Source of the DNA: Eutreptiella sp. 'Long Island Sound 2002'
Lineage: Eukaryota; Protista; Euglenida
Assembly: GCA_964036045.1 (NCBI GenBank)
Contig: OZ038378.1
Span: 166,284,001-166,348,000 of the forward strand
DNA: 64,000 nucleotides
Direction: 5' to 3'
Shown here: positions 1-64,000 of the stretch, piece by piece
Layout of the letters: each line of letters opens with the position of its first letter
How positions within the stretch are numbered: position 1 is the stretch's first letter
Position numbers and translations under genes: made by a program
Notes under the pieces: model-generated
What the model was told of the DNA's origin: nothing
The model's input: only the letters and a program-made list of their open reading frames with translations
The model's database searches: none

Positions 1-15
1 AAACCCATCCGTCAA

Positions 16-1675
16 ATGGGGACGTATGGGGACGTATGGGGACCTTTGGGGGCCTATTGGCACCTTGGGGACCTATGGTGGCCCATGGGGGCCTATGGGG
101 GCCTATGGGGACCTATGGGGGCCAATGGGGACCTATGGGTGCCTATGGGGACCTTTGGGGGCCAAGCGGGGCCTATGGGGGCCTATGGGGACCTTTGGGG
201 GCCTATGGGGACGTTTGGGGGCCTATGGGGACCTTTGGGGGCCTATGGGGGCCTATTGGCACCTATGGGGACCTATGGGGGCCAAGGGGGCCCTATGGGG
301 GCCTATGGGGGCCTATGGGGACTTATAGGGGCCTATGGGGACCTTTGGGGGCCTATGGGGACCTTTGGGGGCCTATGGGGGCCTATGGGGACCTTTGGGG
401 GCCTATGGGGGCCTATGGTGACCTTTGGGGGCCAATGGGGACCTATGGGTTCCTATGGGGACCTATGGGGGCCTATTGGCACCTATGGGGACGTATGGGG
501 GCCAAGGGGGGCCTATGGGGGCCTATGGGGGCCTATGGGGACTTATAGGGGCCTACGGGGACCTTTGGGGGCCTATGGGGACCTTTGGGGGCCTATGGGG
601 GCCTATGGGGCCCTTTGGGGGCCTATGGGGGCCTATGGGGACCTTTGGGGGCCTATGGGAACCTTTGGGGGCCTATGGGGACCTTTGGGGGCCTATGGGG
701 GCCTATGGGGGCCTATGGGGGCCTATGGGGCTCTATGGGGGCCTATGGGGACCTTTGGGGGCCTATGCGGGCCTATGGGGGCCTATGGGGCTCTATGGGG
801 GCCTATGGGGACCTTTGGGGGCCTATGGGGGCCTATGGGGGCACGTGGGGACCTATGGGGACCTATGGGGGCCTATGGGGACCTATGGGGGCCTATGGGG
901 ACCTCTAGGGGCCTATGGGGGTCTATGGGGACCTATGGTGGCCTATGGGGGTCTATGGGGACCTATGGGGGCCTATTGGCACCTTTGGGGACCTTTGGGG
1001 ACCTATGGGGGCCAATGGGGGCCTATGGGGACCTATGGGGGCCTATGGGGACCTATAGGGGCCTATGGGGACCTTTGGGGGCCTATGGGGACCTTTGGGG
1101 GCCTATAGGGGCCTATGGGGCTCTATGGGGGCCTATGGGGCTCTATGGGGGCCTATGGGGACCTTTGGGGGCCTATGGGGGCCTATGGGGGCACGTGGGG
1201 ACCTATGGGGACCTATGGGGACCTATGGGGGCCTATGGGGACCTATGGGGGCCTATGGGGGTCTATGGGGGCCTATGGGGGCCTATGGGGACCTTTGGGG
1301 GTCTATGGGGACCTATTGGGGCCTATGGGGGCCTATGGGCACCTTTGGGGGTCTATGGGGGCCTATTGGGGCCTATGGGGGCCTATGGGGACCTATGGGG
1401 ACCTATGGGGGCTTGTGGAGGCCTATGGGGGCCTGTGGGGACCTATGCGGACCTATGGGCACCTTTGGGGACCTATGGGGACCTTTGGGGGCCGATGGGG
1501 ACTCATTGCAATCTAGGGGGACCTTTGGGGACCTATGGGCACCTCTGGGGACCCATGGGCACCTTTGGGGGCCTATGGGGGCCTATGGGGGCCTATGGGG
1601 ACCTATTGGCACCTTTGGGGACCTATGGGCACCTTTGGGGGCCCATGGGGGCCTATGGGGGCCTATGGGCACCTT
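16..1675. repeat. Degenerate 10-bp G-rich minisatellite (GGGGCCTATG / GGGACCTATG / GGGACCTTTG variants)
   Basis: Continuous 10-nt periodicity over ~1.66 kb. The long 'MGAYGGLWGP' ORFs in three frames are artefacts of the period. Confidence 0.95.
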
Positions 1676-2004
1676 TTTGTTTGCCACTTTCCTTGCTCAC
1701 ACATTTTCCCCATTTTCCCATTTTGGTGTTCAAAGTCTTTTTTACTTTTGTACTGCCGTGTTTTTGATTGTCCAAGGTGGTTCGCCAATGATTTTTCAAT
1801 TGTGTCCTCCCTTTTTGTTTTTTTCATTTGGGGGGGGGGGTCGATTTAGATTTAGGCATAGTTTCTCCCAATTTCCTCTGGGCATTAGACCCCTAGTCCC
1901 ACCTCCAATAGATAAGAATATCAGACATCTTCTTGGACAGACCGCACACACAACATCCCTTATCAGACATCAGACATCAGACTTTATACACATAGCTGCC
2001 ACGG

Positions 2005-2180
2005 CGTGCTTGGAATATTTGCTTGGAAAAAGGGACGGGGGAGTTGGTGCCACGGGGTGCCTGCGATATTGCTACCAACTTTTCGGGGAGCCCTAGGAAG
2101 GGGAGCGTGCTTGGAATATTTGCTTGGAAAAAGGGACGGGGGAGTTGGTGCCTCGTGGTGCCTGCGATATTGCTACCAAC
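2005..2180. repeat. Local tandem duplication, 101-bp period
   Basis: CGTGCTTGGAATATTTGCTTGG...GATATTGCTACCAAC occurs at 2005-2079 and again at 2106-2180. Confidence 0.9.
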
Positions 2181-3179
2181 ATTTCAAGAAGCTTTGGGAA
2201 GGGGAGGATGCTAGGAACGCTTTCAAGGAGGTCACCGTTGCTGCACATGTTGTGCGAGCGATGGCAAAAAGCTAAGAATGCAGTGGAAAACCCCCTGCAA
2301 AATACAACCAGTGAAATGGAGCATTTTGGTCAGCAAAAGAACATTTCAAGGTAAGGGATTTTGCGACATGTGATGGCGCAGGACCCATGATACGTCAGGC
2401 TGGAATAGATGGCGGCGCGGCTGGCCAGCACCAGGAAGGGGGTGCTCAGTCCGGTCCTGTACGAGAAGACAACGGGGGTGTACGCACCCGACACCCCTAA
2501 GTTGGTGGCCAGACGCTCCGCTGCTATGCCAGATAGTGTGCCTGAAGCAGCAGACTTGACGCCCACGGGGCGGAACGAGCGCGCTGGGTGGCGCGGGAGC
2601 GGTTTGGTGGGCTTCCCTTTGTAAATCCCATATCTCACTGTGCCGTTCACGACGGTGGGGGTGCCAGCCTCTGCTTGCAAGAGGGAGTGCAACAGTCCAA
2701 CGTGGATCCCACCACCAGCCCGAAACAGGAGGGACCTTGTGACGTTGTCGGTCAAGACCGCAAGCGTGCGAATGCCCAACCTCCGCTCGGCCAGGGACTC
2801 GGTGGTGAGGAGGGGTGCTGCGGTGACGTGGGGGGGGGGGGGGGTGGGCGGGTCATTTGGGGGCCAGATCTGAGGACGTTGAGCAGGTGCGTGGTGGGAA
2901 GTTCCAGAGAGGGGCAGCGAAGGGGGGACCAGACAGCGAAGTCAAACCGGGACTCGAAGTAGGCGTGGTCCAGCTGTAGGTGTCGGTTGCAGGTCTGGGC
3001 GGCTGACTGGCGCTGGACTTCTACTAGGCGGGCGTCGCGCGTGGGGAGGTCGGCCTCAGGGCGGGGGAGGATGCCACTGAACGGCTCTAGTGGGAGAGGG
3101 GAGGTGTAGAGCTGCGCGGGTGGCGGCCGTGATGGAGGCTGAGCGGAGGATGTCCAGGCAGTCCTGGGCGCCCCGTGCC

Positions 3180-3555
3180 CAGGGGGTGCCATAAGGACGC
3201 TCACCCTTTTTTTTTTTTACTATGGCATCCACTCTCTGATGTTTGGTGGCTACCCACCAACCGCCATCGGTTACCCACCAACCGCCATCGGTTACCCACC
3301 AACCGCCATCGGTTACCCACCAACCGCCATCGGTCACCGACCAACCGCCATTTGTTACCCACCAACCGCCATCGGTTACCCACCAACCACCATTGGTTAC
3401 ACACCAAGCGCCATCGGTTACCCACCAACCGCCATCAGTTACCCACCAACCGCCATTGGTTACACACCAACCGCCATCGGTTACCCACCAACCGCCATCG
3501 TAGGGCGTATTGGACACTCGGAGTTTTTTTTTTCTTTTCATTATGGCACCCCCTG
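3180..3555. mobile_element. 376-bp non-autonomous hAT-type element (MITE)
   Basis: Perfect 15-bp TIRs CAGGGGGTGCCATAA (3180-3194) and TTATGGCACCCCCTG (3541-3555). Perfect 8-bp TSD CCCGTGCC (3172-3179, 3556-3563). An 8-bp TSD with CAGGG ends is typical of hAT elements. Confidence 0.92.
3251..3500. repeat. 21-bp minisatellite (CCACCAACCGCCATCGGTTAC, ~12 copies) inside the MITE
   Basis: Direct reading of the tandem units. It explains the 'YPPTAIG', 'VTDGGWW' and 'VTHQPPS' ORFs. Confidence 0.95.
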
Positions 3556-4364
3556 CCCGTGCCTCCGCGGCCTTGCGGAGGTCTGTGATCTGTTGGTCCA
3601 GCTGCCACACACACCAAAAGAAAGCACAGGCTCTGCTGGCCAAACCACTCATGTACACCACAAAAGTGGAAGCAATAAAGGTGCTCACCAACTTACCACC
3701 AACAACAATCGCTTTGCGTGTCCAACTGGAGAGACACTGTACCTTACAGCGGTGCGCGGGCCCGTACCCCACCAGATGTCTCGTTGGAAAACCAAAGGCC
3801 TACAGATGTTGCAACGGCGCCAATCGTGGCTGGATGACTACACAGGAACCACGAAAGTCCTTTTCAAGGCTACAGCTGTGCATACCGCGCAAGTGTACAC
3901 AGCACGGTGCTTTAGTGACTGGCAACACCACATCAAATATGCACTAAAATGGTGGTGGGAGCACAAAAGGGACTGGTATGAAAACCAGGTCATGCAGATG
4001 AATATCCCCAGGGGCAGAAAGCGCAACAGATCCAGGGACCAGAGGGCACAATGGGCAAACAAACGCCTGCGTACATGAAGGACATAGGTGCGCCCAACAG
4101 GGATTTTCTCTGTCTTCTCATCGCAGAACTTTTTACACAACAACAGATTTTATTTTTGCTTGCCCCAGTGGCGTGGCAGTTTCTGATACTGCACGAGCAG
4201 ATGACAGGTTACTGGTGAGCTTCAAGTATACGTCCCATCACCACGGGTGGTATGCGGCCCAGGTACCGCACGGGACAACATATGTTGTACTTACACTGTC
4301 ATTACTGATCCGGCCCATCTGGCCGAGCACTTATGAAGAACTTGTAAGTCTGAGAAAAAAAAAT

Positions 4365-4660
4365 AGACTGGCCGCCACAAGAAACGTGCCGATACCGTGT
4401 GGCATGTGGCAAAGGCACTAGGACGACCGGGTGGTCCTAGTGCATTACCTCGGCGATTTTGTGCTTTTTTTTAGCACCAAACCTACATTATTCCCCCCCC
4501 CCCCCCTTTGCGATCACCCCCGCCCCGTGGGGGGGGGGGGGGCTGTCACCTTGACAATAGTTTTCCTTGATGAGCTCCCTTGTTCTTCCTTGGCTTGTGC
4601 CCCCTGCTAGCGTTGACTCCTCTTTGCATTCAAACACAAATGCATGCTATAGGCGCGCAT
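4365..4660. repeat. ~295-bp dispersed repeat X, copy 1, with a GCACTAGGAC...GTCCTAGTGC stem-loop
   Basis: Colinear with 53566-53860. 10-bp inverted repeat at 4415-4443. Confidence 0.85.
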
Positions 4661-5978
4661 GTTTGGTATTACTGTCGTAGCAAGGGTGCCCCACTTCTGG
4701 CAGCCATCATTGGTCCCTCGCCCTGATTTCCTACATATTCAATACTGGGGTACTAGGGACAAGGTGCTGGATCATACAGCAGCCAATTTATCTCAGTTGG
4801 AAGCAGTACAAGATGCATGCCGGGATCTCCTGCTGCTGACAAGGGTGCTTCTCCGCAACCAATTCCCACAGCTACACCACACCTACCTAAAGGGATCAGA
4901 AGACGAGAGGATGGATAATGAGCTATTTGCTGAGTTGTTGTTAGGATACAGTGCTAACTGATATTCTTCTAATCTAGTACAGATTTCAATGACAGACGGT
5001 CATAGGGAGTGGAGAAGGAGAACGTGGTTGGTGCGCAGGTAATCAGCCGGACACCGATAAAGGACCAAAGGATGTGAAGGGGTCGGGTACAGAGCACGTG
5101 CGGCGGTGAAGGTGTCTTTACACCACCTTGTTTAAAATGCCTTTTCACCTTTGATGGGCCGTCCAAAGAGAGGCAACGGCATTACGCACCACAAGTGAGC
5201 TAGAAAGGGCACTGCTTAAAGAGAGGAAGTGCACTGGAGGAGGATGATGCTGATTCCAATCAGGGAGGATCCAAGCCGTGCAAGCCCATACATGCGGGTG
5301 TGCGTTGATGACCCGGTAGCACCGATGCAGGGCGACACATGTATGGCACCCGTGAGTGCTCATCTCTTGAGAAGTGCAGCTTGATCATCTTGATACCTTG
5401 GTTCATGGAAACACTACAGTGGTGCAATGCGTGTTCCCGCATCAAATCCTTGAGTTTCCAGCCAATTGTACCTGTCTATCCTATGGCAATCACAGTCCAC
5501 ATGTATCGATGTATTGTGCCATGTGGCGCATCCCTTACCGGGGTAGCCCGGTGATGGTGGCGGTGATTAACCACGATGTGCTGCAATTTCCTCTGACATT
5601 ATGGTCAAATAAGAAACCTGTTGAGCCCGTTGACTTGGTGAATGGTGTGCAAACGATTGCCCAAGCTTCGCAAACCGGGGAGAGGGTGAGAGCATCAACT
5701 GTCCTGACGTCGTAACACAACAATGAGTTGATCCAAAATCATAGGAAAAAGGGGAAGACAGCAGTGGGACTATCCCAAGAGAGAGTCCGCTCTAACCGAT
5801 TGACCACTGCGCACGAAAGCATTTGAGCCTGGCAATGGGAACGCACACTGAACGTATGGTTTGTTGCAGCTGTAGCATACAGTCGGAGCTAGGAGTTGCA
5901 GCTCACAGTTTGTGCAAGAGTTGGATGGTGATTGTGGTCCACATTGGAACAAGGCTGTAGGACATATGCATACTGTAG

Positions 5979-5981
5979 TTC

Positions 5982-6038
<57 letters not shown>

Positions 6039-6171
6039 CCTTTTTCCTTCTTCGATTGGAAAAATTGTTTTCTACACTGTGAGTGGTTCTCAACAGCCCA
6101 ATCTGGTCTACCGGTGGAAGCAACAGAAATATTCTTGTGGCTCTCTTGTGGTTTCAGGTTCTTCCAAGGCC
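5979..6171 (+). promoter_or_regulatory. (CT)n polypyrimidine tract and candidate trans-splice acceptor AGs upstream of phytochrome copy 1
   Basis: A long (CT)n/pyrimidine run (5979-6052) is followed by ...TTTCAG and ...CCAAG just before GCCATGG (ATG 6172). This fits euglenozoan SL trans-splicing signals (inference). Confidence 0.6.
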
Positions 6172-9100
6172 ATGGCACCAGCCCACGAGGATGCATGTCG
6201 GTGGGCAGACGCTGTTTTGCTGTCCAGGCAGTACGAAACAATTTCGACTGCCAAAAGAGAAGCCTATCGACGGAATTCTTTGTCACTAGAAGATCACAAG
6301 CACACTTGTGCCCGAGAAATATCCACAAGCCAAGCGCTGTGCAAGGCCATGGCTATCTTTTGGTGATGGAGAGGGCCACGCTTTCGGTTACCCAAGTCAG
6401 TGCAAACGTCGTTGACCTGGGCTATGAAATCAACTCTCTCCTTGGCACGTCTTTGATGGATGTGATTGGAGCAACAGCCTTCGACAACATCCAGACGACA
6501 ATTGACATTCAAGAGTCCAAGCCAATGAGCAGTTTCCCTGTGGAATTCGGTGTTGGAGAACACAGAAAAACACTTGCAAGCTCCTTCCATGTGCGTGGCA
6601 CAAGTGCGTTTCTTGAGCTGGAACCTTACGTACCAGTCACTTCAAGAGGTGTTGATGCTGGAAATGTGCAAGTCCGATGCATGAGTCAGAAGCTGTTAAC
6701 GGTCGAAAGCAGTGTCGAAGGTTGCCAGCTCTTGACACAAAGTGTTCAGAGCACAACGGGGTTTGACCGGGTAATGGTCTACATGTTTCACCCTGATCAA
6801 CACGGTGAAGTCATTGCGGAGACCCTTCGACCTGATTCTGGGGTGGAGAGCCTCAAGGGGCTGCACTTCCCGGCACATGATATTCCGGAGCAGGCCAGGG
6901 CTTGCTTCGTCCGCAACATCTACTCACACATCCCCCATGTGAAGCATGACGAAATCCCGCTTGTCCCAGTCGATTGTCCCCACAGCATGGAACGTCCGGA
7001 CATGACGCTGGTGAGCCTTCGATCCGTGGCCCCGGGGTGCACCCAATACTACCTCAACCTGGGTATTCAAGCATCCTTAGTGGTGTCTCTAGTGGTTGAT
7101 GGCCAATTGTGGGGCTTGCTGATCTGCCATCATATGTCGCCAAAATTCGTCCCATTCTATGAAAGGGTTGCAGCCGCAATGGTCAGTGAAGTCTTGTCCC
7201 TGTTCATCAGCGTACAGCAGCGGTTGGAACTTGCGCGGCAGCAGGAAAGCGCTGGGCGGGCGCAGCGAAGAATGGTTCACTGCCTGAAGGAGACCCATGA
7301 CCCGCAGGCAGCATTCGTCGGCGAAAACGGGAATGTTTCTGATCTATTAAAATGTACAGGGGCCTGCTGTGTGATCGATGGTGTGGTGCATCGATTTGGC
7401 GTCACCCCTACTGAAGAGGATATTCTTGAGTTAGTGAGTTTTGCCTTGGAGCACTCTGGTGGGGTGCTGTGTTCCACAAATCTTCCGGATGTCTACCCCA
7501 ACGCAGAGAAGTTCAGTGAGCATGCAAGGGGTTGCTTGCTGCAGAGCGCGTCCACCACAACGAAAGACCTCAAGGAAGGTAGCTTAGTTTGCATCTGGTT
7601 TCGGGGATCCATTACCCGAAATGTATATTGGGCAGGTGACCCTGCCAGCAGCTTCATCCCCGGGGGCATGGTCCCCCGCTCATCGTTCAGGCCGTTCAGT
7701 CAAACAGAAACGCTCTCTGCCGTGCCATGGACACGGAGCGACGAGCATATAGTCAGCAACTTCGTGCGTGACATCAGCCTGCAACTGGCCGAAATCAAGT
7801 GCCAGCAGGCAGAGCACCGCCTGAGGCGAATGCAGATGAAGGATCAATTCATCGCCAACATCTCCCATGAGATTCGCACCCCTCTTTATGCCATTAACGG
7901 CATGGCCGAGGAATGCATAGAGGCGCCGCACCTTCCCAGTGACCTTCAGGAGCCTGTGGAGTTGATCCATGCCAGTGGCACGTCGCTGCTCAGTCTTCTG
8001 AACGACATCATCGATGTAAAGAAGTTAGAAGATGGGAAGCTGCAATTGGTGCCCCAAGATGTCAACGTTGTGCAATTGGCGCGTTTCTGCCTGAAGATGT
8101 TCAGCAAGCAATTGAAGGCCAAGGGCCTGCTTGGGAAGCTGATCTACACCCCCTCCCTGGAGCATACAACTCTCAGTATCGACAAGACGCGGCTGCAGCA
8201 GCTGTACGTCAACCTCATCTCCAATGCACTCAAGTTCACAAACACAGGCTCGATTACTGTGCGGCTAACGCACAGCCAAAGCCCGTCCGAGCTGACAGTG
8301 TCTGTTGAAGACACCGGCATTGGCATCAAGGACAGCGACCTCCCCAAGCTCTTTGACAAGTTTGAGCAGGTCGACACCTCCGAAAAGCGGGTGTTTCACG
8401 GGGCAGGCCTGGGGCTGTACATCGTGAAGCAGATCCTGGACCTCATGAATGGCAAGCTGGGGGTCCAATCGGAGTGGCAGAAGGGCTGTCAGTTCTGGTT
8501 CAAGGTCTGTGCCCCCTGCAGCTGTGAAAGCAACACCGCTTGGGCATCCCAGGAGCCATGCGAGGAAGTCGTCATCAAGCCATCGCCATCCCAAGACATG
8601 GAAGCATCCCGGGCCTCAATAACTGCCTTGGTGTCTGGATCCGAAAGCACAAGGTCGACGGTTGCCTGGGCGTCTGCCTCGAGATCCAGCTCGGAGCCCT
8701 CCTCGCTTGCTCGACATTGTGCTGATCCTCCACCGTGCCTGGCCCTTAAGCCGCTACCTCTCACGCCGGTCCCCAGTCGGGCCCGGCCGAGTCCCAAATC
8801 TGCATTCAAGCGGATGTTCCGAGCGGTGTTTTCGACGCGCAGCTCCGATTCCTGTTCAACGCCCTCTTCGCCTTCCGAGACGCTGGTGCCCCAGGCTTCG
8901 ACACCAATCTCTCCCTCAGCCCCTTCCAACATGGGCATGCGGAAGAAGGCCAAGCAGAGGGCGGCACCGGAACCGCCACGTGCGTCGATTCCCATCCAAG
9001 TACGTTCAAGGGGAGGCTTACGCCGAAGAATCCTCGTGGCAGAAGACAACCCTGTGTTGCAGAAGGTCACCTTATCGATGCTGTCGCCCGTGGCAGATTG

Positions 9101-9428
9101 CGTCATCGTCCCGGATGGCGAAGACGTGCTGGAGAAGTTGGGCGAGTCCACGGCGTATGCATTGATATTGATGGATTTGCAGATGCCTCGTCTGGATGGT
9201 GTCGAGACCACGAAAGCCGTGCGAGCCATTCCGCAGTGTGACCACATCCCCATTGTTGGCTTCACTGCCAGTTCCATCCAGAGCGAGTTGGATGCATGCA
9301 AAGCGGCGGGAATGATTGAGGTGCTCTCCAAAAACCTCCCCAGGGCACAGTTGCAATCGTTCGTCTCCAGGTACACACAGCCGGCACCGCAATCAGATGC
9401 TGTGTCGGAGCTATCTTCCCCAGCTTGA
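6172..9428 (+). pseudogene. Phytochrome-type hybrid histidine kinase, copy 1, with a 1-nt deletion near codon 49 (pseudogene or sequencing error)
   Basis: Same domains as 45327-48584. It reads GAGAAAT (6314-6320) where copy 2 reads GAGAAAAT, so the frame from ATG 6172 stops at 6366. The remainder is open in another frame to 9428. Confidence 0.8.
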
Positions 9429-9775
9429 TCCAAGCATGGCATTGCGAAATGCCTTGTTACCCTATCTCAACCGCCCCACCCCTTCCCCCGCTCGTCAGAG
9501 CAAGGAAGGCCATGGAAGGCAGGTGGGCACACGTCGCTTCTTTGCAGCCCCCCTGTGGTATGCCAGAAGCGTATCTTTACCTGCCTTGCATCCAAATTCG
9601 TCACAGCCTCCCATCATGCAGCGTGCGCGCTGTCAAGAGTGCGCACTACTGCTCTGTGGGTATGCAGCTTGGTTCAAAAAGTGAGTGTTCTTCATGGTGA
9701 TGCTGAGACTCCATCAGTCTCTGATGGTCACCACCCACCCCTGCCTACCCTGACTGTCCACGCCACCTCCGTTTC

Positions 9776-10451
9776 TGTCTGATCACTCTGTCTTCACACC
9801 TGCTGAACGACTGGGATCCTACTGCATTTGATGATACCTTCCAGGCATGATACCTCTGTTCTTCACCACCGCAGTGTAGGGGGTAGTGGGCAGTGGGGCT
9901 ACTTCTATACACCACCGCAGTGTAGGGGGTAGTGGGCAGTGGGTATCCTTCTACACACCACCGCAGTGTAGGGGGTAGTGGGCAGTGGGTATCCTTCTAC
10001 ACACCACCGCAGTGTAGGGGGTAGTGGGCAGTGGGTATCCTTGAGTACACTGCAGGTGTGATGTGGCGTAAACCTTGTTGTCTGATCACTCTGTCTTCAC
10101 ACCTGCTGGACGACTGGGATCCTACTGCATTTGATGATACCTTCCAGGCATGATACCTCTGTTCTTCACCACCGCAGTGTAGGGGGTAGTGGGCAGTGGG
10201 GCTACTTCTATACACCACCGCAGTGTAGGGGGTAGTGGGCAGTGGGTATCCTTCTACACACCACCGCAGTGTAGGGGGTAGTGGGCAGTGGGTATCCTTC
10301 TACACACCACCGCAGTGTAGGGGGTAGTGGGCAGTGGGTATCCTTGAGTACACTGCAGGTGTGATGTGGCGTAAACCTTGTTGTCTGATCACTCTGTCTT
10401 CACACCTGCTGGACGACTGGGATCCTACTGCATTTGATGATACCTTCCAGG
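9776..10451. repeat. Compound tandem array: 70-bp A x3 alternating with 233-bp M x2 (303-bp period); each M holds four 46-bp G-rich subunits
   Basis: A at 9776, 10079 and 10382. Subunit CACCACCGCAGTGTAGGGGGTAGTGGGCAGTGGG... at 9864, 9910, 9956, 10002, repeated 303 bp later. The duplicate block has a single A. Confidence 0.92.
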
Positions 10452-11070
10452 GAAAAATTTAGATTAGGACAAGATTGATGTGGACGAACCTCCCTCGTAC
10501 CAAACATTTCCTTCAATTTTAAGGATGCTATGTGCCAAAATGTGTGCACCGGACACCGGCTGCAGGGGGGATTTTCTGCGTGCTACATGCAGTGTGACTG
10601 TGCAACGCAGAGATGAGACGGGGTGTCAACTGACACTGTGTTCTCTGTCGAGACTCACTCAAGACTGACAATGCTCGCATCAGAAGACCGTACAATTCAT
10701 GGATGTACCATGTTCTGTATGCACAAGCGGCGCGCGCGAGGTGTGTGTATTGGGGTGATTTCGTGCACCTACCCACGTATTTGACAGTGAAGTGCATGTG
10801 TTTCGAAGCCGTAAAAGGTATTACCATTGCACATACTGCACTACGTCCCCTTACAGTTTCACCCATGTCTCTTTCATGGTTTCCTACGGGCATCACTGTG
10901 TTCCTGCCACTATCACATCCGTCTCCGAGTGTGGGCAGTACATGAGCATCGAGTATATGGCACAGTACTGGCAGCGCGGCTGTGCAGGGATCGCGACCTA
11001 GCAGATACGGGTAGGATGCAATTGGCGCCGACCACACCGTCCGGCGCAGTGGCCGCGGACGCTCAAGAAT

Positions 11071-11683
11071 GTGCTCCCGGTGGGCAAAGTCACGGAGGAC
11101 GCATGGGCAGTGGCCTCGGAGGTGCTGCTAGCAGAAAAAGGCAGTGCAGCCGCCACTGTGACAGCGACTGCCTATGGCGGTCAGAGGCGGCCTGGGGGAC
11201 GCACTGGAGGTCGCCATGGACCAAGTCCGCTCGGTAGTGCGCAACTCGGGCCGATGTCAGGGGGTCGAGTATTGGGTGGCAAGCTTGCGCCGGAGGTCCT
11301 CACGACCACCACTGTGTGGATGAACCTCCCGGCGGAGTTGAGAGCAACCACGGCCAACCTATGGACGCGGCTGCAAGGGGCCCCCTGGTTCGTGGGGCTA
11401 CCCACTGGAGGCCGCCCAGGACGGATTGGGTTCTCGGTATGGGGCCCAGCCCCGGTGTGTAGGAAGCTAGCCGCGGAGCTGGGTGCCGAAGTGAAACAAC
11501 CCAAGACGCTGGCCAGGGTGTACGGATATGGGCCGGGCTTTGGCTTGGATGCATGCGACGCAGAATCCTATGCCCCACAGAAAATATGTCGAGTATGGCC
11601 TGCCCTGGAGGTGAAGCCGATCGAATACCAGCACCTCACACACTCAGGCCTGCAGACCTTTGCACTCACCCTGGAGGGCGTGC
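11071..11683 (+). other. Unassigned ORF fragment, probably TE-derived, cut off by a YR-element insertion
   Basis: A 209-aa open frame whose end runs into the YR family-2 terminus at 11684. No recognisable motif. Confidence 0.3.
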
Positions 11684-13155
11684 TCAGGGATTCACGGTAG
11701 GTAATCGCCAGATTTCCAATGCATGTCCATTGTCTGATTTCAAAATATTTTTTAAATTTGGGTGGTCACTGCCCTCCCCTCCCGCTGCATTTGCTCTGAA
11801 TCACGAAGCAGAGCCCACATTCATCCAATTCGTACTCACCCAAGATCTCCAGACCTTCATCAACAGCAAAGGAGTCGACTGGGTCGCCAGAGCAGCAGTG
11901 CAAGTTTTGGACAGAATTGAAGAGGCGGGGGGTGGACAAAGAGGACTGGCTCAGGCAACTCAGAGAGGCCAGCGGGTTCACAAGTGATGATTCTGAGTTG
12001 CAAAAAGCAACCCATGCGCAGAGATTTGATATCCGATCTGCCGAATTGAGGCCCTTGGCTGATGGGGCTGATGGATGGCCGAGGCGAGATGTGATGTTAG
12101 TCACCCTGGACCGGAATCGGACAAAGGAACTCTCCAACTTTGTGGCAGTCGCGTTCCAGGTAGTCCTGTCGGCGGTGGACAGACTCATCCTGGCCAAAGC
12201 ATCAGCGGATGTGAGACTCAAAATGGCGATGGCTACAGTGGGGAAGTACATCGTCAGGGACATATGATTCCAACCATGTCGGAGGACCTGGGATTCACGG
12301 ATTAGGACTTTTACGAGTACTGGCAGTGTATGCCCTATACACGGACAAAGGATTTGAAATTCGCGTGGTGGGATCCAGGGCTAACGTGACATTTTTGTGG
12401 GGCGCCAAACCGATGGAAGGGGGGGGAAACCCTGATGCTGTGATGGAGAATTTGAGCAGACGGATTCAAGAATTGGAGACCAAGCAGCGAGAGCACGAAA
12501 AAGAGAAGGTGCGCCCGAAGCTGTCGGAGGAAGCGGTGGAAACCTTGCGCTCAGAGGAGGGTGTACCAAAGTGGATGGAAAAGCTCGGAGCAGCCCTCGT
12601 GCGGCTATTTAAGGACCTAGAGGGGCTGGAAGAACTGAAACCGGTCCAATTCCTCAGCAACGAGGTCGGGGCAACGATGTGGGATACAAAAGAATCCTAC
12701 GGAAAAACTACCACCAGAACTCAAAAGAACGCCAAGAGAACGGAGGAAGGAGCTCGCAGTTGCAAGGATCCAGGCCAAGGAAAAGGACAACCTGTCGGTT
12801 GAAGAGATGTTGGACAGGGGAGGAAGAAAGTACCAAGAAAAAACCAAAGCAGGGTACTTCTGGTTTGTGGAGTATGAGGGGGACAAGTTCTACATGACAA
12901 AGGAAGGCGAAGCATACAATGTAGAGAATGATCCGCAAGAAAAGTGCAGGGAGTGCGGCAAACGGCATTGGGTTTGGACCTGCGACCTGGTTTGACGGGG
13001 TGAGATCCCAGGCGGTGGAGGGGGACTGGGGTCACCAACAGTCTCAGGGAAGATCCAGGGGAGAACCGGACTTTGGAAAGAGAACCCCCTACGTCTTGCC
13101 GCAGGGGGAACAAAGCGCCACCAGCACGTTGAGGATGATGTGTCCTTCCGCATAG
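11684..13155 (+). mobile_element. YR retrotransposon family 2, 5' part (A repeat plus frameshifted gag-like ORF)
   Basis: Starts TCAGGGATTCACGGTAGG, matching 31795 and 57305. The peptide 'ARAAVQVLDRIEEAG/VDKEDWLRQLREASG' is homologous to the gag at 26085. C-terminal C-x2-C-x3-H-x4-C knuckle 'CRECGKRHWVWTC'. Confidence 0.8.
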
Positions 13156-13169
13156 GCCAAGTGCCACAC

Positions 13170-13460
13170 TCCCATAGTGCTTGGGTTGCCTCGTCACTCA
13201 TCGGGGGCGCCACCAGTTGCATCACCATACTTGGCTGATAGAGAATGCCTACCCCGCCAGGCCCGATGTCCCGCATACCGGCCCCGCTGGGGGGAAGCGG
13301 TGCACCCCACAGTGCTCGCCATCCCATTTTTTGGGCCAGCATCGTCATGGCCCTCTGTCCTGCAGCCGTGGGTCTCGTTTCCTGCACACATACGATGTCC
13401 GCCTTGCACGTCATGACCTGCCTCTAGTGTCGTCGTAGGGAGGTCACATTTGCACATTCC
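13170..13460 (-). mobile_element. LINE APE-endonuclease N-terminal fragment
   Basis: 'ANVTSL...ADIVCVQETR...GGVGILY' matches the APE motifs NVxSL, QET and GxG. Confidence 0.75.
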
Positions 13461-13699
13461 AGTTGCCGGGGCCACGGCTTCTAGTGGATGTCCCCATTAC
13501 ATTCCAAGAGCATGCACACCGGGTCGTATAGCGATGGCCACTGGGCCATGAGCAGCAGATACAAGACTCGCATACACGTCCGTGACACAGGCGTATGGTC
13601 ATGGCCACAAAGCACATTACATTGTTTCGCCGGCGCGAACCAGGCCAGCTCCGAATGTTTCCTTGACATCACCGCTTAAGACAGCCATGGAATGTTTCA

Positions 13700-13960
13700 T
13701 GGGCCGTCTGGGTTAGCCCCTCGCCTCCCATCCAGGAACCATCCTATCCGCCACCATTAGACTACTCGCTGCAAGGCGCACCTAGACACTCCCCTACACC
13801 TCTCAAAACCTATAGTAGGGTCATCATGAAGATGCCAGGACACAATACCCTGGCCATCAACTGGTCCTGCGAAGCCGTGGTGCATACAATCCACTACAGG
13901 ACCCCATCCCAGGGCCCACAACCACATGCCCCCATGGACTACACTCCTTGAACCACTTGC
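13700..13960 (-). repeat. Downstream half of an older repeat; upstream half at ~21200-21530, intact copy at ~56365-56900
   Basis: The minus strand 'AAGCAAGTGGTTCAAGGAGTG...' matches 56630 onward. Confidence 0.8.
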
Positions 13961-16900
13961 TTATTTCTTTTCGACTAACTCCAAAAGTTCAAAGAGTACT
14001 CAAGACTGTGCTTGGGAAAGTGGGCGGCTCCAGCATGTGATACAGTGGATCCGCGCAGCGCGGAGCACATGGCAAAGACCCAGAGTTCACATGCGTATAC
14101 CAGAGGCCTCTTTGATGCGGTAGGCAAAAGCGCCACGCCATATGGCACGCCTATAACGCGTAAGAGTTAAGGGGGGAGAAAAGGCACGCTGGATCACGTG
14201 TGTGCCATTCCCCATAGGTCCTCAAGGGTGACAAGCTTTCGTAGCTTTGCAGGGGTATGTCCGGTGGCGGGCGTTGGCCCAGGATGCCGGGCCTTGTGCA
14301 GCACTGGCGTTTAGGCAGAGGCGACTTCACCCGGTGGGCGGCGCGCTGAGATGCCCACAACTGGCTCATCACCGAAAAGAGCTCAACCCTTCGGTTATGC
14401 TGCTGGTAGTGCCGGTCTGCAGAGGTGGTCCACACTCTAGCACGTCGCAGAAGGGAGTGCCGGTGCCATGATTGCCGCACTAGATCATCTAGCACGTCGC
14501 GGTATGAATCCAGCAGTGAGGCCCCGAGAACGGCCACTGATGCATAAACCAAGGCTGGGACAGATATTGCATCGCCGAGGCTACGTGCTGTGCCCCTGGG
14601 TCTGCGGCAGTGGAACAGAGGCACTGGTCGAGATATTTCACTGCCCATGATCTGGTGTGGTACGATGGCGGCCGATCCCATGTGCGCACCGCTCTGCGGT
14701 GGGATGCCTCTTGAGAGGCGCGGCCATCCCGCCGCGATGTTCTCTCCCAGGCCCCTGTATACCCTACTTGATTGCGGAGGACAGAGTCCGTGGGGTTCGG
14801 TCGTACGACTCGTTGGCGCAGCTCTGTGTACCACGCCGCCACCGCTGTGGACAGCATGGGCGGCACCTGTGGGTCGCGCGGGGGGCATGGTGAGTTGGCC
14901 GCGCAGCTGGCATCCACCATGTAGGGCGTGGTACTGGTGCCAGGCCACACGCTCCCTGGGGTCTACTCGCCATGCTCTTGGGATGTGGTCCCATAGCGAT
15001 TGTGGTATGTGAAGGCAGGAAACATGGTGTAGGTCCGCCGCCGACGCCGTGTTCCACCATTCAGTTACCAGAGCTTGCCACGGTCCCCCGGTGCTAAGCC
15101 ACATGTTGCGAAATGTGACTTTTGCAACGCATGCAGTGTATGAGGCGTTCGTGAACAGTGGTATCGTGATGGAGCGGACATAGGGGGCATCTGGGGGTGG
15201 TATTGGCCCACGGCGCGCCCGTCCCATCCCATTGTACCTGGCCCCGGGGCCATTTAACCCAGAGCATACGTCGGTCCCACGCATTGGCAGCCATGATACC
15301 GAGTGCGCACCGCCAAAAGTGACAACACACCTCCGCCAGAGGATCCATTTCCGCGCCGCAGTGGTGGTGGGCCCGCCGCGTATTGCAATATCTTCGGGGC
15401 GTCCGGGATGGTAATCCAGCACGGGTAGGCACGTGGCCATCTTGGCGAGCAGGTCTACTTCTCCATTACGCCGAATTTGTTCGTTTTCTTGCGCGTTGCG
15501 CGCCTCTGTCTGAAGGCGGTGGCTGGCGATCCACTCCGCGGCGACGCGTTTGTGTTGCACCTGGTCGCACACTTTGTGGTGGATGTTGGCGTCGGAACAT
15601 TCGTGCATGGGTCGGCGGTGAGCGCATTTTTTGACGGCCATGTTGTTGATATATTGAGTGTCACCGTCGGATGCCATGGCTGCTCCAATGGCTGCTCCGT
15701 ACATTTCAGCCCTGTAGGACTGCCATAGGCCCGCCACCCGGGCAAGGATGCGAAGAGGCCCTGTTGTCACTGCTGCGCCTGCCGCCCAGTATTCCGAGCC
15801 CGCAATCTCAAGTGTTGGCGGTTGCTGGTTTGAGTAGCACGGTATGCCTGCGATGGTGACAGGGTGGTATCCCGCGGAACCTTGCCCGCCAAGGGGTCTT
15901 CGTGGTACCGGTGTGGGGCAATGTGGTGGCGTGTGTGGAGGGCATCCCCCACCTGTTCTTTGTAGGCTGACAGGAGGACGCCGTCATGGGAGCTTTCGCT
16001 GTCGATGAGGCCGCGCGCCCCGGCCCGCCGCGGCGGAAGTGCTATGTGAAGTGCGGTGCGAGCACCCAGCTGGGCGAGTATAGCCAGGTAGTTGCAGATA
16101 GGCACCGCTGGGGAGGGTAGTTCTTTGTTGAGGTCGCAGCCAATGGATCCCGGACGTGAGCGTAACGTGTTCTGTACCATTGTGATGAATCATGCCATGT
16201 GGGCCAAGAAAAGCTGGTGCAACCCCATTTCGCCCGGGCGGTGAGGGGAAGTGACATGAAGGACGTTGTATGATTTGTGAACGTCAACCTTTTTGAGTTC
16301 CATACCCTCCGCCATAAGCATGAACCGCAAGCACATGGTGTCCATGGCTTTGAACATGGAGTCGTTGGGGAGAAACAAGGTGCGATATGTCCACTGTGGG
16401 ATCAAGACGTTGTTCAGCAGCTGTACCAGCTCGTAAGCGTTCAGCGGCAGGTATTAGTGTCGCGCCAGATCAGCGGCTATCACGTGCCTTTTGTTCCCAG
16501 GTCGCATGTGCCAGGTGGTGACCAAGGTAGTGGAAGATAGGGGGCTGCAGCGGCAGTTGCGCATCACCCCACGTGAGGGTGTCCCTGGTTGGGGACTCTC
16601 TTCGCGCCACACCTTGACGGCAGGAGGTGGAGCCCAACGGTAAACTTGTGTCTTTGAAGGCTTCGTCTTGAGGCCCAGTATGGCAGACAACTGACTGACA
16701 CGCTCCAGGACGCGTTGCATCTCACGTTGGTTCGGGGAAATGATGGCAATGTCTTCAACATAGGCCAGTATGGTGCTGTTGGGGAAGGAAGTAAGCACTC
16801 ATACACCAAAACAAAAAGGGCTGGGGACAGGGGGCACCCCTCCTTGATGCCACGGTGCACCGGAAAAAGGACGTCTCCATACACCCCCGTGCTGTGTGCA

Positions 16901-19250
16901 TAGATGCTGGCCACCATTTTGTAGATGCGAGCCGGGGTTCTAATCTGCCGGAGTCCGTAGGTGAGGCACTCATGGGGCATGTTGGGGTAAGCCTTTGCGA
17001 TTTTCAGGAGGCATACCAGCGCTCCGTCCCCGTATTGGTGTAAAAGCATCGACATGCGGAGGGCTTGTTGTGAGGTGGTATAGCCTCGCCTACATCGTGC
17101 TTGGGCTTCGGAGAATGCTGCGTCGATGGGCCCTCGCAGGGTGTCCAATATGAGGCGGGCCAGAATGGAGTACATCCCCGTGGCTACGCGGATGGGCCAG
17201 TTGCTGCGGGCCGCCTCAGGGGGGGCACACTTGTAGATCATGGTTTTTCTGGCCCGCAGCCAGTGCTGCGGCATCTGCCGTTTTCCCACACATGGCGCAC
17301 CGCTATGTAATATTTTCTTTGTAGTTCCCTAGGTAACCAATGGTACAGGTGTGGCGCCACGTAGTCCATGCCTGCCGCCTTGTTCTTGGGTTGGCGTAGC
17401 GCTTTTGTGAAAGATTGTCATGAGGGAGGATCGGGGCTTACTGGTCGTCCTGGTTTTAGGACTTGTGATAGAAGAGCCTTGGCCTCTTCCGGTCTCCATG
17501 GTGGGTCTCCCGCAAAGTGCGGAAGATGGTCCGCGGCCGAGGTAGTGTCTGGTTGCAGGCTGGTCGTGCGGAAGGGGGTGATCAGCCACCACTTCAGGGC
17601 ATTGTAGAAAGTAGAGCGGCCGTGTACCGTTTCGCAAGCGTCTCAGGTGTCGTTGGGCCCATTTCATGTTATTGGTCGCCTTGTGGTGTGCCTAAGCCTG
17701 CTGGGCCCTCTTGGAGGTAGGGTTGCGGTGCAACTCGTCCGCCAGCTGTTGTTCAACCGCGTCGTGAACTGGCTGTGGGCGGGGGTGTACTTGTACAAAG
17801 CTGGACACTGCAGCAATGATGGCGTCCGCCCTATCCAGCGGGTGCATGATGTGATCTTGGTTAGTCTAGTGTGCTTTGGACCATTGGGACATGTGGCGCG
17901 AAAACTTGGGGAATAACGAGGAGGGCGAGTGCGACACGTTGCCAATGACCGGCGGCCGCGGCCGGTTCATCACTGTGACTGAGACCGCTTTGTGGTCACC
18001 CGTGTTCATGTCGCCCTCAGGCCCGGATGCCGACACTGGCCTGCAGCAACATGTGCCCACAGTCTACAGCATGCTGGCCCACAGCCTTCCCTCCAGGCAG
18101 ATGTCGGAGAAGCTCTTGCCGCCATCGTGTGTGGACGCCGACGCTGCCCTGCATCAGTGCATGCCCCACAACCCCAGGACCGGCTCTTCCCGTCCCTCCA
18201 GGCACATACCGCAGATGTACGTGTTGCCCCCGGGTCAGGACGTTGACAGCAGCAGGTGGTGCCTCACAGCCTCAAGGTCGACTCCCCCCGTCTCTCCAGG
18301 TAGATGTCCAAGATGTTCATGCTCACAGACCAGCTTGACTACGCGACTTTCCATGTGTTGTCTCAAAAGGGCACCGAGAGCACTCCCCACCGCCGACGTC
18401 CTACGGGCCTCCGCCCCCCAACGGGGGGCCATCCCTGTGGGCATCGGCCCATATATGGGCAGCGTGGAGGCCGACCAAAGACAAGACTACGTCTGCGCCC
18501 CTGGAGGGTCGGACTGGTAAGTGCTTCAGCTCTGTGGATACAGGGTTCCGAGGGACCCCATATGAAGGAGAGAGCTCACATGTTGCTCTAGATATTGCTG
18601 TCCCCGATCTCGGTGGGAGGCCCTCCGAAGCAGTAGGTCAACGCCTCGCACGGATAGTGGGCCGCAATCACATCCCACTGCCCCAGCCCACCCCGGGTAT
18701 TGTTGTCCCTGATCTTGTTGACAGCCCCTCCGGAGCAGTATGCCAACGCCTAATTGCCGGATCTGGGCATCCTTATGGGAGACTTTAACGATTGTGTGTG
18801 TGGGACGCCCTTCCCAGCCAACCAAATACTGGCACTCGCTCCTCGAATCCGGACCCTTGCTGGAACCGAGGATGGCACATGCACCAAATGTTGACCCTCG
18901 AAATCTTGCCACACATTGCCCGGGCCGCCGCTTGGACGCTGTCCTGTTTTCTCCCACGGCATGGGACATTCACGCCCCCATCTCTGCGGACACCATCGAT
19001 TTTCCCCAGGACCTCCAACTGACGGGAGGGCGGCAGGCATGGTCACAGTGCTGGGGGAGGACTAGGTCTCGCAGGCAACGGTCGTACTGTCCGCATCAAA
19101 TGCATGAGCAGTGGGGAAGGCCCAGCTCTTAGCAGGCCCTCCAGCTCCAAGCGCTAGTTGGAGCAAGCAGGTTCCATTCATACCATTCGCGGCGGATGGG
19201 TCGGCGACGGGGGAGGAGCGGGGCTCCCCGCTGCATGGTAGGTGGTGAAG
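13961..19250 (-). mobile_element. Near full-length degenerate non-LTR retrotransposon (APE-RT LINE)
   Basis: APE C-terminal 'GDHKAVSVTV' (~17990). RT motifs 'NWPIRVA', 'LLKIAKAYPNMPHE', 'RGIKEGCPLSPALF' and 'AYVEDI' (16454-17289). The 3' end ...TCTTGAGTACTCTTTGAAC...GTCGAAAAGAAA is shared with the copies at 44666 and 57943. The 5' boundary is approximate. Confidence 0.9.
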
Positions 19251-21140
19251 GTGGCGGGGCCGCGGCTCGACCGGTGTTGCCCGATTTGCGGTCGCTGCGG
19301 TAGTCACCAATCAGGTATGCAGGGGCGGAGGCAACAAAGACCGGGTCCGTCTGCATCTGCTTCAGAGAGTCGATGGTGGCAAGACAGCTGTAGTCATCAG
19401 GGTACTCACCAGTCAGGTAGTCGGGCGTGCAGGCATCGAGGGATGGGCATGACAACTTGTTGTGCTCAGTTCTGTACTAAGCAGTCAAGTTGTCAGAGAC
19501 ACTGCCAGAGGCGGCGAACATGGCCGCGGGGGAAGGAACGACCTAGCCCATCAACGCAAGAGACAGATCGTTGGTGCCAAATGTGTCAGCAGCAACGTGG
19601 GCAGCCTAGTTCTCAACTGGACCCTCACTGGTCACGATGGTCTGGGCGAAGTAGCCCAACATGGACAACATGGCCAAATGCTCGTTCTTGATCTCCTTGA
19701 CCTTCAACTCGGCGAAAGTGTCAGGATCATAAGCCAGTCCCAGAGGGTCGAAGGCTTCATCAGGCAGCAAATCAAGATCCTCATTGGCGGGGCCAGCTTG
19801 GTTGGTACGGTAGGACTCAACAGCACCCATCACCAACACCTGGAAGGCCAAGATTGTAAGGATGGACTTGGCATGGAGTTAAGACCACCATCTTGGGGGA
19901 TCTGAGCAGCAGCCTAGAACTTGATAGGTCCGTCGAATTGGTCCCCGGAGTACTTGACCAGGATCTCAGGCGTCAAGCAGCCCAAGGTTCCCAACGTAGC
20001 CCCACGGGCGTGGATCAACTGAGCCTCACGATACCTAGGGGGGGAAATAAAAGCGATCCGCTTTTTTCCGCATTTTCCCGCATTTTTTCCCGCATTTTCT
20101 CCCCTGCCAGGTCTTTGCTTACCAAAGAGGAGATGCATTGTACGTTTGTGCTTGTTTACTGGCTCCATCCACTCTTTGACTGGTAGTATTCGGTTTCCCT
20201 GTGTATGAGTTGCAATTCCCTCTCCTCTTAGACGCCATGATTGGATAGGATTGGAGGGGAAAACATTCCCAATGTGCAAGAGCAATGGAACATCTATACA
20301 CGTACAGAGCAACGTGATATTGCCAATGGTGAGGCACTTGTGGAATGGTGGGAGGGGCGTCCTGAGTCAGAATTTCGTGAACTTGTCCTCTTTCTGATCC
20401 TCACCCCCACTTCAAGTGGTGCCGTGGACCACTTTTTTTCCATGACATGCACCGTGACTGCAGCTCAGAATGCACTCTCACACAACATCCGGCGCATGCG
20501 GTTTATGGCTCAATTCAATGGTGATACTGAGGATCGTTTGGTTTAAGACACTTCTTGACCCTCTCCTCACACTCCTGAGACTTCCTGACACTCTCTTGGC
20601 ACCAGACTTGCATCGCTTGCAGGTCCATGTTTGAAGTCCGGCAATGTTTTGATCGGATTCTTGTGTGCATTTGTCTTCTTGAGGCAGGCGTTGTTTGTGC
20701 ATTAAAAAATAAATTTCCCATCAGTGTGTTTGGGGCCTGGGACCAAGATCCTGGTCACTAGGAAGCTGTGTTGCTGAAAAACCACATGCAATGCAACAAG
20801 TAGTTGTGTTCGGCTCATCGCTTTTTTTCGCTGCATTTTTCCGCATTTTCCCCCGCACTTTTCCACATTTTTTCATTTTCCGTTTCACCCCCCCCCCCCC
20901 GGATACCGCTCAAGGGTGGTTGGGTCAACACCCAAATCAGCGTTGTCCCAACCGTAGTCATCAGGGTGCCCGCCAATCAGGTAGGTAGGAGTGGAGCGCT
21001 CAGAGAATGGGCCCAACCACTTGTTGCGGTCAGGGCCGTAACAGGCAGACAACTCGGTAGCCTTGCGGCCATAGGCGGTGAACATGGCCACAGGGGATCG
21101 AGCGAATTGGGCGAAGTAGGCGGAGGTCAGCATCGAGGCT
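19250..21140 (-). pseudogene. Lhcbm: Intronless, truncated LHCII (chlorophyll a/b-binding) polyprotein pseudogene of euglenid type, interrupted by a hAT element
   Basis: 'SPVAMFTAYGRK..YGPDRNKWLGPFS..PTYL.G..P.DYGWD...LERY|REAQLIHAR.A.LGTLGCLTPE' and '[13 protein letters not shown]...[46 protein letters not shown]'. A second linker 'PSPAAMFAASG' and the start of the next unit follow. Stops and frameshifts are present. Confidence 0.93.
20036..20901 (+). mobile_element. Internally deleted hAT DNA transposon
   Basis: ORF 20241-20546 carries the hAT dimerisation-type motif 'EWWEG...FRELVLFLILTPTSSGAVDHFFS'. Ends are TAGGGGGGGAAA and TTTCACCCC...G, with subterminal TTTTCCGCATT-like repeats. GATACC is duplicated at 20030-20035 and 20902-20907. 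Confidence 0.85.
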
Positions 21141-21199
21141 GGAACTGGGACTGGGGCTGGCTCTAGGGCTGGGACTCGGGTCTAGGGCTGGCTGAGCCC

Positions 21200-21530
21200 G
21201 GACTTACTGCCCGTCCTTCTAGGGGCGTGGCCGTTGCGAAGGACTTAGCTTGGCCAGACCACACCCTATGACATGCATGCACATTCTCTTTGTGGTCCAC
21301 CTGCAGTCACAGATCCGGAAAATGCACGGTTGGCACCCTAAAGACCGACGGAAGCAGCCTGCGCAACCTCTGCTCAGTCGTTGGCTGTCGCAGCTTGATC
21401 CGAACATAGCTGGCAGCTCGCGACTCGAGTTCCAGTGGGACGAGGTACGAGGTAAAACCCACCAAAACAACAAACGCAGCGCGCTCCACATCAACTATCG
21501 TGCACTGTGCCTTGTGCTCATGTTTCTTCA
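21200..21530 (-). repeat. Upstream half of the older repeat that is intact at ~56365-56900
   Basis: 'AFVVLVGF...LVPLELESR...RLRQ..TEQRL..VHFPDL..QVDHKENVHAC.RVWSG' is shared with ORF 56117-56599. Confidence 0.8.
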
Positions 21531-22559
21531 TTTTGCGAGGGCGCATGTGGGTGTTTGCAACCCGTTGACAGTGACTTGCACGGCCAGAGGACTCGCCTCA
21601 AAACTATATTGCTGCAGCAAATAAGCACGATCCTCCCAAACCCCGCCACCCAATACGTACTTCCTACTGCAACACACTAAAACAAAGCGGCGGCTCCGTG
21701 GCCAGCCGACCGCGGTTCAAACTCGTGACTTGTGTCCCGTGCATGCTGTGTGTTTCCGGTATGCCAGGTCGCCGTCATCATAGTGACGGTCACACAAACC
21801 ACCCATGCTTAAAATGTCTCCAACATACCTGTGTCACCACACCGGGACCCGTCCGCATGCCAAAGGCAACGCCAGTCCCATCGGCTCCCGCGGACGTGGC
21901 CTCCAAACCGGAGAGCATTGTGACGTGAGCGTCCTGCGCGTTGCACCTATGGTCTCGTACCTTAAAACCAACTGTTGTGCTCGGCGTACACACACCCGGC
22001 TCCATCCGAGTGACATGTGTAACCACCTTCAAAATAATGTTCTACCCAAAAAGAATCTCCTTCCGATGGAGAATACCTCACATTAGGCAAGCACTCAGGA
22101 CCTCCCTCCACCAAACGCCCCTACCCAAGAACGACGTCCCCTCCAGATGGGAACACAAGGTACGGTCGACGAGAGGGCTACATTCATCGACCACAACACA
22201 AGTCCAACTAGTTACATGCCCCCAGGATTCGAAAATCCCACCCTGGCGGCATGCGACCCACTACGATAGGTACCTCTATGAAACCCCTTAGGCTCCGGCA
22301 ATCACCACAAAACACACTAGGAAGAGGCTGGACGTTTGGGGCATCCCCATCCCCATTAGGGTTCGAACCTGCGCTTGGGGGAACTGGGCGCCCACTGCAT
22401 TACCTCTATACTTACCTCTGACGATGCACTGACAAACAACTGCGTTGCCGAGTTACGGGCCCAAAAGCCGTCTTGCCCTTTTGCGCGACCCCTCCTCGCC
22501 ATTGACATCCGTGCTAGGTACACACACTGTTCCCTCACTGTCCTCATATCCCAATAGCA

Positions 22560-23039
22560 ACTCTGCATACATAGCGCTACTCTATAAATCCTTCCGCAGT
22601 TAGGAGGCCCCAGCGGAGCCGCTGGTGGCAAGGTCTCACAACGCACCATCGCCCCACATGACCTTAAAGTCCTCCCTCCCAATTGACGACGACTTCCCAT
22701 CATTGCCGGACGACGAACAGCCCCGCGATATCGTGCTATCCCTGCCGGAGTCACTGCAATTCCGAACGTGTACCAGCCCACTGTGCACAACCCCCCACAA
22801 CGGGCTTTGGCACATTCCCTCTGCCGCCAAGCCATTCGCTATCTTATTACCCTCTGGCCCTACATGTGAAGGCGCCCACAACCACTGTAATCTCGGACCC
22901 AGTTCCTCTATCAATTCCAACAACTCCACCCACAAATGAACATTCGATTGTAGTCCATTAATACCCATCCATCCCTGTGCCCTCCACTTCACCGCTTTAC
23001 CCGTGGCCCCCAAATACACATACTCTAAGGTTGTTACCA

Positions 23040-23072
<33 letters not shown>

Positions 23073-23600
23073 GTGTCAAAACTGTATTGAACAACTTCAG
23101 TCATGCAATGACCGCTAGTAGCTCAGCCGTGTCATTTGTTTGGCGTTCCTCACCATCTACCGGAACTGCAACACGGACTTCCTAGCATTGTTCCCTTGCC
23201 AGAACATAGACCCCCAACCCCCCCCCCCCCCCAACTGCGGGATTCGTCCTTGACTAGTCCGTTTTGACGAGCCGTCTATATAGACCAGAACCACCCCCTG
23301 TTGTACGAGTGATTCACTGGACTGCATAGACATTTGGACACCGTGGGGGCCGCGGGGGCGGGTCCCCTGCAAAATCCACACTTAGTGCTGCACCAGCGCC
23401 CCCCATCCCATCCCATGTTGCATGTGCATTGTATATGTGATCCAATATGGACCTATGTTTCAAAAAGCATTTCTGCTGCTTCGGGGCCTGCTGCAGGATG
23501 TCCTCCAACCGTATCCGTATTATGTTTGTAATCCATTTTTGGATTACCGACCGCAATGCAATGGGCCGGAGCATTGCTGTTTGTGGTGGAAATGGGCTAC
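22560..23600 (-). mobile_element. Second LINE family: RT and RNase H1-type fragments
   Basis: RT 'LRPIALRSVIQKWIT...QQKCFLKHRSILDHI...LSVDF'. RNase H 'VYIDGSS' and 'KWRAQGW...SNVHLWVEL...WLWAPSHVGPEGNKIANGLA'. Confidence 0.85.
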
Positions 23601-23899
23601 CACTACCTTAACTACAGAATTTCCATGCGATAGCTCTGCCACAACCAACCTGCGCGAAATAATGTTAAATGATAATAAATTCCACTCGCGGTCTTCCAAA
23701 TAAGGCCCAATCCCCCCCTGCCTACCGGTTGACTGTTCCCTTGAAGGAAAAACGCAACTTGCTTAGGTCGCGAGCACATCGATCAACATCTGTGGAAGAG
23801 GAGAGCTGTGGTCCCTGGATTCCAATGATATCCAAGCATTCTGACCTCGTATATTGTGCAATCATCCACAATCGCGCCACTTTACGTTTTCCGCTGCGC

Positions 23900-25500
23900 T
23901 AGCTATTAAGCAATCCCCTGACGTTGAATGTCATCACCGTCATTGGGGTGGTAAGAATACGCTCATGCACCATTGGAGGTCGAGGCATGCCGACTATCGT
24001 TGTCAGACCGCTTTCGCTTTATTCGTTTAACATAGATGGGTCTTCGGAGTCGAGACTCATCGCATCATCCATTCCCTTAAGAGTCAACTTAGTAGGCTGG
24101 CCTTGTTGAGGGGGTGACTTGATCGCCGCCGAGACCATGTCTTTTTGCGCCACGTACTGAGACTCCGAGACAATTGTCACCAAATGCTTACCAATGACCC
24201 CATGAAACACCATGCCTGGAAGGGAGGCCAAGTCTTCCCATGTAATCCTCCAGGTAGCTGTCCGCATCTCTCCCATGTTGAACCTCATGCGATAAATAAA
24301 CACTTCCCTGTTTTTGGTGCACGAGGCGAATACCACTGCCGTGTCGGCGTGATCCCACCACGGAGGCACATTAACCGCAAACACATTCGTAACTTTGGAC
24401 TTGTTCCAATGTTCCGGCAGCGGGGGTCGTTTGTTGTCGTCAGCCGATAGGAATTCCCAGTTGCAATATCTTTGAAGAAAAGGCCCACAGACAACACAAG
24501 TTGAACATGCTAATTTTGGACAAATTCCCATCTCGACTCTGAGACATCCACAAGCATTTTCGAAGGTCCAAGAATTTGGATATGAATGATGGATTTATCA
24601 CTGAACACGCCTTCTGAAGGCCACAACATGGGGAGAAGACAAGAGAACATAAAGGGTGACCACACCGCTTTGAATGAAAATTTTAATAGAGGCTTTGAAC
24701 ACTCAATGCATGGACTTGATTCCATCACCCTGATACCATGTCACTGCAAGAATGGCGACGTATGATGCTGATCTGTGCGTGTCCGCCACAAGCTCCACTT
24801 CTTCTTTGGTCAGATTGGCAAAGAACATTTGCGAGTGCCGGGAGTCCGCACCTGGCATGACATGCTCCTCCAAGCGATTGCGTTGCAAGGTCGCCATCAC
24901 TGCATTGATGGAATCACGACAGATTTGGATCGCATATTGATTGGGTCGTATGGCGGGCTCCTTGAACACCCTCCTTTCTATGAAGTTGCATAAGTCGCAG
25001 CCGCTTGAACGAAGGAGAACTTCCCCTGAAACTCCGAGACTCCGGCGTAGAAGTGGCCACCCATACCTCGTATAAGGAATGGTCACGCAGATCCGTTACT
25101 TTCCCGTTGGTTAGCTGAATTTTGTCACAGGACATGGGCAAGTTGCCGGGTAGAAAGATAGCTCTCTCCAGAAACCCAAAAGACTGCACTGCAGAATAGA
25201 ACCCAAAAATAGGACAAGCCCAAAATTACCCAGAGTGGGCAAATCCGCCATGATAGGCTTGATATGAACCATGACCTGATCGTAGTCCTCGTACACGACA
25301 ACAAACAACCCGGATGGACTGGATCCATAAAACACAGACGGCAGCTGATCAACCAAGTTGCGCTCAGCGATGCCCTCATACTTCAAAAAGCTGGCGTTAG
25401 CGAAACCTTTAGACAACCATTGACACAATATAGTAAGCGTCAAGCATACCGAGATATATGAGCTAGTTACTTTGGGCAGACAGGATGCGTGCCTCGCCAT
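23900..25500 (-). pseudogene. Unidentified degraded coding sequence (colinear minus-strand ORFs 25111-25500, 24703-25086, 24019-24531)
   Basis: Three successive protein-like open frames separated by stops or shifts. No motif recognised. Confidence 0.3.
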
Positions 25501-26084
25501 CTAGGGCAAAGCGGGTGAAGTGCTCCCTGACACTCATTTGGTCGGTGGAGGCTGGTGTCAACAAGGGCTTATATGGGCACACGGGGCTTTTGCGGCCGCT
25601 GTGATCGTTGCCTTAGATTGACAATGTTGGTGTCAATGACCAATGCCAACCCCTGTGGGGATTGACAACATGGAGCAGAATAGCATTGAAAACAACTGAC
25701 ACTGCGAAAGCCACTAGGGAGGAGGGGGTTGTAGCTTTGCGTCAGCTGTGCCGCTGCGGAAGTCACATTACGCAGTGGGGCAGGCCACGTGCGCCCCAAT
25801 AGCACCAGAGCACACCACAGGGCCATCTAGAGCGTCCCCCACGGAGCAAGAGTTAGACCTCGCCCGCACCATTTATGTCCTCGTCGCCGCCAGCCTCCTC
25901 GGTGCTGTGCAACGACCTCCATGGTTCCTGCTTGGCCAGCAGCTGGCTGGAATCAAGGGATTCGCCTTTAGGCGAATCACAGGATTCACCCCATAATGCC
26001 ACTCACATGCACTTTCACTATAGAATCTTTTAAAGATTTTTGAGTTCTCAAACCCATCAGGCCACGTACGGAGATCCGTACAAA

Positions 26085-27250
26085 ATGTCCGCTATCAGCA
26101 TGGAGTCCGTCGCCTTCAAAGACTTCGTCTCTAAGGGCCAGTTCGAGGTCTACAAGAGCACCCTCCCCGCGGACCACTTGGCGAGAGCGGCGGTGGAAAC
26201 CATGCAGCGCATCAGAGACGCGGGTGTGGACCACGACAAATGGCTGGGGCACCTCAAGGTGGCCTCTGGCTGGGAAGAAGAACCGGTCAAACTCCTCCAC
26301 GCCATTGCTGGTTATGAGAGCTGCTGCCGATGCACAATTGAAGTCCACACAGGAGAATTCAAAGCAAAAAAGGAGACGGAGCTGGCAGTTAGCGAAGAGA
26401 TCAGGGCGCGCATCAAGTCGTTTTTGGAATCGCAATGGACCACCTTTGAAAAACTCTGCTCCAGCGCCGAAATCGCGAAGGCAGGCATGGCAGTGGCACA
26501 GCTGGCAGCAAAGCACCACCTGGCCATCCGAGAGCTTGCTGAGGGCATCCCAGAGACCTGGAAGGCGGAAGACCCCGAATTCGTGCTCAGGGCAATGGGG
26601 GCGCTGGCCCTCTTCGACAATTTCAAGTGGATCATCATTCGAGAAGGCCACAAGCTGAACCTGGTGACGGCCGATGCATCAGATGGCGGGAAACCAGACG
26701 CACCTGTGGACCCAGAGGAGCAGGAGATCTCAAAACAGATGGAGGCACTCAAAGTGAGACTGGAGCACAAGCGGAGGGCAAAAATCGTGCGCCCCCTGAC
26801 CCCTGCAGCGCTGGACGAGTTTGTTGAGGCCCCGGAAAATGCCCAATGGATGCGTGAAGCGACTGCTTCTTTGAAGAAGTTCCTGGAGTCCAACGAGGGG
26901 GACAAAGGGGAAACGCTGGCAAAGGAACTGTGGGAGGTGATGCTGGTCTCCAAGGACAGCTACAAGGAGAAATACCCCAGCGGGGGCCACGGTGTGACGG
27001 GTGGCTCACACAAGGGCACCGGGAAACAACCCCAATCCCGAGTTACGGCAAGATCTTCAAGGAGTTGGAAAGATTGGGAGCCCGAACGTGGATTGAAGCA
27101 ACCCGAAAAGGGAGATTCAGGTTCGCGGAATGAGAGAACATCACCTACTACTGCACTGCGAGAGGCGACAACGTGTATGACGTGGCAAAGGGCCCCCCAG
27201 GACCCGGTGGAAAATGTGGCAACAACCACTGCATATGGGACTGCGAAAGC
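26085..27250 (+). CDS. gag-like ORF1 of YR element 1 (frameshifted in its 3' third)
   Basis: 'MSAISMESVAFKDFVSKG...ARAAVETMQRIRDAG' is homologous to the family-2 ORF1. A knuckle remnant 'CGNNHCIWDC' at 27215 is in a different frame. Confidence 0.7.
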
Positions 27251-27487
27251 TGACTCCCCCCGGAAGGGGGGGGAGGGGGGGGCATGGCAGAGGGCAACCC
27301 AGGCCGGTTCGTTGGGGATGACGGAGGAGTGGAGGTGGAAAGCGAAGAGGACGAAATTCCCAGGGAGTGGCCTGCATACAGACGGGCGTATGCTGCATTG
27401 TGTTGAGCCAAGGCGGACAACAAGGACGGGATCCTGGGAAACAACTGGCAAAACCTCGCAAGCTCCTGTGGCACAACATCGCTGGGT

Positions 27488-28336
27488 ATGTACAAGACGG
27501 GCATGCGAAAACTCCGACAGACGCACATGGCCAGGCCGGAGTGGGGACCATATAAGATCGTGGGACAAGTCGTGTGTGATGCCATTCGAGAGGGAAAAGG
27601 CAGCAGCTCAGTCAAGACAATCCTCAATGCAGCTGCCATGGCATACACAATGGGGATGGTCGGCGAACTTGTTCCAAAAAGACTGTGGAGGGCGTTCAAG
27701 GCGGCACAACGAGAGAAGTCCACACAGGAGTGGGGCTGTTTTGAGGCACTGCAGATCATGGCACACCGGGCGGATTCAGAGCTGGAGTGGTGTGTGGTGG
27801 GACTCGCGGTACTGTCAACGCTGTTGGGCCTCAGAGTCGGCGAGGCGGCCAGCATCAGCTTCCACAAGTTGGGGGTTCCGGCAGGAACGGCGGAATTCTC
27901 TGACAGCAAAGTACACAGGGCTTGGATTATCCGTACGGTTTTAGGAGTGGCCCTCAAATGGATGCAGTTCTGCGCTCGGATTGCGCAAAGACGCTGGAAC
28001 CTCGACAAGTTCCAGCGGCTGGTCTCTGAGGACAAACTGCAAAACGTCATGGAAAACCTGTTGCGTGGATCCAAGTGGAAGGACCTCAGATGGCATGCAT
28101 GGTGACGCCTGGGACCAGCGAACATGTACAAGGCTGGGGGAAAGCTCCCAAGCATCAAAGCATGGTTCAGGTGGAGGAGCACAAGGACGGCAATGGCCTA
28201 CATCAATTGCCCACACCCAGGGCGCATCCGACACCCGTTCAAGGCACCTACCCCCCCCCCCCCCCGGTTACCTCAAGGGGAAACCATGGATTGCGGGAAC
28301 GACAACCAGGCGATGCACGGAATTCTGGGCACCTGA
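27488..28336 (+). pseudogene. Tyrosine recombinase of YR element 1, with an in-frame TGA in the HxxR motif
   Basis: 'LLGLRVGEA' (catalytic R), 'WHAW*RL' (TGA at 28103-28105; the homolog at ~35260 reads WHGWRRL), 'FRWRS' and 'AMAYI' (catalytic Y). Confidence 0.88.
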
Positions 28337-30450
28337 GGCCTACGATATCCCTGAGGGGGACACCCCGGAGAGCGACTCTGGGGATTCCACATGCACTGGA
28401 TCATCCTCGGACAACCCCTCACCTCGGAAGACCGACGGCAGGAGGGGTAAGAGGAGATGCAACACGTGAAGAGGCGGATGGCCGGACGGGCTATGGGGCA
28501 GTGGGGGAGGGCAGGGAGTCGGTGCATGTATTACCCGGCAACAAGGTGGATGGACAACACAAACCAAGAAGGATGAAATCGCTCATGGGTGTTGGAGGAG
28601 GGAGTGTAGCAGGAGCGTGGGTAACATATAAACGGGCGCGGTCATGTGCGTGGTCGGCATCGAGACGGGTTGAGCAGGTTTCTGATATCCCGCGGAATGA
28701 GCTTTTCCGGGCCACGCTTGCGGTAATCCTCCGAGCGCGGGAGCGCCTCAGAGATGTGGAAGCTGGACAGGCGCACCTGGAAAGAATCTTGAGTCACATG
28801 GATGCTCTGCACAAGCTTAATTGGGACTTACTGGGTCAAGACTACGACGGTTATGATGGAGATGGCCCGTCAGGAGGCATCTCAGAAGGAATGATTGCTG
28901 CGGGCTTTGGAGAGAGGGGCAGCCTGGATATCCCCTTGGATGTATGGAACGCGAACATCCCGAAGCGCCTCATCTGGGATATACAGAATTGGAAGTCGGG
29001 GCCGGATTGTGGGAGATTCGATGTGTGGCAACCGTCTTTACACACCAGGCGCATGATTGGAGTGCTGGTGGGTGATGGGTTCCTGTGTCGTGACCCCGGG
29101 TTTTTGGGAGCCCCTGAGTGGGAAGACCTCACGGACAATGTGTCGGCGTCCGTTAAACCCAAAATTGATGTGAAGTGCTCGTTCATCATTGACATGCGAA
29201 ATCTGAATGACTGCTCGAAGGTACCGTTGCGCAAGGTCAAGCTTCCGTCCATTCATACGGTCTTTCGGACCATCCAAAGGGAGATACACCAAGGAGCACC
29301 ATTGTGGGGCATCACCTTGGACATATCCAACTTCTACTGGAGCCTGCAAATCCCGGCTCAGCATAGGGGACTATTTCGCATACAAGGGGCACACTTCGAC
29401 TGCCTCCCGTTTGGGTGGAAATTTTCCCCAGTACTGGCACAGGACACGTTGGCGGCGTTGTTGAGGGAGTTCTTTGACAACCACGCGGTGGGGCTCGACA
29501 TCCATCGTTTCCACTATTTGGATGATATCCTGATCTTGTCACGTGACAGGGAGTGTATGGACAGTCTGGGTCCACAGTTGGGGGCATTCTTGACGGCGAA
29601 GGGTCTGCGTATCTCTACCAAATCTTGCCTCAAGCCACATCAGAATGTCCTGTGGCTGAGAAAAGTGTTCGACCTGGCTAAAGGGGAGGTGCGAAACACC
29701 GACAAGATGCTCACCAAGTGCTTGGGGATTGCCGTCAAAACGGCCTGCTCGCCTATATCTCCAAAGGTGGCGGAACGGGTCACGGGAATAATGCAATGGG
29801 TGTTTGGACCACGAAAGGGGGTCACCCTATTCCTACAGGGCTGGCATCGGTTCCGGTGGGGACATCATCGCTTTCAGCACCGCCCGAGCCCGGCCCTGAT
29901 ATCGGCGCTGTTCGATGCGCTGGCAATCTCATATGTACCAGCCACGGTTGACCCCATGCCTGGGCACTTTGGATTTGCACCATTCTTGTCGGTGGATGCA
30001 GCGGAAGCTACTGGAGGGTACCGCCTGGGTATCTGTGGACGAAATGGAGTCATGCGAACGCGAAAGGTCCCAGCCAAGAACCAACAACAGGCAGAGCTCA
30101 GCGGTGTCCTACATGCCTGTAGGTTTGCGGTGACGCAGAAGTGGCACAGGGTCTCCTTGTTTGTGGACAATACGGCGGTCTGCTACAGTGCGGCCAATAT
30201 GAGGGCGTCGACGAGGGCATGTACACAAGTGAAGATACTCTGTGCTCTTTCGAACTTGTTGTGGCACACGGGCATGGTCTTGAATGTTGTCTGGGTTGAT
30301 ACTGCGCGCATGCCTGCTGACGCTGTGTCCCGATTGCCAGATCTGACACCCGCAAGCATTACCAGGGGAAGGGTTGAGGCGGCAAACAAGTGGAGTGCGT
30401 TGTGCGGGGAGCTGCACCTTGTGCAGAGCTTTGGGTCAGTTCGTCTGTAG
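28075..30450 (+). CDS. Reverse transcriptase-RNase H (DIRS-type pol) of YR element 1; true start probably further downstream
   Basis: RT motifs 'ITLDISNFYWSL', 'LPFGWKFSPVLAQ' and 'HYLDDILIL'. RNase H motifs 'LSVDAA', 'QQAELSG', 'FVDNTAV' and 'MPADAVSR'. The frame is open. Confidence 0.92.
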   Translation: MEGPQMACMVTPGTSEHVQGWGKAPKHQSMVQVEEHKDGNGLHQLPTPRAHPTPVQGTYPPPPPVTSRGNHGLRERQPGDARNSGHLRPTISLRGTPRRATLGIPHALDHPRTTPHLGRPTAGGVRGDATREEADGRTGYGAVGEGRESVHVLPGNKVDGQHKPRRMKSLMGVGGGSVAGAWVTYKRARSCAWSASRRVEQVSDIPRNELFRATLAVILRARERLRDVEAGQAHLERILSHMDALHKLNWDLLGQDYDGYDGDGPSGGISEGMIAAGFGERGSLDIPLDVWNANIPKRLIWDIQNWKSGPDCGRFDVWQPSLHTRRMIGVLVGDGFLCRDPGFLGAPEWEDLTDNVSASVKPKIDVKCSFIIDMRNLNDCSKVPLRKVKLPSIHTVFRTIQREIHQGAPLWGITLDISNFYWSLQIPAQHRGLFRIQGAHFDCLPFGWKFSPVLAQDTLAALLREFFDNHAVGLDIHRFHYLDDILILSRDRECMDSLGPQLGAFLTAKGLRISTKSCLKPHQNVLWLRKVFDLAKGEVRNTDKMLTKCLGIAVKTACSPISPKVAERVTGIMQWVFGPRKGVTLFLQGWHRFRWGHHRFQHRPSPALISALFDALAISYVPATVDPMPGHFGFAPFLSVDAAEATGGYRLGICGRNGVMRTRKVPAKNQQQAELSGVLHACRFAVTQKWHRVSLFVDNTAVCYSAANMRASTRACTQVKILCALSNLLWHTGMVLNVVWVDTARMPADAVSRLPDLTPASITRGRVEAANKWSALCGELHLVQSFGSVRL

Positions 30451-31733
30451 AAGGGGGAAACAATCCTCGCATGGGCGATGGCTTGCGTGTCCCCTCTTTT
30501 ACTATAGTTGTCCCTGGCAACATGTCTGAGTGGGAAGACCCAAATGAGGAGGAGTTCCATGACGAGGAGAAGGTGGGATCGAGGCGCCCACGAGGATCAC
30601 GAGGCCCGGAGGGCAAACTGGCGCAGAAGGCGCGCACGGTGCGACGGAGGACTGAGAGAGCGGAATGACACCTCAATACAGCAAAGCCCAGATACCGGCT
30701 GGGGACGATGACCGAGTAGTCCTTCGAGCTAGTGCTGTGCCACCCAGTGCCAGAACGGGACCTCCACAACGCCTGGCAGACCTTGTGTGGTTGGATCACG
30801 CGCCGCGCCCCGGGCGCGGTATGCAATGGCACGAGTCGAGCCTGCTGAGAAGGGCAAAGACCAAACCCAACGTCACCTTTACCTTGTCCGCCACGAGCTG
30901 CGACTGGCGCCGGGAGTCAGCCTGGCGATGTCCTTCACCCACAATGCCACAGCCGTGCAAAGAGTCACCGTCAACGGCAAAGCTGACCTCATAAAGGATG
31001 TTTTCGAGCTTGTGAGGGACGATCTGGAACAAGAGGACTCCGACTGATGCGAGGCTGGCAAGGGGATGACTGTCACTCCTGCACAAGCCTTCCATGGCAT
31101 TCCAGAGTCAGAGTAAGGAAAGAGTAATGCTGCAGGGGGGGGGGGGGCGCATGTGTGCTGACAGCGCACCATTATGCCCAGGGTATATAAAGGGTAGCTC
31201 CCCTCGCATGTGCGATGGATGAGACAGCAGCGTCATGCTGCAGCGAACGAGCACGCCCACTTATATTGTCGCCACGAGAGACCCAGCGTGGCGTGGGGAG
31301 TCAGAGATGGACTACGGTGCCCTTCGGGCCTGGCGCGCCAGTGAAGGAGCAAGCATCAGTGTTGGTTTTGTGTTTGTGTATGTATGAGTTGTGGATGTCA
31401 GGAGGTAAGGGGGGAATCAAGGGATTCGCCTTTAGGCGAACCACGGGATTCACCCCATAATGCCACTCACATGCACTTTCACTATAGAATCTTTTAAAGA
31501 TTTTTGGGCCCGCCCACCCGCCCAGACACTTTACGCACACTTCAGTGACACCATAGATGACAATCATGGAGAAGTGTATCATAGAGCCACGGCACACAAG
31601 TCTACCGACGCCAGTGAAGGAGCAAGCATCAGTGTTGGTTTTGTGTTTGTGTATGTATGAGCTGTGGATGTCAGGAGGTAAGGGGGGAATCTTCCGCTTC
31701 CACTCGCGGACCGCGTATCACATGCACTCCGGG

Positions 31734-32031
31734 GTGATGGAGCACGTGCCCGAGTTTGTGTTGTGCTTGTGAGATTAGAATCTGGGAGGGAAATTCAGGG
31801 ATTTGCGGTAGAGAATCGCCAAATTTCCCATGCATGTCCATTATCTGATTTCAGAATATTTTTGTATTTGGGTGGTCACCGCCCGCCCGCCCGCCCTATA
31901 CAACGAGTTGTTTCATACACTCACGGACACTCACACAATACTGAACCCACATCCCACTAGCGGCAAGGGATGGAGCAGGTGCCTGAGTTTGCCTGGTGCT
32001 TGTGAGATCAGAACCCAGGCAGGGAAATCAG
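31734..32031 (+). mobile_element. 3' terminus (B1-A2-spacer-B2) of a YR family-2 element
   Basis: B 'GATGGAGCA.GTGCC.GAGTTTG...GGGAAAT(T)CAG' at 31734 and 31969, also at 60023. A 'TCAGGGATTTGCGGTAG...GGGTGGTCAC' at 31795 matches 11684 and 57305. Confidence 0.82.
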
Positions 32032-32781
32032 CGGAGTGGGGGCAGTTTCTTTTCCGGGAGAACGACTCCCGGATGCGACAGAAGGTATGGGTCATATGTG
32101 TAACCCAACAGACCACGGGGCAATGAAAACATGTGAACACTTGCCGCACTCACCCCACATGGGACCTTGTCGGTGCAGGTAGGTCAGAGCGGACTTCAGT
32201 AAAAATCACCTTACCACCTAGACCTCTGGGAGACTTCCCAATCAAAATCATGTAGTTGTGAGGTGAGTTTTCGGAGCAATGAGTACATTTCCCGTTTCAG
32301 CATTACCTCTAGTTCTCCCCTGGTTGTGACCAATTCCATCGCCGTTCTGGCTTCCGGATTGATGTGCAGGCGGATTGCGCCTCCAAATTATCCCCTCATG
32401 CGTCAGCTTCAGCGTCTCTAGGGCCTCGGCTCCACTTCTACCATGCGCGGGATGGCCAAGACCTTGAAGCACCGTCTCTCCTGTTGAGGGTTAGGCCTTT
32501 CATCATGCACCTTTGGTGGCATGACAACAAGGGACTTTAGCACGCGTGTGAAGACACGGGCATGTCGAACAAGGCTGTGGTAGAGTGGGCAGTTCCCCCC
32601 CCGGGCGTCGCCGCAAAACCCCGACGTGTGCTCACACCTGGGCAGAGCCCGTGTGGGTCAACTGACGGGCATTTGACATGAGGGATCCCCATGTAGCTTG
32701 AGTAAGGGATGTCGGGCTGGTCATGGGGGGTTCTGCAGTTCAGTTCTAGACACCAACCCCCGCGGCGTGGGGGGGGGGGGT

Positions 32782-32822
<41 letters not shown>

Positions 32823-32999
32823 CGAAAATTTTCTCCATTTTGGGGGCATTTTTGAAATCCCCATTTTATTCCAAGCAGTTTGAATGGACACAAGTGGGGT
32901 GAAATTTGGTTTTACCACTCACAACAAATGAAAAACACTACCATATTCCAACAGATGTACCTGTGAATCAGCAAAGACTTCCCGGCCAGTAGACGGTGC

Positions 33000-35300
33000 A
33001 GAGGGTGCTAACTGGTATGGGTTGGGCGGCCCAGAGGGGGGTGGGGTGGGGGAGAAGGGGGGGGGGGGGGGTGGTGTTAGGCCTCAGAGGTAAGCGCCCC
33101 CCCTTGGGGCTGGTGTCACTTAACCTGGAAACCGCATCTGCTGGCATCGGCTCCGACTGGACCCAAAACAGATGCAGCAGGTTCCCATGCCACCAGAGTC
33201 GACTGAAAATCCTATGTAGGATTTTGTTCAGGGTGACAGCCCTCGGCGTGGCAGATAGCTTTTTAACACTGGCAATAGCCGTAGCGTTATCGCCCACTGT
33301 GCTGGCAGAGCTCAAACCAAATCTTTCCCATCAGGCTGGTTGCGTACCCCATGCCCTGCAGTTCTCCTTACAGCTAATTTTGCAACATGATGGTTCGGGA
33401 CCTGAACGCTCCGTTTCTCCACGAAACCCACTCCCCCCCCCCCCCCCCCCCCCGCCTTTGCCACGTCTACCGCTACCCACAGTGAAAGCAGGGGGGGGGT
33501 TGGAGACCGTTCCATGTACAGGCACTGTCGCAATCAGGAACGCGCCCACCATGCTGAGGGTCATCATGCGTGAGGGTCCATGTGCAAACCTGAAGCCTGC
33601 AGTCTTCCTCCTGTACCAGCCAGGCATAAATGCAGTCACGCCCTGCCGGGGCCAAAACAGCCACTACAATCGGCCCGTTACCTTCTCCGCTCTCTTGGGC
33701 GTCAGGTTGGACACCGCGGCCCTTACCACCACCGCTAGCGCTTTGCGGACCGTTCCCGGCGTGTTGCGCACGGTCGCTCTAGCAAGGTCAAAAGTCTTAC
33801 CGATCCAGGTGACTAGCGCCGACAGCTCTGCTTTGGCTTTTGGTGCTTATTAGCAGGGATTTTGCCTATAGGAACTCGCACGGGCCACGTGTCACCACCC
33901 GCAATAAGTCCGTGTTTCGCGCCAAAAGCAAGATGTCATCCACATAGTGGAAATAGACCACCCCATTGCCTGAAAATCGGCCCATGTACTGTTCAATCAG
34001 GTCCCCCAAGGTGTCTTGGGCAATAAGGGGGGAGTAGTTCCATCCAAAAGGGAGTGAGTGGAATTCTGCACCTTCCAAACGGAACAAGTCCCTCATTTCT
34101 ACCAGCATCCTCAACGACCAATAGAAGTTCGTCAGGTCAATGGTGGTTCCAAAAACGGGTCCGTTGCGCCTCATCTCTTCTATTTTTGTGAAGATTTCCG
34201 CTACCGTCGGGAGTGGGGACCTACGCGGCTTGATTGTGCACTCGTCGATCACGTCGCTCATGTCCACGATGAAAGCGCATTTTTGCAAGTTCTTGGGCTT
34301 AGCGAAGGCGTAGCAGTTGCTGTCCTTGCCGCTTGTAGGTGCATGGAGGAGGCCATCTCATAATAGCGCCTTGCAAGACAGTTTGCACAAATCCGTCAAG
34401 GGGTGGACTGGGAACTTGGACGTTTCCGCTTTCCAGTTTCGCATGTGGGTGATCACTTCCAATGGGACATGGTCGTTCCAGATCTTCAGGGGCACGTCAT
34501 AAATTCCTGCATTCGCCATGTCCTCGGAGACGACTCCTTCCCGCGGTCCCCCATCGTATCCATCATAATCATTGTCCAACAGGTCCCAATCTACAGTGGG
34601 CAGTTGCTCGAAGGCATCAACGAGCATGGTCATCCACGGTCCCTTTGTGTGATACTCGTAGAGCCGCTTGCGTGCTCCAAGTAAGATCGGTTGTACCGCC
34701 CGAAAGGCCTCTGGGCCGGACACCTTCAGTCCATTCGCCACCCCACGCGAAACTTTCCACGCCAAGGCTCTGCACTGTTTAACGAAGCCAAACCTGGCGG
34801 TCACTGGATGGGTCCAGGAAGGCGTTCAATTTTTCCGGGAGCTGCGAGCCATCAAGGCTACGCCCAACCACATTAGGCTCTGGCCCCTTGACGGCGCTTT
34901 TTCGTCGGTACACGTCTTCGGGGTCGGGCCAAGGTGTCACTGCCCCCCGAGGCACTTGCGCTGCACCCGCCACTGTCGTTGCTGTCATCGCTGTCGCTGA
35001 GGATGCCGGTAGGGAAAAACCCTGCCGGCCAAACATCGCGGACCTCGAGTCTGGAAGATTTGTCGGCGAACATGTCCTTGCTGACGGGATTTGGGGCTCT
35101 GGGCCCGTCCGAGACAAGTTTGCTGGTCCCTTCTTCCGGGCACTCCGCGTACCCGCGAGCCATTTGGGTTGATCTCCATGTGCACCATGACTTGATGCTG
35201 GGCATGGGGGTTCCAGCCTGGTACAGTGTTGCTGCGCAGAGTCTACGCCACCCGTGCCAGCCGTGGTACCACCGGGGGCTAGGAGGGGTCCTCAGTACCA
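33000..35300 (-). mobile_element. YR retrotransposon family 3 fragment (YR C-terminus, RT, RNase H), degenerate
   Basis: YR 'WHGWRRLCAATLYQAG...WCTWRSTQMARGY'. RT 'TIDLTNFYWSL..LPFGWNYSPLIAQ..HYVDDILL'. RNase H 'VGDNATAI..EPMPADAVSR'. Homologous to element 1 and in the same gene order. Confidence 0.9.
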
Positions 35301-35989
35301 GGTGGCGGAAACGGCCGACACCCAGATGGATGTGCCACGGCGTGGTGGGGCGGCGCTCTTTACCCCGCCACCGAAGTGTACTGTGGCGAGACACCCGGAA
35401 CAGCGCCCTCGGCTCCCACGCCTTTGGATTTGCGCGGCACACCAACACAGACAGTGTGCGTCATGTGCGGCAGTCGGTAGGGGAGTGCGGCACTACTATG
35501 CCAGGGACTATGCCCCCGACACCCCACAACCTCGCCCAGGCCCACGCAACAAGGTGCGCCGGGCGGCGACGCGCACCCCGGGGGCCGGGGGCACACCGTC
35601 AGCAAAACGGCACAGAACGCAGCGGACACAGCCGCCTGAAGCCGTCAGGTAGCGGCCTCACAAGCGAGGGAGGGTGGATCCAACCCCCCCCCCCCCCCAA
35701 CCAAGAGAGCATGCACGTAGCTGCTGGACACCACACGGCATGGGCGGGCGGGGACGGAGGTGACATAGCCCCCACGCCCCAAAGGTTCTGGCGTAGGCGA
35801 GGCCCCCCGCCGCAACCCGATCAGGCACCAGAGACATGGACCCAGGCCTTCAGGATTGCACCACTTGTCTTCTATGCCGGCGCCTTAGGTGTCCGCTAGG
35901 GGCCCTGGACCCATGCGGGCCTCCCTCTTTAAAATTGCCCCCCCCCCCCCCCCTCTCTCTCCCCCCCCCACACACCTAGATCAGCCAGA

Positions 35990-36130
35990 TAAAGAGATCA
36001 TCTGGGTTAAAGTGCCCTCACACGTGACTGTAGAAGGAAACAACGAAGCTGACCGCCTAGCCGACCTTGGACGGCTGGCCAGCCCACTGACCCCCGTTTC
36101 ACATACTCCTGCCAAAATTACTGAACCCGA
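35990..36130 (+). mobile_element. RNase H1-type C-terminal fragment (LINE-derived)
   Basis: 'IIWVKVPSHVTVEGNNEADRLA'. Confidence 0.75.
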
Positions 36131-36384
36131 CACCCCCTGTGCCGCACCCCCTGCTAAAAAGGCACGATTGTCCATGGATTTTTCTCTCCACTCTTCTAGC
36201 ACTGCGCGCCAGTTAAATCACCTCGAAGAGAGGTTGTTAGATCAAGCGCAGGCGCGGGCGCAGGCAATAGAATTTTCCCTCTCCTGCGTGTGTACGCTTC
36301 TCATCCATCACTGCCAGTGATATACGGCAATCCCTCAACCTCGAGCCCCTCTCGGACACGGATGCTCACTCAAACCACTCGGAC

Positions 36385-36645
36385 AACACCAGCGGCAGTG
36401 ACAGCGACACCGTCAGCACTCACAGTGCAACAGTGAAATGAGCAACACATACAGCATACAGCACAGGTGTCAGCCAGCCGAGATGGCGCCACCAGCCCCC
36501 AATACACGCTGCCGGAAACACCAGCGACAATGACAGCGACACAGTCAGCCCTCACAGTGCAGACAGTGACACGGGTAATGCATACAGCACAGATGTCAGC
36601 AAGACGCGACGGCGCCGCCGTCCCCCAGCACACACCAAAGACACA
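36385..36645. repeat. Two diverged tandem copies of a ~130-bp unit
   Basis: ACCAGCG.CA.TGACAGCGACAC.GTCAGC.CTCACAGTGC at ~36388 and ~36519. Confidence 0.7.
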
Positions 36646-37069
36646 CACACTGCAGACCCCTCAGAGTGAACCCTGCGCAACAAATTCAACCCCGGATTTT
36701 CCCACGCAGGCACATGCACACAGACATGGTACACACTGCATGTTTGACTGAAAACTGCAACCAGTCACTGCCCCGGGTAAGGCCGAAGGAGTGCCATGCT
36801 GAGCAGCCCGGAAACAGTGGATGTAGTGGTATACAGCCGGCCTTTGGCGAGCGCTCATATTTTCAATGTGATCAGGTATATGATTATCCACAGTACACAG
36901 GTAGACACGATTCAACGCCCACTGCGCTTCCGCGGCACGGTTTAACTGTACATATGATAGAGCACCCCAACCAAGAAGGGGACACATGCCATTGTGTGAC
37001 ACTGCGACTATCGGACTAAGGGCTGCAATTGTCTATGGCGGGGACATTCAGTCAATCAATACCGACCAT

Positions 37070-37700
37070 TGATCCCCCCACACACCTCCAGCATTTGCCA
37101 TTTGCTAGCACCATTTGTCTCAGCCCATTTTACATGGCACAAAGAACACGTCTATGATTGCTCATCCCTACTTGTTCCATGTCATGCAACACACCGCTTT
37201 GAGACTGGAAGGCGGGTTCAAAGCGAATGCCTGCGACCAGTTTTGAGCAATTGGCTCTTCATTGGCATGCATCGGTAACACCACCAGATGCATGCAAGCC
37301 ATGTTGTGGCACGGCATGGCTTGGGAGGGTGGCATCCCATGGCCAATGTCAACATTCCGCTGCTGTGGCTGTACAATAGTTGTTTGTCAATGGCCAATTG
37401 CACCAGCAAGTTCTGGACTCCGCCTTGCTTTACTGCCTCCATTGTCCTATGACAATCTGAGAAGCCGCTGCCGGTGATCCGTTGCGCTTTACGCTTGGAT
37501 GCATCTCCTGCCCAACATCAATCGGACCAGTCGCAATCGCAATCGTTGGCACTTTGATCAATGGCCAATTGCACCAGCAAGTTCTGGACTCCACCCTGCT
37601 TTAATGCCTCCAATGCCTCCATTGGCCCGTGTCAATCCAAGGTGTCAATCTACGGAGCCACTGATAGTAATCTGTTGTGCTTTACGCTTGGATGCATCAC
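37070..37700. repeat. Dispersed copy of the ~500-bp palindrome-rich satellite unit
   Basis: GATTGCTCATCCCTACTTG...GCAAGTTCTGGACTCC from 37156 matches the units at 49590-52180. Confidence 0.9.
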
Positions 37701-38229
37701 AGCACACTAGGCCGTTGGTGTGCTGGGCATAGCTACCGGCGTGGCACTCGAGGCTGCAGCTCGGGGCGCCTGGCCTTGGGGGGGCCATGAGCAACGGATA
37801 CTGAGCTCGCATATACCCCTGTGACATAGGCATATGGTCGTAGCTATGAATCTGAGTACATTGTTTTCACTTGCTGCACTGCCGCGCAAACCCAGGTTTC
37901 CCCAGAAACCCCAGTTTGGCATCACTGCCTCTCTTATCCACAGTGTGCAGTATATATGCCCCCCCACAGGACCGCACGGGCTGAGCGCCCATGCACGCAC
38001 GGCTTAGGCCCACACCCCAGGAGGGGCTGAGGGGGGGGGGACCCCGGCCTCTAAGCGGCGCAAGGCGGAGCAGCCAGTGCCGCCCAGGAGCGACAGGGAG
38101 CGCGCGCCCAAGAGAGGCAGAGTGCAACATACCCCCCCCCCGGGTAAGAGGATGTGCCTGCGTATGTGGGGTGACGCGCAGCACGGCCGCGCAGGGACGG
38201 AGGTTACCTGACCCCCATCTCTCCAAGTG

Positions 38230-38480
38230 GTTCCGACCCAGGCAAGGCCCCCAACTGTGCGCCAGACAGGCAGGCAGGACTGCCTGCTGACCTGGTTATT
38301 GAAGTCGCCACAGGTGACGGGAGGGGCCATCTGACCCATGCGGGTCTCCTTCTATGAAATTATTTGTCCTTCCGTCGTGCCGCGACGCCAGGGGTGGGCG
38401 GTGGTCGGGAGGGGGTCGGCGTCGCCAGACCCTAGCCCATAACCCTCCCGCTTAACCCGTCGCACAGCGTCCAGGACTAT
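38230..38480 (-). mobile_element. Possible LINE APE fragment
   Basis: 'PVTCGDFNNQ' matches the GDFN motif of APE. Confidence 0.4.
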
Positions 38481-39134
38481 AATTGGCCTTTGCCCTCTAT
38501 AAAATTGCCCCCATCCCCCCCACACACACCTCCAGCATTCGCCATTTGCTGGTACTATTATCTCAGCCCATTTTGCATGGCACAAAGAACATGTCTATGA
38601 TTGCTTATCCACCCCCTCCCCCAACCCCATTGTCCTGCCCCACCCCTTGTCCTTCCCCAGGGGGGGGTGGAGGACCGTCACTTGGTCAACAAAATTTTTT
38701 TGTTGCAGCTCACTGTGTGGTTGTGTGGGTGACTGTGTTGTGAGGCACTGCCACTTGTATCCTTTGGCCTCTTGGCAGGAAATTTTGCTCACTTTCGCTG
38801 AAATGGAACTTGACCGCACAACCATGTTTACCCCTGGGACGAATGTAATGTTCATCCGCTCCACAGGGGAAACTGTTTTGATGCAGGTCGTGTGGAGTCG
38901 TTGGATGTTCAGAGCACGGTGATGCATATCGCCCCATCTCTTATGAGCGTGCTGCCACTGCATTCTTTCGTTTTGCAGTGCAATTTCTGTGCGTGAAAAT
39001 GTGCATGTATGGTGGTAGTGCGGTTCAGGTGCGGTTCAGAGCGGGAGGTGGGGGACCGTCACTTGGCAACCGTCCCCCAGGGGTTGGCGGGGGATGGTCT
39101 TCCCTCGGGTGGGCCCGGACAGGGGGGGGGGTGT

Positions 39135-41400
39135 ACGTGTTCCATGTCATGCAACACACCGCTTTGAGACTGGAAGGCGGGTTCAAAGCGAATGCCTGCG
39201 ACCAGTTTTGAGCAATTGGCTCTTCATTGGCATGCATCATAACACCACCAAATGCATGCAAGCCATGTTGTGGCACGGCATGGCTTGGGAGGGTGGCATC
39301 CCATGGCCAATGTCAACATGCCGCTGCTGTGGCTGGACAATAGTTGTTTGTCAATGGCCAATTGCACCAGCAAGTTCTGGACTCCGCCTTGCTTTACTGC
39401 CTCCATTGTCCTATGACAATCTGAGAAGCCGACGGTGAGCCGTGGCGCTTTCTGCTTGGATGCATCTCCTGCCCAACATCAATCGGACCAGTCGCAATCG
39501 CAATCGTTGGCACTTTGTCCTATGACAATCTGAGAAGCCACCCCCCCCCCCCCCCCCTCCCCCCACACACACCTCCAGCATTCGCCATTTGTTGGCACCA
39601 ATTATCTCCGCCCACAATCCAGTACTGACTGCTCCCCCCCTCCCCTTTGTCCCGTGAGGGTGCTGCCCGCGGATTGCACAGAGTGCACCAGGGCATGTGT
39701 GTTCGGCTGCATCCGTGAGCACGGATGCGCATGTGTGCCGCAAGTCACCACGTGATGATGATGATAAGTTGTCACAACTTGTCCATGGGCTGCTTCCCCA
39801 TTCTTTATCCACAAATTGATTGGTTTGAAATGGGGTTTAGCTGTATCAAAGGCGTTTGAAACTATTTACAATAATTGATAGCGGACCTGGAGCTGGGTTT
39901 GAGAAATGCCTGGGTGGATGTGGGTTGAACATAGTAGACCTGTTTTTGTGTTTTGAATGGGTGAGGCCCCCCAATTGGTGGACTAATGGTGTGTCAAAAG
40001 CCGGGTTGTCAACCTGACCCGGGGGCACAGAGTTTCTGTGCCCTAACTGGTGAGCGAAAATTGTGTCAAGGTCCTACATGGGCCGAGCAACCACCACGTG
40101 GGTCCCCAAGGGTGGTGCAATACCCTGATTGTTACCAAATAATCACCCAAATCCATCTCAAATGAGATACAAGGGTTGCAGAAAAAATCCAAAATTCGCA
40201 AATTTTTACATCCACTAAACGGCCTAAACAACACCAATTCTAGGGCTTTCGGGACCGCTCTGCTCAAGAACTGCCCCCTGGTTCCGCGGTCGAATTTTCC
40301 ACATCACCTTTTTTTGCCAGGGTAATGGGTTTTTCATGGTTCTGGTGGATGTGGGACAGCTATTCAGGTGTGCAGGACAACATTTCATGTGTGTTGCTAC
40401 TGGTCCTCCCATCAGGGGGGACCCTATCAGTCAGTCACAGTCGCACATACCCCTTAAACCCCTCCCCCCTGCTCTCGACCCCTTCCCCGAAGCAACCAGC
40501 CCCTGACAAGGAAACAAATAAAAGTCAGTTAAACACAGTTGAACATTAGATCCTTCCATGCACGTTGGAAGGCACACTACAGCCCAGTCAGCTGAGATTC
40601 AGTTCTTTGGTGTTCATTTGTCAGTGTGGTTAAGTGTGGGAAAGGAGAGGGTGCGCATGCTGTAGCGCAACGCGCCGGAACATTTTTTTTCCGCGGTACG
40701 GGGCTGCCCACGGTCATGCGCAAGAACCAACCCCTGGTTCCGCGGTCGAATTTTGGTGCGCATGAACCAACCCCTGGTTCCGCGGTCGAACATTGCCGGT
40801 TCCTGGACACGGGGGGGGGGGGGGGGCTTACCCCCATCTTGTAATCTCCCCCCCTTGCAATCCCCCCTGCCCCCCGGAGGGGGGAACGTCACTTTGACAT
40901 TTCTTCTGGAAACGGTTGGTTGTACTATGCTCTCCTGGAGGTGGTATGGGCGAAGGCTGCCCATGGGGTTTGGGGTGAGGGTCATGTGTTGGATGGAAAG
41001 TTGTACCTTACACGTGACATCTGCAAGCATGACCAGCTTTCCGATCAACTGAAGGTGCCTGTCAAGTCCAAGCCAGCCAAGCCAGCCACCAAAAGGGCTG
41101 GACACCAAGCTGCACAGCCTACCTCGTCTTCCAATCCTCAGCCTATCCCTGAATTGCCCACTGAGCATGTCCAGGAGTTTAAGGCTGTTTGGAGTCTAAA
41201 AAAGAAGTTTCGCACAGTGCCTGTGGAAAGGGCATGCACACAGAAGTAACATCATGGTTCAATGTGATTCACACTACCAGTGTTGTGCATGCACAGCTGC
41301 AGATTTGAAGTGTTACAGTTTGGTGGTGCAATCCCCCCGCCCCCCCTGGGGGGGCAACCTTCACTACATGGGGGGAGGGGGGTTGCAAGGGGGGTCCTGG
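39135..41400. repeat. Block duplicated at ~51905-53360 (satellite unit plus flanking sequence); this copy has extra sequence at ~40075-40825
   Basis: Colinear matches, e.g. CACGTGATGATGATGATAAGTTGTC (39751/52395) and GAAGGTGCCTGTCAAGTCC (41050/52998). Confidence 0.85.
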
Positions 41401-42266
41401 GGGCTAAACCAAGGCCTTTCTGAGTGTTGGATTGGTCTACTGGGCCAGCGCCCATTAACGGTTGATAGGCGTTTGTGGGACTTTGTCAACAAACGAAATT
41501 TGGGGAGTGTGGGTAGTGGACACACATCCAAATAGGTGTGGATAGGCTTGAGCAACGCTGGTGGGCAACGTTCCAAGATGATTCGGTTTAGGTGCATGTG
41601 CCACTCATGACCTCGTGTTAGCCAAAATTCAGAGGAAATAGCATCACGCGAAGCTAGTTTATAATAGATGGGGTCACCCAAGGGGGAAACATCACGCAAG
41701 TGTGCATGTTGTTCATTCAAATATGCATTTGTGGACATCGGCACAAAAGATCCATCCTTGTCACCGGGGACAATGCCGTGGGTGTTCGCCCACTCGTCAA
41801 CCGAAAATCGGTGCCACAACACTCCATGGGAGGTTAGGTCCTCTTGCTCAAAAATGTGCAAATTTTGGTAGCAGGATGTTTTTGCGGCACGTCTTGCATT
41901 TTCAATATCGCCGTACGGGATCTTTTTGAGTACATCATTGTTCGGCATTGTACCTTTTTTCGCACGGAGGGCTTTGTAAGGGAGTTCACGGAAATAATTT
42001 ATGCTATCATCGGGTGGGTGGAGGGTGAAAAACGTGGACCATACCAAGACACGTTCCAACTCAAGAAATTCCTTATTGAAATGCTTGACCCAACGGCGTA
42101 GGTCATTTTTGGGGTGAACGAACGGCGTGTATTTACCCCCAAGGCGGAGAAGAAGGGAAATGTATCCGTTCGGTTCCACAATGTTGTCACCGTTCAACGC
42201 CCCGATTTCGTGATCGTGTTGTAAATCCGGCAATGAGCTCTCCCAACGGCGGTTCCGGCGTTTCAT
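41390..42266 (-). mobile_element. Penelope-like retroelement RT, N-terminal fragment
   Basis: 'LLLRLGGKYTP' (LxLGxKF), 'VPGDKDGSFVPMSTNAY' (ADKG..V.M...Y) and 'PKFRLLTKSHK....WPSRPI' (P.FY.LPK.HK...P.RPI). Truncated before the catalytic motifs. Confidence 0.78.
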
Positions 42267-43379
42267 CCTTTTCCAGTGTTGTGCCCGCTCCTTCCTTTTT
42301 GTTTTGATCCTTGGCGGCGGCGGTTGCGCATTGTTGGCTCTTCTATCACAAATGTCACGCTCCTTTTTGATGAATTCGTGCTTGATGAGCGGGTACCCCC
42401 TTGATGTGTGGCTCCTTTGGCTCTTTGAGGATCGGTGTGATTTTGAGCTTCTTGTGCTTCTTGAAATTTTGGAACTTCTCGATGTGTTGCTCCCCGAGGA
42501 CTTCCTTGATTTTGTGCTTGCACTTGAAGTACCCGTATTGCGGCGTCCTCACGGCGTTCCCCCGTTTTTGCGTGGATTGCATTGGTTCAAGTTGCACTTT
42601 TCTAAAACAAACACACACACGCATGTGACAATATGACATTTCTTAGATTCTGCAACTGTGTCATGTTGTACACACAAGTTGCGTGTTCTCAATGGAACAA
42701 AAATACAATTGTGTGTTGTTGAGGGTGGCAACCAATGCGCTCGCTGTTCATGGCTCTTCCAGTTGTGCATGATGTGTGTTATGTGAAGGGAAGGTAGTTT
42801 GCATCTTTCTTGAGCTTGGGCAGTTTGGGTCACCTAATTCTAAGGGCGTTTCCAAGTGGTGTGCCTGGGGGCTCTTCGGGGGGAACATAGTCTAAAAGTA
42901 GCACGCAGTGCGCGCGCAGTGCAAGGATTCCCCCATCTAGGATAGATTTCAATGACAGACGGTCATAGGGAGTGGAGAAGGAGAAATTGGTACGCAGGTA
43001 ATCAGCCGGACACCGATAAAGGACCAAAGGATGTGAAGGGGTCGGGTACAGAGCACGTGTGACGGTGAAGGTGTCCTTCCACCACCCTGTTTAAACTGCC
43101 TTTTCACCTATGATGGGCCGTCCAAAGAGAGGCAACGGCATTACACACCACAAGTGAGCTAGAAAGGGCACTGCTTAAAGAGAGGAAGTGCACTGGAGGA
43201 GGATGATGCTGATTCCAATCAGGGAGGATCTAAGATGTGCAAGCCCATACATGCGGGTGTGCGTTGATGACCCGGTAGCACCAATGCAGGGCGTGGCACC
43301 CGTGAGTGCTCATCTCTTGAGAAGTGCAGCTTCATCATCGGCATGCCTTGGTTCATGGAAACACTACAGTGGTGCTATG

Positions 43380-44666
43380 CACGAATATCCGCGGATGGAG
43401 TCGCCTACCAGGGACGCCGTCACGTGGGGCGATGCGCGATTGCCGCTGCAGCCCCCGATCTTCCACTACCTTGGTCACCTTCCGGCACATCCAACCTGGG
43501 AACAAAATGCACGTGATGACTTCGTTGGGACGGCCGCTGTTGATCTAGCGCGATATCAATACCTGCCACTGAACGCTTTCGAGCGGGTGCCGTTGCTAAA
43601 CACCAGCCTGATCCCACGGTGGACGTATCGCACCTTGTTTCTCCCCAACGACTCCATGTTCAAAGCCATGGACTCGCCTGGCACGGGTGCCACGCCCTAC
43701 ATGGCGCATGCCAACTGCGCGGCCAACTCACCATGCCCCCCCCCCCCCCCGCGACCCACAGGTGCCGCCCACGCCGTCCACAGCGATGCCGGCATGGTAC
43801 ACGAGGCTGCCCACGAGCCGTACGACCGAACCCCACGGACTCCGTCCTCCGCAATCAAGTAGGGTATACAGGGGCCTGGGAGAGAACATCGCGGCGGGAT
43901 GGCCGCGCCTCTCAAGAGGCATCCCACCGCAGAGCGGTGCGCACATGGGATCGGCCGCCATCGTACCACACCAGATCATGGGCGGTGAAATATCTCGACC
44001 AGTGCCTCTGTTCCACTGCTGCGGACCCAGGGGCACAGTAGGTAGCCTCGGCGATGCAGTATTTGTCCCAGCCTTGGTTTATGCATCAGCGTGCTGTTCT
44101 CGGGGCCTCACTGCTGGATTCATAGCGCGGCGTGCTAGATGATCTAGTGCGGCAATCATGGCACTGGCACTCCCTTCTGCGACGTGCTAGAGTGTGGACC
44201 ACCTCTGCAGACCGGCACTACCAGCAGCATAACCGAAGGGTTGAGCTCTTTTCAGTGATGAGCCAGTTGTGGGCATCTGAGCGCGCCGCCCACCGGGTGA
44301 AGTCGCCTCTGCCTAAACGCCAGTGCCGCACAAGGCCCGGCATCCTGGGCCAACGCCCGCCACCGGACATGGCCCCGGCAAAGCGACGAAAGCTTGTCAC
44401 CCTTGAGGATCTGTGGGGAATGGCACACACGTGATCCAGCATGTTCTTTCTCCCCCCTAAACTCTTACGCATTATAGGCTTCCCATATGACGTGGCGGTT
44501 TTGCCTACCGCATCAGAGAGCCCTCTGGTATACACATGTGAACTCTGGGTCTTTGCCATGTGCCCCGCGTTGCGGGGATCCACTGCATCATATGCTGGAG
44601 TCGCCCACTTTCCCAAGCATAGTCTTGAGTACTCTTTGAACTTCCGAAGTCAGTAAAAAAAAAAAA
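43380..44666 (+). mobile_element. 5'-truncated, internally deleted LINE insertion with poly(A) tail and 23-bp TSD
   Basis: TSD GGAAACACTACAGTGGTGCTATG at 43357-43379 and 44667-44689, with A12 at 44655-44666. The site is empty in copy 1 (~5408). The sequence matches the reverse complement of the 13961-19250 LINE. Confidence 0.95.
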
Positions 44667-45125
44667 GGAAACACTACAGTGGTGCTATGTGTGTTCCCGT
44701 ATCAAATCGTTGAGTTTCTAGCCAATTGTGCCTGGGTATCCTCTGGCAATCACAGTCCACATGTATTGTGCCATGTGGCGCATCCCTTACCGGGGTAGCC
44801 CGGTGATTGCCCAAGCTTCGCAAACCGGGGAGAGGGTGAGCGCATCAACTGTCCTGACGTTGTAACACAACAATGAGTTGATCCAAAATCATAGGAAAAA
44901 GGGGAAGACAGCAGTGGGACTATCCCAAGAGAGAGTCCGCTCTAACCGATTGACCACTGCGCACGAAAGCATTTGAGCCTGGCAATGGGAACGCACACTG
45001 AACGTATGGTTTGTTGCAGCTGTAGCATACAGTCGGAGCTAGGAGTTGCAGCTCACAGTTTGTGCAAGAGTTGGATGGTGATTGTGGTCCACATTGGAAC
45101 AAGGCTGTAGGACATATGCATACCG

Positions 45126-45127
<2 letters not shown>

Positions 45128-45182
<55 letters not shown>

Positions 45183-45326
45183 TCCACTTTTTTCCTTCTT
45201 CGATTGGAAAAATTGTTTTCTACACTGTGAGTGGTTCTCAACAGCCCAATCTGGTCTACCGGTGGAACGTGGAAGCAACAGAAATATTCTTGTGGCTCTC
45301 GTGTGGTTTCAGGTTCTTCCAAGGCC
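45128..45326 (+). promoter_or_regulatory. (CT)n polypyrimidine tract and candidate trans-splice acceptors upstream of phytochrome copy 2
   Basis: (CT)n run at 45128-45200, then TTTCAG and CCAAG before GCCATGG (ATG 45327). Confidence 0.6.
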
Positions 45327-48300
45327 ATGGCACCAGCCCACGAGGATGCATGTCGGTGGGCAGACGCTGTTTTGCTGTCCAGGCAGTACGAAACAATTTC
45401 GACTGCCAAAAGAGAAGCCTATCGACGGAATTCTTTGTCACTAGAAGATCACAAGCACACTTGTGCCCGAGAAAATATCCACAAGCCAAGCGCTGTGCAA
45501 GGCCATGGCTATCTTTTGGTGATGGAGAGGGCCACGCTTTCGGTTACCCAAGTCAGTGCAAACGTCGTTGACCTGGGCTATGAAATCAACTCTCTCCTTG
45601 GCACGTCTTTGATGGATGTGATTGGAGCAACAGCCTTCGACAACATCCAGACGACAATTGACATTCAAGAGTCCAAGCCAATGAGCAGTTTCCCTGTGGA
45701 ATTCGGTGTTGGAGAACACAGAAAAACGTTTGCAAGCTCCTTCCATGTGCGTGGCACAAGTGCGTTTCTTGAGCTGGAACCTTACGTACCAGTCACTTCA
45801 AGAGGTGTTGATGCTGGAAATGTGCAAGTCCGATGCATGAGTCAGAAGCTGTTAACGGTCGAAAGCAGTGTCGAAGGTTGCCAGCTCTTGACACAAAGTG
45901 TTCAGAGCACAACGGGGTTTGACCGGGTAATGGTCTACATGTTTCACCCTGATCAACACGGTGAAGTCATTGCGGAGACCCTTCGACCTGATTCTGGGGT
46001 GGAGAGCCTCAAGGGGCTGCACTTCCCGGCACATGATATTCCGGAGCAGGCCAGGGCTTGCTTCGTCCGCAACATCTACTCACACATCCCCCATGTGAAG
46101 CATGACGAAATCCCGCTTGTCCCAGTCGATTGTCCCCACAGCATGGAACGTCCGGACATGACGCTGGTGAGCCTTCGATCCGTGGCCCCGGGGTGCACCC
46201 AATACTACCTCAACCTGGGTATTCAAGCATCCTTAGTGGTGTCTCTAGTGGTTGATGGCCAATTGTGGGGCTTGCTGATCTGCCATCATATGTCGCCAAA
46301 ATTTGTCCCATTCTATGAAAGGGTTGCAGCCGCAATGGTCAGTGAAGTCTTGTCCCTGTTCATCAGCGTACAGCAGCGGTTGGAACTTGCACGGCAGCAG
46401 GAAAGCGCTGGACGGGCGCAGCGAAGAATGGTTCACTGCCTGAAGGAGACCCATGACCCGCAGGCAGCATTCGCCGGCGAAAACGGGAATGTTTCTGATC
46501 TATTAAAATGTACAGGGGCCTGCTGTGTGATCGATGGTGTGGTGCATCGATTTGGCGTCACCCCTACTGATGAGGAGATTCTTGAGTTAGTGAGTTTTGC
46601 CTTGGAGCACTCTGGTGGGGTGCTGTGTTCCACAAATCTTCCGGATGTCTACCCCAACGCAGAGAAGTTCAGTGAGCATGCAAGGGGTTGCTTGCTGCAG
46701 AGTGCGTCCACCACAACGAAAGACCTCAAGGAAGGTAGCTTAGTTTGCATCTGGTTTCGGGGATACATTACCCGAAATGTATATTGGGCAGGTGACCCTG
46801 CCAGCAGCTTCATCCCCGGGGGCATGGTCCCCCGCTCATCGTTCAGGCCGTTCAGTCAAACAGAAACGCTCTCTGCCATGCCATGGACACAGAGCGACGA
46901 GCATATAGTCAGCAACTTCGTGCGTGACATCAACCTGCAACTGGCCGAAATCAAGTGCCAGCAGGCGGAGCACCGCCTGAGGCAAATGCAGATGAAGGAT
47001 CAATTCATCGCCAACATCTCCCATGAGATTCGCACCCCTCTTTATGCCATTAACGGCATGGCCGAGGAATGCATAGAGGCGCCGCACCTTCCCAGTGACC
47101 TTCAGGAGCCTGTGGAGTTGATCCATGCCAGTGGCACGTCGCTGCTCAGTCTTCTGAATGACATCATCGATGTAAAGAAGTTAGAAGATGGGAAGCTGCA
47201 ATTGGTGCCCCAAGATGTCAACGTTGTGCAATTGGCACGTTTCTGCCTGAAGATGTTCAGCAAGCAATTGAAGGCCAAGGGCCTGCTTGGGAAGCTGATC
47301 TACACCCCCTCCCTGGAGCATACAACTCTCAGTATCGACAAGACGCGGCTGCAGCAGCTGTACGTCAACCTCATCTCCAATGCACTCAAGTTCACAAACA
47401 CAGGCTCGATTACTGTGCGGCTAACGCACAGCCAAAGCCCGTCCGAGCTGACAGTGTCTGTTGAAGACACCGGCATTGGCATCAAGGACAGCGACCTCCC
47501 CAAGCTCTTTGACAAGTTTGAGCAGGTCGACACCTCCGATAAGCGGGTGTTTCACGGGGCAGGCCTGGGGCTGTACATCGTGAAGCAGATCCTGGACCTC
47601 ATGAATGGCAAGCTGGGGGTCCAATCGGAGTGGCAGAAGGGCTGTCAGTTCTGGTTCAAGGTCTGTGCCCCCTGCAGCTGTGAAAGCAACACCGCTTGGG
47701 CATCCCAGGAGCCATGCGAGGAAGTCGTCATCAAGCCCTCGCCATCCCAAGACATGGAAGCATCCCGGGCCTCAACAACTGCCTTGGTGTCTGGATCCGA
47801 AAGCACAAGGTCGACGGTTGCCTGGGCGTCTGCCTCGAGATCCAGCTCGGAGCCCTCCTCGCTTGCTCGACATTGTGCTGATCCTCCACCGCGCCTGGCC
47901 CTTAAGCCGCTACCTCTCACGCCGGTCCCCAGTCGGGCCCGGCCGAGTCCCAAATCTGCATTCAAGCGGATGTTCCGAGCGGTGTTTTCGACGCGCAGCT
48001 CCGATTCCTGTTCAACGCCCTCTTCGCCTTCCGAGACGCCGGTGCCCCAGGCTTCGACACCAATCTCTCCCTCAGCCCCTTCCAACATGGGCATGCGGAA
48101 GAAGGCCAAGCAGAGGGCGGCACCGGAACCGCCACGTGCGTCGATTCCCATCCAAGTACGTTCAAGGGGAGGCTTACGCCGAAGAATCCTCGTGGCAGAA
48201 GACAACCCTGTGTTGCAGAAGGTCACCTTATCGATGCTGTCGCCCGTGGCAGATTGCGTCATCGTCCCGGATGGCGAAGACGTGCTGGAGAAGTTGGGCG

Positions 48301-48584
48301 AGTCCACGGCGTATGCATTGATATTGATGGATTTGCAGATGCCTCGTCTGGATGGTGTCGAGACCACGAAAGCCGTGCGAGCCATTCCGCAGTGTGACCA
48401 CATCCCCATTGTTGGCTTCACTGCCAGTTCCATCCAGAGCGAGTTGGAGACATGCAAAGCGGCGGGAATGATTGAGGTGCTCTCCAAAAACCTCCCCAGG
48501 GCACAGTTGCAATCGTTCGTCTCCAGGTACACACAGCCGGCACCGCAATCAGATGCTGTGTCGGAGCTATCTTCCCCAGCTTGA
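45327..48584 (+). CDS. Phytochrome-type hybrid sensor histidine kinase (PAS-GAF-PHY-HisKA-HATPase-REC), 1085 aa, intronless
   Basis: Photosensory core: 'TCARENIHKPSAVQGHG' (Cys46), 'TGFDRVMVYMF..DQHGEVIAE', 'GLHFPAHDIPEQAR', 'LWGLLICHH', 'WAGDP', 'PRSSF'. HisKA 'ISHEIRTPL'; N box 'NLISNALKFT'; G1 'EDTGIGI'; G2 'GAGLGLYI'. REC 'VAEDN..ILMDLQMP.LDG..FTA..K'. Confidence 0.95.
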   Translation: MAPAHEDACRWADAVLLSRQYETISTAKREAYRRNSLSLEDHKHTCARENIHKPSAVQGHGYLLVMERATLSVTQVSANVVDLGYEINSLLGTSLMDVIGATAFDNIQTTIDIQESKPMSSFPVEFGVGEHRKTFASSFHVRGTSAFLELEPYVPVTSRGVDAGNVQVRCMSQKLLTVESSVEGCQLLTQSVQSTTGFDRVMVYMFHPDQHGEVIAETLRPDSGVESLKGLHFPAHDIPEQARACFVRNIYSHIPHVKHDEIPLVPVDCPHSMERPDMTLVSLRSVAPGCTQYYLNLGIQASLVVSLVVDGQLWGLLICHHMSPKFVPFYERVAAAMVSEVLSLFISVQQRLELARQQESAGRAQRRMVHCLKETHDPQAAFAGENGNVSDLLKCTGACCVIDGVVHRFGVTPTDEEILELVSFALEHSGGVLCSTNLPDVYPNAEKFSEHARGCLLQSASTTTKDLKEGSLVCIWFRGYITRNVYWAGDPASSFIPGGMVPRSSFRPFSQTETLSAMPWTQSDEHIVSNFVRDINLQLAEIKCQQAEHRLRQMQMKDQFIANISHEIRTPLYAINGMAEECIEAPHLPSDLQEPVELIHASGTSLLSLLNDIIDVKKLEDGKLQLVPQDVNVVQLARFCLKMFSKQLKAKGLLGKLIYTPSLEHTTLSIDKTRLQQLYVNLISNALKFTNTGSITVRLTHSQSPSELTVSVEDTGIGIKDSDLPKLFDKFEQVDTSDKRVFHGAGLGLYIVKQILDLMNGKLGVQSEWQKGCQFWFKVCAPCSCESNTAWASQEPCEEVVIKPSPSQDMEASRASTTALVSGSESTRSTVAWASASRSSSEPSSLARHCADPPPRLALKPLPLTPVPSRARPSPKSAFKRMFRAVFSTRSSDSCSTPSSPSETPVPQASTPISPSAPSNMGMRKKAKQRAAPEPPRASIPIQVRSRGGLRRRILVAEDNPVLQKVTLSMLSPVADCVIVPDGEDVLEKLGESTAYALILMDLQMPRLDGVETTKAVRAIPQCDHIPIVGFTASSIQSELETCKAAGMIEVLSKNLPRAQLQSFVSRYTQPAPQSDAVSELSSPA

Positions 48585-49589
48585 TCCAAGCATGGCATTG
48601 CGAAATGCCTTGTTACCCTATCTCACCCGCCCCACCCCTTCCCCCGCTCGTCAGAGCAAGGAAGGCCATGGAAGGCAGGTGGGCACACGTCGCTTCTTTG
48701 CAGCCCCCCTGTGGTATGCCAGAAGCGTATCTTTACCTGCCTTGCATCCAAATTCGTCACAGCCTCCCATCATGCAGCGTGCGCGCTGTCAAGAGTGCGC
48801 ACTACTGCTCTGTGGGTATGCAGCTTGGTTCAAAAAGTGAGTGTTCTTCATGGTGATGCTGAGACTCCATCAGTCTCTGATGGTCACCACCCACCCCTGC
48901 CTACCCTGACTGTCCACGCCACCTCCGTTTCTGTCTGATCACTCTGTCTTCACACCTGCTGAACGACTGGGATCCTACTGCATTTGATGATACCTTCCAG
49001 GGAAAAATTTAGATTAGGACAAGATTGATGTGGACGAACCTCCCTCGTACCAAACATTTCCTTCAATTTTAAGGATGCTATGTGCCAAAATGTGTGCACC
49101 GGACACCGGCTGCAGGGGGGATTTTCTGCGTGCTACATGCAGTGTGACTGTGCAACGCAGAGATGAGACGGGCTGTCAACTGACACTGTGTTCTCTGTCG
49201 AGACTCACTCAAGACTGACAATGCTCGCATCAGAAGACCGTACAATTCATGGATGTACCATGTTCTGTATGCACAAGCGGCGCGCACGAGGTGTGTGTAT
49301 TGGGGTGATTTCGTGCACCTACCCACGTATTTGACAGTGAAGTGCATGTGTTTCGAAGCTGTAAAAGGTATTACCATTGCACATACTGCACTACGTCCCC
49401 TTACAGTTTCACCCATGTCTCTTTCATGGCTTCCTACGGGCATCACTGTCACCTACATCCGATCAAATGGTGATAGGGTGCCTGCCACTGTCACCAAGAA
49501 ACAAAGGAACGACTTTTCCCCATAGTTTATTCGGGCAAGTAATCCCCAGATAAGAGTGCTCTTTTACATAGCGCAAAAAACTGGTCCCT

Positions 49590-52180
49590 GATTGCTCATC
49601 CCTACTTGTTGCATGTCATGCAACACACCACTTTGAGACTGGAAGGCGGGTTCAAAGCGAATGCCTGCGACCAGTTTTGAGCAATTGGCTCTTCATTGGC
49701 ATGCATCGGTAACACCACCAGATGCATGCAAGCCATGTTGTGGCACGGCATGGCTTGGGAGGGTGGCATCCCATGGCCAATGTCAACATGCCACTGCCGT
49801 GGCTGTACAATAGTTAGTTGTCAATGGCCAATTGCACCAGCAAGTTCTGGACTCCGCCCTGCTTTACTGCCTCCATTGTTCCCTGCCAATCCAATCCAAC
49901 CCGTCAATCTAGGGAGCCACTGACAGTATTCCGTTGTGCTTTACGCTTAGATGCATCTCCTGCCCAACACCAATCGGACCAGTCGCAATCGCAATCGTCG
50001 GCACTTTGATGTGTCCGCTGTCCGACGCCCCCCCCTCTCGCCCCACACACACCTCCAGCATTCGCCATTTGCTGGCACCAATTATCTCATCCCAGCAAGT
50101 TCTGGACTCCGCCCTGCTTTACTGCCTCCATTGTTCCCTGCCAATCCAAGGTGTCAATCTAGGGAGCCACTGACAGTATTCCGTTGTGCTTTACGCTTGG
50201 ATGCATCTCCTGCCCAACACCAATCGGACCAGTCGCAATCCCAATCATTGGCACTTTGATGTGTCCACTGTCCGACGCCCCCCCCCCCTCGCCCCACACA
50301 CACCTCCAGCATTCGCCATTTGCTGGCACCAATTATCTCAGCCCATTTTACATGGCACAAAGAACATGTCCATGATTGCTCATCCCTACTTGTTGCATGT
50401 CATGCAACACACGGCTTTGAGACTGGAAGGCGGGTTCAAAGCGAATGCCTGCGACCAGTTTTGAGCAATTGGCTCTTCATTGGCATGCATCGGTAACACC
50501 ACCAGATGCATGCAAGCCATGTTGTGGCACGGCATGGCTTGGGAGGGTGGCATCCCATGGCCAATGTCAACATGCCACTGCCGTGGCTGTAGAATAGTTA
50601 GTTGTCAATGGCCAATTGCACCAGCAAGTTCTGGACTCCGCCCTGCCTCCATTGTCCTATGACAATCTGAGAAGCCACTGCCGGTGGGCCGTGCTGCTTT
50701 ATTATTGGATGCATCTCCTGCCCAACACCAATCGGACCAGTCGCAATCGCAATCATTGGCACTTTGATGTGTCCACTGTCCGACACCCCCCCCTCTCCCC
50801 CCACACACACCTCCAGCATTCGCCATTTGCTGACACCAATTATCTCAGCCCATTTTACATGGCACAAAGAACACGTCTATGATTGCTCATCCCTACTTGT
50901 TCCATGTCATGCAACACACCGCTTTGAGACTGGAAGGCGGGTTCAAAGCGAATGCCTGCGACCAGTTTTGAGCAATTGGCTCTTCATTGGCATGCATCGG
51001 TAACACCACCAGATGCATGCAAGCCATGTTGTGGCACGGCATGGCTTGGGAGGGTGGCATCCCATGGCCAACGTCAACATGCCGCTATGGCCAATTGCAC
51101 CAGCAAGTTCTGGACTCCGCCCTGCTTTACTGCCTCCATTGTTCCCTGCCAATCCAAGGTGTCAATCTAGGGAGCCACTGACAGTATTCCGTTGTGGTTT
51201 ACGCTTGGATGCATCTCCTGCCCAACACCAATCGGACCAGTCGCAATCGCAATCATTGGCACTTTGATGTGTCCACTGTCCGACACCCCCCCCTCTCCCC
51301 CCACACACACCTCCAGCATTCGCCATTTGCTGGCACCAATTATCTCAGCCCATTTTACATGGCACAAAGAACACGTCTATGATTGCTCATCCCTACTTGT
51401 TGCATGTCATGCAACACACCGCTTTGAGACTGGAAGGCGGGTTCAAAGCGAATGCCTGCGACCAGTTTTGAGCAATTGGCTCTTCATTGGCATGCATCGG
51501 TAACACCACCAGATGCATGCAAGCCATGTTGTGGCACGGCATGGCTTGGGAGGGTGGCATCCCATGGCCAATGTCAACATGCCGCTGCTGTGGCTGTAGA
51601 ATAGTTAGTTGTCAATGGCCAATTGCACCAGCAAGTTCTGGACTCCGCCCTGCCTCCATTGTCCTATGACAATCTGAGAAGCCACTGCCGGTAAGCCGTG
51701 CCGCTTTACGCTTGGATGCATCTCCTGCCCAACACCAATCGGACCAGTCGCAATCGCAATCGTTGGCACTTTGATGTGTCCGCTGTCCGACACCCCCCCC
51801 TCTCCCCCCACACACACCTCCAGCATTCGCCATTTGCTGGTACCAATTATCTCAGCCCATTTTACATGGCACAAAGAACATGTCCATGATTGCTCATCCC
51901 TACTTGTTGCATGTCATGCAACACACGGCTTTGAGACTGGAAGGCGGGTTCAAAGCGAATGCCTGCGACCAGTTTTGAGCAATTGGCTCTTCATTGGCAT
52001 GCATCGGTAACACCACCAGATGCATGCAAGCCATGTTGTGGCACGGCATGGCTTGGGAGGGTGGCATCCCATGGCCAATGTCAACATGCCACTGCCGTGG
52101 CTGTACAATCAATGGCCAATTGCACCAGCAAGTTCTGGACTCCGCCCTGCTTTACTGCCTTCATTGTCCTATGTCAATCT
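49590..52180. repeat. Tandem array of a ~500-bp palindrome-rich unit (5 units)
   Basis: Units start with GATTGCTCATCCC at 49590, 50374, 50881, 51381 and 51888 (periods 784, 507, 500, 507; the first has an internal partial duplication). Confidence 0.95.
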
Positions 52181-53565
52181 GAGAACCCACCCCACCCCCC
52201 CGGGCAACACACACATCTCCAGCATTCACCATTTGTCGGCACCAATTATCCCCGCCCACGATCCAGTACTAACCCCTCCCTCCCTCCCCTTTGTCCCGTG
52301 AGGGTGCTGCCTGCGCATTGCACAGTAGGCACCAGAGCATGTGTGTTCACCTCCATCCGTGAGAACGGATGCGCATGTGTGCCGCAAGTCACCACGTGAT
52401 GATGATGATAAGTTGTCACAACTTGTCCATGGGCTGCTTCCCCATTCTTTATCCACAAATTCATTGGTTCGAAACTGGGTTTAGCTGTATCAAAGGCGGT
52501 TGAGACTATTTACAATAATTGATAGCGGACCTGGAGCTGGGTTTGAGAAATGCCTGGGTGGATGTGGGTTGAACATAGTAAACCTGTTTTTGTGTTTTGA
52601 ATGGGTGAGGCCCCCCAATTGGTGGACTAATGGTGAGCAGGCTACGCCAGCTCATCTTTGTCTGAGCCAAAAAAAAATTGGTGGACTAATGGTGTGTCAA
52701 CAGCCGGGTTGTCAACCTAACCCGGGGGCACATGGTTTCTGTGCCCTAACTGGTGAGCGAAAATTGTGTGAAGGCACCTTACCCCCATCTCGTAATCCCC
52801 CCCCCCCCCTGTGCAATCCCCCCCACCCCCCGGAGGGGGGGAACGTCACTGTGACATTTCTTCTGGAAACGGTTGGTTGTACTATGCTCTCCTGGAGGTG
52901 GTATGGGCGAAGGCTGCCCATGGGGTTTGGGGACAGGGTCATGTGTTGGATGGAAAGTTGTACCTTACACGTGGCATTTGCAAGCATGACCAGCTTTCCG
53001 ATCAAATGAAGGTGCCTGTCAAGTCCAAGCCAGCCAAGCCAGCCACCAAAAGGGCTGGAAACCGAGCTGCACAGCCTATCTCGTCTTCCAATCCTCAGCC
53101 TAAACCTGAATTGCCCACTGAGCATGTCCAGGAGTTTAAGGCTGTTTGGAGTCTAAAAAAGAAGTTTCGCACAGTGCCTGTGGAAAGGGCACGCACACAG
53201 AAGTAACATCATGGTTCAATGTGATTCACACTACCAGTGTTGTGCATGCACAGCTGCAGATTTGAAGTGTTACAGTTTGGTGGTGCAATCCCCCCGCCCC
53301 CCCTGGGGGGCAACCTTCACTACATTGGGGAGGGGGATTACAAGGGGGGTTCCAGGGGCTAAACGAAGGCCTATTCACGGACTTGATCAACTCAGTCATC
53401 ACAGGAGCCGAACACGAGGGCAATGCGAAGACAGTATGCGAGGTCCTATGGGCAGTGCTCGTGCACATCTGTCCACAAACCGACATGGGAACAGATGTTA
53501 GCCCGCCGCCCATTAGCCCCAAGAGGGGTGGCGATGATGGCCCCTCACCCCCCGCACGGCAGCAC

Positions 53566-53860
53566 AGACTGGGTGCCACAAGAAACGTACTGATACCGTG
53601 TGGCATGTGGCAAAGGCACTAGGACGACAGGATGGTCCTAGTGCATTACCTTCCCGATTTTGTGCATTTTAGCACCAAACCTACATTACCCTCCCCCCCC
53701 CCCCCTTGCAATCACCCCCGCCCCGTGGCGGGGGGGGGGGGGCTGTCACCTTGACAATAGTTTTCCCTGATGAGCTCCCTTGTTCTTCCTTGGCTTGTGC
53801 CCCCTGCTAGCATTGACTCCTCTTTGCATTCAGACGCAAATGCATGTTATAGGCGCGCAT
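53566..53860. repeat. Dispersed repeat X, copy 2
   Basis: Colinear with 4365-4660, with the same 10-bp stem at 53616-53644. Confidence 0.85.
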
Positions 53861-55244
53861 CCTTTGGAAGAGAGTACTGCAGTAGCGCAATGGACTTCTG
53901 TGATGTTGGAGGAGCAAAATTGAGTGTTTGTAAAGGACCCATGCAGCTAGTCTAGATCTTCTTAAACGGTTGACCCGCAGAGGTGTAAATCTTTGTAGGC
54001 AGTGTGGCGGAGGTTCGGCTCGCTGGAGGATACCAATGGGGACCTCCAAAACTTTCCACGTGGGCAAGAACTCCACGAAGAAGACAAGAAGACTGTAGGC
54101 TTGGCATTGAACTGCAGAAACTACTGCCGCACGCCATCGTAGTACGCTCGCGCACCGTGTGCAGGGCGGGCAAACTCTAGGCAAACTCCAGAGTAGGCAC
54201 ACCCGGGCTGAATGGAGGTGACAAACGACAGGCATGCTAGAAACAGGGCCGCGTCTGGGTGGAGGCGTACGGAATCGGTCATGTCCAGAAGGGTGTATGT
54301 AACACAAGGCGCTAGACTGGTAAGAACTGGCGGCTATTGGGTAGTAGTGTTGGAGGCAAAGTTGACGGGTGAAGTCTGAATGGCAGCGTCGTTGTTGTCG
54401 AGGAGCTCGGTCAAGGAGAGATGGCATGGCAACGCGGACGTGTCTTCGGCAGTTGCACCGAGACTACGTTCACGACGGTAGCACATCAGTGAAGCCTCAA
54501 AACCAGAGTGAAGGCTAGCTGACGAGTGAAACTCTTGCACTAGCGAAACCAGTGCGGAGGTGTCGGCCGATTGGTACAAGATGGCTATAGAATGACACCG
54601 TTGCTTAGTGATGTGTTGCAATGTCATCATGTGCCGGCGAATCAGGTCATTGGGGGAGCCTTAAGCGCAGTGCGCGTGCAGTGCGCGCGCAGTGCAACTA
54701 TTTGGGCGTCCGGTCATACTAGAGACCCATACTAGGGGCCCCTAGGGGCATCATGGTGACCCCTAGTGGAGGTTTTGACTTCTGATTTTGTCCCCCTTTG
54801 TTTGGGTGTGCCAAAGGTGATTGAGCAGATCTTGCGGTTCGGCAAGGGTAACCACTTACCAAGGGATGAGGAAAGTGTAATTATCCAGGATGGGCTTGAT
54901 GGCCAACCATTCTCTGAAGGCGGCAACGAAGCGCCAACACTTCAGCCTGCGATTGACCGTTTGCGCCACGAGAAGAGAGAGAGAGAGAGGCCAAGAAACA
55001 AGCAAAACATGCGCAGCAGGTCCTAGAAAAGCGGCAACACACACTGGATGCTTTTTGTGTTGCTGCGCCCCCTCGGGCCGATGTGGCTTCGTCCAGCTCC
55101 AATCTCCCTCGGCCCTCTAAGTCCTCGCAACCCCCTGTGGCTACACAATCTCAACCCCAATCCGATTCTAACCGCAAGGGAAAGGAGAGAGCCCCTTCCT
55201 CACAACTGAAACCACGCATGTGGCATTGGGGCATCGTAAGGAAC

Positions 55245-55410
55245 ATGTGTGTGTTATGTTAAGGGAAGGTAGTTTGCAACTTTCTTGAGCTGGGGCAGTT
55301 TGGGTCACCTAATGCTAAGGGCGTTTCCAAGGGGTGTGCTTGGGGGCTCTACGGGGGGAACATAGTCTAAAAGTAGCGCGCAGTGCGCGTGCAATGCAAA
55401 GATTCCCCCA
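55245..55410. repeat. Dispersed repeat, also at ~42770-42935 and partly at ~56145-56190
   Basis: Shared AGGGAAGGTAGTTTGCA...CATAGTCTAAAAGTAGC.CGCAGTGCGCG. Confidence 0.8.
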
Positions 55411-56364
55411 TTGTAGCGGCTTGAAAGGTGTCGATAGTTGAGTTCGTGATAACGGGTTTCGGCATAGGCAGTCTCTAAAGTAAGTAGCGTAGCGGATGTC
55501 CTATAGGTCACGGGAGACGATGTTGTAGGTGCAGGCTCCATGGGAATGTCCCATGTAAAGGGTGCGTTGGATGATGTGCTTAAATTTGGCGTAGTGTGTC
55601 GTCGCATTGTAGCAGGCGGCGGTAGGGGCTCGAACAGGCATGATGGCAGCTGCGGCTGCCCAGAGTGAGAGTGGCGGAACCAACAGCGGCGATGGCGATG
55701 AAGTTGCAGAACAACCCTCAGCAGAGAATCGAGATTTGCGAAGATCACGTGCACAGGGGTCCATGTCCCGGTGCTCACGTGCAAAACTGCCATCTGGCAG
55801 CCTTCACTCATGCCCTTCAAAAGGGGTCTTGGGTGTTGAGGCCGAGGGACAATCCAGCATCCTCTCCAAGTGCTGTATCACGGTCAAGTACAATAATTGA
55901 AGGTGACCTCACGGGCTTGATCTAGCCAACACTTACCATGCCGTCATCCCGAGATGGTCGGCAGCGGTGCTATGCTAGACAGCCATACCCAGCACCCCCA
56001 GGTCCATCCTCCCACCCCGGTTCGTGGAAGATGGACCGCCTCCCGCCCCCACCGAAGGAGGTGTCCCAGCATCTACAGTGGGACATGCTCCTGAGGCAGG
56101 GGTGATATAAGGGTGTGTGGAAGGGGTGTGGTTGGGGACTCTTCAGGGGGAACTTGGTCTAAAAAGTAGCGCGCAGTGCAAGGGCTCCCCCCAAGTCCAA
56201 CAACAATGGAAGGAGGTGGAGGCAGAACTATCGGCGGAGCAACGTTCTCCGCATCCTATGCCTCCCTCATCCCCCGACTTGCCATACCACCCATCCGAGA
56301 GGATGCGCATCCCGCGGGGGGGCGGCCGGGCCCGGTCCTTGTATGCGACCCCCCCCCCCCGGGG

Positions 56365-56900
56365 GGGGGTTGCGTTTGTTTTTTTGGTGGGTTTTATCGT
56401 GGACCTCGTCCCACTGGCTCTCGAGTCGCGAGATGCCAATTATGTTTGGATCAGGCTGCGGCAGCAAGAGACCGAGCAGAGGCTACACCGGCTAGTTGCG
56501 TTGGTCTTTAGGGTGCTAGTGGTGCATTTCCCGGACCTGGCAGTGCAGGTGGAGCACAAGGAGAATGTGCATGCCTGTTACAGGGTTTGGTCTGGCTAGG
56601 TACCTACCCGCACTGGCGTCAAAACACTTAAAGCAAGTGGTACAAGGAGTGAATTCAGTGGGGGCATGTGGTTGTGGGCTCAGGGATGGGGTCGTGCAGT
56701 GGATTGTATCCACCATGCCTTGATAGGACCGGTCCATGGCTAGGGTATGGTGTTTTGGCATCTGCATGAAGACACGCGGTCTGGGTTGTGAGAGTTGTCG
56801 ACGATGGTCTGGGTGCCCCTTGGGGCTAGTAGTCTAATGGTGGCAGATAGGATGGTACCTGGGGTGCGTGGTTCGTGGCTAACCGGTGCCCATGGGAGGG
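56365..56900 (+). repeat. Uninterrupted copy of the older repeat that is split at 21200 and 13960
   Basis: The 5' half matches the reverse complement of 21200-21530 and the 3' half matches the reverse complement of 13700-13960. Confidence 0.8.
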
Positions 56901-57304
56901 GATGAGCTAACCCAGACGGCCCATGAAACATTCGATAACCGTTTTAAGCGGTTATATCAAGGAAACATTCAGAGTTGATCTGGTTCACGCTGTATTCTAG
57001 CAAGGAGAAACAATTTTCTGTGCTTTGTGGCCATGACCATACGCCTGTGTCACGGGGGTGTATGCAAGTTTAGTATCCGGTGCTCATGGCCCGGGGTTTT
57101 GAGAGATAGTGGTGTCGGGGGCATGGTGCCAACGGCAACTTCACGAGTGCAATCTTCCGGAGCGTGGGTTTGAACCCTGCACTTCTTCTTTAATATGAAC
57201 CGGGATTTGCCGAAAGCCCGCAACCCGGATCGTGGGGATAAATGGGAAGCACCGACTGTCCCCCAGTTTTTCAACCTGAACTTGAGAATGGGACAGGTCC
57301 AATT

Positions 57305-60089
57305 GAGTGATTCACGGTAGGGAATCACCAGATTTCCCATGCATGTGCATATCACATTTCACAATATTTTTATATTTGGGTGGTCACTGCCCCCCCTCCC
57401 CCCTCTCCGCCGCGTTACTATGAATCAAGACGCAGGACCAACATTCATCCAGTTCTTACTCACTCAAGACTTTGAGACCTTCATCAACAGCAAAGGAGTC
57501 AACTAGGGGGCCAGAGTAGCCGTGGAGGTACTGGGCGGTATGAAAGAGGCGGGCCAGATCAGAGAAGCTGGCGGATTTGTAGTTTCCCTCTACCTAAACG
57601 CCACTGCCGCACAAGGCCCGGCATCCTGGGCCAACGCCTGCCACCGGACATGGCCCCTACAAAGCGACAAAAGCTTGTCACTCTTGAGGACCCGTGGGGA
57701 ATGGCACACATGTGATCCAGCATGTTTAACCCCTTTAAATCTTACACATTATAGGCTTGCCATATGGCGTGGCGGTTTTGCCTACCGCATCAGAGAGCCC
57801 TCCGGTATACGCATGTGAACTCTGGGTCTTTGCCATGTGCCCCGCTTTGCGGGGATCCACTGTATCATATGCTGGAGATGCCCACTTTCCCAAGCACAAT
57901 CTTGAGTACTCTTTGAACTTCTGGAGTCAGTCAAAAAGAAAAGAGAGAAGCTAGCGGATTTGTAGGCGATGACTCTAAGTTACTCAAGGTAATCTTTGTG
58001 TATGAAGCGGCCCATGCGCGGAGAATTGACACCCGATCAGGCGAATTCAGGCCCCTAGCTAAGGCGGCAAGACAGCAAAGGCGCGATGTGATGTCGGTCA
58101 GCCTGGACCAGGACACGATTAAGGAACTCTCCAACTTCGTGGCAGTAGCGTTCGAAGTGTTTCTGTCGGCGGTGGATGGACTAATCGCGGACAAAGCATC
58201 AACAGAGGTGGGCCTCAAAATGGCAAATGCCGGAGTGGAGAAATACACCGTCAAGGGACATGATCCCAACAATGTCAGAGGACCTGGGGTTCATAGACCA
58301 GGATATCGTGCGAGTGCAGGCAGCGTATGCCCTATATATGGGCAAGGGATTCGAAATCCGCGTTGTAGGGTCACGGGCCAATGTGACGTTTGTGCGGGGC
58401 GCCAAACAAGTTGAAGGAGGTAAAAACGCCGATCTAGTGCTTGAGGAGCTGAGCAGGCGTATAAAAAAACTCGAGTCCAATTTGGGAGAACATGAAAAAA
58501 AAGGTACGACCAAAACTGTCGGAGGAAGCGGTGGAAACCCTGCTCTCGGAAGAGGGTGTCCCAAAGTGGATGGAGAAGCTCAAAGCCGCCCTCGTGCAGC
58601 CATTTAAGGAACCAGACGAGCCGGAAGGAATGAAACCGATCCAATTCCTCGGCATTGAAGTCCGGGCTACAATGTGGGATACAAAAGAATCCTACACAAA
58701 TAAGTATGACAGGAAATCAAAAGATCGCCACGAACATGGAGGAAGAAATTCGCAGTCACAAGGATCTAGGCTGAGGAAAAAGCATAACCTGTCGGTTCAA
58801 CAGATGTTGGACAGGGGAGGAAGAAAGTACCGGGAAAAGACCAAAGCAGTGTACTTCTTGTTTGTCGAGTATGAGGGGGACAAGTTCCACATGATGAAAG
58901 CAAGCGATGCATACAACGTGCTGAATGACCCGCCAGAAAAGTGCAGAGAATGCGGCAAAGGGCACTGGGTTTGGACCCATGACCTCGTTTGACGAGGCGA
59001 AATCCCAGGCGATGAAGGGAACCTGGGGTCACTGTCCGTCTCAAAGACGTATCACGGAGAGACCTGGAGTTCCGAAGGAAAACCCCCTGCATCCTCCCGC
59101 AGGGGGAGAGAAATGTCTCAGTGTCATGTCGCCGGGACTGAGCCCGAGAGAGCCCAGTGCGTTACACAGACTACATGGTGCGTCACGGAGGATGCCGGAG
59201 GAGAGGAGAGCGACGAGTACGACCAGGCAGAAGAAGAAAATCAGTGGGGATTCCAGGCGTCATGGCCAACCTACCGCACAGCAGCAGTGGTTCTTGCACG
59301 CATCCTGCAACAATTCAGAGCTGGTGAACCTCCGGACAAGCGAACCCTGCTGGCCCTCGCTTGGAAGACATCATTGCTACGAAGATTTGCGTCCGGACTG
59401 CGAAAATTGGGAAGAAGGCATACTACAGCCCCAAACGAGCCAGGATCCTTGAAGAACAACTCCAAGAAGAAATGGCCCTGGGGAGAAGCCCGAGCACCAA
59501 AACAGTCCTCTCAGCAGCAACATGGGCGGTGTCCATGGGCAACGCAAAACGTGCGGTGCCCAAATTTTTCTGGAAGTATGTCAAGGGGGCGGAGAACGCC
59601 TAGGACGATAGGAAAGTCCTGTGGCGATTGGTTGAGCCCCTGCAGACAATGGCTTACCAGGCCGAGGACCCTACCGAGTGGGCGGTGGTGGCAGCAGCGT
59701 TACTGTCGACGGTGGCGGAAATATGCGTCGGGGAGACGGCGGGGATCAGGGTCCGAGGACTGGACGGAATCCGAGGCACAATCACGTTCTGGACGAAAAG
59801 GTCAATCGCAGAGCGTACTCTCGCATAGTGGGGGCCTGGGCGCTCCAATGGGTTCGGTTCTTGCACTGGTGCACAATCCAAAAATAGGGCCGTACCCAGC
59901 ACGACAACATCGTCAGTGGACCACGTCAGCTGGAACGGGTCATGGTCAAACTGCTCGCAAGGGGCAGGAGGTCCGCCGGCATCGGTGGCGCCGACTCTGC
60001 TCCACCCCAGGCCACCTTGCCAGTGATGGAGCACGTGCCTGAGTTTGTGTGGTGCTTGTGAGACCAGAATCCGAGGAGGGAAATTCAGG
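57305..60089 (+). mobile_element. YR retrotransposon family 2, internally deleted (A-gag-partial YR-B)
   Basis: A repeat at 57305, gag homologous to 11800-12995 with 'CRECGKGHWVW', YR N-half 'SPSTKTVLSAA..VPKFFWK..LSTVAEICVGE' homologous to 27488, and B repeat at 60023-60089. Confidence 0.85.
57583..57943 (+). mobile_element. Short 5'-truncated LINE 3' end inserted in the YR gag, with 22-bp TSD
   Basis: AGAGAAGCT(G/A)GCGGATTTGTAG at 57561-57582 and 57944-57965. The insert matches 44320-44660 and the 3' end of the 13961 LINE. Confidence 0.9.
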
Positions 60090-60704
60090 TAGCCCATCAC
60101 ACATACGATAATTGCCTCGGCGAGTGAAGACGAAACCCCACATTGTCTGAGGAAGGGATGCCACGAGGGTCTCGAGGAATGAGGACACATGTAACCGGTA
60201 TAGCCATCATACTATAGCGGTATCATCCACGACCTGTGCGCCTTCCAGGGGGGGTTGGAACCCGGGGGGGGGGGGGGGGCACGTAGAAACGTGTCACGGG
60301 TGGTGTATGCGAGTCCTGTATCCGTTGCTCATGGCCTCAGGCAAATCTTCTGCTCCCCACCAGCAGGGAGGTCGTTTTTTTCAAAGCTCTCACTTTAGGG
60401 TAGAAGGGAATGGGTGTCACGGTGCTCTCGGGGTTGGACGCCAGGTCCGCCTCCCACGCATGCGATGGGACCGGCCCAGCCTCCGGTCTTCGACCCCAAG
60501 GGGGCAGAATGACTTTGGAAGCAGGTGGCCCAAAAAACGGTTATTATGGGGACGGCAACGTAGCATACCTTACATGCACCGCACACACACTCCACGGATC
60601 ATGGGTTCGAACCCCGGTTGGCCTACCACAAAGTTGTCGCTTTTGTCCGTTTTTGTGAGGGATGTGGTGAAACATTGCATCCATAAGTGCAAGGTTTATG
60701 TCTA

Positions 60705-61680
60705 ACCGGCGCCTATGGGAGGGGGTTGAGCTAACCCAGATAGCCCCCGCCTTTTTTTTTTTTGCAACATTTGATAGCCGTATTGTATGGCGCAAGGCAA
60801 AATTCGACACCGATCTGGTTTGCGCTGCAGTGTAGCAAGTCAAAACAACGTATTGTGGAACCCTCGTTTGTACTATATGCCCTACATCTTGGTCCAGGCT
60901 GATGCCTAAGAGCTCATACTGTACTCCGCAGAACTGTTGAGCCTGTGAGGGAAAAAAAATGTATTGAGATTCATAGCTATGACCATATGCTTGTGTCACA
61001 GGGGTATATGCGAGCTCAGTATCCGTTGCTCATGGCCCTTGCTCCCCCCTCCACTGAAACCCGGGATGTTCCTAGGTCCTCTCAAGGGAGCCCTTTGTGG
61101 GGGCCATGAAGCAACGATGAAGAGCTCACATACACACCCGTGTCAAAGGTAAGGGATGGTCATCGCTTTTTGGCCATGACGCCAAAATTTTGGAATAACT
61201 AGCATGATCCTGACCTCATGCCAGACTCAATCAGTTCGATAGCAACAAGTTCTTCAGCACTGCAACACTTCCAAACCAGTACCGAAGGTTGCCTTGAGGT
61301 TGCCCAAAGGCTATCGAATGTTTCTTAGGCTTCTTGGGGGAGGGGGGGGGGTCGAGCCAAGGGGCTCCCATGACCCCCCGACCCCGCCTCTAGATCCGGA
61401 TATGCCACAGGTCGTGCAGGCTGCAGATGGGATGTGCATGACTAACCGGCGCCTGTGGGAGAGGTGAGAGCTGACCCAGATGGCCCAAGGAAAATTTGTG
61501 CAGTGGTACCAAGGAAAACTCGATGTAGAACTGGATCATGGTGCAGTGCGACAAATCGACACAATGAACTGAGAGTTGTGACTATGACCATAATATGGTC
61601 ATAGTCATAGTCATGGTCATAGTCATATTATACCTGTGTCACGGGGGTGTATGCGAGTCCTGTATCCGTTGCTCATGGCC
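60705..61680 (+). repeat. Two copies of dispersed module Y (also at 56880-57090, partial at 60292-60340, inverted at ~37785-37870)
   Basis: Shared CCGGCGCCT.TGGGAG.GG.TGAGCT.ACCCAGA ... TGTCAC.GGGGT.TATGCGAG...GTATCCGTTGCTCATGGCC. Confidence 0.75.
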
Positions 61681-62405
61681 CCGCCTCTAAAGCGAAAGTC
61701 TAAGCACCCCAAGTTTTAATGTTGTAGCTCTTCTAGATCAATAGCTTTTTTTTGGTGCATCCGCCAGTCCAGAGTTCGGCCCCACGTGGGGAGCGGAATC
61801 ATGGCAAAGCCACGGTGTGTAGTGGCTTGACATGCCGGTTTGTGTGAGGCGTTGACAAACAATCCCTCACATTTCCATTACTGGTACATTCAACCATCAG
61901 GGTATGCCTATTGGCCACGCGTCAGCATGTGACGCTGGGTACACATGCCCTCTCCCATCCTCTGCTCTGCACCGATTCTGCCGTCATGCCTTCACGTCTC
62001 TTGGCCTATCCCTGTCACTCTAAGCGAGCCCTCTCCTTATGTCCTCTCTCTCTCCGTCGTTCATTCAATCCCGTGACATCCCGTGTACAGTGCCTAGTCG
62101 TCTTCCTCATTTGCCCCATAGTATGGAGCGGGATCACAGGAACAAGGGGTTTTTATAGTCAACTGGTAGGGTCATCTCCACTGTTGTCAGGTCCACTCCA
62201 AAGCTTACATCCCACAACGCCTTCAGCGTTCTTAGATGGAACCCAACACCGAGGCCTTGTGCATAGGACTATGCAGCTTCCCATCACAGGCCAACACAGT
62301 ACGGTGAGCCCGGATGGTACGCCACAAAGTTCCAACCAGCTACGGGGGACATTGCCATGCGTTGCATTTTTTGCTGCCGAGAATGTAGAAAATGCATCCG
62401 CATGC

Positions 62406-62430
62406 ACTTTCTGAGAGTCTGTTTTTTTCG
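62406..62430 (+). other. Genomically integrated (relic) euglenid spliced leader
   Basis: ACTTTCTGAGAGTCTGTTTTTTTCG versus the Euglena SL as I recall it, ACTTTCTGAGTGTCTATTTTTTTTCG: two substitutions and one T fewer. It lies 16 nt before the ATG at 62447. Confidence 0.88.
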
Positions 62431-62446
62431 CCGCTTTCTTTGCCAA

Positions 62447-63493
62447 ATGGCCTTTCTCAGCCAGTCGCTTCACCCGACCGCTCTTGACGAGTCGCTTCCG
62501 TACCTCCTTTCGCCCCGGTCTTCTCTCAGCGACGGTGTCAGTTCTGAGGGGCACAGTTCAGACAGTAATGACGCTTCCACCGACGAACGTCCGGAGGATT
62601 TTTGGAAGTCCTTAAAAAGCAAGGGCATCTGCGTGGCTTTCCTGTTTGGCACCTGCGGACGATTTCGCAATCGCTGCAGGTTTCACCACCCCACGCCTGA
62701 AGAGGTTGCGCAAGACACCGAGATTTGTCGTGCAGTGGAAGCTGTGCACGATGGGCACCGCAACCGGCGCTCGGATAGCGGTACGTCAGCAGACGTCATG
62801 AAATCACTTCCCAAGACTCCAGGCACTGTGCCAAGCAAAGAGCACCCGAAAGCCCCTGTGCAGCCAACCAGAAGCACAGAAGCCAAGTCCAATCAAAAGC
62901 TTCAGAACAACGTGGTAATGCTGGAAGGTTTGGAGCTCGATCCGCTAGATCTGCTTTGCCAAGGTGCGTTCAACGGCACCAACGTCCATGTCTACGACGA
63001 GTTACCACGGCTGTACAACAAGGCGATTAGCGGTCTTCACACTTGTCGGATGTTTGTCTCGCATGCGCTGCGCCTGCGACAGGCACTTCCATCCGAGGAG
63101 CATGACAATTTTGATGGAATGTTTTACCGCCTCGTCAAGCAAGGCATCTTGAGGGCCGTGGAGGCGGATTTGAGCACCAACGTCTCCCAGTTGCTGCGGG
63201 GTCGCGGTGTCCGAAGTGTGCATGTTTTGGATGAGGCTCTTCAGCATGAGCTGCTTGCGCCACAGCACGTCGAGGAAATCATGTCACTCCTGTGTGACAA
63301 TCTGGAGAACTGCTGTGTTGCGCAGCAGGATCTACGGCTACTTTTGGTTGGCCATCTTCTTGGGGATGTGTCGCACCGCTTTCACAGGTGCTGCGGTCAT
63401 CTCTTGCGCGTTCTACCGCATTTGAACGTCGCTGAATTCCACACAGACACCCAAGCGGTGCTTGACAGGCTAATTCAGGTGAGCATGATCTGA
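62447..63493 (+). CDS. 348-aa CCCH zinc-finger protein with a helical, possibly MIF4G-like, C-terminal domain; retrocopy
   Basis: 'CVAFLFGTCGRFRNRCRFHH' = C-x7-C-x6-C-x3-H. Open intronless frame directly after a relic SL. The MIF4G call rests on loose pattern similarity only. Confidence 0.75.
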   Translation: MAFLSQSLHPTALDESLPYLLSPRSSLSDGVSSEGHSSDSNDASTDERPEDFWKSLKSKGICVAFLFGTCGRFRNRCRFHHPTPEEVAQDTEICRAVEAVHDGHRNRRSDSGTSADVMKSLPKTPGTVPSKEHPKAPVQPTRSTEAKSNQKLQNNVVMLEGLELDPLDLLCQGAFNGTNVHVYDELPRLYNKAISGLHTCRMFVSHALRLRQALPSEEHDNFDGMFYRLVKQGILRAVEADLSTNVSQLLRGRGVRSVHVLDEALQHELLAPQHVEEIMSLLCDNLENCCVAQQDLRLLLVGHLLGDVSHRFHRCCGHLLRVLPHLNVAEFHTDTQAVLDRLIQVSMI

Positions 63494-64000
63494 CCGCATC
63501 TTCAAACTCTCATACTACCGACAAAGCAGAAGACAATCCCTGTCGACGATCGTCTCGTGTACAGCCCGTATGCCGCCCTGTAGGCCGTTCAGGGAAGGCA
63601 TGCAATGCACTGGGTACTGTCACTGGCGCGCCGCCAGCAGGATGGTGGAAGCCAGAAGCTGAGACACCATGTAAACCTCAAGCCAAAGATACCAGTGCGC
63701 TTGTTCCCTGTGTGCTGAATGTGTAGTATCAAAGGCCGCGCCACCTTTGACGCCCAAGCTTGTTAGTGATCCGAGTGCTGGGCTTCACATTGTCAGCAGA
63801 CCTTTTCTGCTTTGTAGCAGCACGGAGCTTCTATGTCACATCTTCTGTTGCTGTCGCCCCCCGGGACCCCCCCCCCCTCTCCCTCTCACTTTCGAGGTGG
63901 GGGATGGTGTTCGGGTCGATTTCGTGTGGTACTCAGATGAACGTGTTTCGAATCATATTTCTGAGCGCGACCACAGAGCAATGTGCTGTGTGGCGTTTAT

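Follow-up and report, generated by a model that had tools for sequence, protein, structure and literature searches.

An expressed bacteriophytochrome-type hybrid histidine kinase with a non-canonical pocket in a euglenid, most probably Eutreptiella

The established euglenid photoreceptor is a BLUF adenylyl cyclase, and a long open reading frame on contig OZ038378.1 of Eutreptiella sp. 'Long Island Sound 2002' raises the question of whether a euglenid nucleus also carries a phytochrome, and of what origin. A review of March 2026 lists phytochromes in chlorophytes, glaucophytes, cryptophytes, ochrophytes, fungal relatives, and some algal viruses, with euglenids absent (PMC13150293), and a eukaryote-wide census records histidine kinases as absent from the sampled Euglenozoa, a sample confined to trypanosomatids (PMC6324907). 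The literature search turned up no published account of a phytochrome in a euglenid. We consider it probable, at roughly three chances in four, that the locus, located in a stretch of 64,000 nucleotides (hereafter the window), is an expressed, trans-spliced, intronless nuclear gene of a photosynthetic euglenid from marine or estuarine waters, most probably Eutreptiella, encoding a bacteriophytochrome-type hybrid kinase with a non-canonical pocket and belonging to a lineage-specific family.

The uninterrupted reading frame occupies 45231..48584 of the forward strand, with its first ATG at 45327 (Table 1), and an identical protein (P0121) is encoded on a 909-kb contig. A preliminary description had proposed a complete PAS-GAF-PHY-HisKA-HATPase-REC frame with intact kinase and receiver motifs, and both points are confirmed. 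The six Pfam domains all score above curated cut-offs, with PAS_2, GAF, and PHY in the order of the phytochrome superfamily, and the kinase retains H566 (in ISHEIRTPL), the N-box (NLISNALKFT), and the G1 (DTGIGI) and G2 (GAGLGL) boxes, while the receiver retains E958-D959, D1002, T1032, and K1054. These motifs place the protein in the hybrid histidine kinase class, with predicted catalysis. The best matches among solved structures are bacteriophytochromes (8u4x, 1.5e-86), and the AlphaFold2 model (mean pLDDT 89.8, pTM 0.88) has the predicted fold of a phytochrome photosensory module, its top Foldseek matches being the photosensory modules of DrBphP, Agp1, PsBphP, and RpBphP3 in the Pr state (TM 0.75-0.85, E about 1e-40).

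Table 1 Features of the phytochrome locus and of its duplicate in the window.
Feature	Position	Strand	Basis or remark
Segmental-duplication unit, copy A	5655..10899	+	extra ~537-bp segment at 9846-10381 (blastn)
Copy A of gene	6172..9428	+	1-nt deletion in A4 run after 6316 (= 45472, codon 49)
Segmental-duplication unit, copy B	44805..49449	+	blastn 99.0% identity to 5655-9845 and 10382-10899
(CT)n / polypyrimidine tract, 5' of gene	about 45129..45202	+	read directly from sequence
AG trans-splice acceptor; spliced leader joined to 45313	45311..45312	+	transcript contig L003 vs genome
5' UTR, 14 nt	45313..45326	+	first AUG in spliced mRNA = 45327
Phytochrome hybrid histidine kinase CDS, copy B	45327..48584	+	1085 aa plus stop, intronless
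PAS_2, aa 46-152	45462..45782	+	Pfam, 53.1 bits vs cut-off 21.4
Cys46 codon, candidate biliverdin-binding Cys at BphP N-terminal position	45462..45464	+	alignment
GAF, aa 185-330, with DIP motif D237-I238-P239	45879..46316	+	Pfam, 50.1 bits vs 22.4
Ser252 codon, at position of bacterial invariant Arg	46080..46082	+	alignment
Cys290 codon, in place of near-invariant GAF His	46194..46196	+	alignment
PHY, aa 363-528, tongue motifs W487-A-G489 and P502-R-S-S-F506	46413..46910	+	Pfam, 88.9 vs 27
HisKA, aa 556-622; phospho-acceptor His566 codon 47022-47024	46992..47192	+	Pfam
HATPase_c, aa 671-779, with N, G1, G2 boxes	47337..47663	+	Pfam, motif reading
Ser/Pro-rich low-complexity linker, aa 786-950	47682..48176	+	protein sequence
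Response_reg (REC), aa 954-1063; phospho-acceptor Asp1002 codon 48330-48332	48186..48515	+	Pfam
3' UTR, at least to L003 end	48585..49753	+	L003 colinearity

The RNA evidence, which consists throughout of assembled contigs, not raw reads, links this frame to euglenid mRNA processing. A public contig (L003) is 99.98% identical to the window and colinear with it over 4.4 kb to 49753, in agreement with the earlier reading of the gene as intronless. Its 5' end, GTCTATTTTTTTTCG, corresponds to the final 15 nt of the euglenid spliced leader (SL) ACTTTCTGAGTGTCTATTTTTTTTCG (taken from PMC6242988) and continues as GTTCTTCCAAGGCCATGG, where the genome has tggtttcag followed by gttcttccaaggccatgg. An SL-capped transcript had been predicted at 45300-45330, which is where the leader is joined. 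A (CT)n tract with AG acceptors had been pointed out as well; both are present and one AG is used, the tract itself, at about 45129-45183, lying roughly 125 nt upstream of it. A dispersed repeat also matches the final ~190 nt of L003. The SL on L003 is the reason for treating the JGI contigs as RNA-derived. Coverage in the RNA-type runs X3, X4, and X5 starts at about 45.42 kb with none at 44.7-45.3 kb, an interval present in the DNA-like run X1; a DNA run spans the gene and its flanks on either side without a break, and no joint was seen in the gene region in any run, 45122-45193 being skipped as repeat ((CT)n region). An SL joined at a genomic AG, on a colinear contig free of introns, indicates that the gene is nuclear, euglenid, trans-spliced, and expressed, which bears out the central proposal of an intact bacteriophytochrome-type hybrid kinase in a euglenid nuclear genome. 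A transcript 95% identical to the gene exists in MMETSP, whose sole euglenophytes are Eutreptiella, and the gene is probably expressed in that genus; the sequence was also found in estuary metatranscriptomes.

Among the best named matches, the nearest relatives are bacterial BphP kinases, at no more than 35% identity. The domain order PAS_2-GAF-PHY-HisKA-HATPase_c(-REC) is that of bacterial BphP kinases and BphP-HK-REC hybrids (PsBphP 8u4x, RpBphP3 4r70, DrBphP, Agp1, and a Leptolyngbya ohadii hybrid), which share with the euglenid protein the DIP, WxG, and PRxSF motifs, the N-terminal bilin Cys, and the fold. Unlike these proteins, the euglenid one has a 165-aa Ser/Pro linker before REC, two pocket replacements described below, and an SL trans-spliced, eukaryotic nuclear gene. 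The gene is part of a family that counts roughly 20 loci, all in one genome, and forms its own clade with 100% support (LG+C20 and FastTree), its stem measuring 0.83 substitutions per site in a tree with bacterial phytochromes; on this tree the family arose once. A horizontal transfer from bacteria is plausible, and no particular donor stands out in the tree.

The family might instead have a common ancestor with the PAS-GAF-PHY-HK-REC phytochromes of fungi and stramenopiles, which bind biliverdin; it would then go back to vertical descent, or to transfer between eukaryotes or by viruses, with no separate direct acquisition from bacteria. The tree has no supported bacterial sister group (adjacent nodes 43 and 9), diatom and fungal phytochromes have the same architecture and N-terminal Cys (PMC13150293), and one published account describes euglenid genomes as mosaics of eukaryote-to-eukaryote transfers (PMC3101172). 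DPH and Fph are eukaryotic and bacterial-like, bind biliverdin at an N-terminal Cys of the PAS region, and have histidine kinase and receiver outputs (PMC13150293), features with counterparts in the euglenid protein, where biliverdin binding is predicted. Nevertheless, no fungal or diatom phytochrome is named among the best 120 matches, with the photosensory module or the full length, or among the 150 best representatives, which is weak evidence against shared ancestry, and the viral contigs scanned contain nothing closer than 30% identity. DPHs are reported without structural variation or spectral tuning (PMC13150293), whereas the euglenid protein has a remodelled pocket. We regard shared ancestry as a possible but rather unlikely origin.

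The chromophore region combines conserved and replaced residues. Cys46 in 'TCARENIHKPSAVQGHG' aligns with the Cys of 'NCADEPIQFPGAIQPHG', as expected from its earlier assignment to the bilin-Cys position of BphPs, and this column is Cys in 251 of the 254 bacterial modules, as it is in all family members possessing the N-terminus. The canonical GAF bilin site is Gly289. An N-terminal Cys in a CxxExIHxPxxxQxHG context without a canonical GAF Cys characterizes the protein, at the level of sequence, as bacteriophytochrome-type. The DIP motif, Tyr293, His320, Arg284, and both tongue motifs are also retained, the DIP Asp and the WxG and PRxSF motifs each being kept in at least 251 of the 254 bacterial modules. 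Two other positions differ. Cys290, whose register is fixed by ungapped anchors on either side (R284 and Y293/G298), replaces the GAF pocket His, which corresponds to His260 of DrBphP/Cph1 and is a near-invariant residue, not a homology criterion (bacterial modules: His 249/254, Cys 1/254). Four paralogs (P0006, P0137, P0283, and P0284) keep the His, most members having replaced it. Cys, Asn, and Ser occur at this position among the other paralogs. Ser252 occupies the position of what is presumably the propionate-contacting Arg222 of DrBphP, a column with Arg in all 254 bacterial modules and S/T/G in all family members. Both replacements, like the frameshifted second copy described below, are new relative to the preliminary description. 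As a rule, the His at the place of Cys290 is in contact with rings B and C of the bilin. With the His260 and Arg222 equivalents replaced, red/far-red sensing, which had been proposed for this protein, cannot be assumed and is doubtful; the replacements could impair chromophore protonation or binding, and absorption and photocycle probably differ from those of a canonical red/far-red phytochrome.

Taken further, these replacements could mean that photoreversible sensing has been lost, bilin binding or photoconversion being abolished and the kinase responding to redox or a thiol-reactive ligand, or signaling constitutively. The loss of the Arg family-wide and of the His in most members would fit, as would the absence of the H-box His, or of the whole output module, from several paralogs. 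However, the bilin Cys and the other pocket and tongue residues listed above are all kept, the confidently predicted fold has a Pr-like tongue, and DrBphP still binds biliverdin with its His260 substituted. Purifying selection on the photosensory module (omega 0.33), albeit with only moderate constraint, also argues against loss. Omega (dN/dS) is 0.34 overall, indicating a functional gene, 0.14 in the kinase core, and 0.64 in the Ser/Pro linker, where constraint is relaxed. Loss of sensing is conceivable, though we doubt it.

A second pocket Cys recalls the dual-cysteine bacteriophytochromes (DCBs), in which, we assume, the second Cys is the canonical bilin-binding site, immediately preceding the conserved His. 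The euglenid protein resembles DCBs in being a phytochrome, predicted to be knotted, that has one Cys near its N-terminus and another in the GAF pocket region, and a DCB structure (9jry) is among its structural matches. In contrast to DCBs, its canonical site is Gly289 and Cys290 replaces the His itself, one position downstream in the anchored register, and we reject its membership of that group. DCBs are reported to have their second Cys in the GAF domain (PMC11880981). Speculatively, and with low probability, Cys290 would bind the bilin reversibly through a second thioether (e.g. at C10) and, together with Cys46, support a two-cysteine photocycle that includes a violet- or blue-absorbing state, and paralogs with His, Cys, Asn, or Ser would cover different colors. 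If true, short-wavelength sensing would have evolved independently within a knotted BphP-type phytochrome of a euglenid, in keeping with the light fields of estuaries and the sea.

The window holds a second copy of the gene (copy A), 99% identical in nucleotides and frameshifted. From the ancestral ATG, copy A stops after 64 aa, and an out-of-frame ATG at 6195 gives a 1077-aa protein (P0001). The paralogs all stem from a single assembly, where their contigs span 0.1-4 Mb at 25-49x coverage. These copies bear on whether the absence of introns stems from retroposition of a processed mRNA and not from a prokaryotic origin. Retrocopies with fossil spliced leaders do occur in this genome, one of them at 62406 in the window. 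However, the 330 nt upstream of both copies and of four paralogs contain no SL-like remnant, the segmental duplication behind copies A and B took in about 520 bp of upstream sequence, and every paralog examined is a single ORF. An ancient retroposition with since-decayed traces may be compatible with these observations; we nonetheless hold a retrogene to be improbable.

Descent from the phytochrome of a green-algal, prasinophyte-like plastid donor is very improbable, as the preliminary description had argued. Euglenophyte plastids are of green-algal origin, and the euglenid PAS-GAF-PHY module is homologous to that of plant, streptophyte, and prasinophyte phytochromes and of Cph1. Plant-type phytochromes carry a PAS-PAS module, whereas the Pfam search found no PAS domains between PHY and HisKA of the euglenid protein, and both canonical plant and prasinophyte features, this module and a GAF Cys before the His, are absent. 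Cph1 scores 173 bits and plant PhyA/PhyB only 142-154, versus about 225 for BphPs; the PhyB alignment does not even include the PAS domain, and the nearest named relatives are exclusively bacterial. Some prasinophytes do have phytochromes with kinase and receiver (PMC13150293), but plant, streptophyte, and prasinophyte phytochromes and Cph1 bind PCB or phytochromobilin at a GAF Cys (PMC13150293), where the euglenid protein has Gly289 and an N-terminal Cys.

Bacterial contamination or a chimeric assembly unlinked to the euglenid flanks, which the bacterial nearest relatives, the lack of introns, and the metagenome-style contig names in the paralogs' public assembly might suggest, is effectively refuted by the SL on the transcript, joined at an AG found in the genomic sequence, by the position inside a 4.7-kb segmental duplication within a repeat- and retroelement-rich eukaryotic window, by host-like base composition (GC 0.549, window 0.550; GC3 0.635, neighboring ORFs 0.55-0.63), and by the continuous DNA coverage, with the Ser/Pro linker and the uniform coverage of the paralogs' contigs also against it.

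We return to a bacteriophytochrome-type euglenid gene, one recent copy in its lineage-specific family, which has been resident long enough to acquire host base composition and host mRNA processing. Its product, in which no hydrophobic N-terminal signal segment was found, is a predicted cytosolic, knotted PAS-GAF-PHY module fused to a full histidine kinase and a receiver. The bilin, made from heme and most likely biliverdin, would attach to Cys46, and its light-driven isomerization would refold the PHY tongue and change autophosphorylation of His566, from which phosphate would pass to Asp1002 and on to an HPt protein and a response regulator. Bilin binding, photoconversion, and kinase activity are here predicted from the protein sequence. 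Of the two-component system proposed earlier, the hybrid kinase and its receiver motifs are complete; searches located no HPt or response-regulator partner for it, and no source of bilin (heme oxygenase, bilin reductase). Unlike in bacterial locus L007, no heme-oxygenase gene adjoins the euglenid phytochrome.

With this expressed, multi-copy family in a euglenid, the supergroup Discoba joins the phytochrome-bearing lineages, and the unsettled history of multiple phytochrome acquisitions gains another independent case. The presence of its transcripts in estuary metatranscriptomes indicates that the receptor is in use in nature. At two near-invariant pocket positions the family also offers natural variants, usable for spectral-tuning tests. 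BphP-type modules underlie near-infrared fluorescent proteins and optogenetic tools, and a naturally remodelled pocket may therefore have practical value.

Copy B, the phytochrome gene in the second half of the window, lies in an uninterrupted open frame, and the product of its first ATG carries six Pfam domains, all well over the curated cut-offs (see table). Its top PDB matches are bacteriophytochromes (BphPs), with full-length PsBphP (8u4x) at 1.5e-86 and 294 bits and RpBphP photosensory modules at about 225 bits, compared with 173 bits for Cph1 and 142-154 bits for plant PhyA/PhyB. In the PDB alignments, Cys46 ('TCARENIHKPSAVQGHG') stands opposite the biliverdin-binding Cys of BphPs. The kinase residues are intact, namely His566 of the H-box, the N, G1, and G2 boxes, and Asp1002, Thr1032, and Lys1054 of the receiver. 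No hydrophobic N-terminal segment suggesting plastid or secretory targeting is present in the protein. The frame, the Pfam domains, and the pairing of Cys46 with the BphP Cys thus show that the preliminary description had the coordinates, the architecture, and the cysteine right. An antisense ORF over the linker and receiver region, mirrored in copy A, belongs to no Pfam family; most likely it is a shadow ORF arising from the GC-rich linker.

Positions of features in the window and of the domains of the copy B protein
Feature	Position	Strand	Remarks
Open frame of copy B	45231-48584	+	
Copy B, from first ATG	45327-48584	+	1085 aa
PAS_2	aa 46-152		Pfam
GAF	aa 185-330		Pfam
PHY	aa 363-528		Pfam
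HisKA	aa 556-622		Pfam
HATPase_c	aa 671-779		Pfam
Response_reg	aa 954-1063		Pfam
Antisense ORF	47645-48598	-	317 aa; in copy A at 8489-9442
Transcript L003 after the spliced leader	45313-49753		99.98% identity, one gap
Copy A	6172-9428	+	ATG-equivalent at 6172
Segmental duplication, first block	5655-9845 / 44805-49001		99.0% nucleotide identity
Segmental duplication, second block	10382-10899 / 48932-49449		
Segment in copy A 3' flank only	9846-10381		~537 bp
High-copy repeat in copy B 3' region	49012-49165		
~190-nt repeat	50346, 50853, 51353, 51860 (50346-52051); 37128-37319; 39134-39283		~507-bp spacing in the series of four
Tandem array	1-1800		10-bp period, ~149 registers, 74-87% identity
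Retroelement of the preliminary description	25949-31691		
ORF within the retroelement	28075-30450		791 aa; RVT_1, 6e-12
Degenerate spliced leader	62406-62430		
ORF containing the degenerate spliced leader	62357-63493		378 aa; no Pfam family

The public protein P0121, encoded on a 909-kb contig, is the exact copy B protein, and its 90% cluster includes several JGI contigs of transcript size and an MMETSP transcript. One of these JGI contigs, L003 (4456 nt), starts with GTCTATTTTTTTTCG and continues with GTTCTTCCAAGGCCATGG; its nucleotides 1-15 correspond to the 3'-terminal 15 nt of the euglenid spliced leader (SL), ACTTTCTGAGTGTCTATTTTTTTTCG (PMC6242988). The remainder follows the window from the position immediately 3' of an AG at 45311-45312. 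This junction and the colinearity beyond it show that the mRNA is SL trans-spliced, with a 5' UTR of 14 nt before the first AUG at 45327, that copy B has no introns, and that it is the expressed copy. The preliminary description had called the gene intronless and had named 45300-45330 as the place to look for an SL-capped transcript, and L003 bears it out on both points. Since L003 carries the euglenid SL, the expressing organism is a euglenid and not a bacterium, and bacterial contamination of the locus is rejected.

Near-identical sequence occurs in public runs of 11 studies, four of which are estuary metatranscriptomes. Over 44700-49300, three RNA-type runs give coverage from about 45.42 kb onward and none over the 600 nt upstream of that, and a DNA-like run covers the whole interval. 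Among the assembled contigs of these runs we found no joint across the interval and no SL-bearing 5' loose end; one 442-nt contig (45422-45863) shows zero differences to copy B across the frameshift site of copy A. The MMETSP euglenophyte transcriptomes come from two Eutreptiella isolates only (PMC6242988). This and the occurrence in estuaries make Eutreptiella, or a close relative, the likely source of the transcript. The GC content of copy B (0.549, GC3 0.635) matches that of the window (0.550) and of neighbouring ORFs, and a fossil SL, a reverse-transcriptase ORF, and plentiful repeats are consistent with a euglenid nuclear setting.

The fossil SL, ACTTTCTGAGAGTCTGTTTTTTTCG, is a degenerate euglenid SL just 5' of the ATG in its ORF, which fits a retrocopy; a scan of the window with the E. 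gracilis SL at up to 3 mismatches gave no match, the fossil differing at more positions. Rfam at gathering thresholds returned nothing in the window. The tandem array that opens the window coincides with high GC, strong GC skew, and a spurious 583-aa ORF. In the copy B 3' region, one segment has a depth of about 3900x in the DNA-like run, compared with about 40-80x outside it, and is therefore a very high-copy repeat; many contigs break there with loose ends. The ~190-nt repeat is 95-96% identical to the last 192 nt of L003.

Mapping of the window by blastn revealed a segmental duplication in two blocks, and with it a second phytochrome gene, copy A, that the preliminary description had missed. 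Copy A shares 99% nucleotide identity with copy B, from which it differs by 9 synonymous and 15 non-synonymous substitutions. It lacks 1 nt of an A4 run after 6316, equivalent to 45472 (codon 49), so that the frame from the ancestral ATG ends after 64 residues. The long copy A product in public gene calls (P0001) starts at an out-of-frame ATG at 6195, the only such start. In its assembled form, copy A is a pseudogene, though the missing nucleotide may instead be a homopolymer assembly error. Between the two duplication blocks, the copy A 3' flank holds a segment without counterpart in copy B. The 909-kb contig that encodes P0121 also carries a third copy (P0126), intact and 98% identical.

Copy B belongs to a large family. 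Its members all come from a single assembly (ERZ25074135), where they lie on contigs of 0.1-4 Mb with coverage of 25-49x. The P0002 type, 89% identical to copy B, is found at about seven places and is expressed (L004, and a separate loose end at 48567). The other paralogs include divergent full-length proteins (P0003, P0283, P0006), sensor-only proteins with no output module (P0004, P0005, P0137), and broken or split ones (P0139 with P0024, P0007, P0284, P0138). P0139 (PAS_2 only, 261 aa) and P0024 (PHY-HK-REC, 734 aa) are overlapping adjacent calls at L015:2001-4786 (ERZ25074135 ctg10965) and together form a single paralog that a frame break or an intron divides. P0003, P0007, and P0024 have lost the phospho-accepting His of the H-box, with IPTE, IPNE, and SLDT in place of ISHE (L006 and others), and retain the remaining kinase and receiver.

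We searched 1.84 billion representatives exhaustively with HMMER; below the family members, the hits level off at 28-35% identity. Word-indexed searches with the photosensory module and the full length agreed. The named neighbours from searches and cluster look-ups are all bacterial (Vampirovibrio, Caldimonas, Minicystis, Sorangium, Leptolyngbya, Terriglobales), as are the closest clusters of the ESM Atlas. Trees were built of 263 modules with FastTree and of 75 with IQ-TREE (LG+C20 PMSF), without fungal, diatom, cryptophyte, and prasinophyte sequences; in these the euglenid family is a single clade (support 100%) whose stem measures 0.83 substitutions per site, and it has no supported bacterial sister. 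The single clade on its long stem indicates one origin followed by expansion within the lineage, and the dS between paralogs (1.5-1.9), together with the host-like composition, indicates long residence in the genome. As for the route of entry, the 330 nt upstream of copy A, copy B, and four paralogs hold no fossil SL, which leaves a retrogene origin without support. A viral vector likewise lacks support, since the six loci found by scanning IMG/VR viral contigs, at 21-30% identity, are no closer than bacteria. Descent from the green plastid endosymbiont, already rejected in the preliminary description, is disfavoured by domain architecture, Cys position, and similarity scores.

One bacterial relative, P0251 (1326 aa, L007:2374-6981), has a heme-oxygenase gene directly upstream, the classic BphP operon arrangement; unlike this bacterial locus, none of the euglenid loci examined has an adjacent heme-oxygenase gene. 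The euglenid literature searched yielded nothing on heme oxygenase, bilin reductase, or HPt.

We compared the bilin pocket of copy B with that of 254 bacterial modules. The N-terminal Cys, the DIP motif, Arg284, Tyr293, His320, and both tongue motifs are kept. Nevertheless, the pocket is non-canonical, which the preliminary description had missed. Cys290 replaces a near-invariant His (249 of the 254 modules) at the position of His260 in DrBphP/Cph1, and Ser252 replaces an Arg present in all 254, with S, T, or G in every family member. Ungapped anchors on either side (R284; Y293/G298) place Cys290 at the His position, whereas Gly289 occupies the canonical GAF-Cys site. Among the paralogs, four keep the His, and others have Asn, Ser, or Phe. 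Cys290 and Ser252 may give the protein a spectrum and photocycle other than the red/far-red type assumed in the preliminary description; a second thioether leading to a short-wavelength state is possible but speculative. In dual-Cys bacteriophytochromes, as the class is understood here, the second Cys precedes the His, whereas Cys290 replaces it, and the copy B protein, judged by its sequence, would not be a member of that class.

Between copy B and its P0002 paralog, dN/dS is 0.34 overall, with 0.14 in the kinase core, 0.33 in the photosensory module, 0.37 in the receiver, and 0.64 in the Ser/Pro linker. The AlphaFold2 model from a 75-sequence alignment (pLDDT 89.8, pTM 0.88) shows short beta strands within the tongue, and its Foldseek matches are BphP photosensory modules in the Pr state (TM 0.75-0.85). 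Copy B most likely works as a BphP hybrid kinase, although beyond the domain assignments we infer every step. A bilin, probably biliverdin, would be bound on Cys46, its light-driven isomerisation would refold the tongue and alter autophosphorylation at His566, and the phosphate would pass via Asp1002 to partner HPt and response-regulator proteins.

Among known systems, bacterial BphP-HK(-REC) proteins come closest and share architecture, Cys position, and fold with copy B; copy B differs from them in its identity of at most 35%, its altered pocket, and its eukaryotic mRNA processing. Diatom and fungal phytochromes, compared here by description only, match copy B in architecture, reportedly bind biliverdin (PMC13150293), and may share ancestry with the euglenid family. 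Euglenids are absent from a 2026 review of microalgal phytochromes, which lists chlorophytes, glaucophytes, cryptophytes, and ochrophytes (PMC13150293), and likewise from Li et al. (2015) and from a census of histidine kinases across eukaryotes; in the Euglenozoa that the census sampled, trypanosomatids only, it found no histidine kinases (PMC6324907). No report of a phytochrome in euglenids or Eutreptiella came up in our literature search, although an earlier passing mention is possible, the MMETSP transcripts having long been public. The core of the preliminary description stands, in that copy B is an intact, BphP-type, nuclear, trans-spliced, and non-plant-type gene.

Follow-up and report, generated by a model that had tools for sequence, protein, structure and literature searches.

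A phytochrome gene in a 64,000-nucleotide stretch of euglenid DNA (the whole stretch analysed, hereafter the window) encodes a cysteine, Cys290, in the GAF pocket at the place of a conserved histidine. This raises the question of whether the cysteine forms a second, reversible bond to the bilin as in known two-cysteine sensors, tunes the chromophore without bonding to it, or belongs to a protein that no longer senses light or to a decaying gene. Residues named with the reference numbering of Cph1 (257, 260, 264 and so on) lie 30 positions below their query counterparts in the pocket helix.

The phytochrome gene and its second copy

The gene under study, copy 2 (45327-48584, forward strand), is one uninterrupted, intronless open reading frame for a 1085-residue PAS-GAF-PHY-HisKA-HATPase-REC phytochrome (Table 1), whose PAS_2, GAF and PHY hits all lie above the Pfam cut-offs and follow one another in knotted-phytochrome order. 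Across codon 290 the window is matched exactly by contigs from libraries labelled as RNA or probably made from RNA. These contigs reach no further upstream than about 45420, although coverage of the same stretch by a DNA run is complete, and no splice joints were found in the RNA or DNA contigs over copy 2. An approximate Euglena gracilis spliced-leader pattern had no match within the 64-kb window. Measured against the nearest paralog, P0002, dN/dS is 0.34 for the gene and 0.33 for the photosensory module alone; the gene is probably expressed and is under purifying selection.

Of the changes that separate the two copies, 15 are nonsynonymous and 9 synonymous (dN/dS 0.52). Copy 1 is also one A short in the A-run at 6316-6319 (copy 2 counterpart, 45472-45475), a 1-nt frameshift that leaves codons 1-49, Cys46 included, out of frame with the rest of the gene. 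The preliminary description had reported the same GAF segment in both copies; this holds for the segment itself, whose motif is identical, but not for the whole gene, as copy 1 is frameshifted after codon 49. The deletion sits in a homopolymer and is absent from the contigs of DNA run X9, and an assembly error is possible. The locus is rich in repeats.

The frameshift, the changes between the copies and the repeat-rich surroundings could suit a pair of decaying duplicates in which the cysteine is a neutral relic. Such pseudogene status is, however, very improbable: copy 2 is a full 1085-codon frame with every catalytic motif present, RNA-library contigs match it exactly, and the copy 1 deletion has the homopolymer context and the absence from run X9 described above. 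Furthermore, Cys290 is common to paralogs that are only 46-50% identical, and it therefore long predates the duplication that produced copies 1 and 2.

Table 1. Coordinates of the gene copies, domains and pocket features in the window, with reference positions in Cph1 numbering.
Feature	Position in window (strand)	Residues (copy 2)	Remarks
Copy 1	6172..9428 (+)		99% identical to copy 2; Cys290 codon at 7038-7040
PAS_2		46-152	Pfam domain
GAF		185-330	Pfam domain
PHY		363-528	Pfam domain
HisKA		556-622	Pfam domain
HATPase_c		671-779	Pfam domain
Response_reg		954-1063	Pfam domain
Knot cysteine	45462..45464 (+)	Cys46 (TGT)	PAS-knot N-terminal cysteine, biliverdin-attachment type
PAHDIP	46026..46043 (+)		Asp207-Ile-Pro retained; Ser206 replaced by His
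Cys-Phe pair	46059..46064 (+)	Cys245-Phe246	Leu215-Tyr216 equivalents; second clade-specific Cys beside Tyr216-to-Phe
Arg222 site	46080..46082 (+)	Ser252	Ser in place of Arg222
Pocket helix	46185..46217 (+)	287-297	Cph1 257-267; A-P-G-C-T-Q-Y-Y-L-N-L
GAF-Cys259 and His260 sites	46191..46196 (+)	Gly289, Cys290	Gly289 at canonical GAF-Cys259 site, Cys290 at canonical His260 site, from alignments
Leu264 site	46206..46208 (+)	Tyr294	One helical turn past Cys290; co-varies with Cys290
Ser274 site	46236..46238 (+)	Val304	Equals TCCP signature Val274
Cys-His-His	46281..46289 (+)		His290 and His291 (reference numbering) retained
PHY tongue motifs	46785..46844 (+)		WAGDP and PRSSF, both kept
Kinase motifs	47019..47573 (+)		All intact: H-box SHEIRTP, N-box NALKFT, G1 DTGIGI, G2 GAGLGL

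Identity of the pocket cysteine and its surroundings

The cysteine lies within the motif LRSVAPGCTQYYLNLG at 46173-46220, which occurs a second time, unchanged, at 7017-7064; with the ATG at 45327, the TGC at 46194-46196 is codon 290 and the GGG at 46191-46193 is Gly289. HMMER alignments to solved BphPs contain no gaps for about 25 residues on either side of Cys290 and pair the query 'apgC' with 'sptH' in 4r70, 'spvH' in 4s21 and 4r6l, and 'spiH' in 8u4x. In FiDCB (9jry) the GAF-Cys is Cys259; the TCCP-type sequence P0013 aligns gaplessly to this protein, which places the CC pair of P0013 at positions 259-260, and a MAFFT alignment of 264 sequences places Cys260 of P0013 and Cys290 of the query in one column. 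This column, that of the second cysteine in eight TCCP-type sequences, holds His in 239 of the 264; the TCCP signature positions 260, 264, 272, 274 and 288 fall in query columns 290, 294, 302, 304 and 318. The earlier proposal that Cys290 replaces the conserved histidine, with glycine at the canonical cysteine site and the N-terminal cysteine kept, is thus upheld by the gapless alignments and the column numbering, and the HMMER alignments to solved BphPs put Cys290 at position 260 rather than at the canonical GAF-Cys site. A GAF-Cys shifted by one residue is excluded by the gapless alignments to four solved BphPs, by the TCCP signature columns and by the FiDCB numbering.

Cys46 stands in the knot motif H-T-C-A-R-E-N-I-H, and a knot cysteine is found in 232 of 237 background BphP-type sequences as well as in all family members having the N-terminus. 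Given this conserved cysteine in a genuine knot motif and the C10 reactivity of position 260 in TCCPs, we reject Cys290 as the primary A-ring attachment site. The query further retains Tyr176, Phe203, Asp207-Ile-Pro, Arg254, Tyr263, Ser272, His290, WAGDP, PRSSF and all kinase and receiver motifs. The DIP, CHH, WAG and PRxSF elements are kept, as the preliminary description had stated, and its two divergent stretches were also recovered: PASDIP reads PAHDIP, and the YxxNxxRxIxD stretch reads FVRNIYSHIPH, which carries the Tyr216-to-Phe and Arg222-to-Ser changes. An AF2 model (pLDDT 93, pTM 0.90) reaches TM scores of 0.82-0.84 to Pr-state BphP and Cph1 structures, with 0.84 to PsBphP in the Pr state, and contains a helix at model residues 249-257 (protein 288-296) that holds both Cys290 and Tyr294.

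Other pocket positions have changed throughout the euglenid family. Arg222, present in all 237 background sequences, is Ser, Thr or Gly across the whole family; Tyr216, which is Phe in most members, Ser257 and Ser274 are mostly absent; and column 215, Leu in 95% of the background and Cys in none of its 237 sequences, holds the second clade-specific cysteine. Arg222, Tyr216, Ser257 and Ser274 are propionate contacts in the DrBphP and Cph1 structures, and with their loss bilin binding may be altered. The replacement of these four residues together with His260, the additional cysteine at position 215 and the short or truncated gene models of several paralogs would all fit a family that has drifted away from photosensing, in which bilin is bound poorly or not at all and the protein works as a kinase independently of light, with Cys245 and Cys290 perhaps serving to detect redox state or thiols. 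We nevertheless consider such drift improbable, since the conservation of the knot cysteine, Asp207-Ile-Pro, Tyr176, Tyr263, Arg254, His290 and both PHY tongue motifs would be unexpected in a protein for which bilin and tongue switch had become irrelevant, and both the photosensory-module dN/dS and the confident Pr-state BphP fold of the model argue in the same direction.

A paralog family with a remodelled pocket helix

The gene belongs to a family of at least 12 paralogs in one genome, and a search of 1.84 billion representatives recovered close relatives solely in assembly ERZ25074135. The euglenid family forms a separate clade (support 100/100), within which P0006 and P0121, both with His260 and Leu264, branch as the sister pair of a clade with eight members (support 100/99). 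Five of the eight carry Cys260 and Tyr264; in the other three, whose gene models are all short, position 260 is Ser, Asn or Phe. We infer from the tree that the Cys260/Tyr264 pair was the ancestral state of the 8-member clade; it has been maintained over paths in the tree that exceed 1.2 substitutions per site. The neighbouring position 259 is Glu in P0002 and Gly in the query.

The residue at 264 co-varies with that at 260. Tyr or His occupies position 264 in none of 237 His260 phytochromes versus three of four independent Cys260 lineages. These three are the euglenid clade, the TCCPs and the bacterial P0250, each of independent origin; the exception is P0052, with Cys260 and Leu264. Six of the 23 substitutions that define the Cys260/Tyr264 clade lie in the 11-residue pocket helix (257, 260, 261, 264, 265 and 267), and they overlap with the TCCP-defining substitutions at 257, 260 and 264 (hypergeometric p = 0.014 over all positions, 0.003 over conserved columns). 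Conditional on position 260, the remaining overlap (257 and 264) is of modest significance (roughly p = 0.03-0.09, Poisson approximation).

These patterns bear on whether Cys290 could act without bonding. Loss of the His260 imidazole and its pyrrole-water contact would alter chromophore protonation and pKa; the result would be a biliverdin phytochrome with a single linkage, its red/far-red cycle shifted, sensitive to pH or partly bleached. In line with this, Cph1 His260 substitutions range from loss of chromophorylation to near-normal Pfr in H260Q (PMC12420706), and engineered H260C BphPs and Cph1s often give mixtures or a poor second linkage (PMC11880981). Other natural occupants of column 260 are Tyr, in five bacterial representatives, and the Asn, Ser or Phe of the euglenid paralogs, so the site tolerates residues unable to bond, and P0052 carries Cys260 without a Tyr or His partner at 264. 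Set against this, the recurrent, independent pairing of Cys260 with Tyr264 or His264 and the concerted remodelling of the helix match a lineage known to form adducts, and a thiol in place of His260 occupies the very site from which TCCPs reach C10. Tuning without a bond is possible, in our judgement, though on the doubtful side.

Known two-cysteine sensors and a candidate mechanism

Tandem-cysteine cyanobacterial phytochromes, or TCCPs (NpTP1/NpTCCP, ToTCCP, FiTCCP and Le3CP), resemble the query in being knotted PAS-GAF-PHY proteins in which Cys replaces His260 and in carrying Val274. Through a second thioether bond, which has been assigned to C10, their Cys260 produces dark states in the violet/blue (PMC11880981, PMC8707292). 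At position 264 they have His, whereas the query and the TCCP-like P0082 have Tyr, both being protic aromatic residues; the Leu264-to-Tyr change of the query parallels the His264 of the TCCP signature. That strictly conserved signature reads Cys260, His264, Leu, Ile or Met at 272, Val274 and Ser288 (PMC11880981), and the query shows Cys260, Tyr264, Ser272, Val274 and Ile288, two exact matches in five (Cys260 and Val274), with Tyr264 as a chemically related replacement. TCCPs anchor phycocyanobilin through GAF Cys259, whereas the query combines Gly259 with an N-terminal knot cysteine; it is also eukaryotic and fused to a receiver domain, and in the tree the TCCP-type sequences fall among cyanobacterial and bacterial ones, apart from the euglenid clade. 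By its sequence the query is not a TCCP, as Cys259, the full signature and membership of the TCCP lineage are all lacking.

Like the query, TCEPs (tandem-cysteine eukaryotic algal phytochromes) come from eukaryotes; they independently gained an extra GAF cysteine in the same position, but they retain the canonical GAF-Cys, hence 'tandem', which the query is without (PMC11880981; compared by description only). Some glaucophyte and cyanobacterial sensors use a second cysteine at this position for violet/blue light, and the photocycle of CparGPS1 is blue/far-red (PMC12420706). The best sequence and fold matches are canonical BphPs (DrBphP, Agp1, RpBphP2/3 and PsBphP; E 1e-66 to 3e-66 by phmmer against the PDB, TM 0.84), which share with the query the knot cysteine, the lack of a GAF-Cys and a histidine-kinase output, at an identity of about 30-33%; the query departs from them by His260 to Cys, Leu264 to Tyr, Arg222 to Ser, Tyr216 to Phe, Ser257 to Ala and Ser274 to Val. 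It thus combines the BphP-type knot cysteine and absence of Cys259 with Cys and Ser where BphPs have His260 and Arg222. Dual-Cys bacteriophytochromes, or DCBs (FiDCB, PDB 9jry), likewise pair the knot cysteine with one more pocket cysteine; theirs, however, is Cys259, which binds the A ring, and the query has Gly at 259 and its cysteine at 260, so it falls outside this group as well. In dual-Cys cyanobacteriochromes (DXCF and insert-Cys types), reversible thiol addition at C10 yields blue and near-UV states by the chemistry proposed here for the query (PMC7332365, PMC8707292), but these are GAF-only sensors whose second cysteine lies in the DXCF motif or an inserted loop rather than at position 260. 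A knot cysteine with Cys260 and no Cys259, as in the euglenid, falls outside every category of the classification given in PMC11880981.

The preliminary description had suggested a second linkage as in dual-Cys sensors, and this part of it is partly supported: the His260-to-Cys replacement that defines TCCPs and TCEPs provides a direct precedent. The tandem cysteine, H260C or H290C, makes second thioether linkages with violet/blue dark states, and DCBs engineered to carry it become violet/blue sensors, with biliverdin as well (PMC11880981). '3CP' variants, with knot, GAF and tandem cysteines, are photoactive with biliverdin, a UV/far-red cycle among them; in the H260C '3CP' forms of FiDCB and NcDCB, a knot-Cys scaffold with Cys260 runs TCCP-type cycles on biliverdin, UV/far-red included (PMC11880981). 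The C10 assignment of the TCCP linkage is also that of PMC8707292. Cysteines introduced alone into DrBphP, ToBphP and Cph1 mostly gave poor binding or incomplete photocycles, from which that study concluded that further substitutions are required; the combination of knot cysteine and Cys260 without Cys259 is not among the variants described in its accessible portion (PMC11880981).

We give an even chance to the view that the query is a candidate new dual-Cys variant, with a knot cysteine, a C10-reactive Cys260 and no GAF-Cys, and not a TCCP member. In the mechanism that we propose, this BphP-type sensor kinase would hold its bilin, most likely biliverdin, by Cys46. The remodelled pocket helix, which normally presents His260 over the bilin B and C rings, would let Cys290 add reversibly to C10, helped by Tyr294 one helical turn on, and the adduct would divide the conjugated system, so that one of the photostates would absorb near-UV, violet or blue light. 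The 15Z/15E photoisomerisation would then form or break the second bond to give a red- or far-red-absorbing partner state, and the intact kinase and receiver domains would relay the photostate. In this scheme, that a bilin is bound, which bilin it is, the adduct at C10 and the colours of the states are all inferred. The fuller reading, which we advance tentatively and rate a little short of even, is that of a natural biliverdin-type dual-Cys phytochrome with its bilin on the knot cysteine only, a reversible Cys260-C10 bond and a photocycle running from near-UV/violet to far-red. The 260 linkage would then have arisen independently of TCCPs and TCEPs and would be the first known on a BphP scaffold that lacks the GAF-Cys, with Tyr or His at 264 as the enabling partner.

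The euglenid family, with its paralogs in a single genome, appears to be undescribed, as our literature search found no paper devoted to euglenid phytochromes; one transcriptome study merely lists 'phytochrome' clusters in Euglena gracilis, and for euglenid heme oxygenase or PCYA the literature search yielded only a review of gene expression in bacteria. Second-cysteine chemistry is the main known route by which bilin sensors reach violet, blue and near-UV light. To our knowledge, a second cysteine at position 260 is documented only in proteins that bear a GAF-Cys and use phycocyanobilin. If the proposed mechanism is correct, residue 264 would be a candidate for the partner missing from engineering attempts, and a biliverdin-using violet/far-red switch would be of optogenetic interest because animal cells produce biliverdin. 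The query is a good candidate for a new colour-shifted sensor, in which a distant eukaryote would have reached the same solution anew on a scaffold of the biliverdin type.

Gene copies and transcription

Copy 2 of the Eutreptiella phytochrome gene is a single unbroken reading frame encoding PAS_2, GAF, PHY, HisKA, HATPase_c and Response_reg domains in that order (Pfam, each above its cut-off), and its kinase boxes (H, N, G1 and G2) are intact, as is the Asp motif of the receiver. It lies in a 4.2-kb segment (44805-49001) duplicated at 99% identity at 5655-9845 in repeat-rich surroundings. Copy 1 (6172-9428) lacks one A in the A-run just 3' of the Cys46 codon, a 1-nt frameshift that therefore leaves its codons 1-49 out of frame with the remainder; beyond it, the copies differ by 15 nonsynonymous and 9 synonymous changes (dN/dS 0.52). 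The frameshift could be a homopolymer assembly error, since contigs of the DNA run X9 contain the 7-nt indel at 45262 that tells the copies apart and do not report the A deletion. P0001, the gene caller's product of copy 1, begins in the other frame, and its N terminus reads H-L-C-P-R-N-I-H by coincidence, with the Cys one residue nearer the I-H motif. Further repeats surround both copies (4972-5430 vs 42935-43380, 10382-10899 vs 48932-49449 and, inverted, 13960-14945 vs 43676-44667), so the duplication is part of a larger, rearranged repeat landscape; tandem repeats of ~500 bp (85-96% identity) lie directly downstream of copy 2 (49562-52190), with additional copies at 37074-37558 and 39134-39617.

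Coordinates of the phytochrome gene features within the window
Feature	Position	Strand	Remark
Copy 2 phytochrome gene	45327-48584	+	1085 codons, ATG at 45327
Pocket motif LRSVAPGCTQYYLNLG	46173-46220 (copy 2); 7017-7064 (copy 1)	+	identical in both copies
Cys290 codon	46194-46196	+	TGC, counted from the ATG at 45327
Ser at Arg222 site, copy 2	46080-46082	+	alignment column 222
Cys245	46059-46061	+	Cph1 position 215, usually Leu; second clade-specific Cys, adjoins Tyr216→Phe
Copy 1 frameshift	6300-6330 (copy 1); 45455-45480 (copy 2)	+	GAGAAAT vs GAGAAAAT

Contigs from X1 (a probable RNA run with an organism label, its RNA type a guess) and from the estuary metatranscriptomes X2 and X3 together span about 45420-49001, and X1 record 2 (45834-46222) and X3 record 18 (45998-46222) cross codon 290 with 0 differences from the window. 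Further contigs from these runs diverge at ~3-7% of letters and lack 3 nt at 46798, a deletion that fits paralog P0002 (DP-SSF vs DPASSF) with its Glu259-Cys260. It thus seems that a second paralog with the Cys is transcribed. No joints were found in contigs over copy 2. The data fit an intronless gene, with two or more of the paralogs that carry the Cys being transcribed; the contigs do not fix transcript ends, and 44805-45364 is without RNA-run coverage, with X9 covering all bins. Upstream, TTTCAG, with its AG at 45312-45313, 14 nt 5' of the ATG, comes after a long (CT)n stretch (45122-45193); by sequence this looks like a polypyrimidine tract and splice acceptor, as for spliced-leader trans-splicing, and the RNA contigs begin at ~45420. 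An antisense ORF of 317 aa (47645-48598, minus strand) over the Ser/Pro-rich linker and receiver region is probably a by-product of biased composition and no gene. That the gene is a decaying duplicate, the reading that the copy 1 frameshift would favor, we consider very improbable; copy 2 is intact. Between copy 2 and P0002, dN/dS comes to 0.34 for the full gene and 0.33 for the photosensory module.

Position of Cys290 in the GAF pocket

The preliminary description had placed Cys at the site of the conserved GAF His and Gly at the GAF-Cys site, in a segment shared by both copies, and the motif is indeed without difference between them. Searched with phmmer against all PDB chains, the photosensory module matches bacteriophytochromes (BphPs; E = 3e-66) without gaps for ~25 residues on each side of the motif, the query's 'apgC' facing 'sptH', 'spvH' and 'spiH'. 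When the query and 263 retrieved proteins are aligned with MAFFT, 239 sequences have His in the Cys290 column, 16 have Cys and 5 have Tyr, and Asn, Ser and Phe occur once each. Eight of the 16 Cys-bearing sequences are cyanobacterial and show the motif 'PCC'; P0013, one of these eight, aligns in register and without gaps with the dual-Cys bacteriophytochrome (DCB) FiDCB (PDB 9jry), whose GAF-Cys is Cys259, and its second Cys is therefore residue 260. PMC11880981 gives the strict signature of tandem-cysteine cyanobacterial phytochromes (TCCPs) as Cys260, His264, L/I/M272, Val274 and Ser288, which the eight 'PCC' sequences show at the expected columns except for Ala288 in two and Tyr264 with Ser272 in P0082. 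Because the alignment to solved BphPs, the FiDCB register and the signature columns agree, the assignment of Cys290 to position 260, and of Gly289 rather than Cys290 to the canonical GAF-Cys position 259, is secure. The N-terminal Cys46, within H-T-C-A-R-E-N-I-H, occupies the column of the knot Cys in 232 of 237 background sequences.

The euglenid paralogs and co-variation of positions 260 and 264

Close relatives (40-98% identity) were sought with a word-index search and by exhaustively searching 1.84 billion cluster representatives, and came from one ENA assembly only, ERZ25074135 (P0001-P0007, P0017 and P0121-P0123; contigs inspected directly for P0002, P0003, P0006, P0121 and P0122), the next matches being bacterial at 33-35% identity. 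In the maximum-likelihood tree the euglenid family is monophyletic (support 100/100), and within it an 8-member clade has P0006 and P0121, both His260/Leu264, as its sister group (100/99). The survey of this column suggested earlier finds Cys260/Tyr264 in five members of that clade (query, P0002, P0003, P0007 and P0004) and Ser, Asn and Phe at 260 in P0017, P0005 and P0122; as read from the alignment, Cys260 is not uniform across the family. The simplest history places one His→Cys change at 260 and one Leu→Tyr change at 264 on the clade's stem, with the pair then kept over paths of >1.2 substitutions/site and lost three times, in paralogs with short gene models.

Position 264 in the 237 His260 background sequences is Leu (216), Met (19), Thr (1) or Ile (1), and never Tyr or His. 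Among Cys260 sequences it is His in seven of TCCP type and Tyr in the euglenid clade, TCCP-like P0082 and bacterial P0250, bacterial P0052 being the only one to keep Leu264. Cys260 arose at least four separate times on the tree, three of them with Tyr or His at 264. Of 501 positions, 23 carry substitutions that define the euglenid Cys/Tyr clade, six of them within the 11-residue helix 257-267, and 12 carry those that define TCCPs; the two sets share 257, 260 and 264 (hypergeometric p 0.014; 0.003 among conserved columns); with 260 taken as given, the overlap is of modest significance only (p about 0.03-0.09, our Poisson approximation from overlap counts).

P0250 (L005:1772-3730; Val-Cys, with MarR- and DinB-type neighbours) and P0052 (Met-Cys, HWE kinase) are BphPs with the knot Cys and Cys260 and without the GAF-Cys, so that the euglenid arrangement is matched independently in bacteria. 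Five further bacterial BphP representatives (P0135, P0153, P0174, P0184 and P0260) combine Tyr260 with the usual Leu264 in the motif M-Y-T-E/R-Y-L.

Pocket chemistry and a candidate mechanism

An AlphaFold2 model of residues 40-541 (mean pLDDT 93.2, pTM 0.90), whose top Foldseek matches are Pr-state BphP modules (PsBphP 8u4x, TM 0.84; DrBphP, 0.83) and Cph1 (0.82), places Cys290 and Tyr294 on the same short predicted helix (model residues 249-257), four residues and hence one helical turn apart. Arg222, present in 237/237 background sequences, is Ser, Thr or Gly in all euglenid members, His260 paralogs included, and the family as a whole has, judging by this column, an altered propionate-binding site. 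Tyr216 is Phe in most members, the query has Ala for Ser257 and Val for Ser274, and Cys at position 215 occurs in 0/237 background sequences and in none of the His260 paralogs. Tyr176, Phe203, Asp207-Ile-Pro, Arg254, Tyr263, Ser272, His290 and His291 (Cph1/DrBphP numbering), WAGDP and PRSSF are retained, in line with the earlier reading that DIP, the His pair, WAG and PRxSF are kept. As established from the DrBphP and Cph1 structures, the residues changed here are for the most part propionate contacts, and those kept include the core photoswitching set. This combination is the main argument that the protein still senses light and, equally, that its mode of binding has changed. Loss of photosensing, as in the light-independent or redox sensor envisaged earlier, would accommodate the missing Arg222 and is unlikely given the retained switching set.

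According to PMC11880981, TCCPs and the tandem-cysteine phytochromes of eukaryotic algae (TCEPs) each gained the extra GAF-domain Cys independently at one and the same site; in TCCPs this Cys makes a second thioether linkage, which results in blue-violet/yellow-orange photocycles. The linkage sits at C10 (PMC8707292). PMC11880981 also describes engineered TCCP analogues (H290C in ToDCB; H260C in SyCph1 and ToCph1; H260C together with a 259C change in DrBphP and ToBphP1) and FiDCB and NcDCB variants with three cysteines (3CP) that are photoactive with both bilins, one with a UV/far-red cycle with biliverdin. Cys changes alone were mostly unsuccessful in the DrBphP, ToBphP and Cph1 scaffolds, further substitutions being needed (PMC11880981). 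Non-covalent tuning by Cys260, which such failures would fit and against which the recurrent pairing with Tyr or His at 264 speaks, is a possible but less favored reading.

By their defining residues, the euglenid protein belongs to none of the TCCP, DCB or canonical BphP classes, and the classification in PMC11880981 has no class for knot Cys with Cys260 and without Cys259. The replacement of the GAF His by Cys is confirmed as an observation; the second-linkage reading is the most likely mechanism and has about an even chance of being right. The euglenid protein plausibly works like a TCCP, and we propose that it may be a dual-Cys variant of a new sort: the bilin would be anchored by the knot Cys, and Cys260 would add reversibly at C10, with Tyr264 as its partner.
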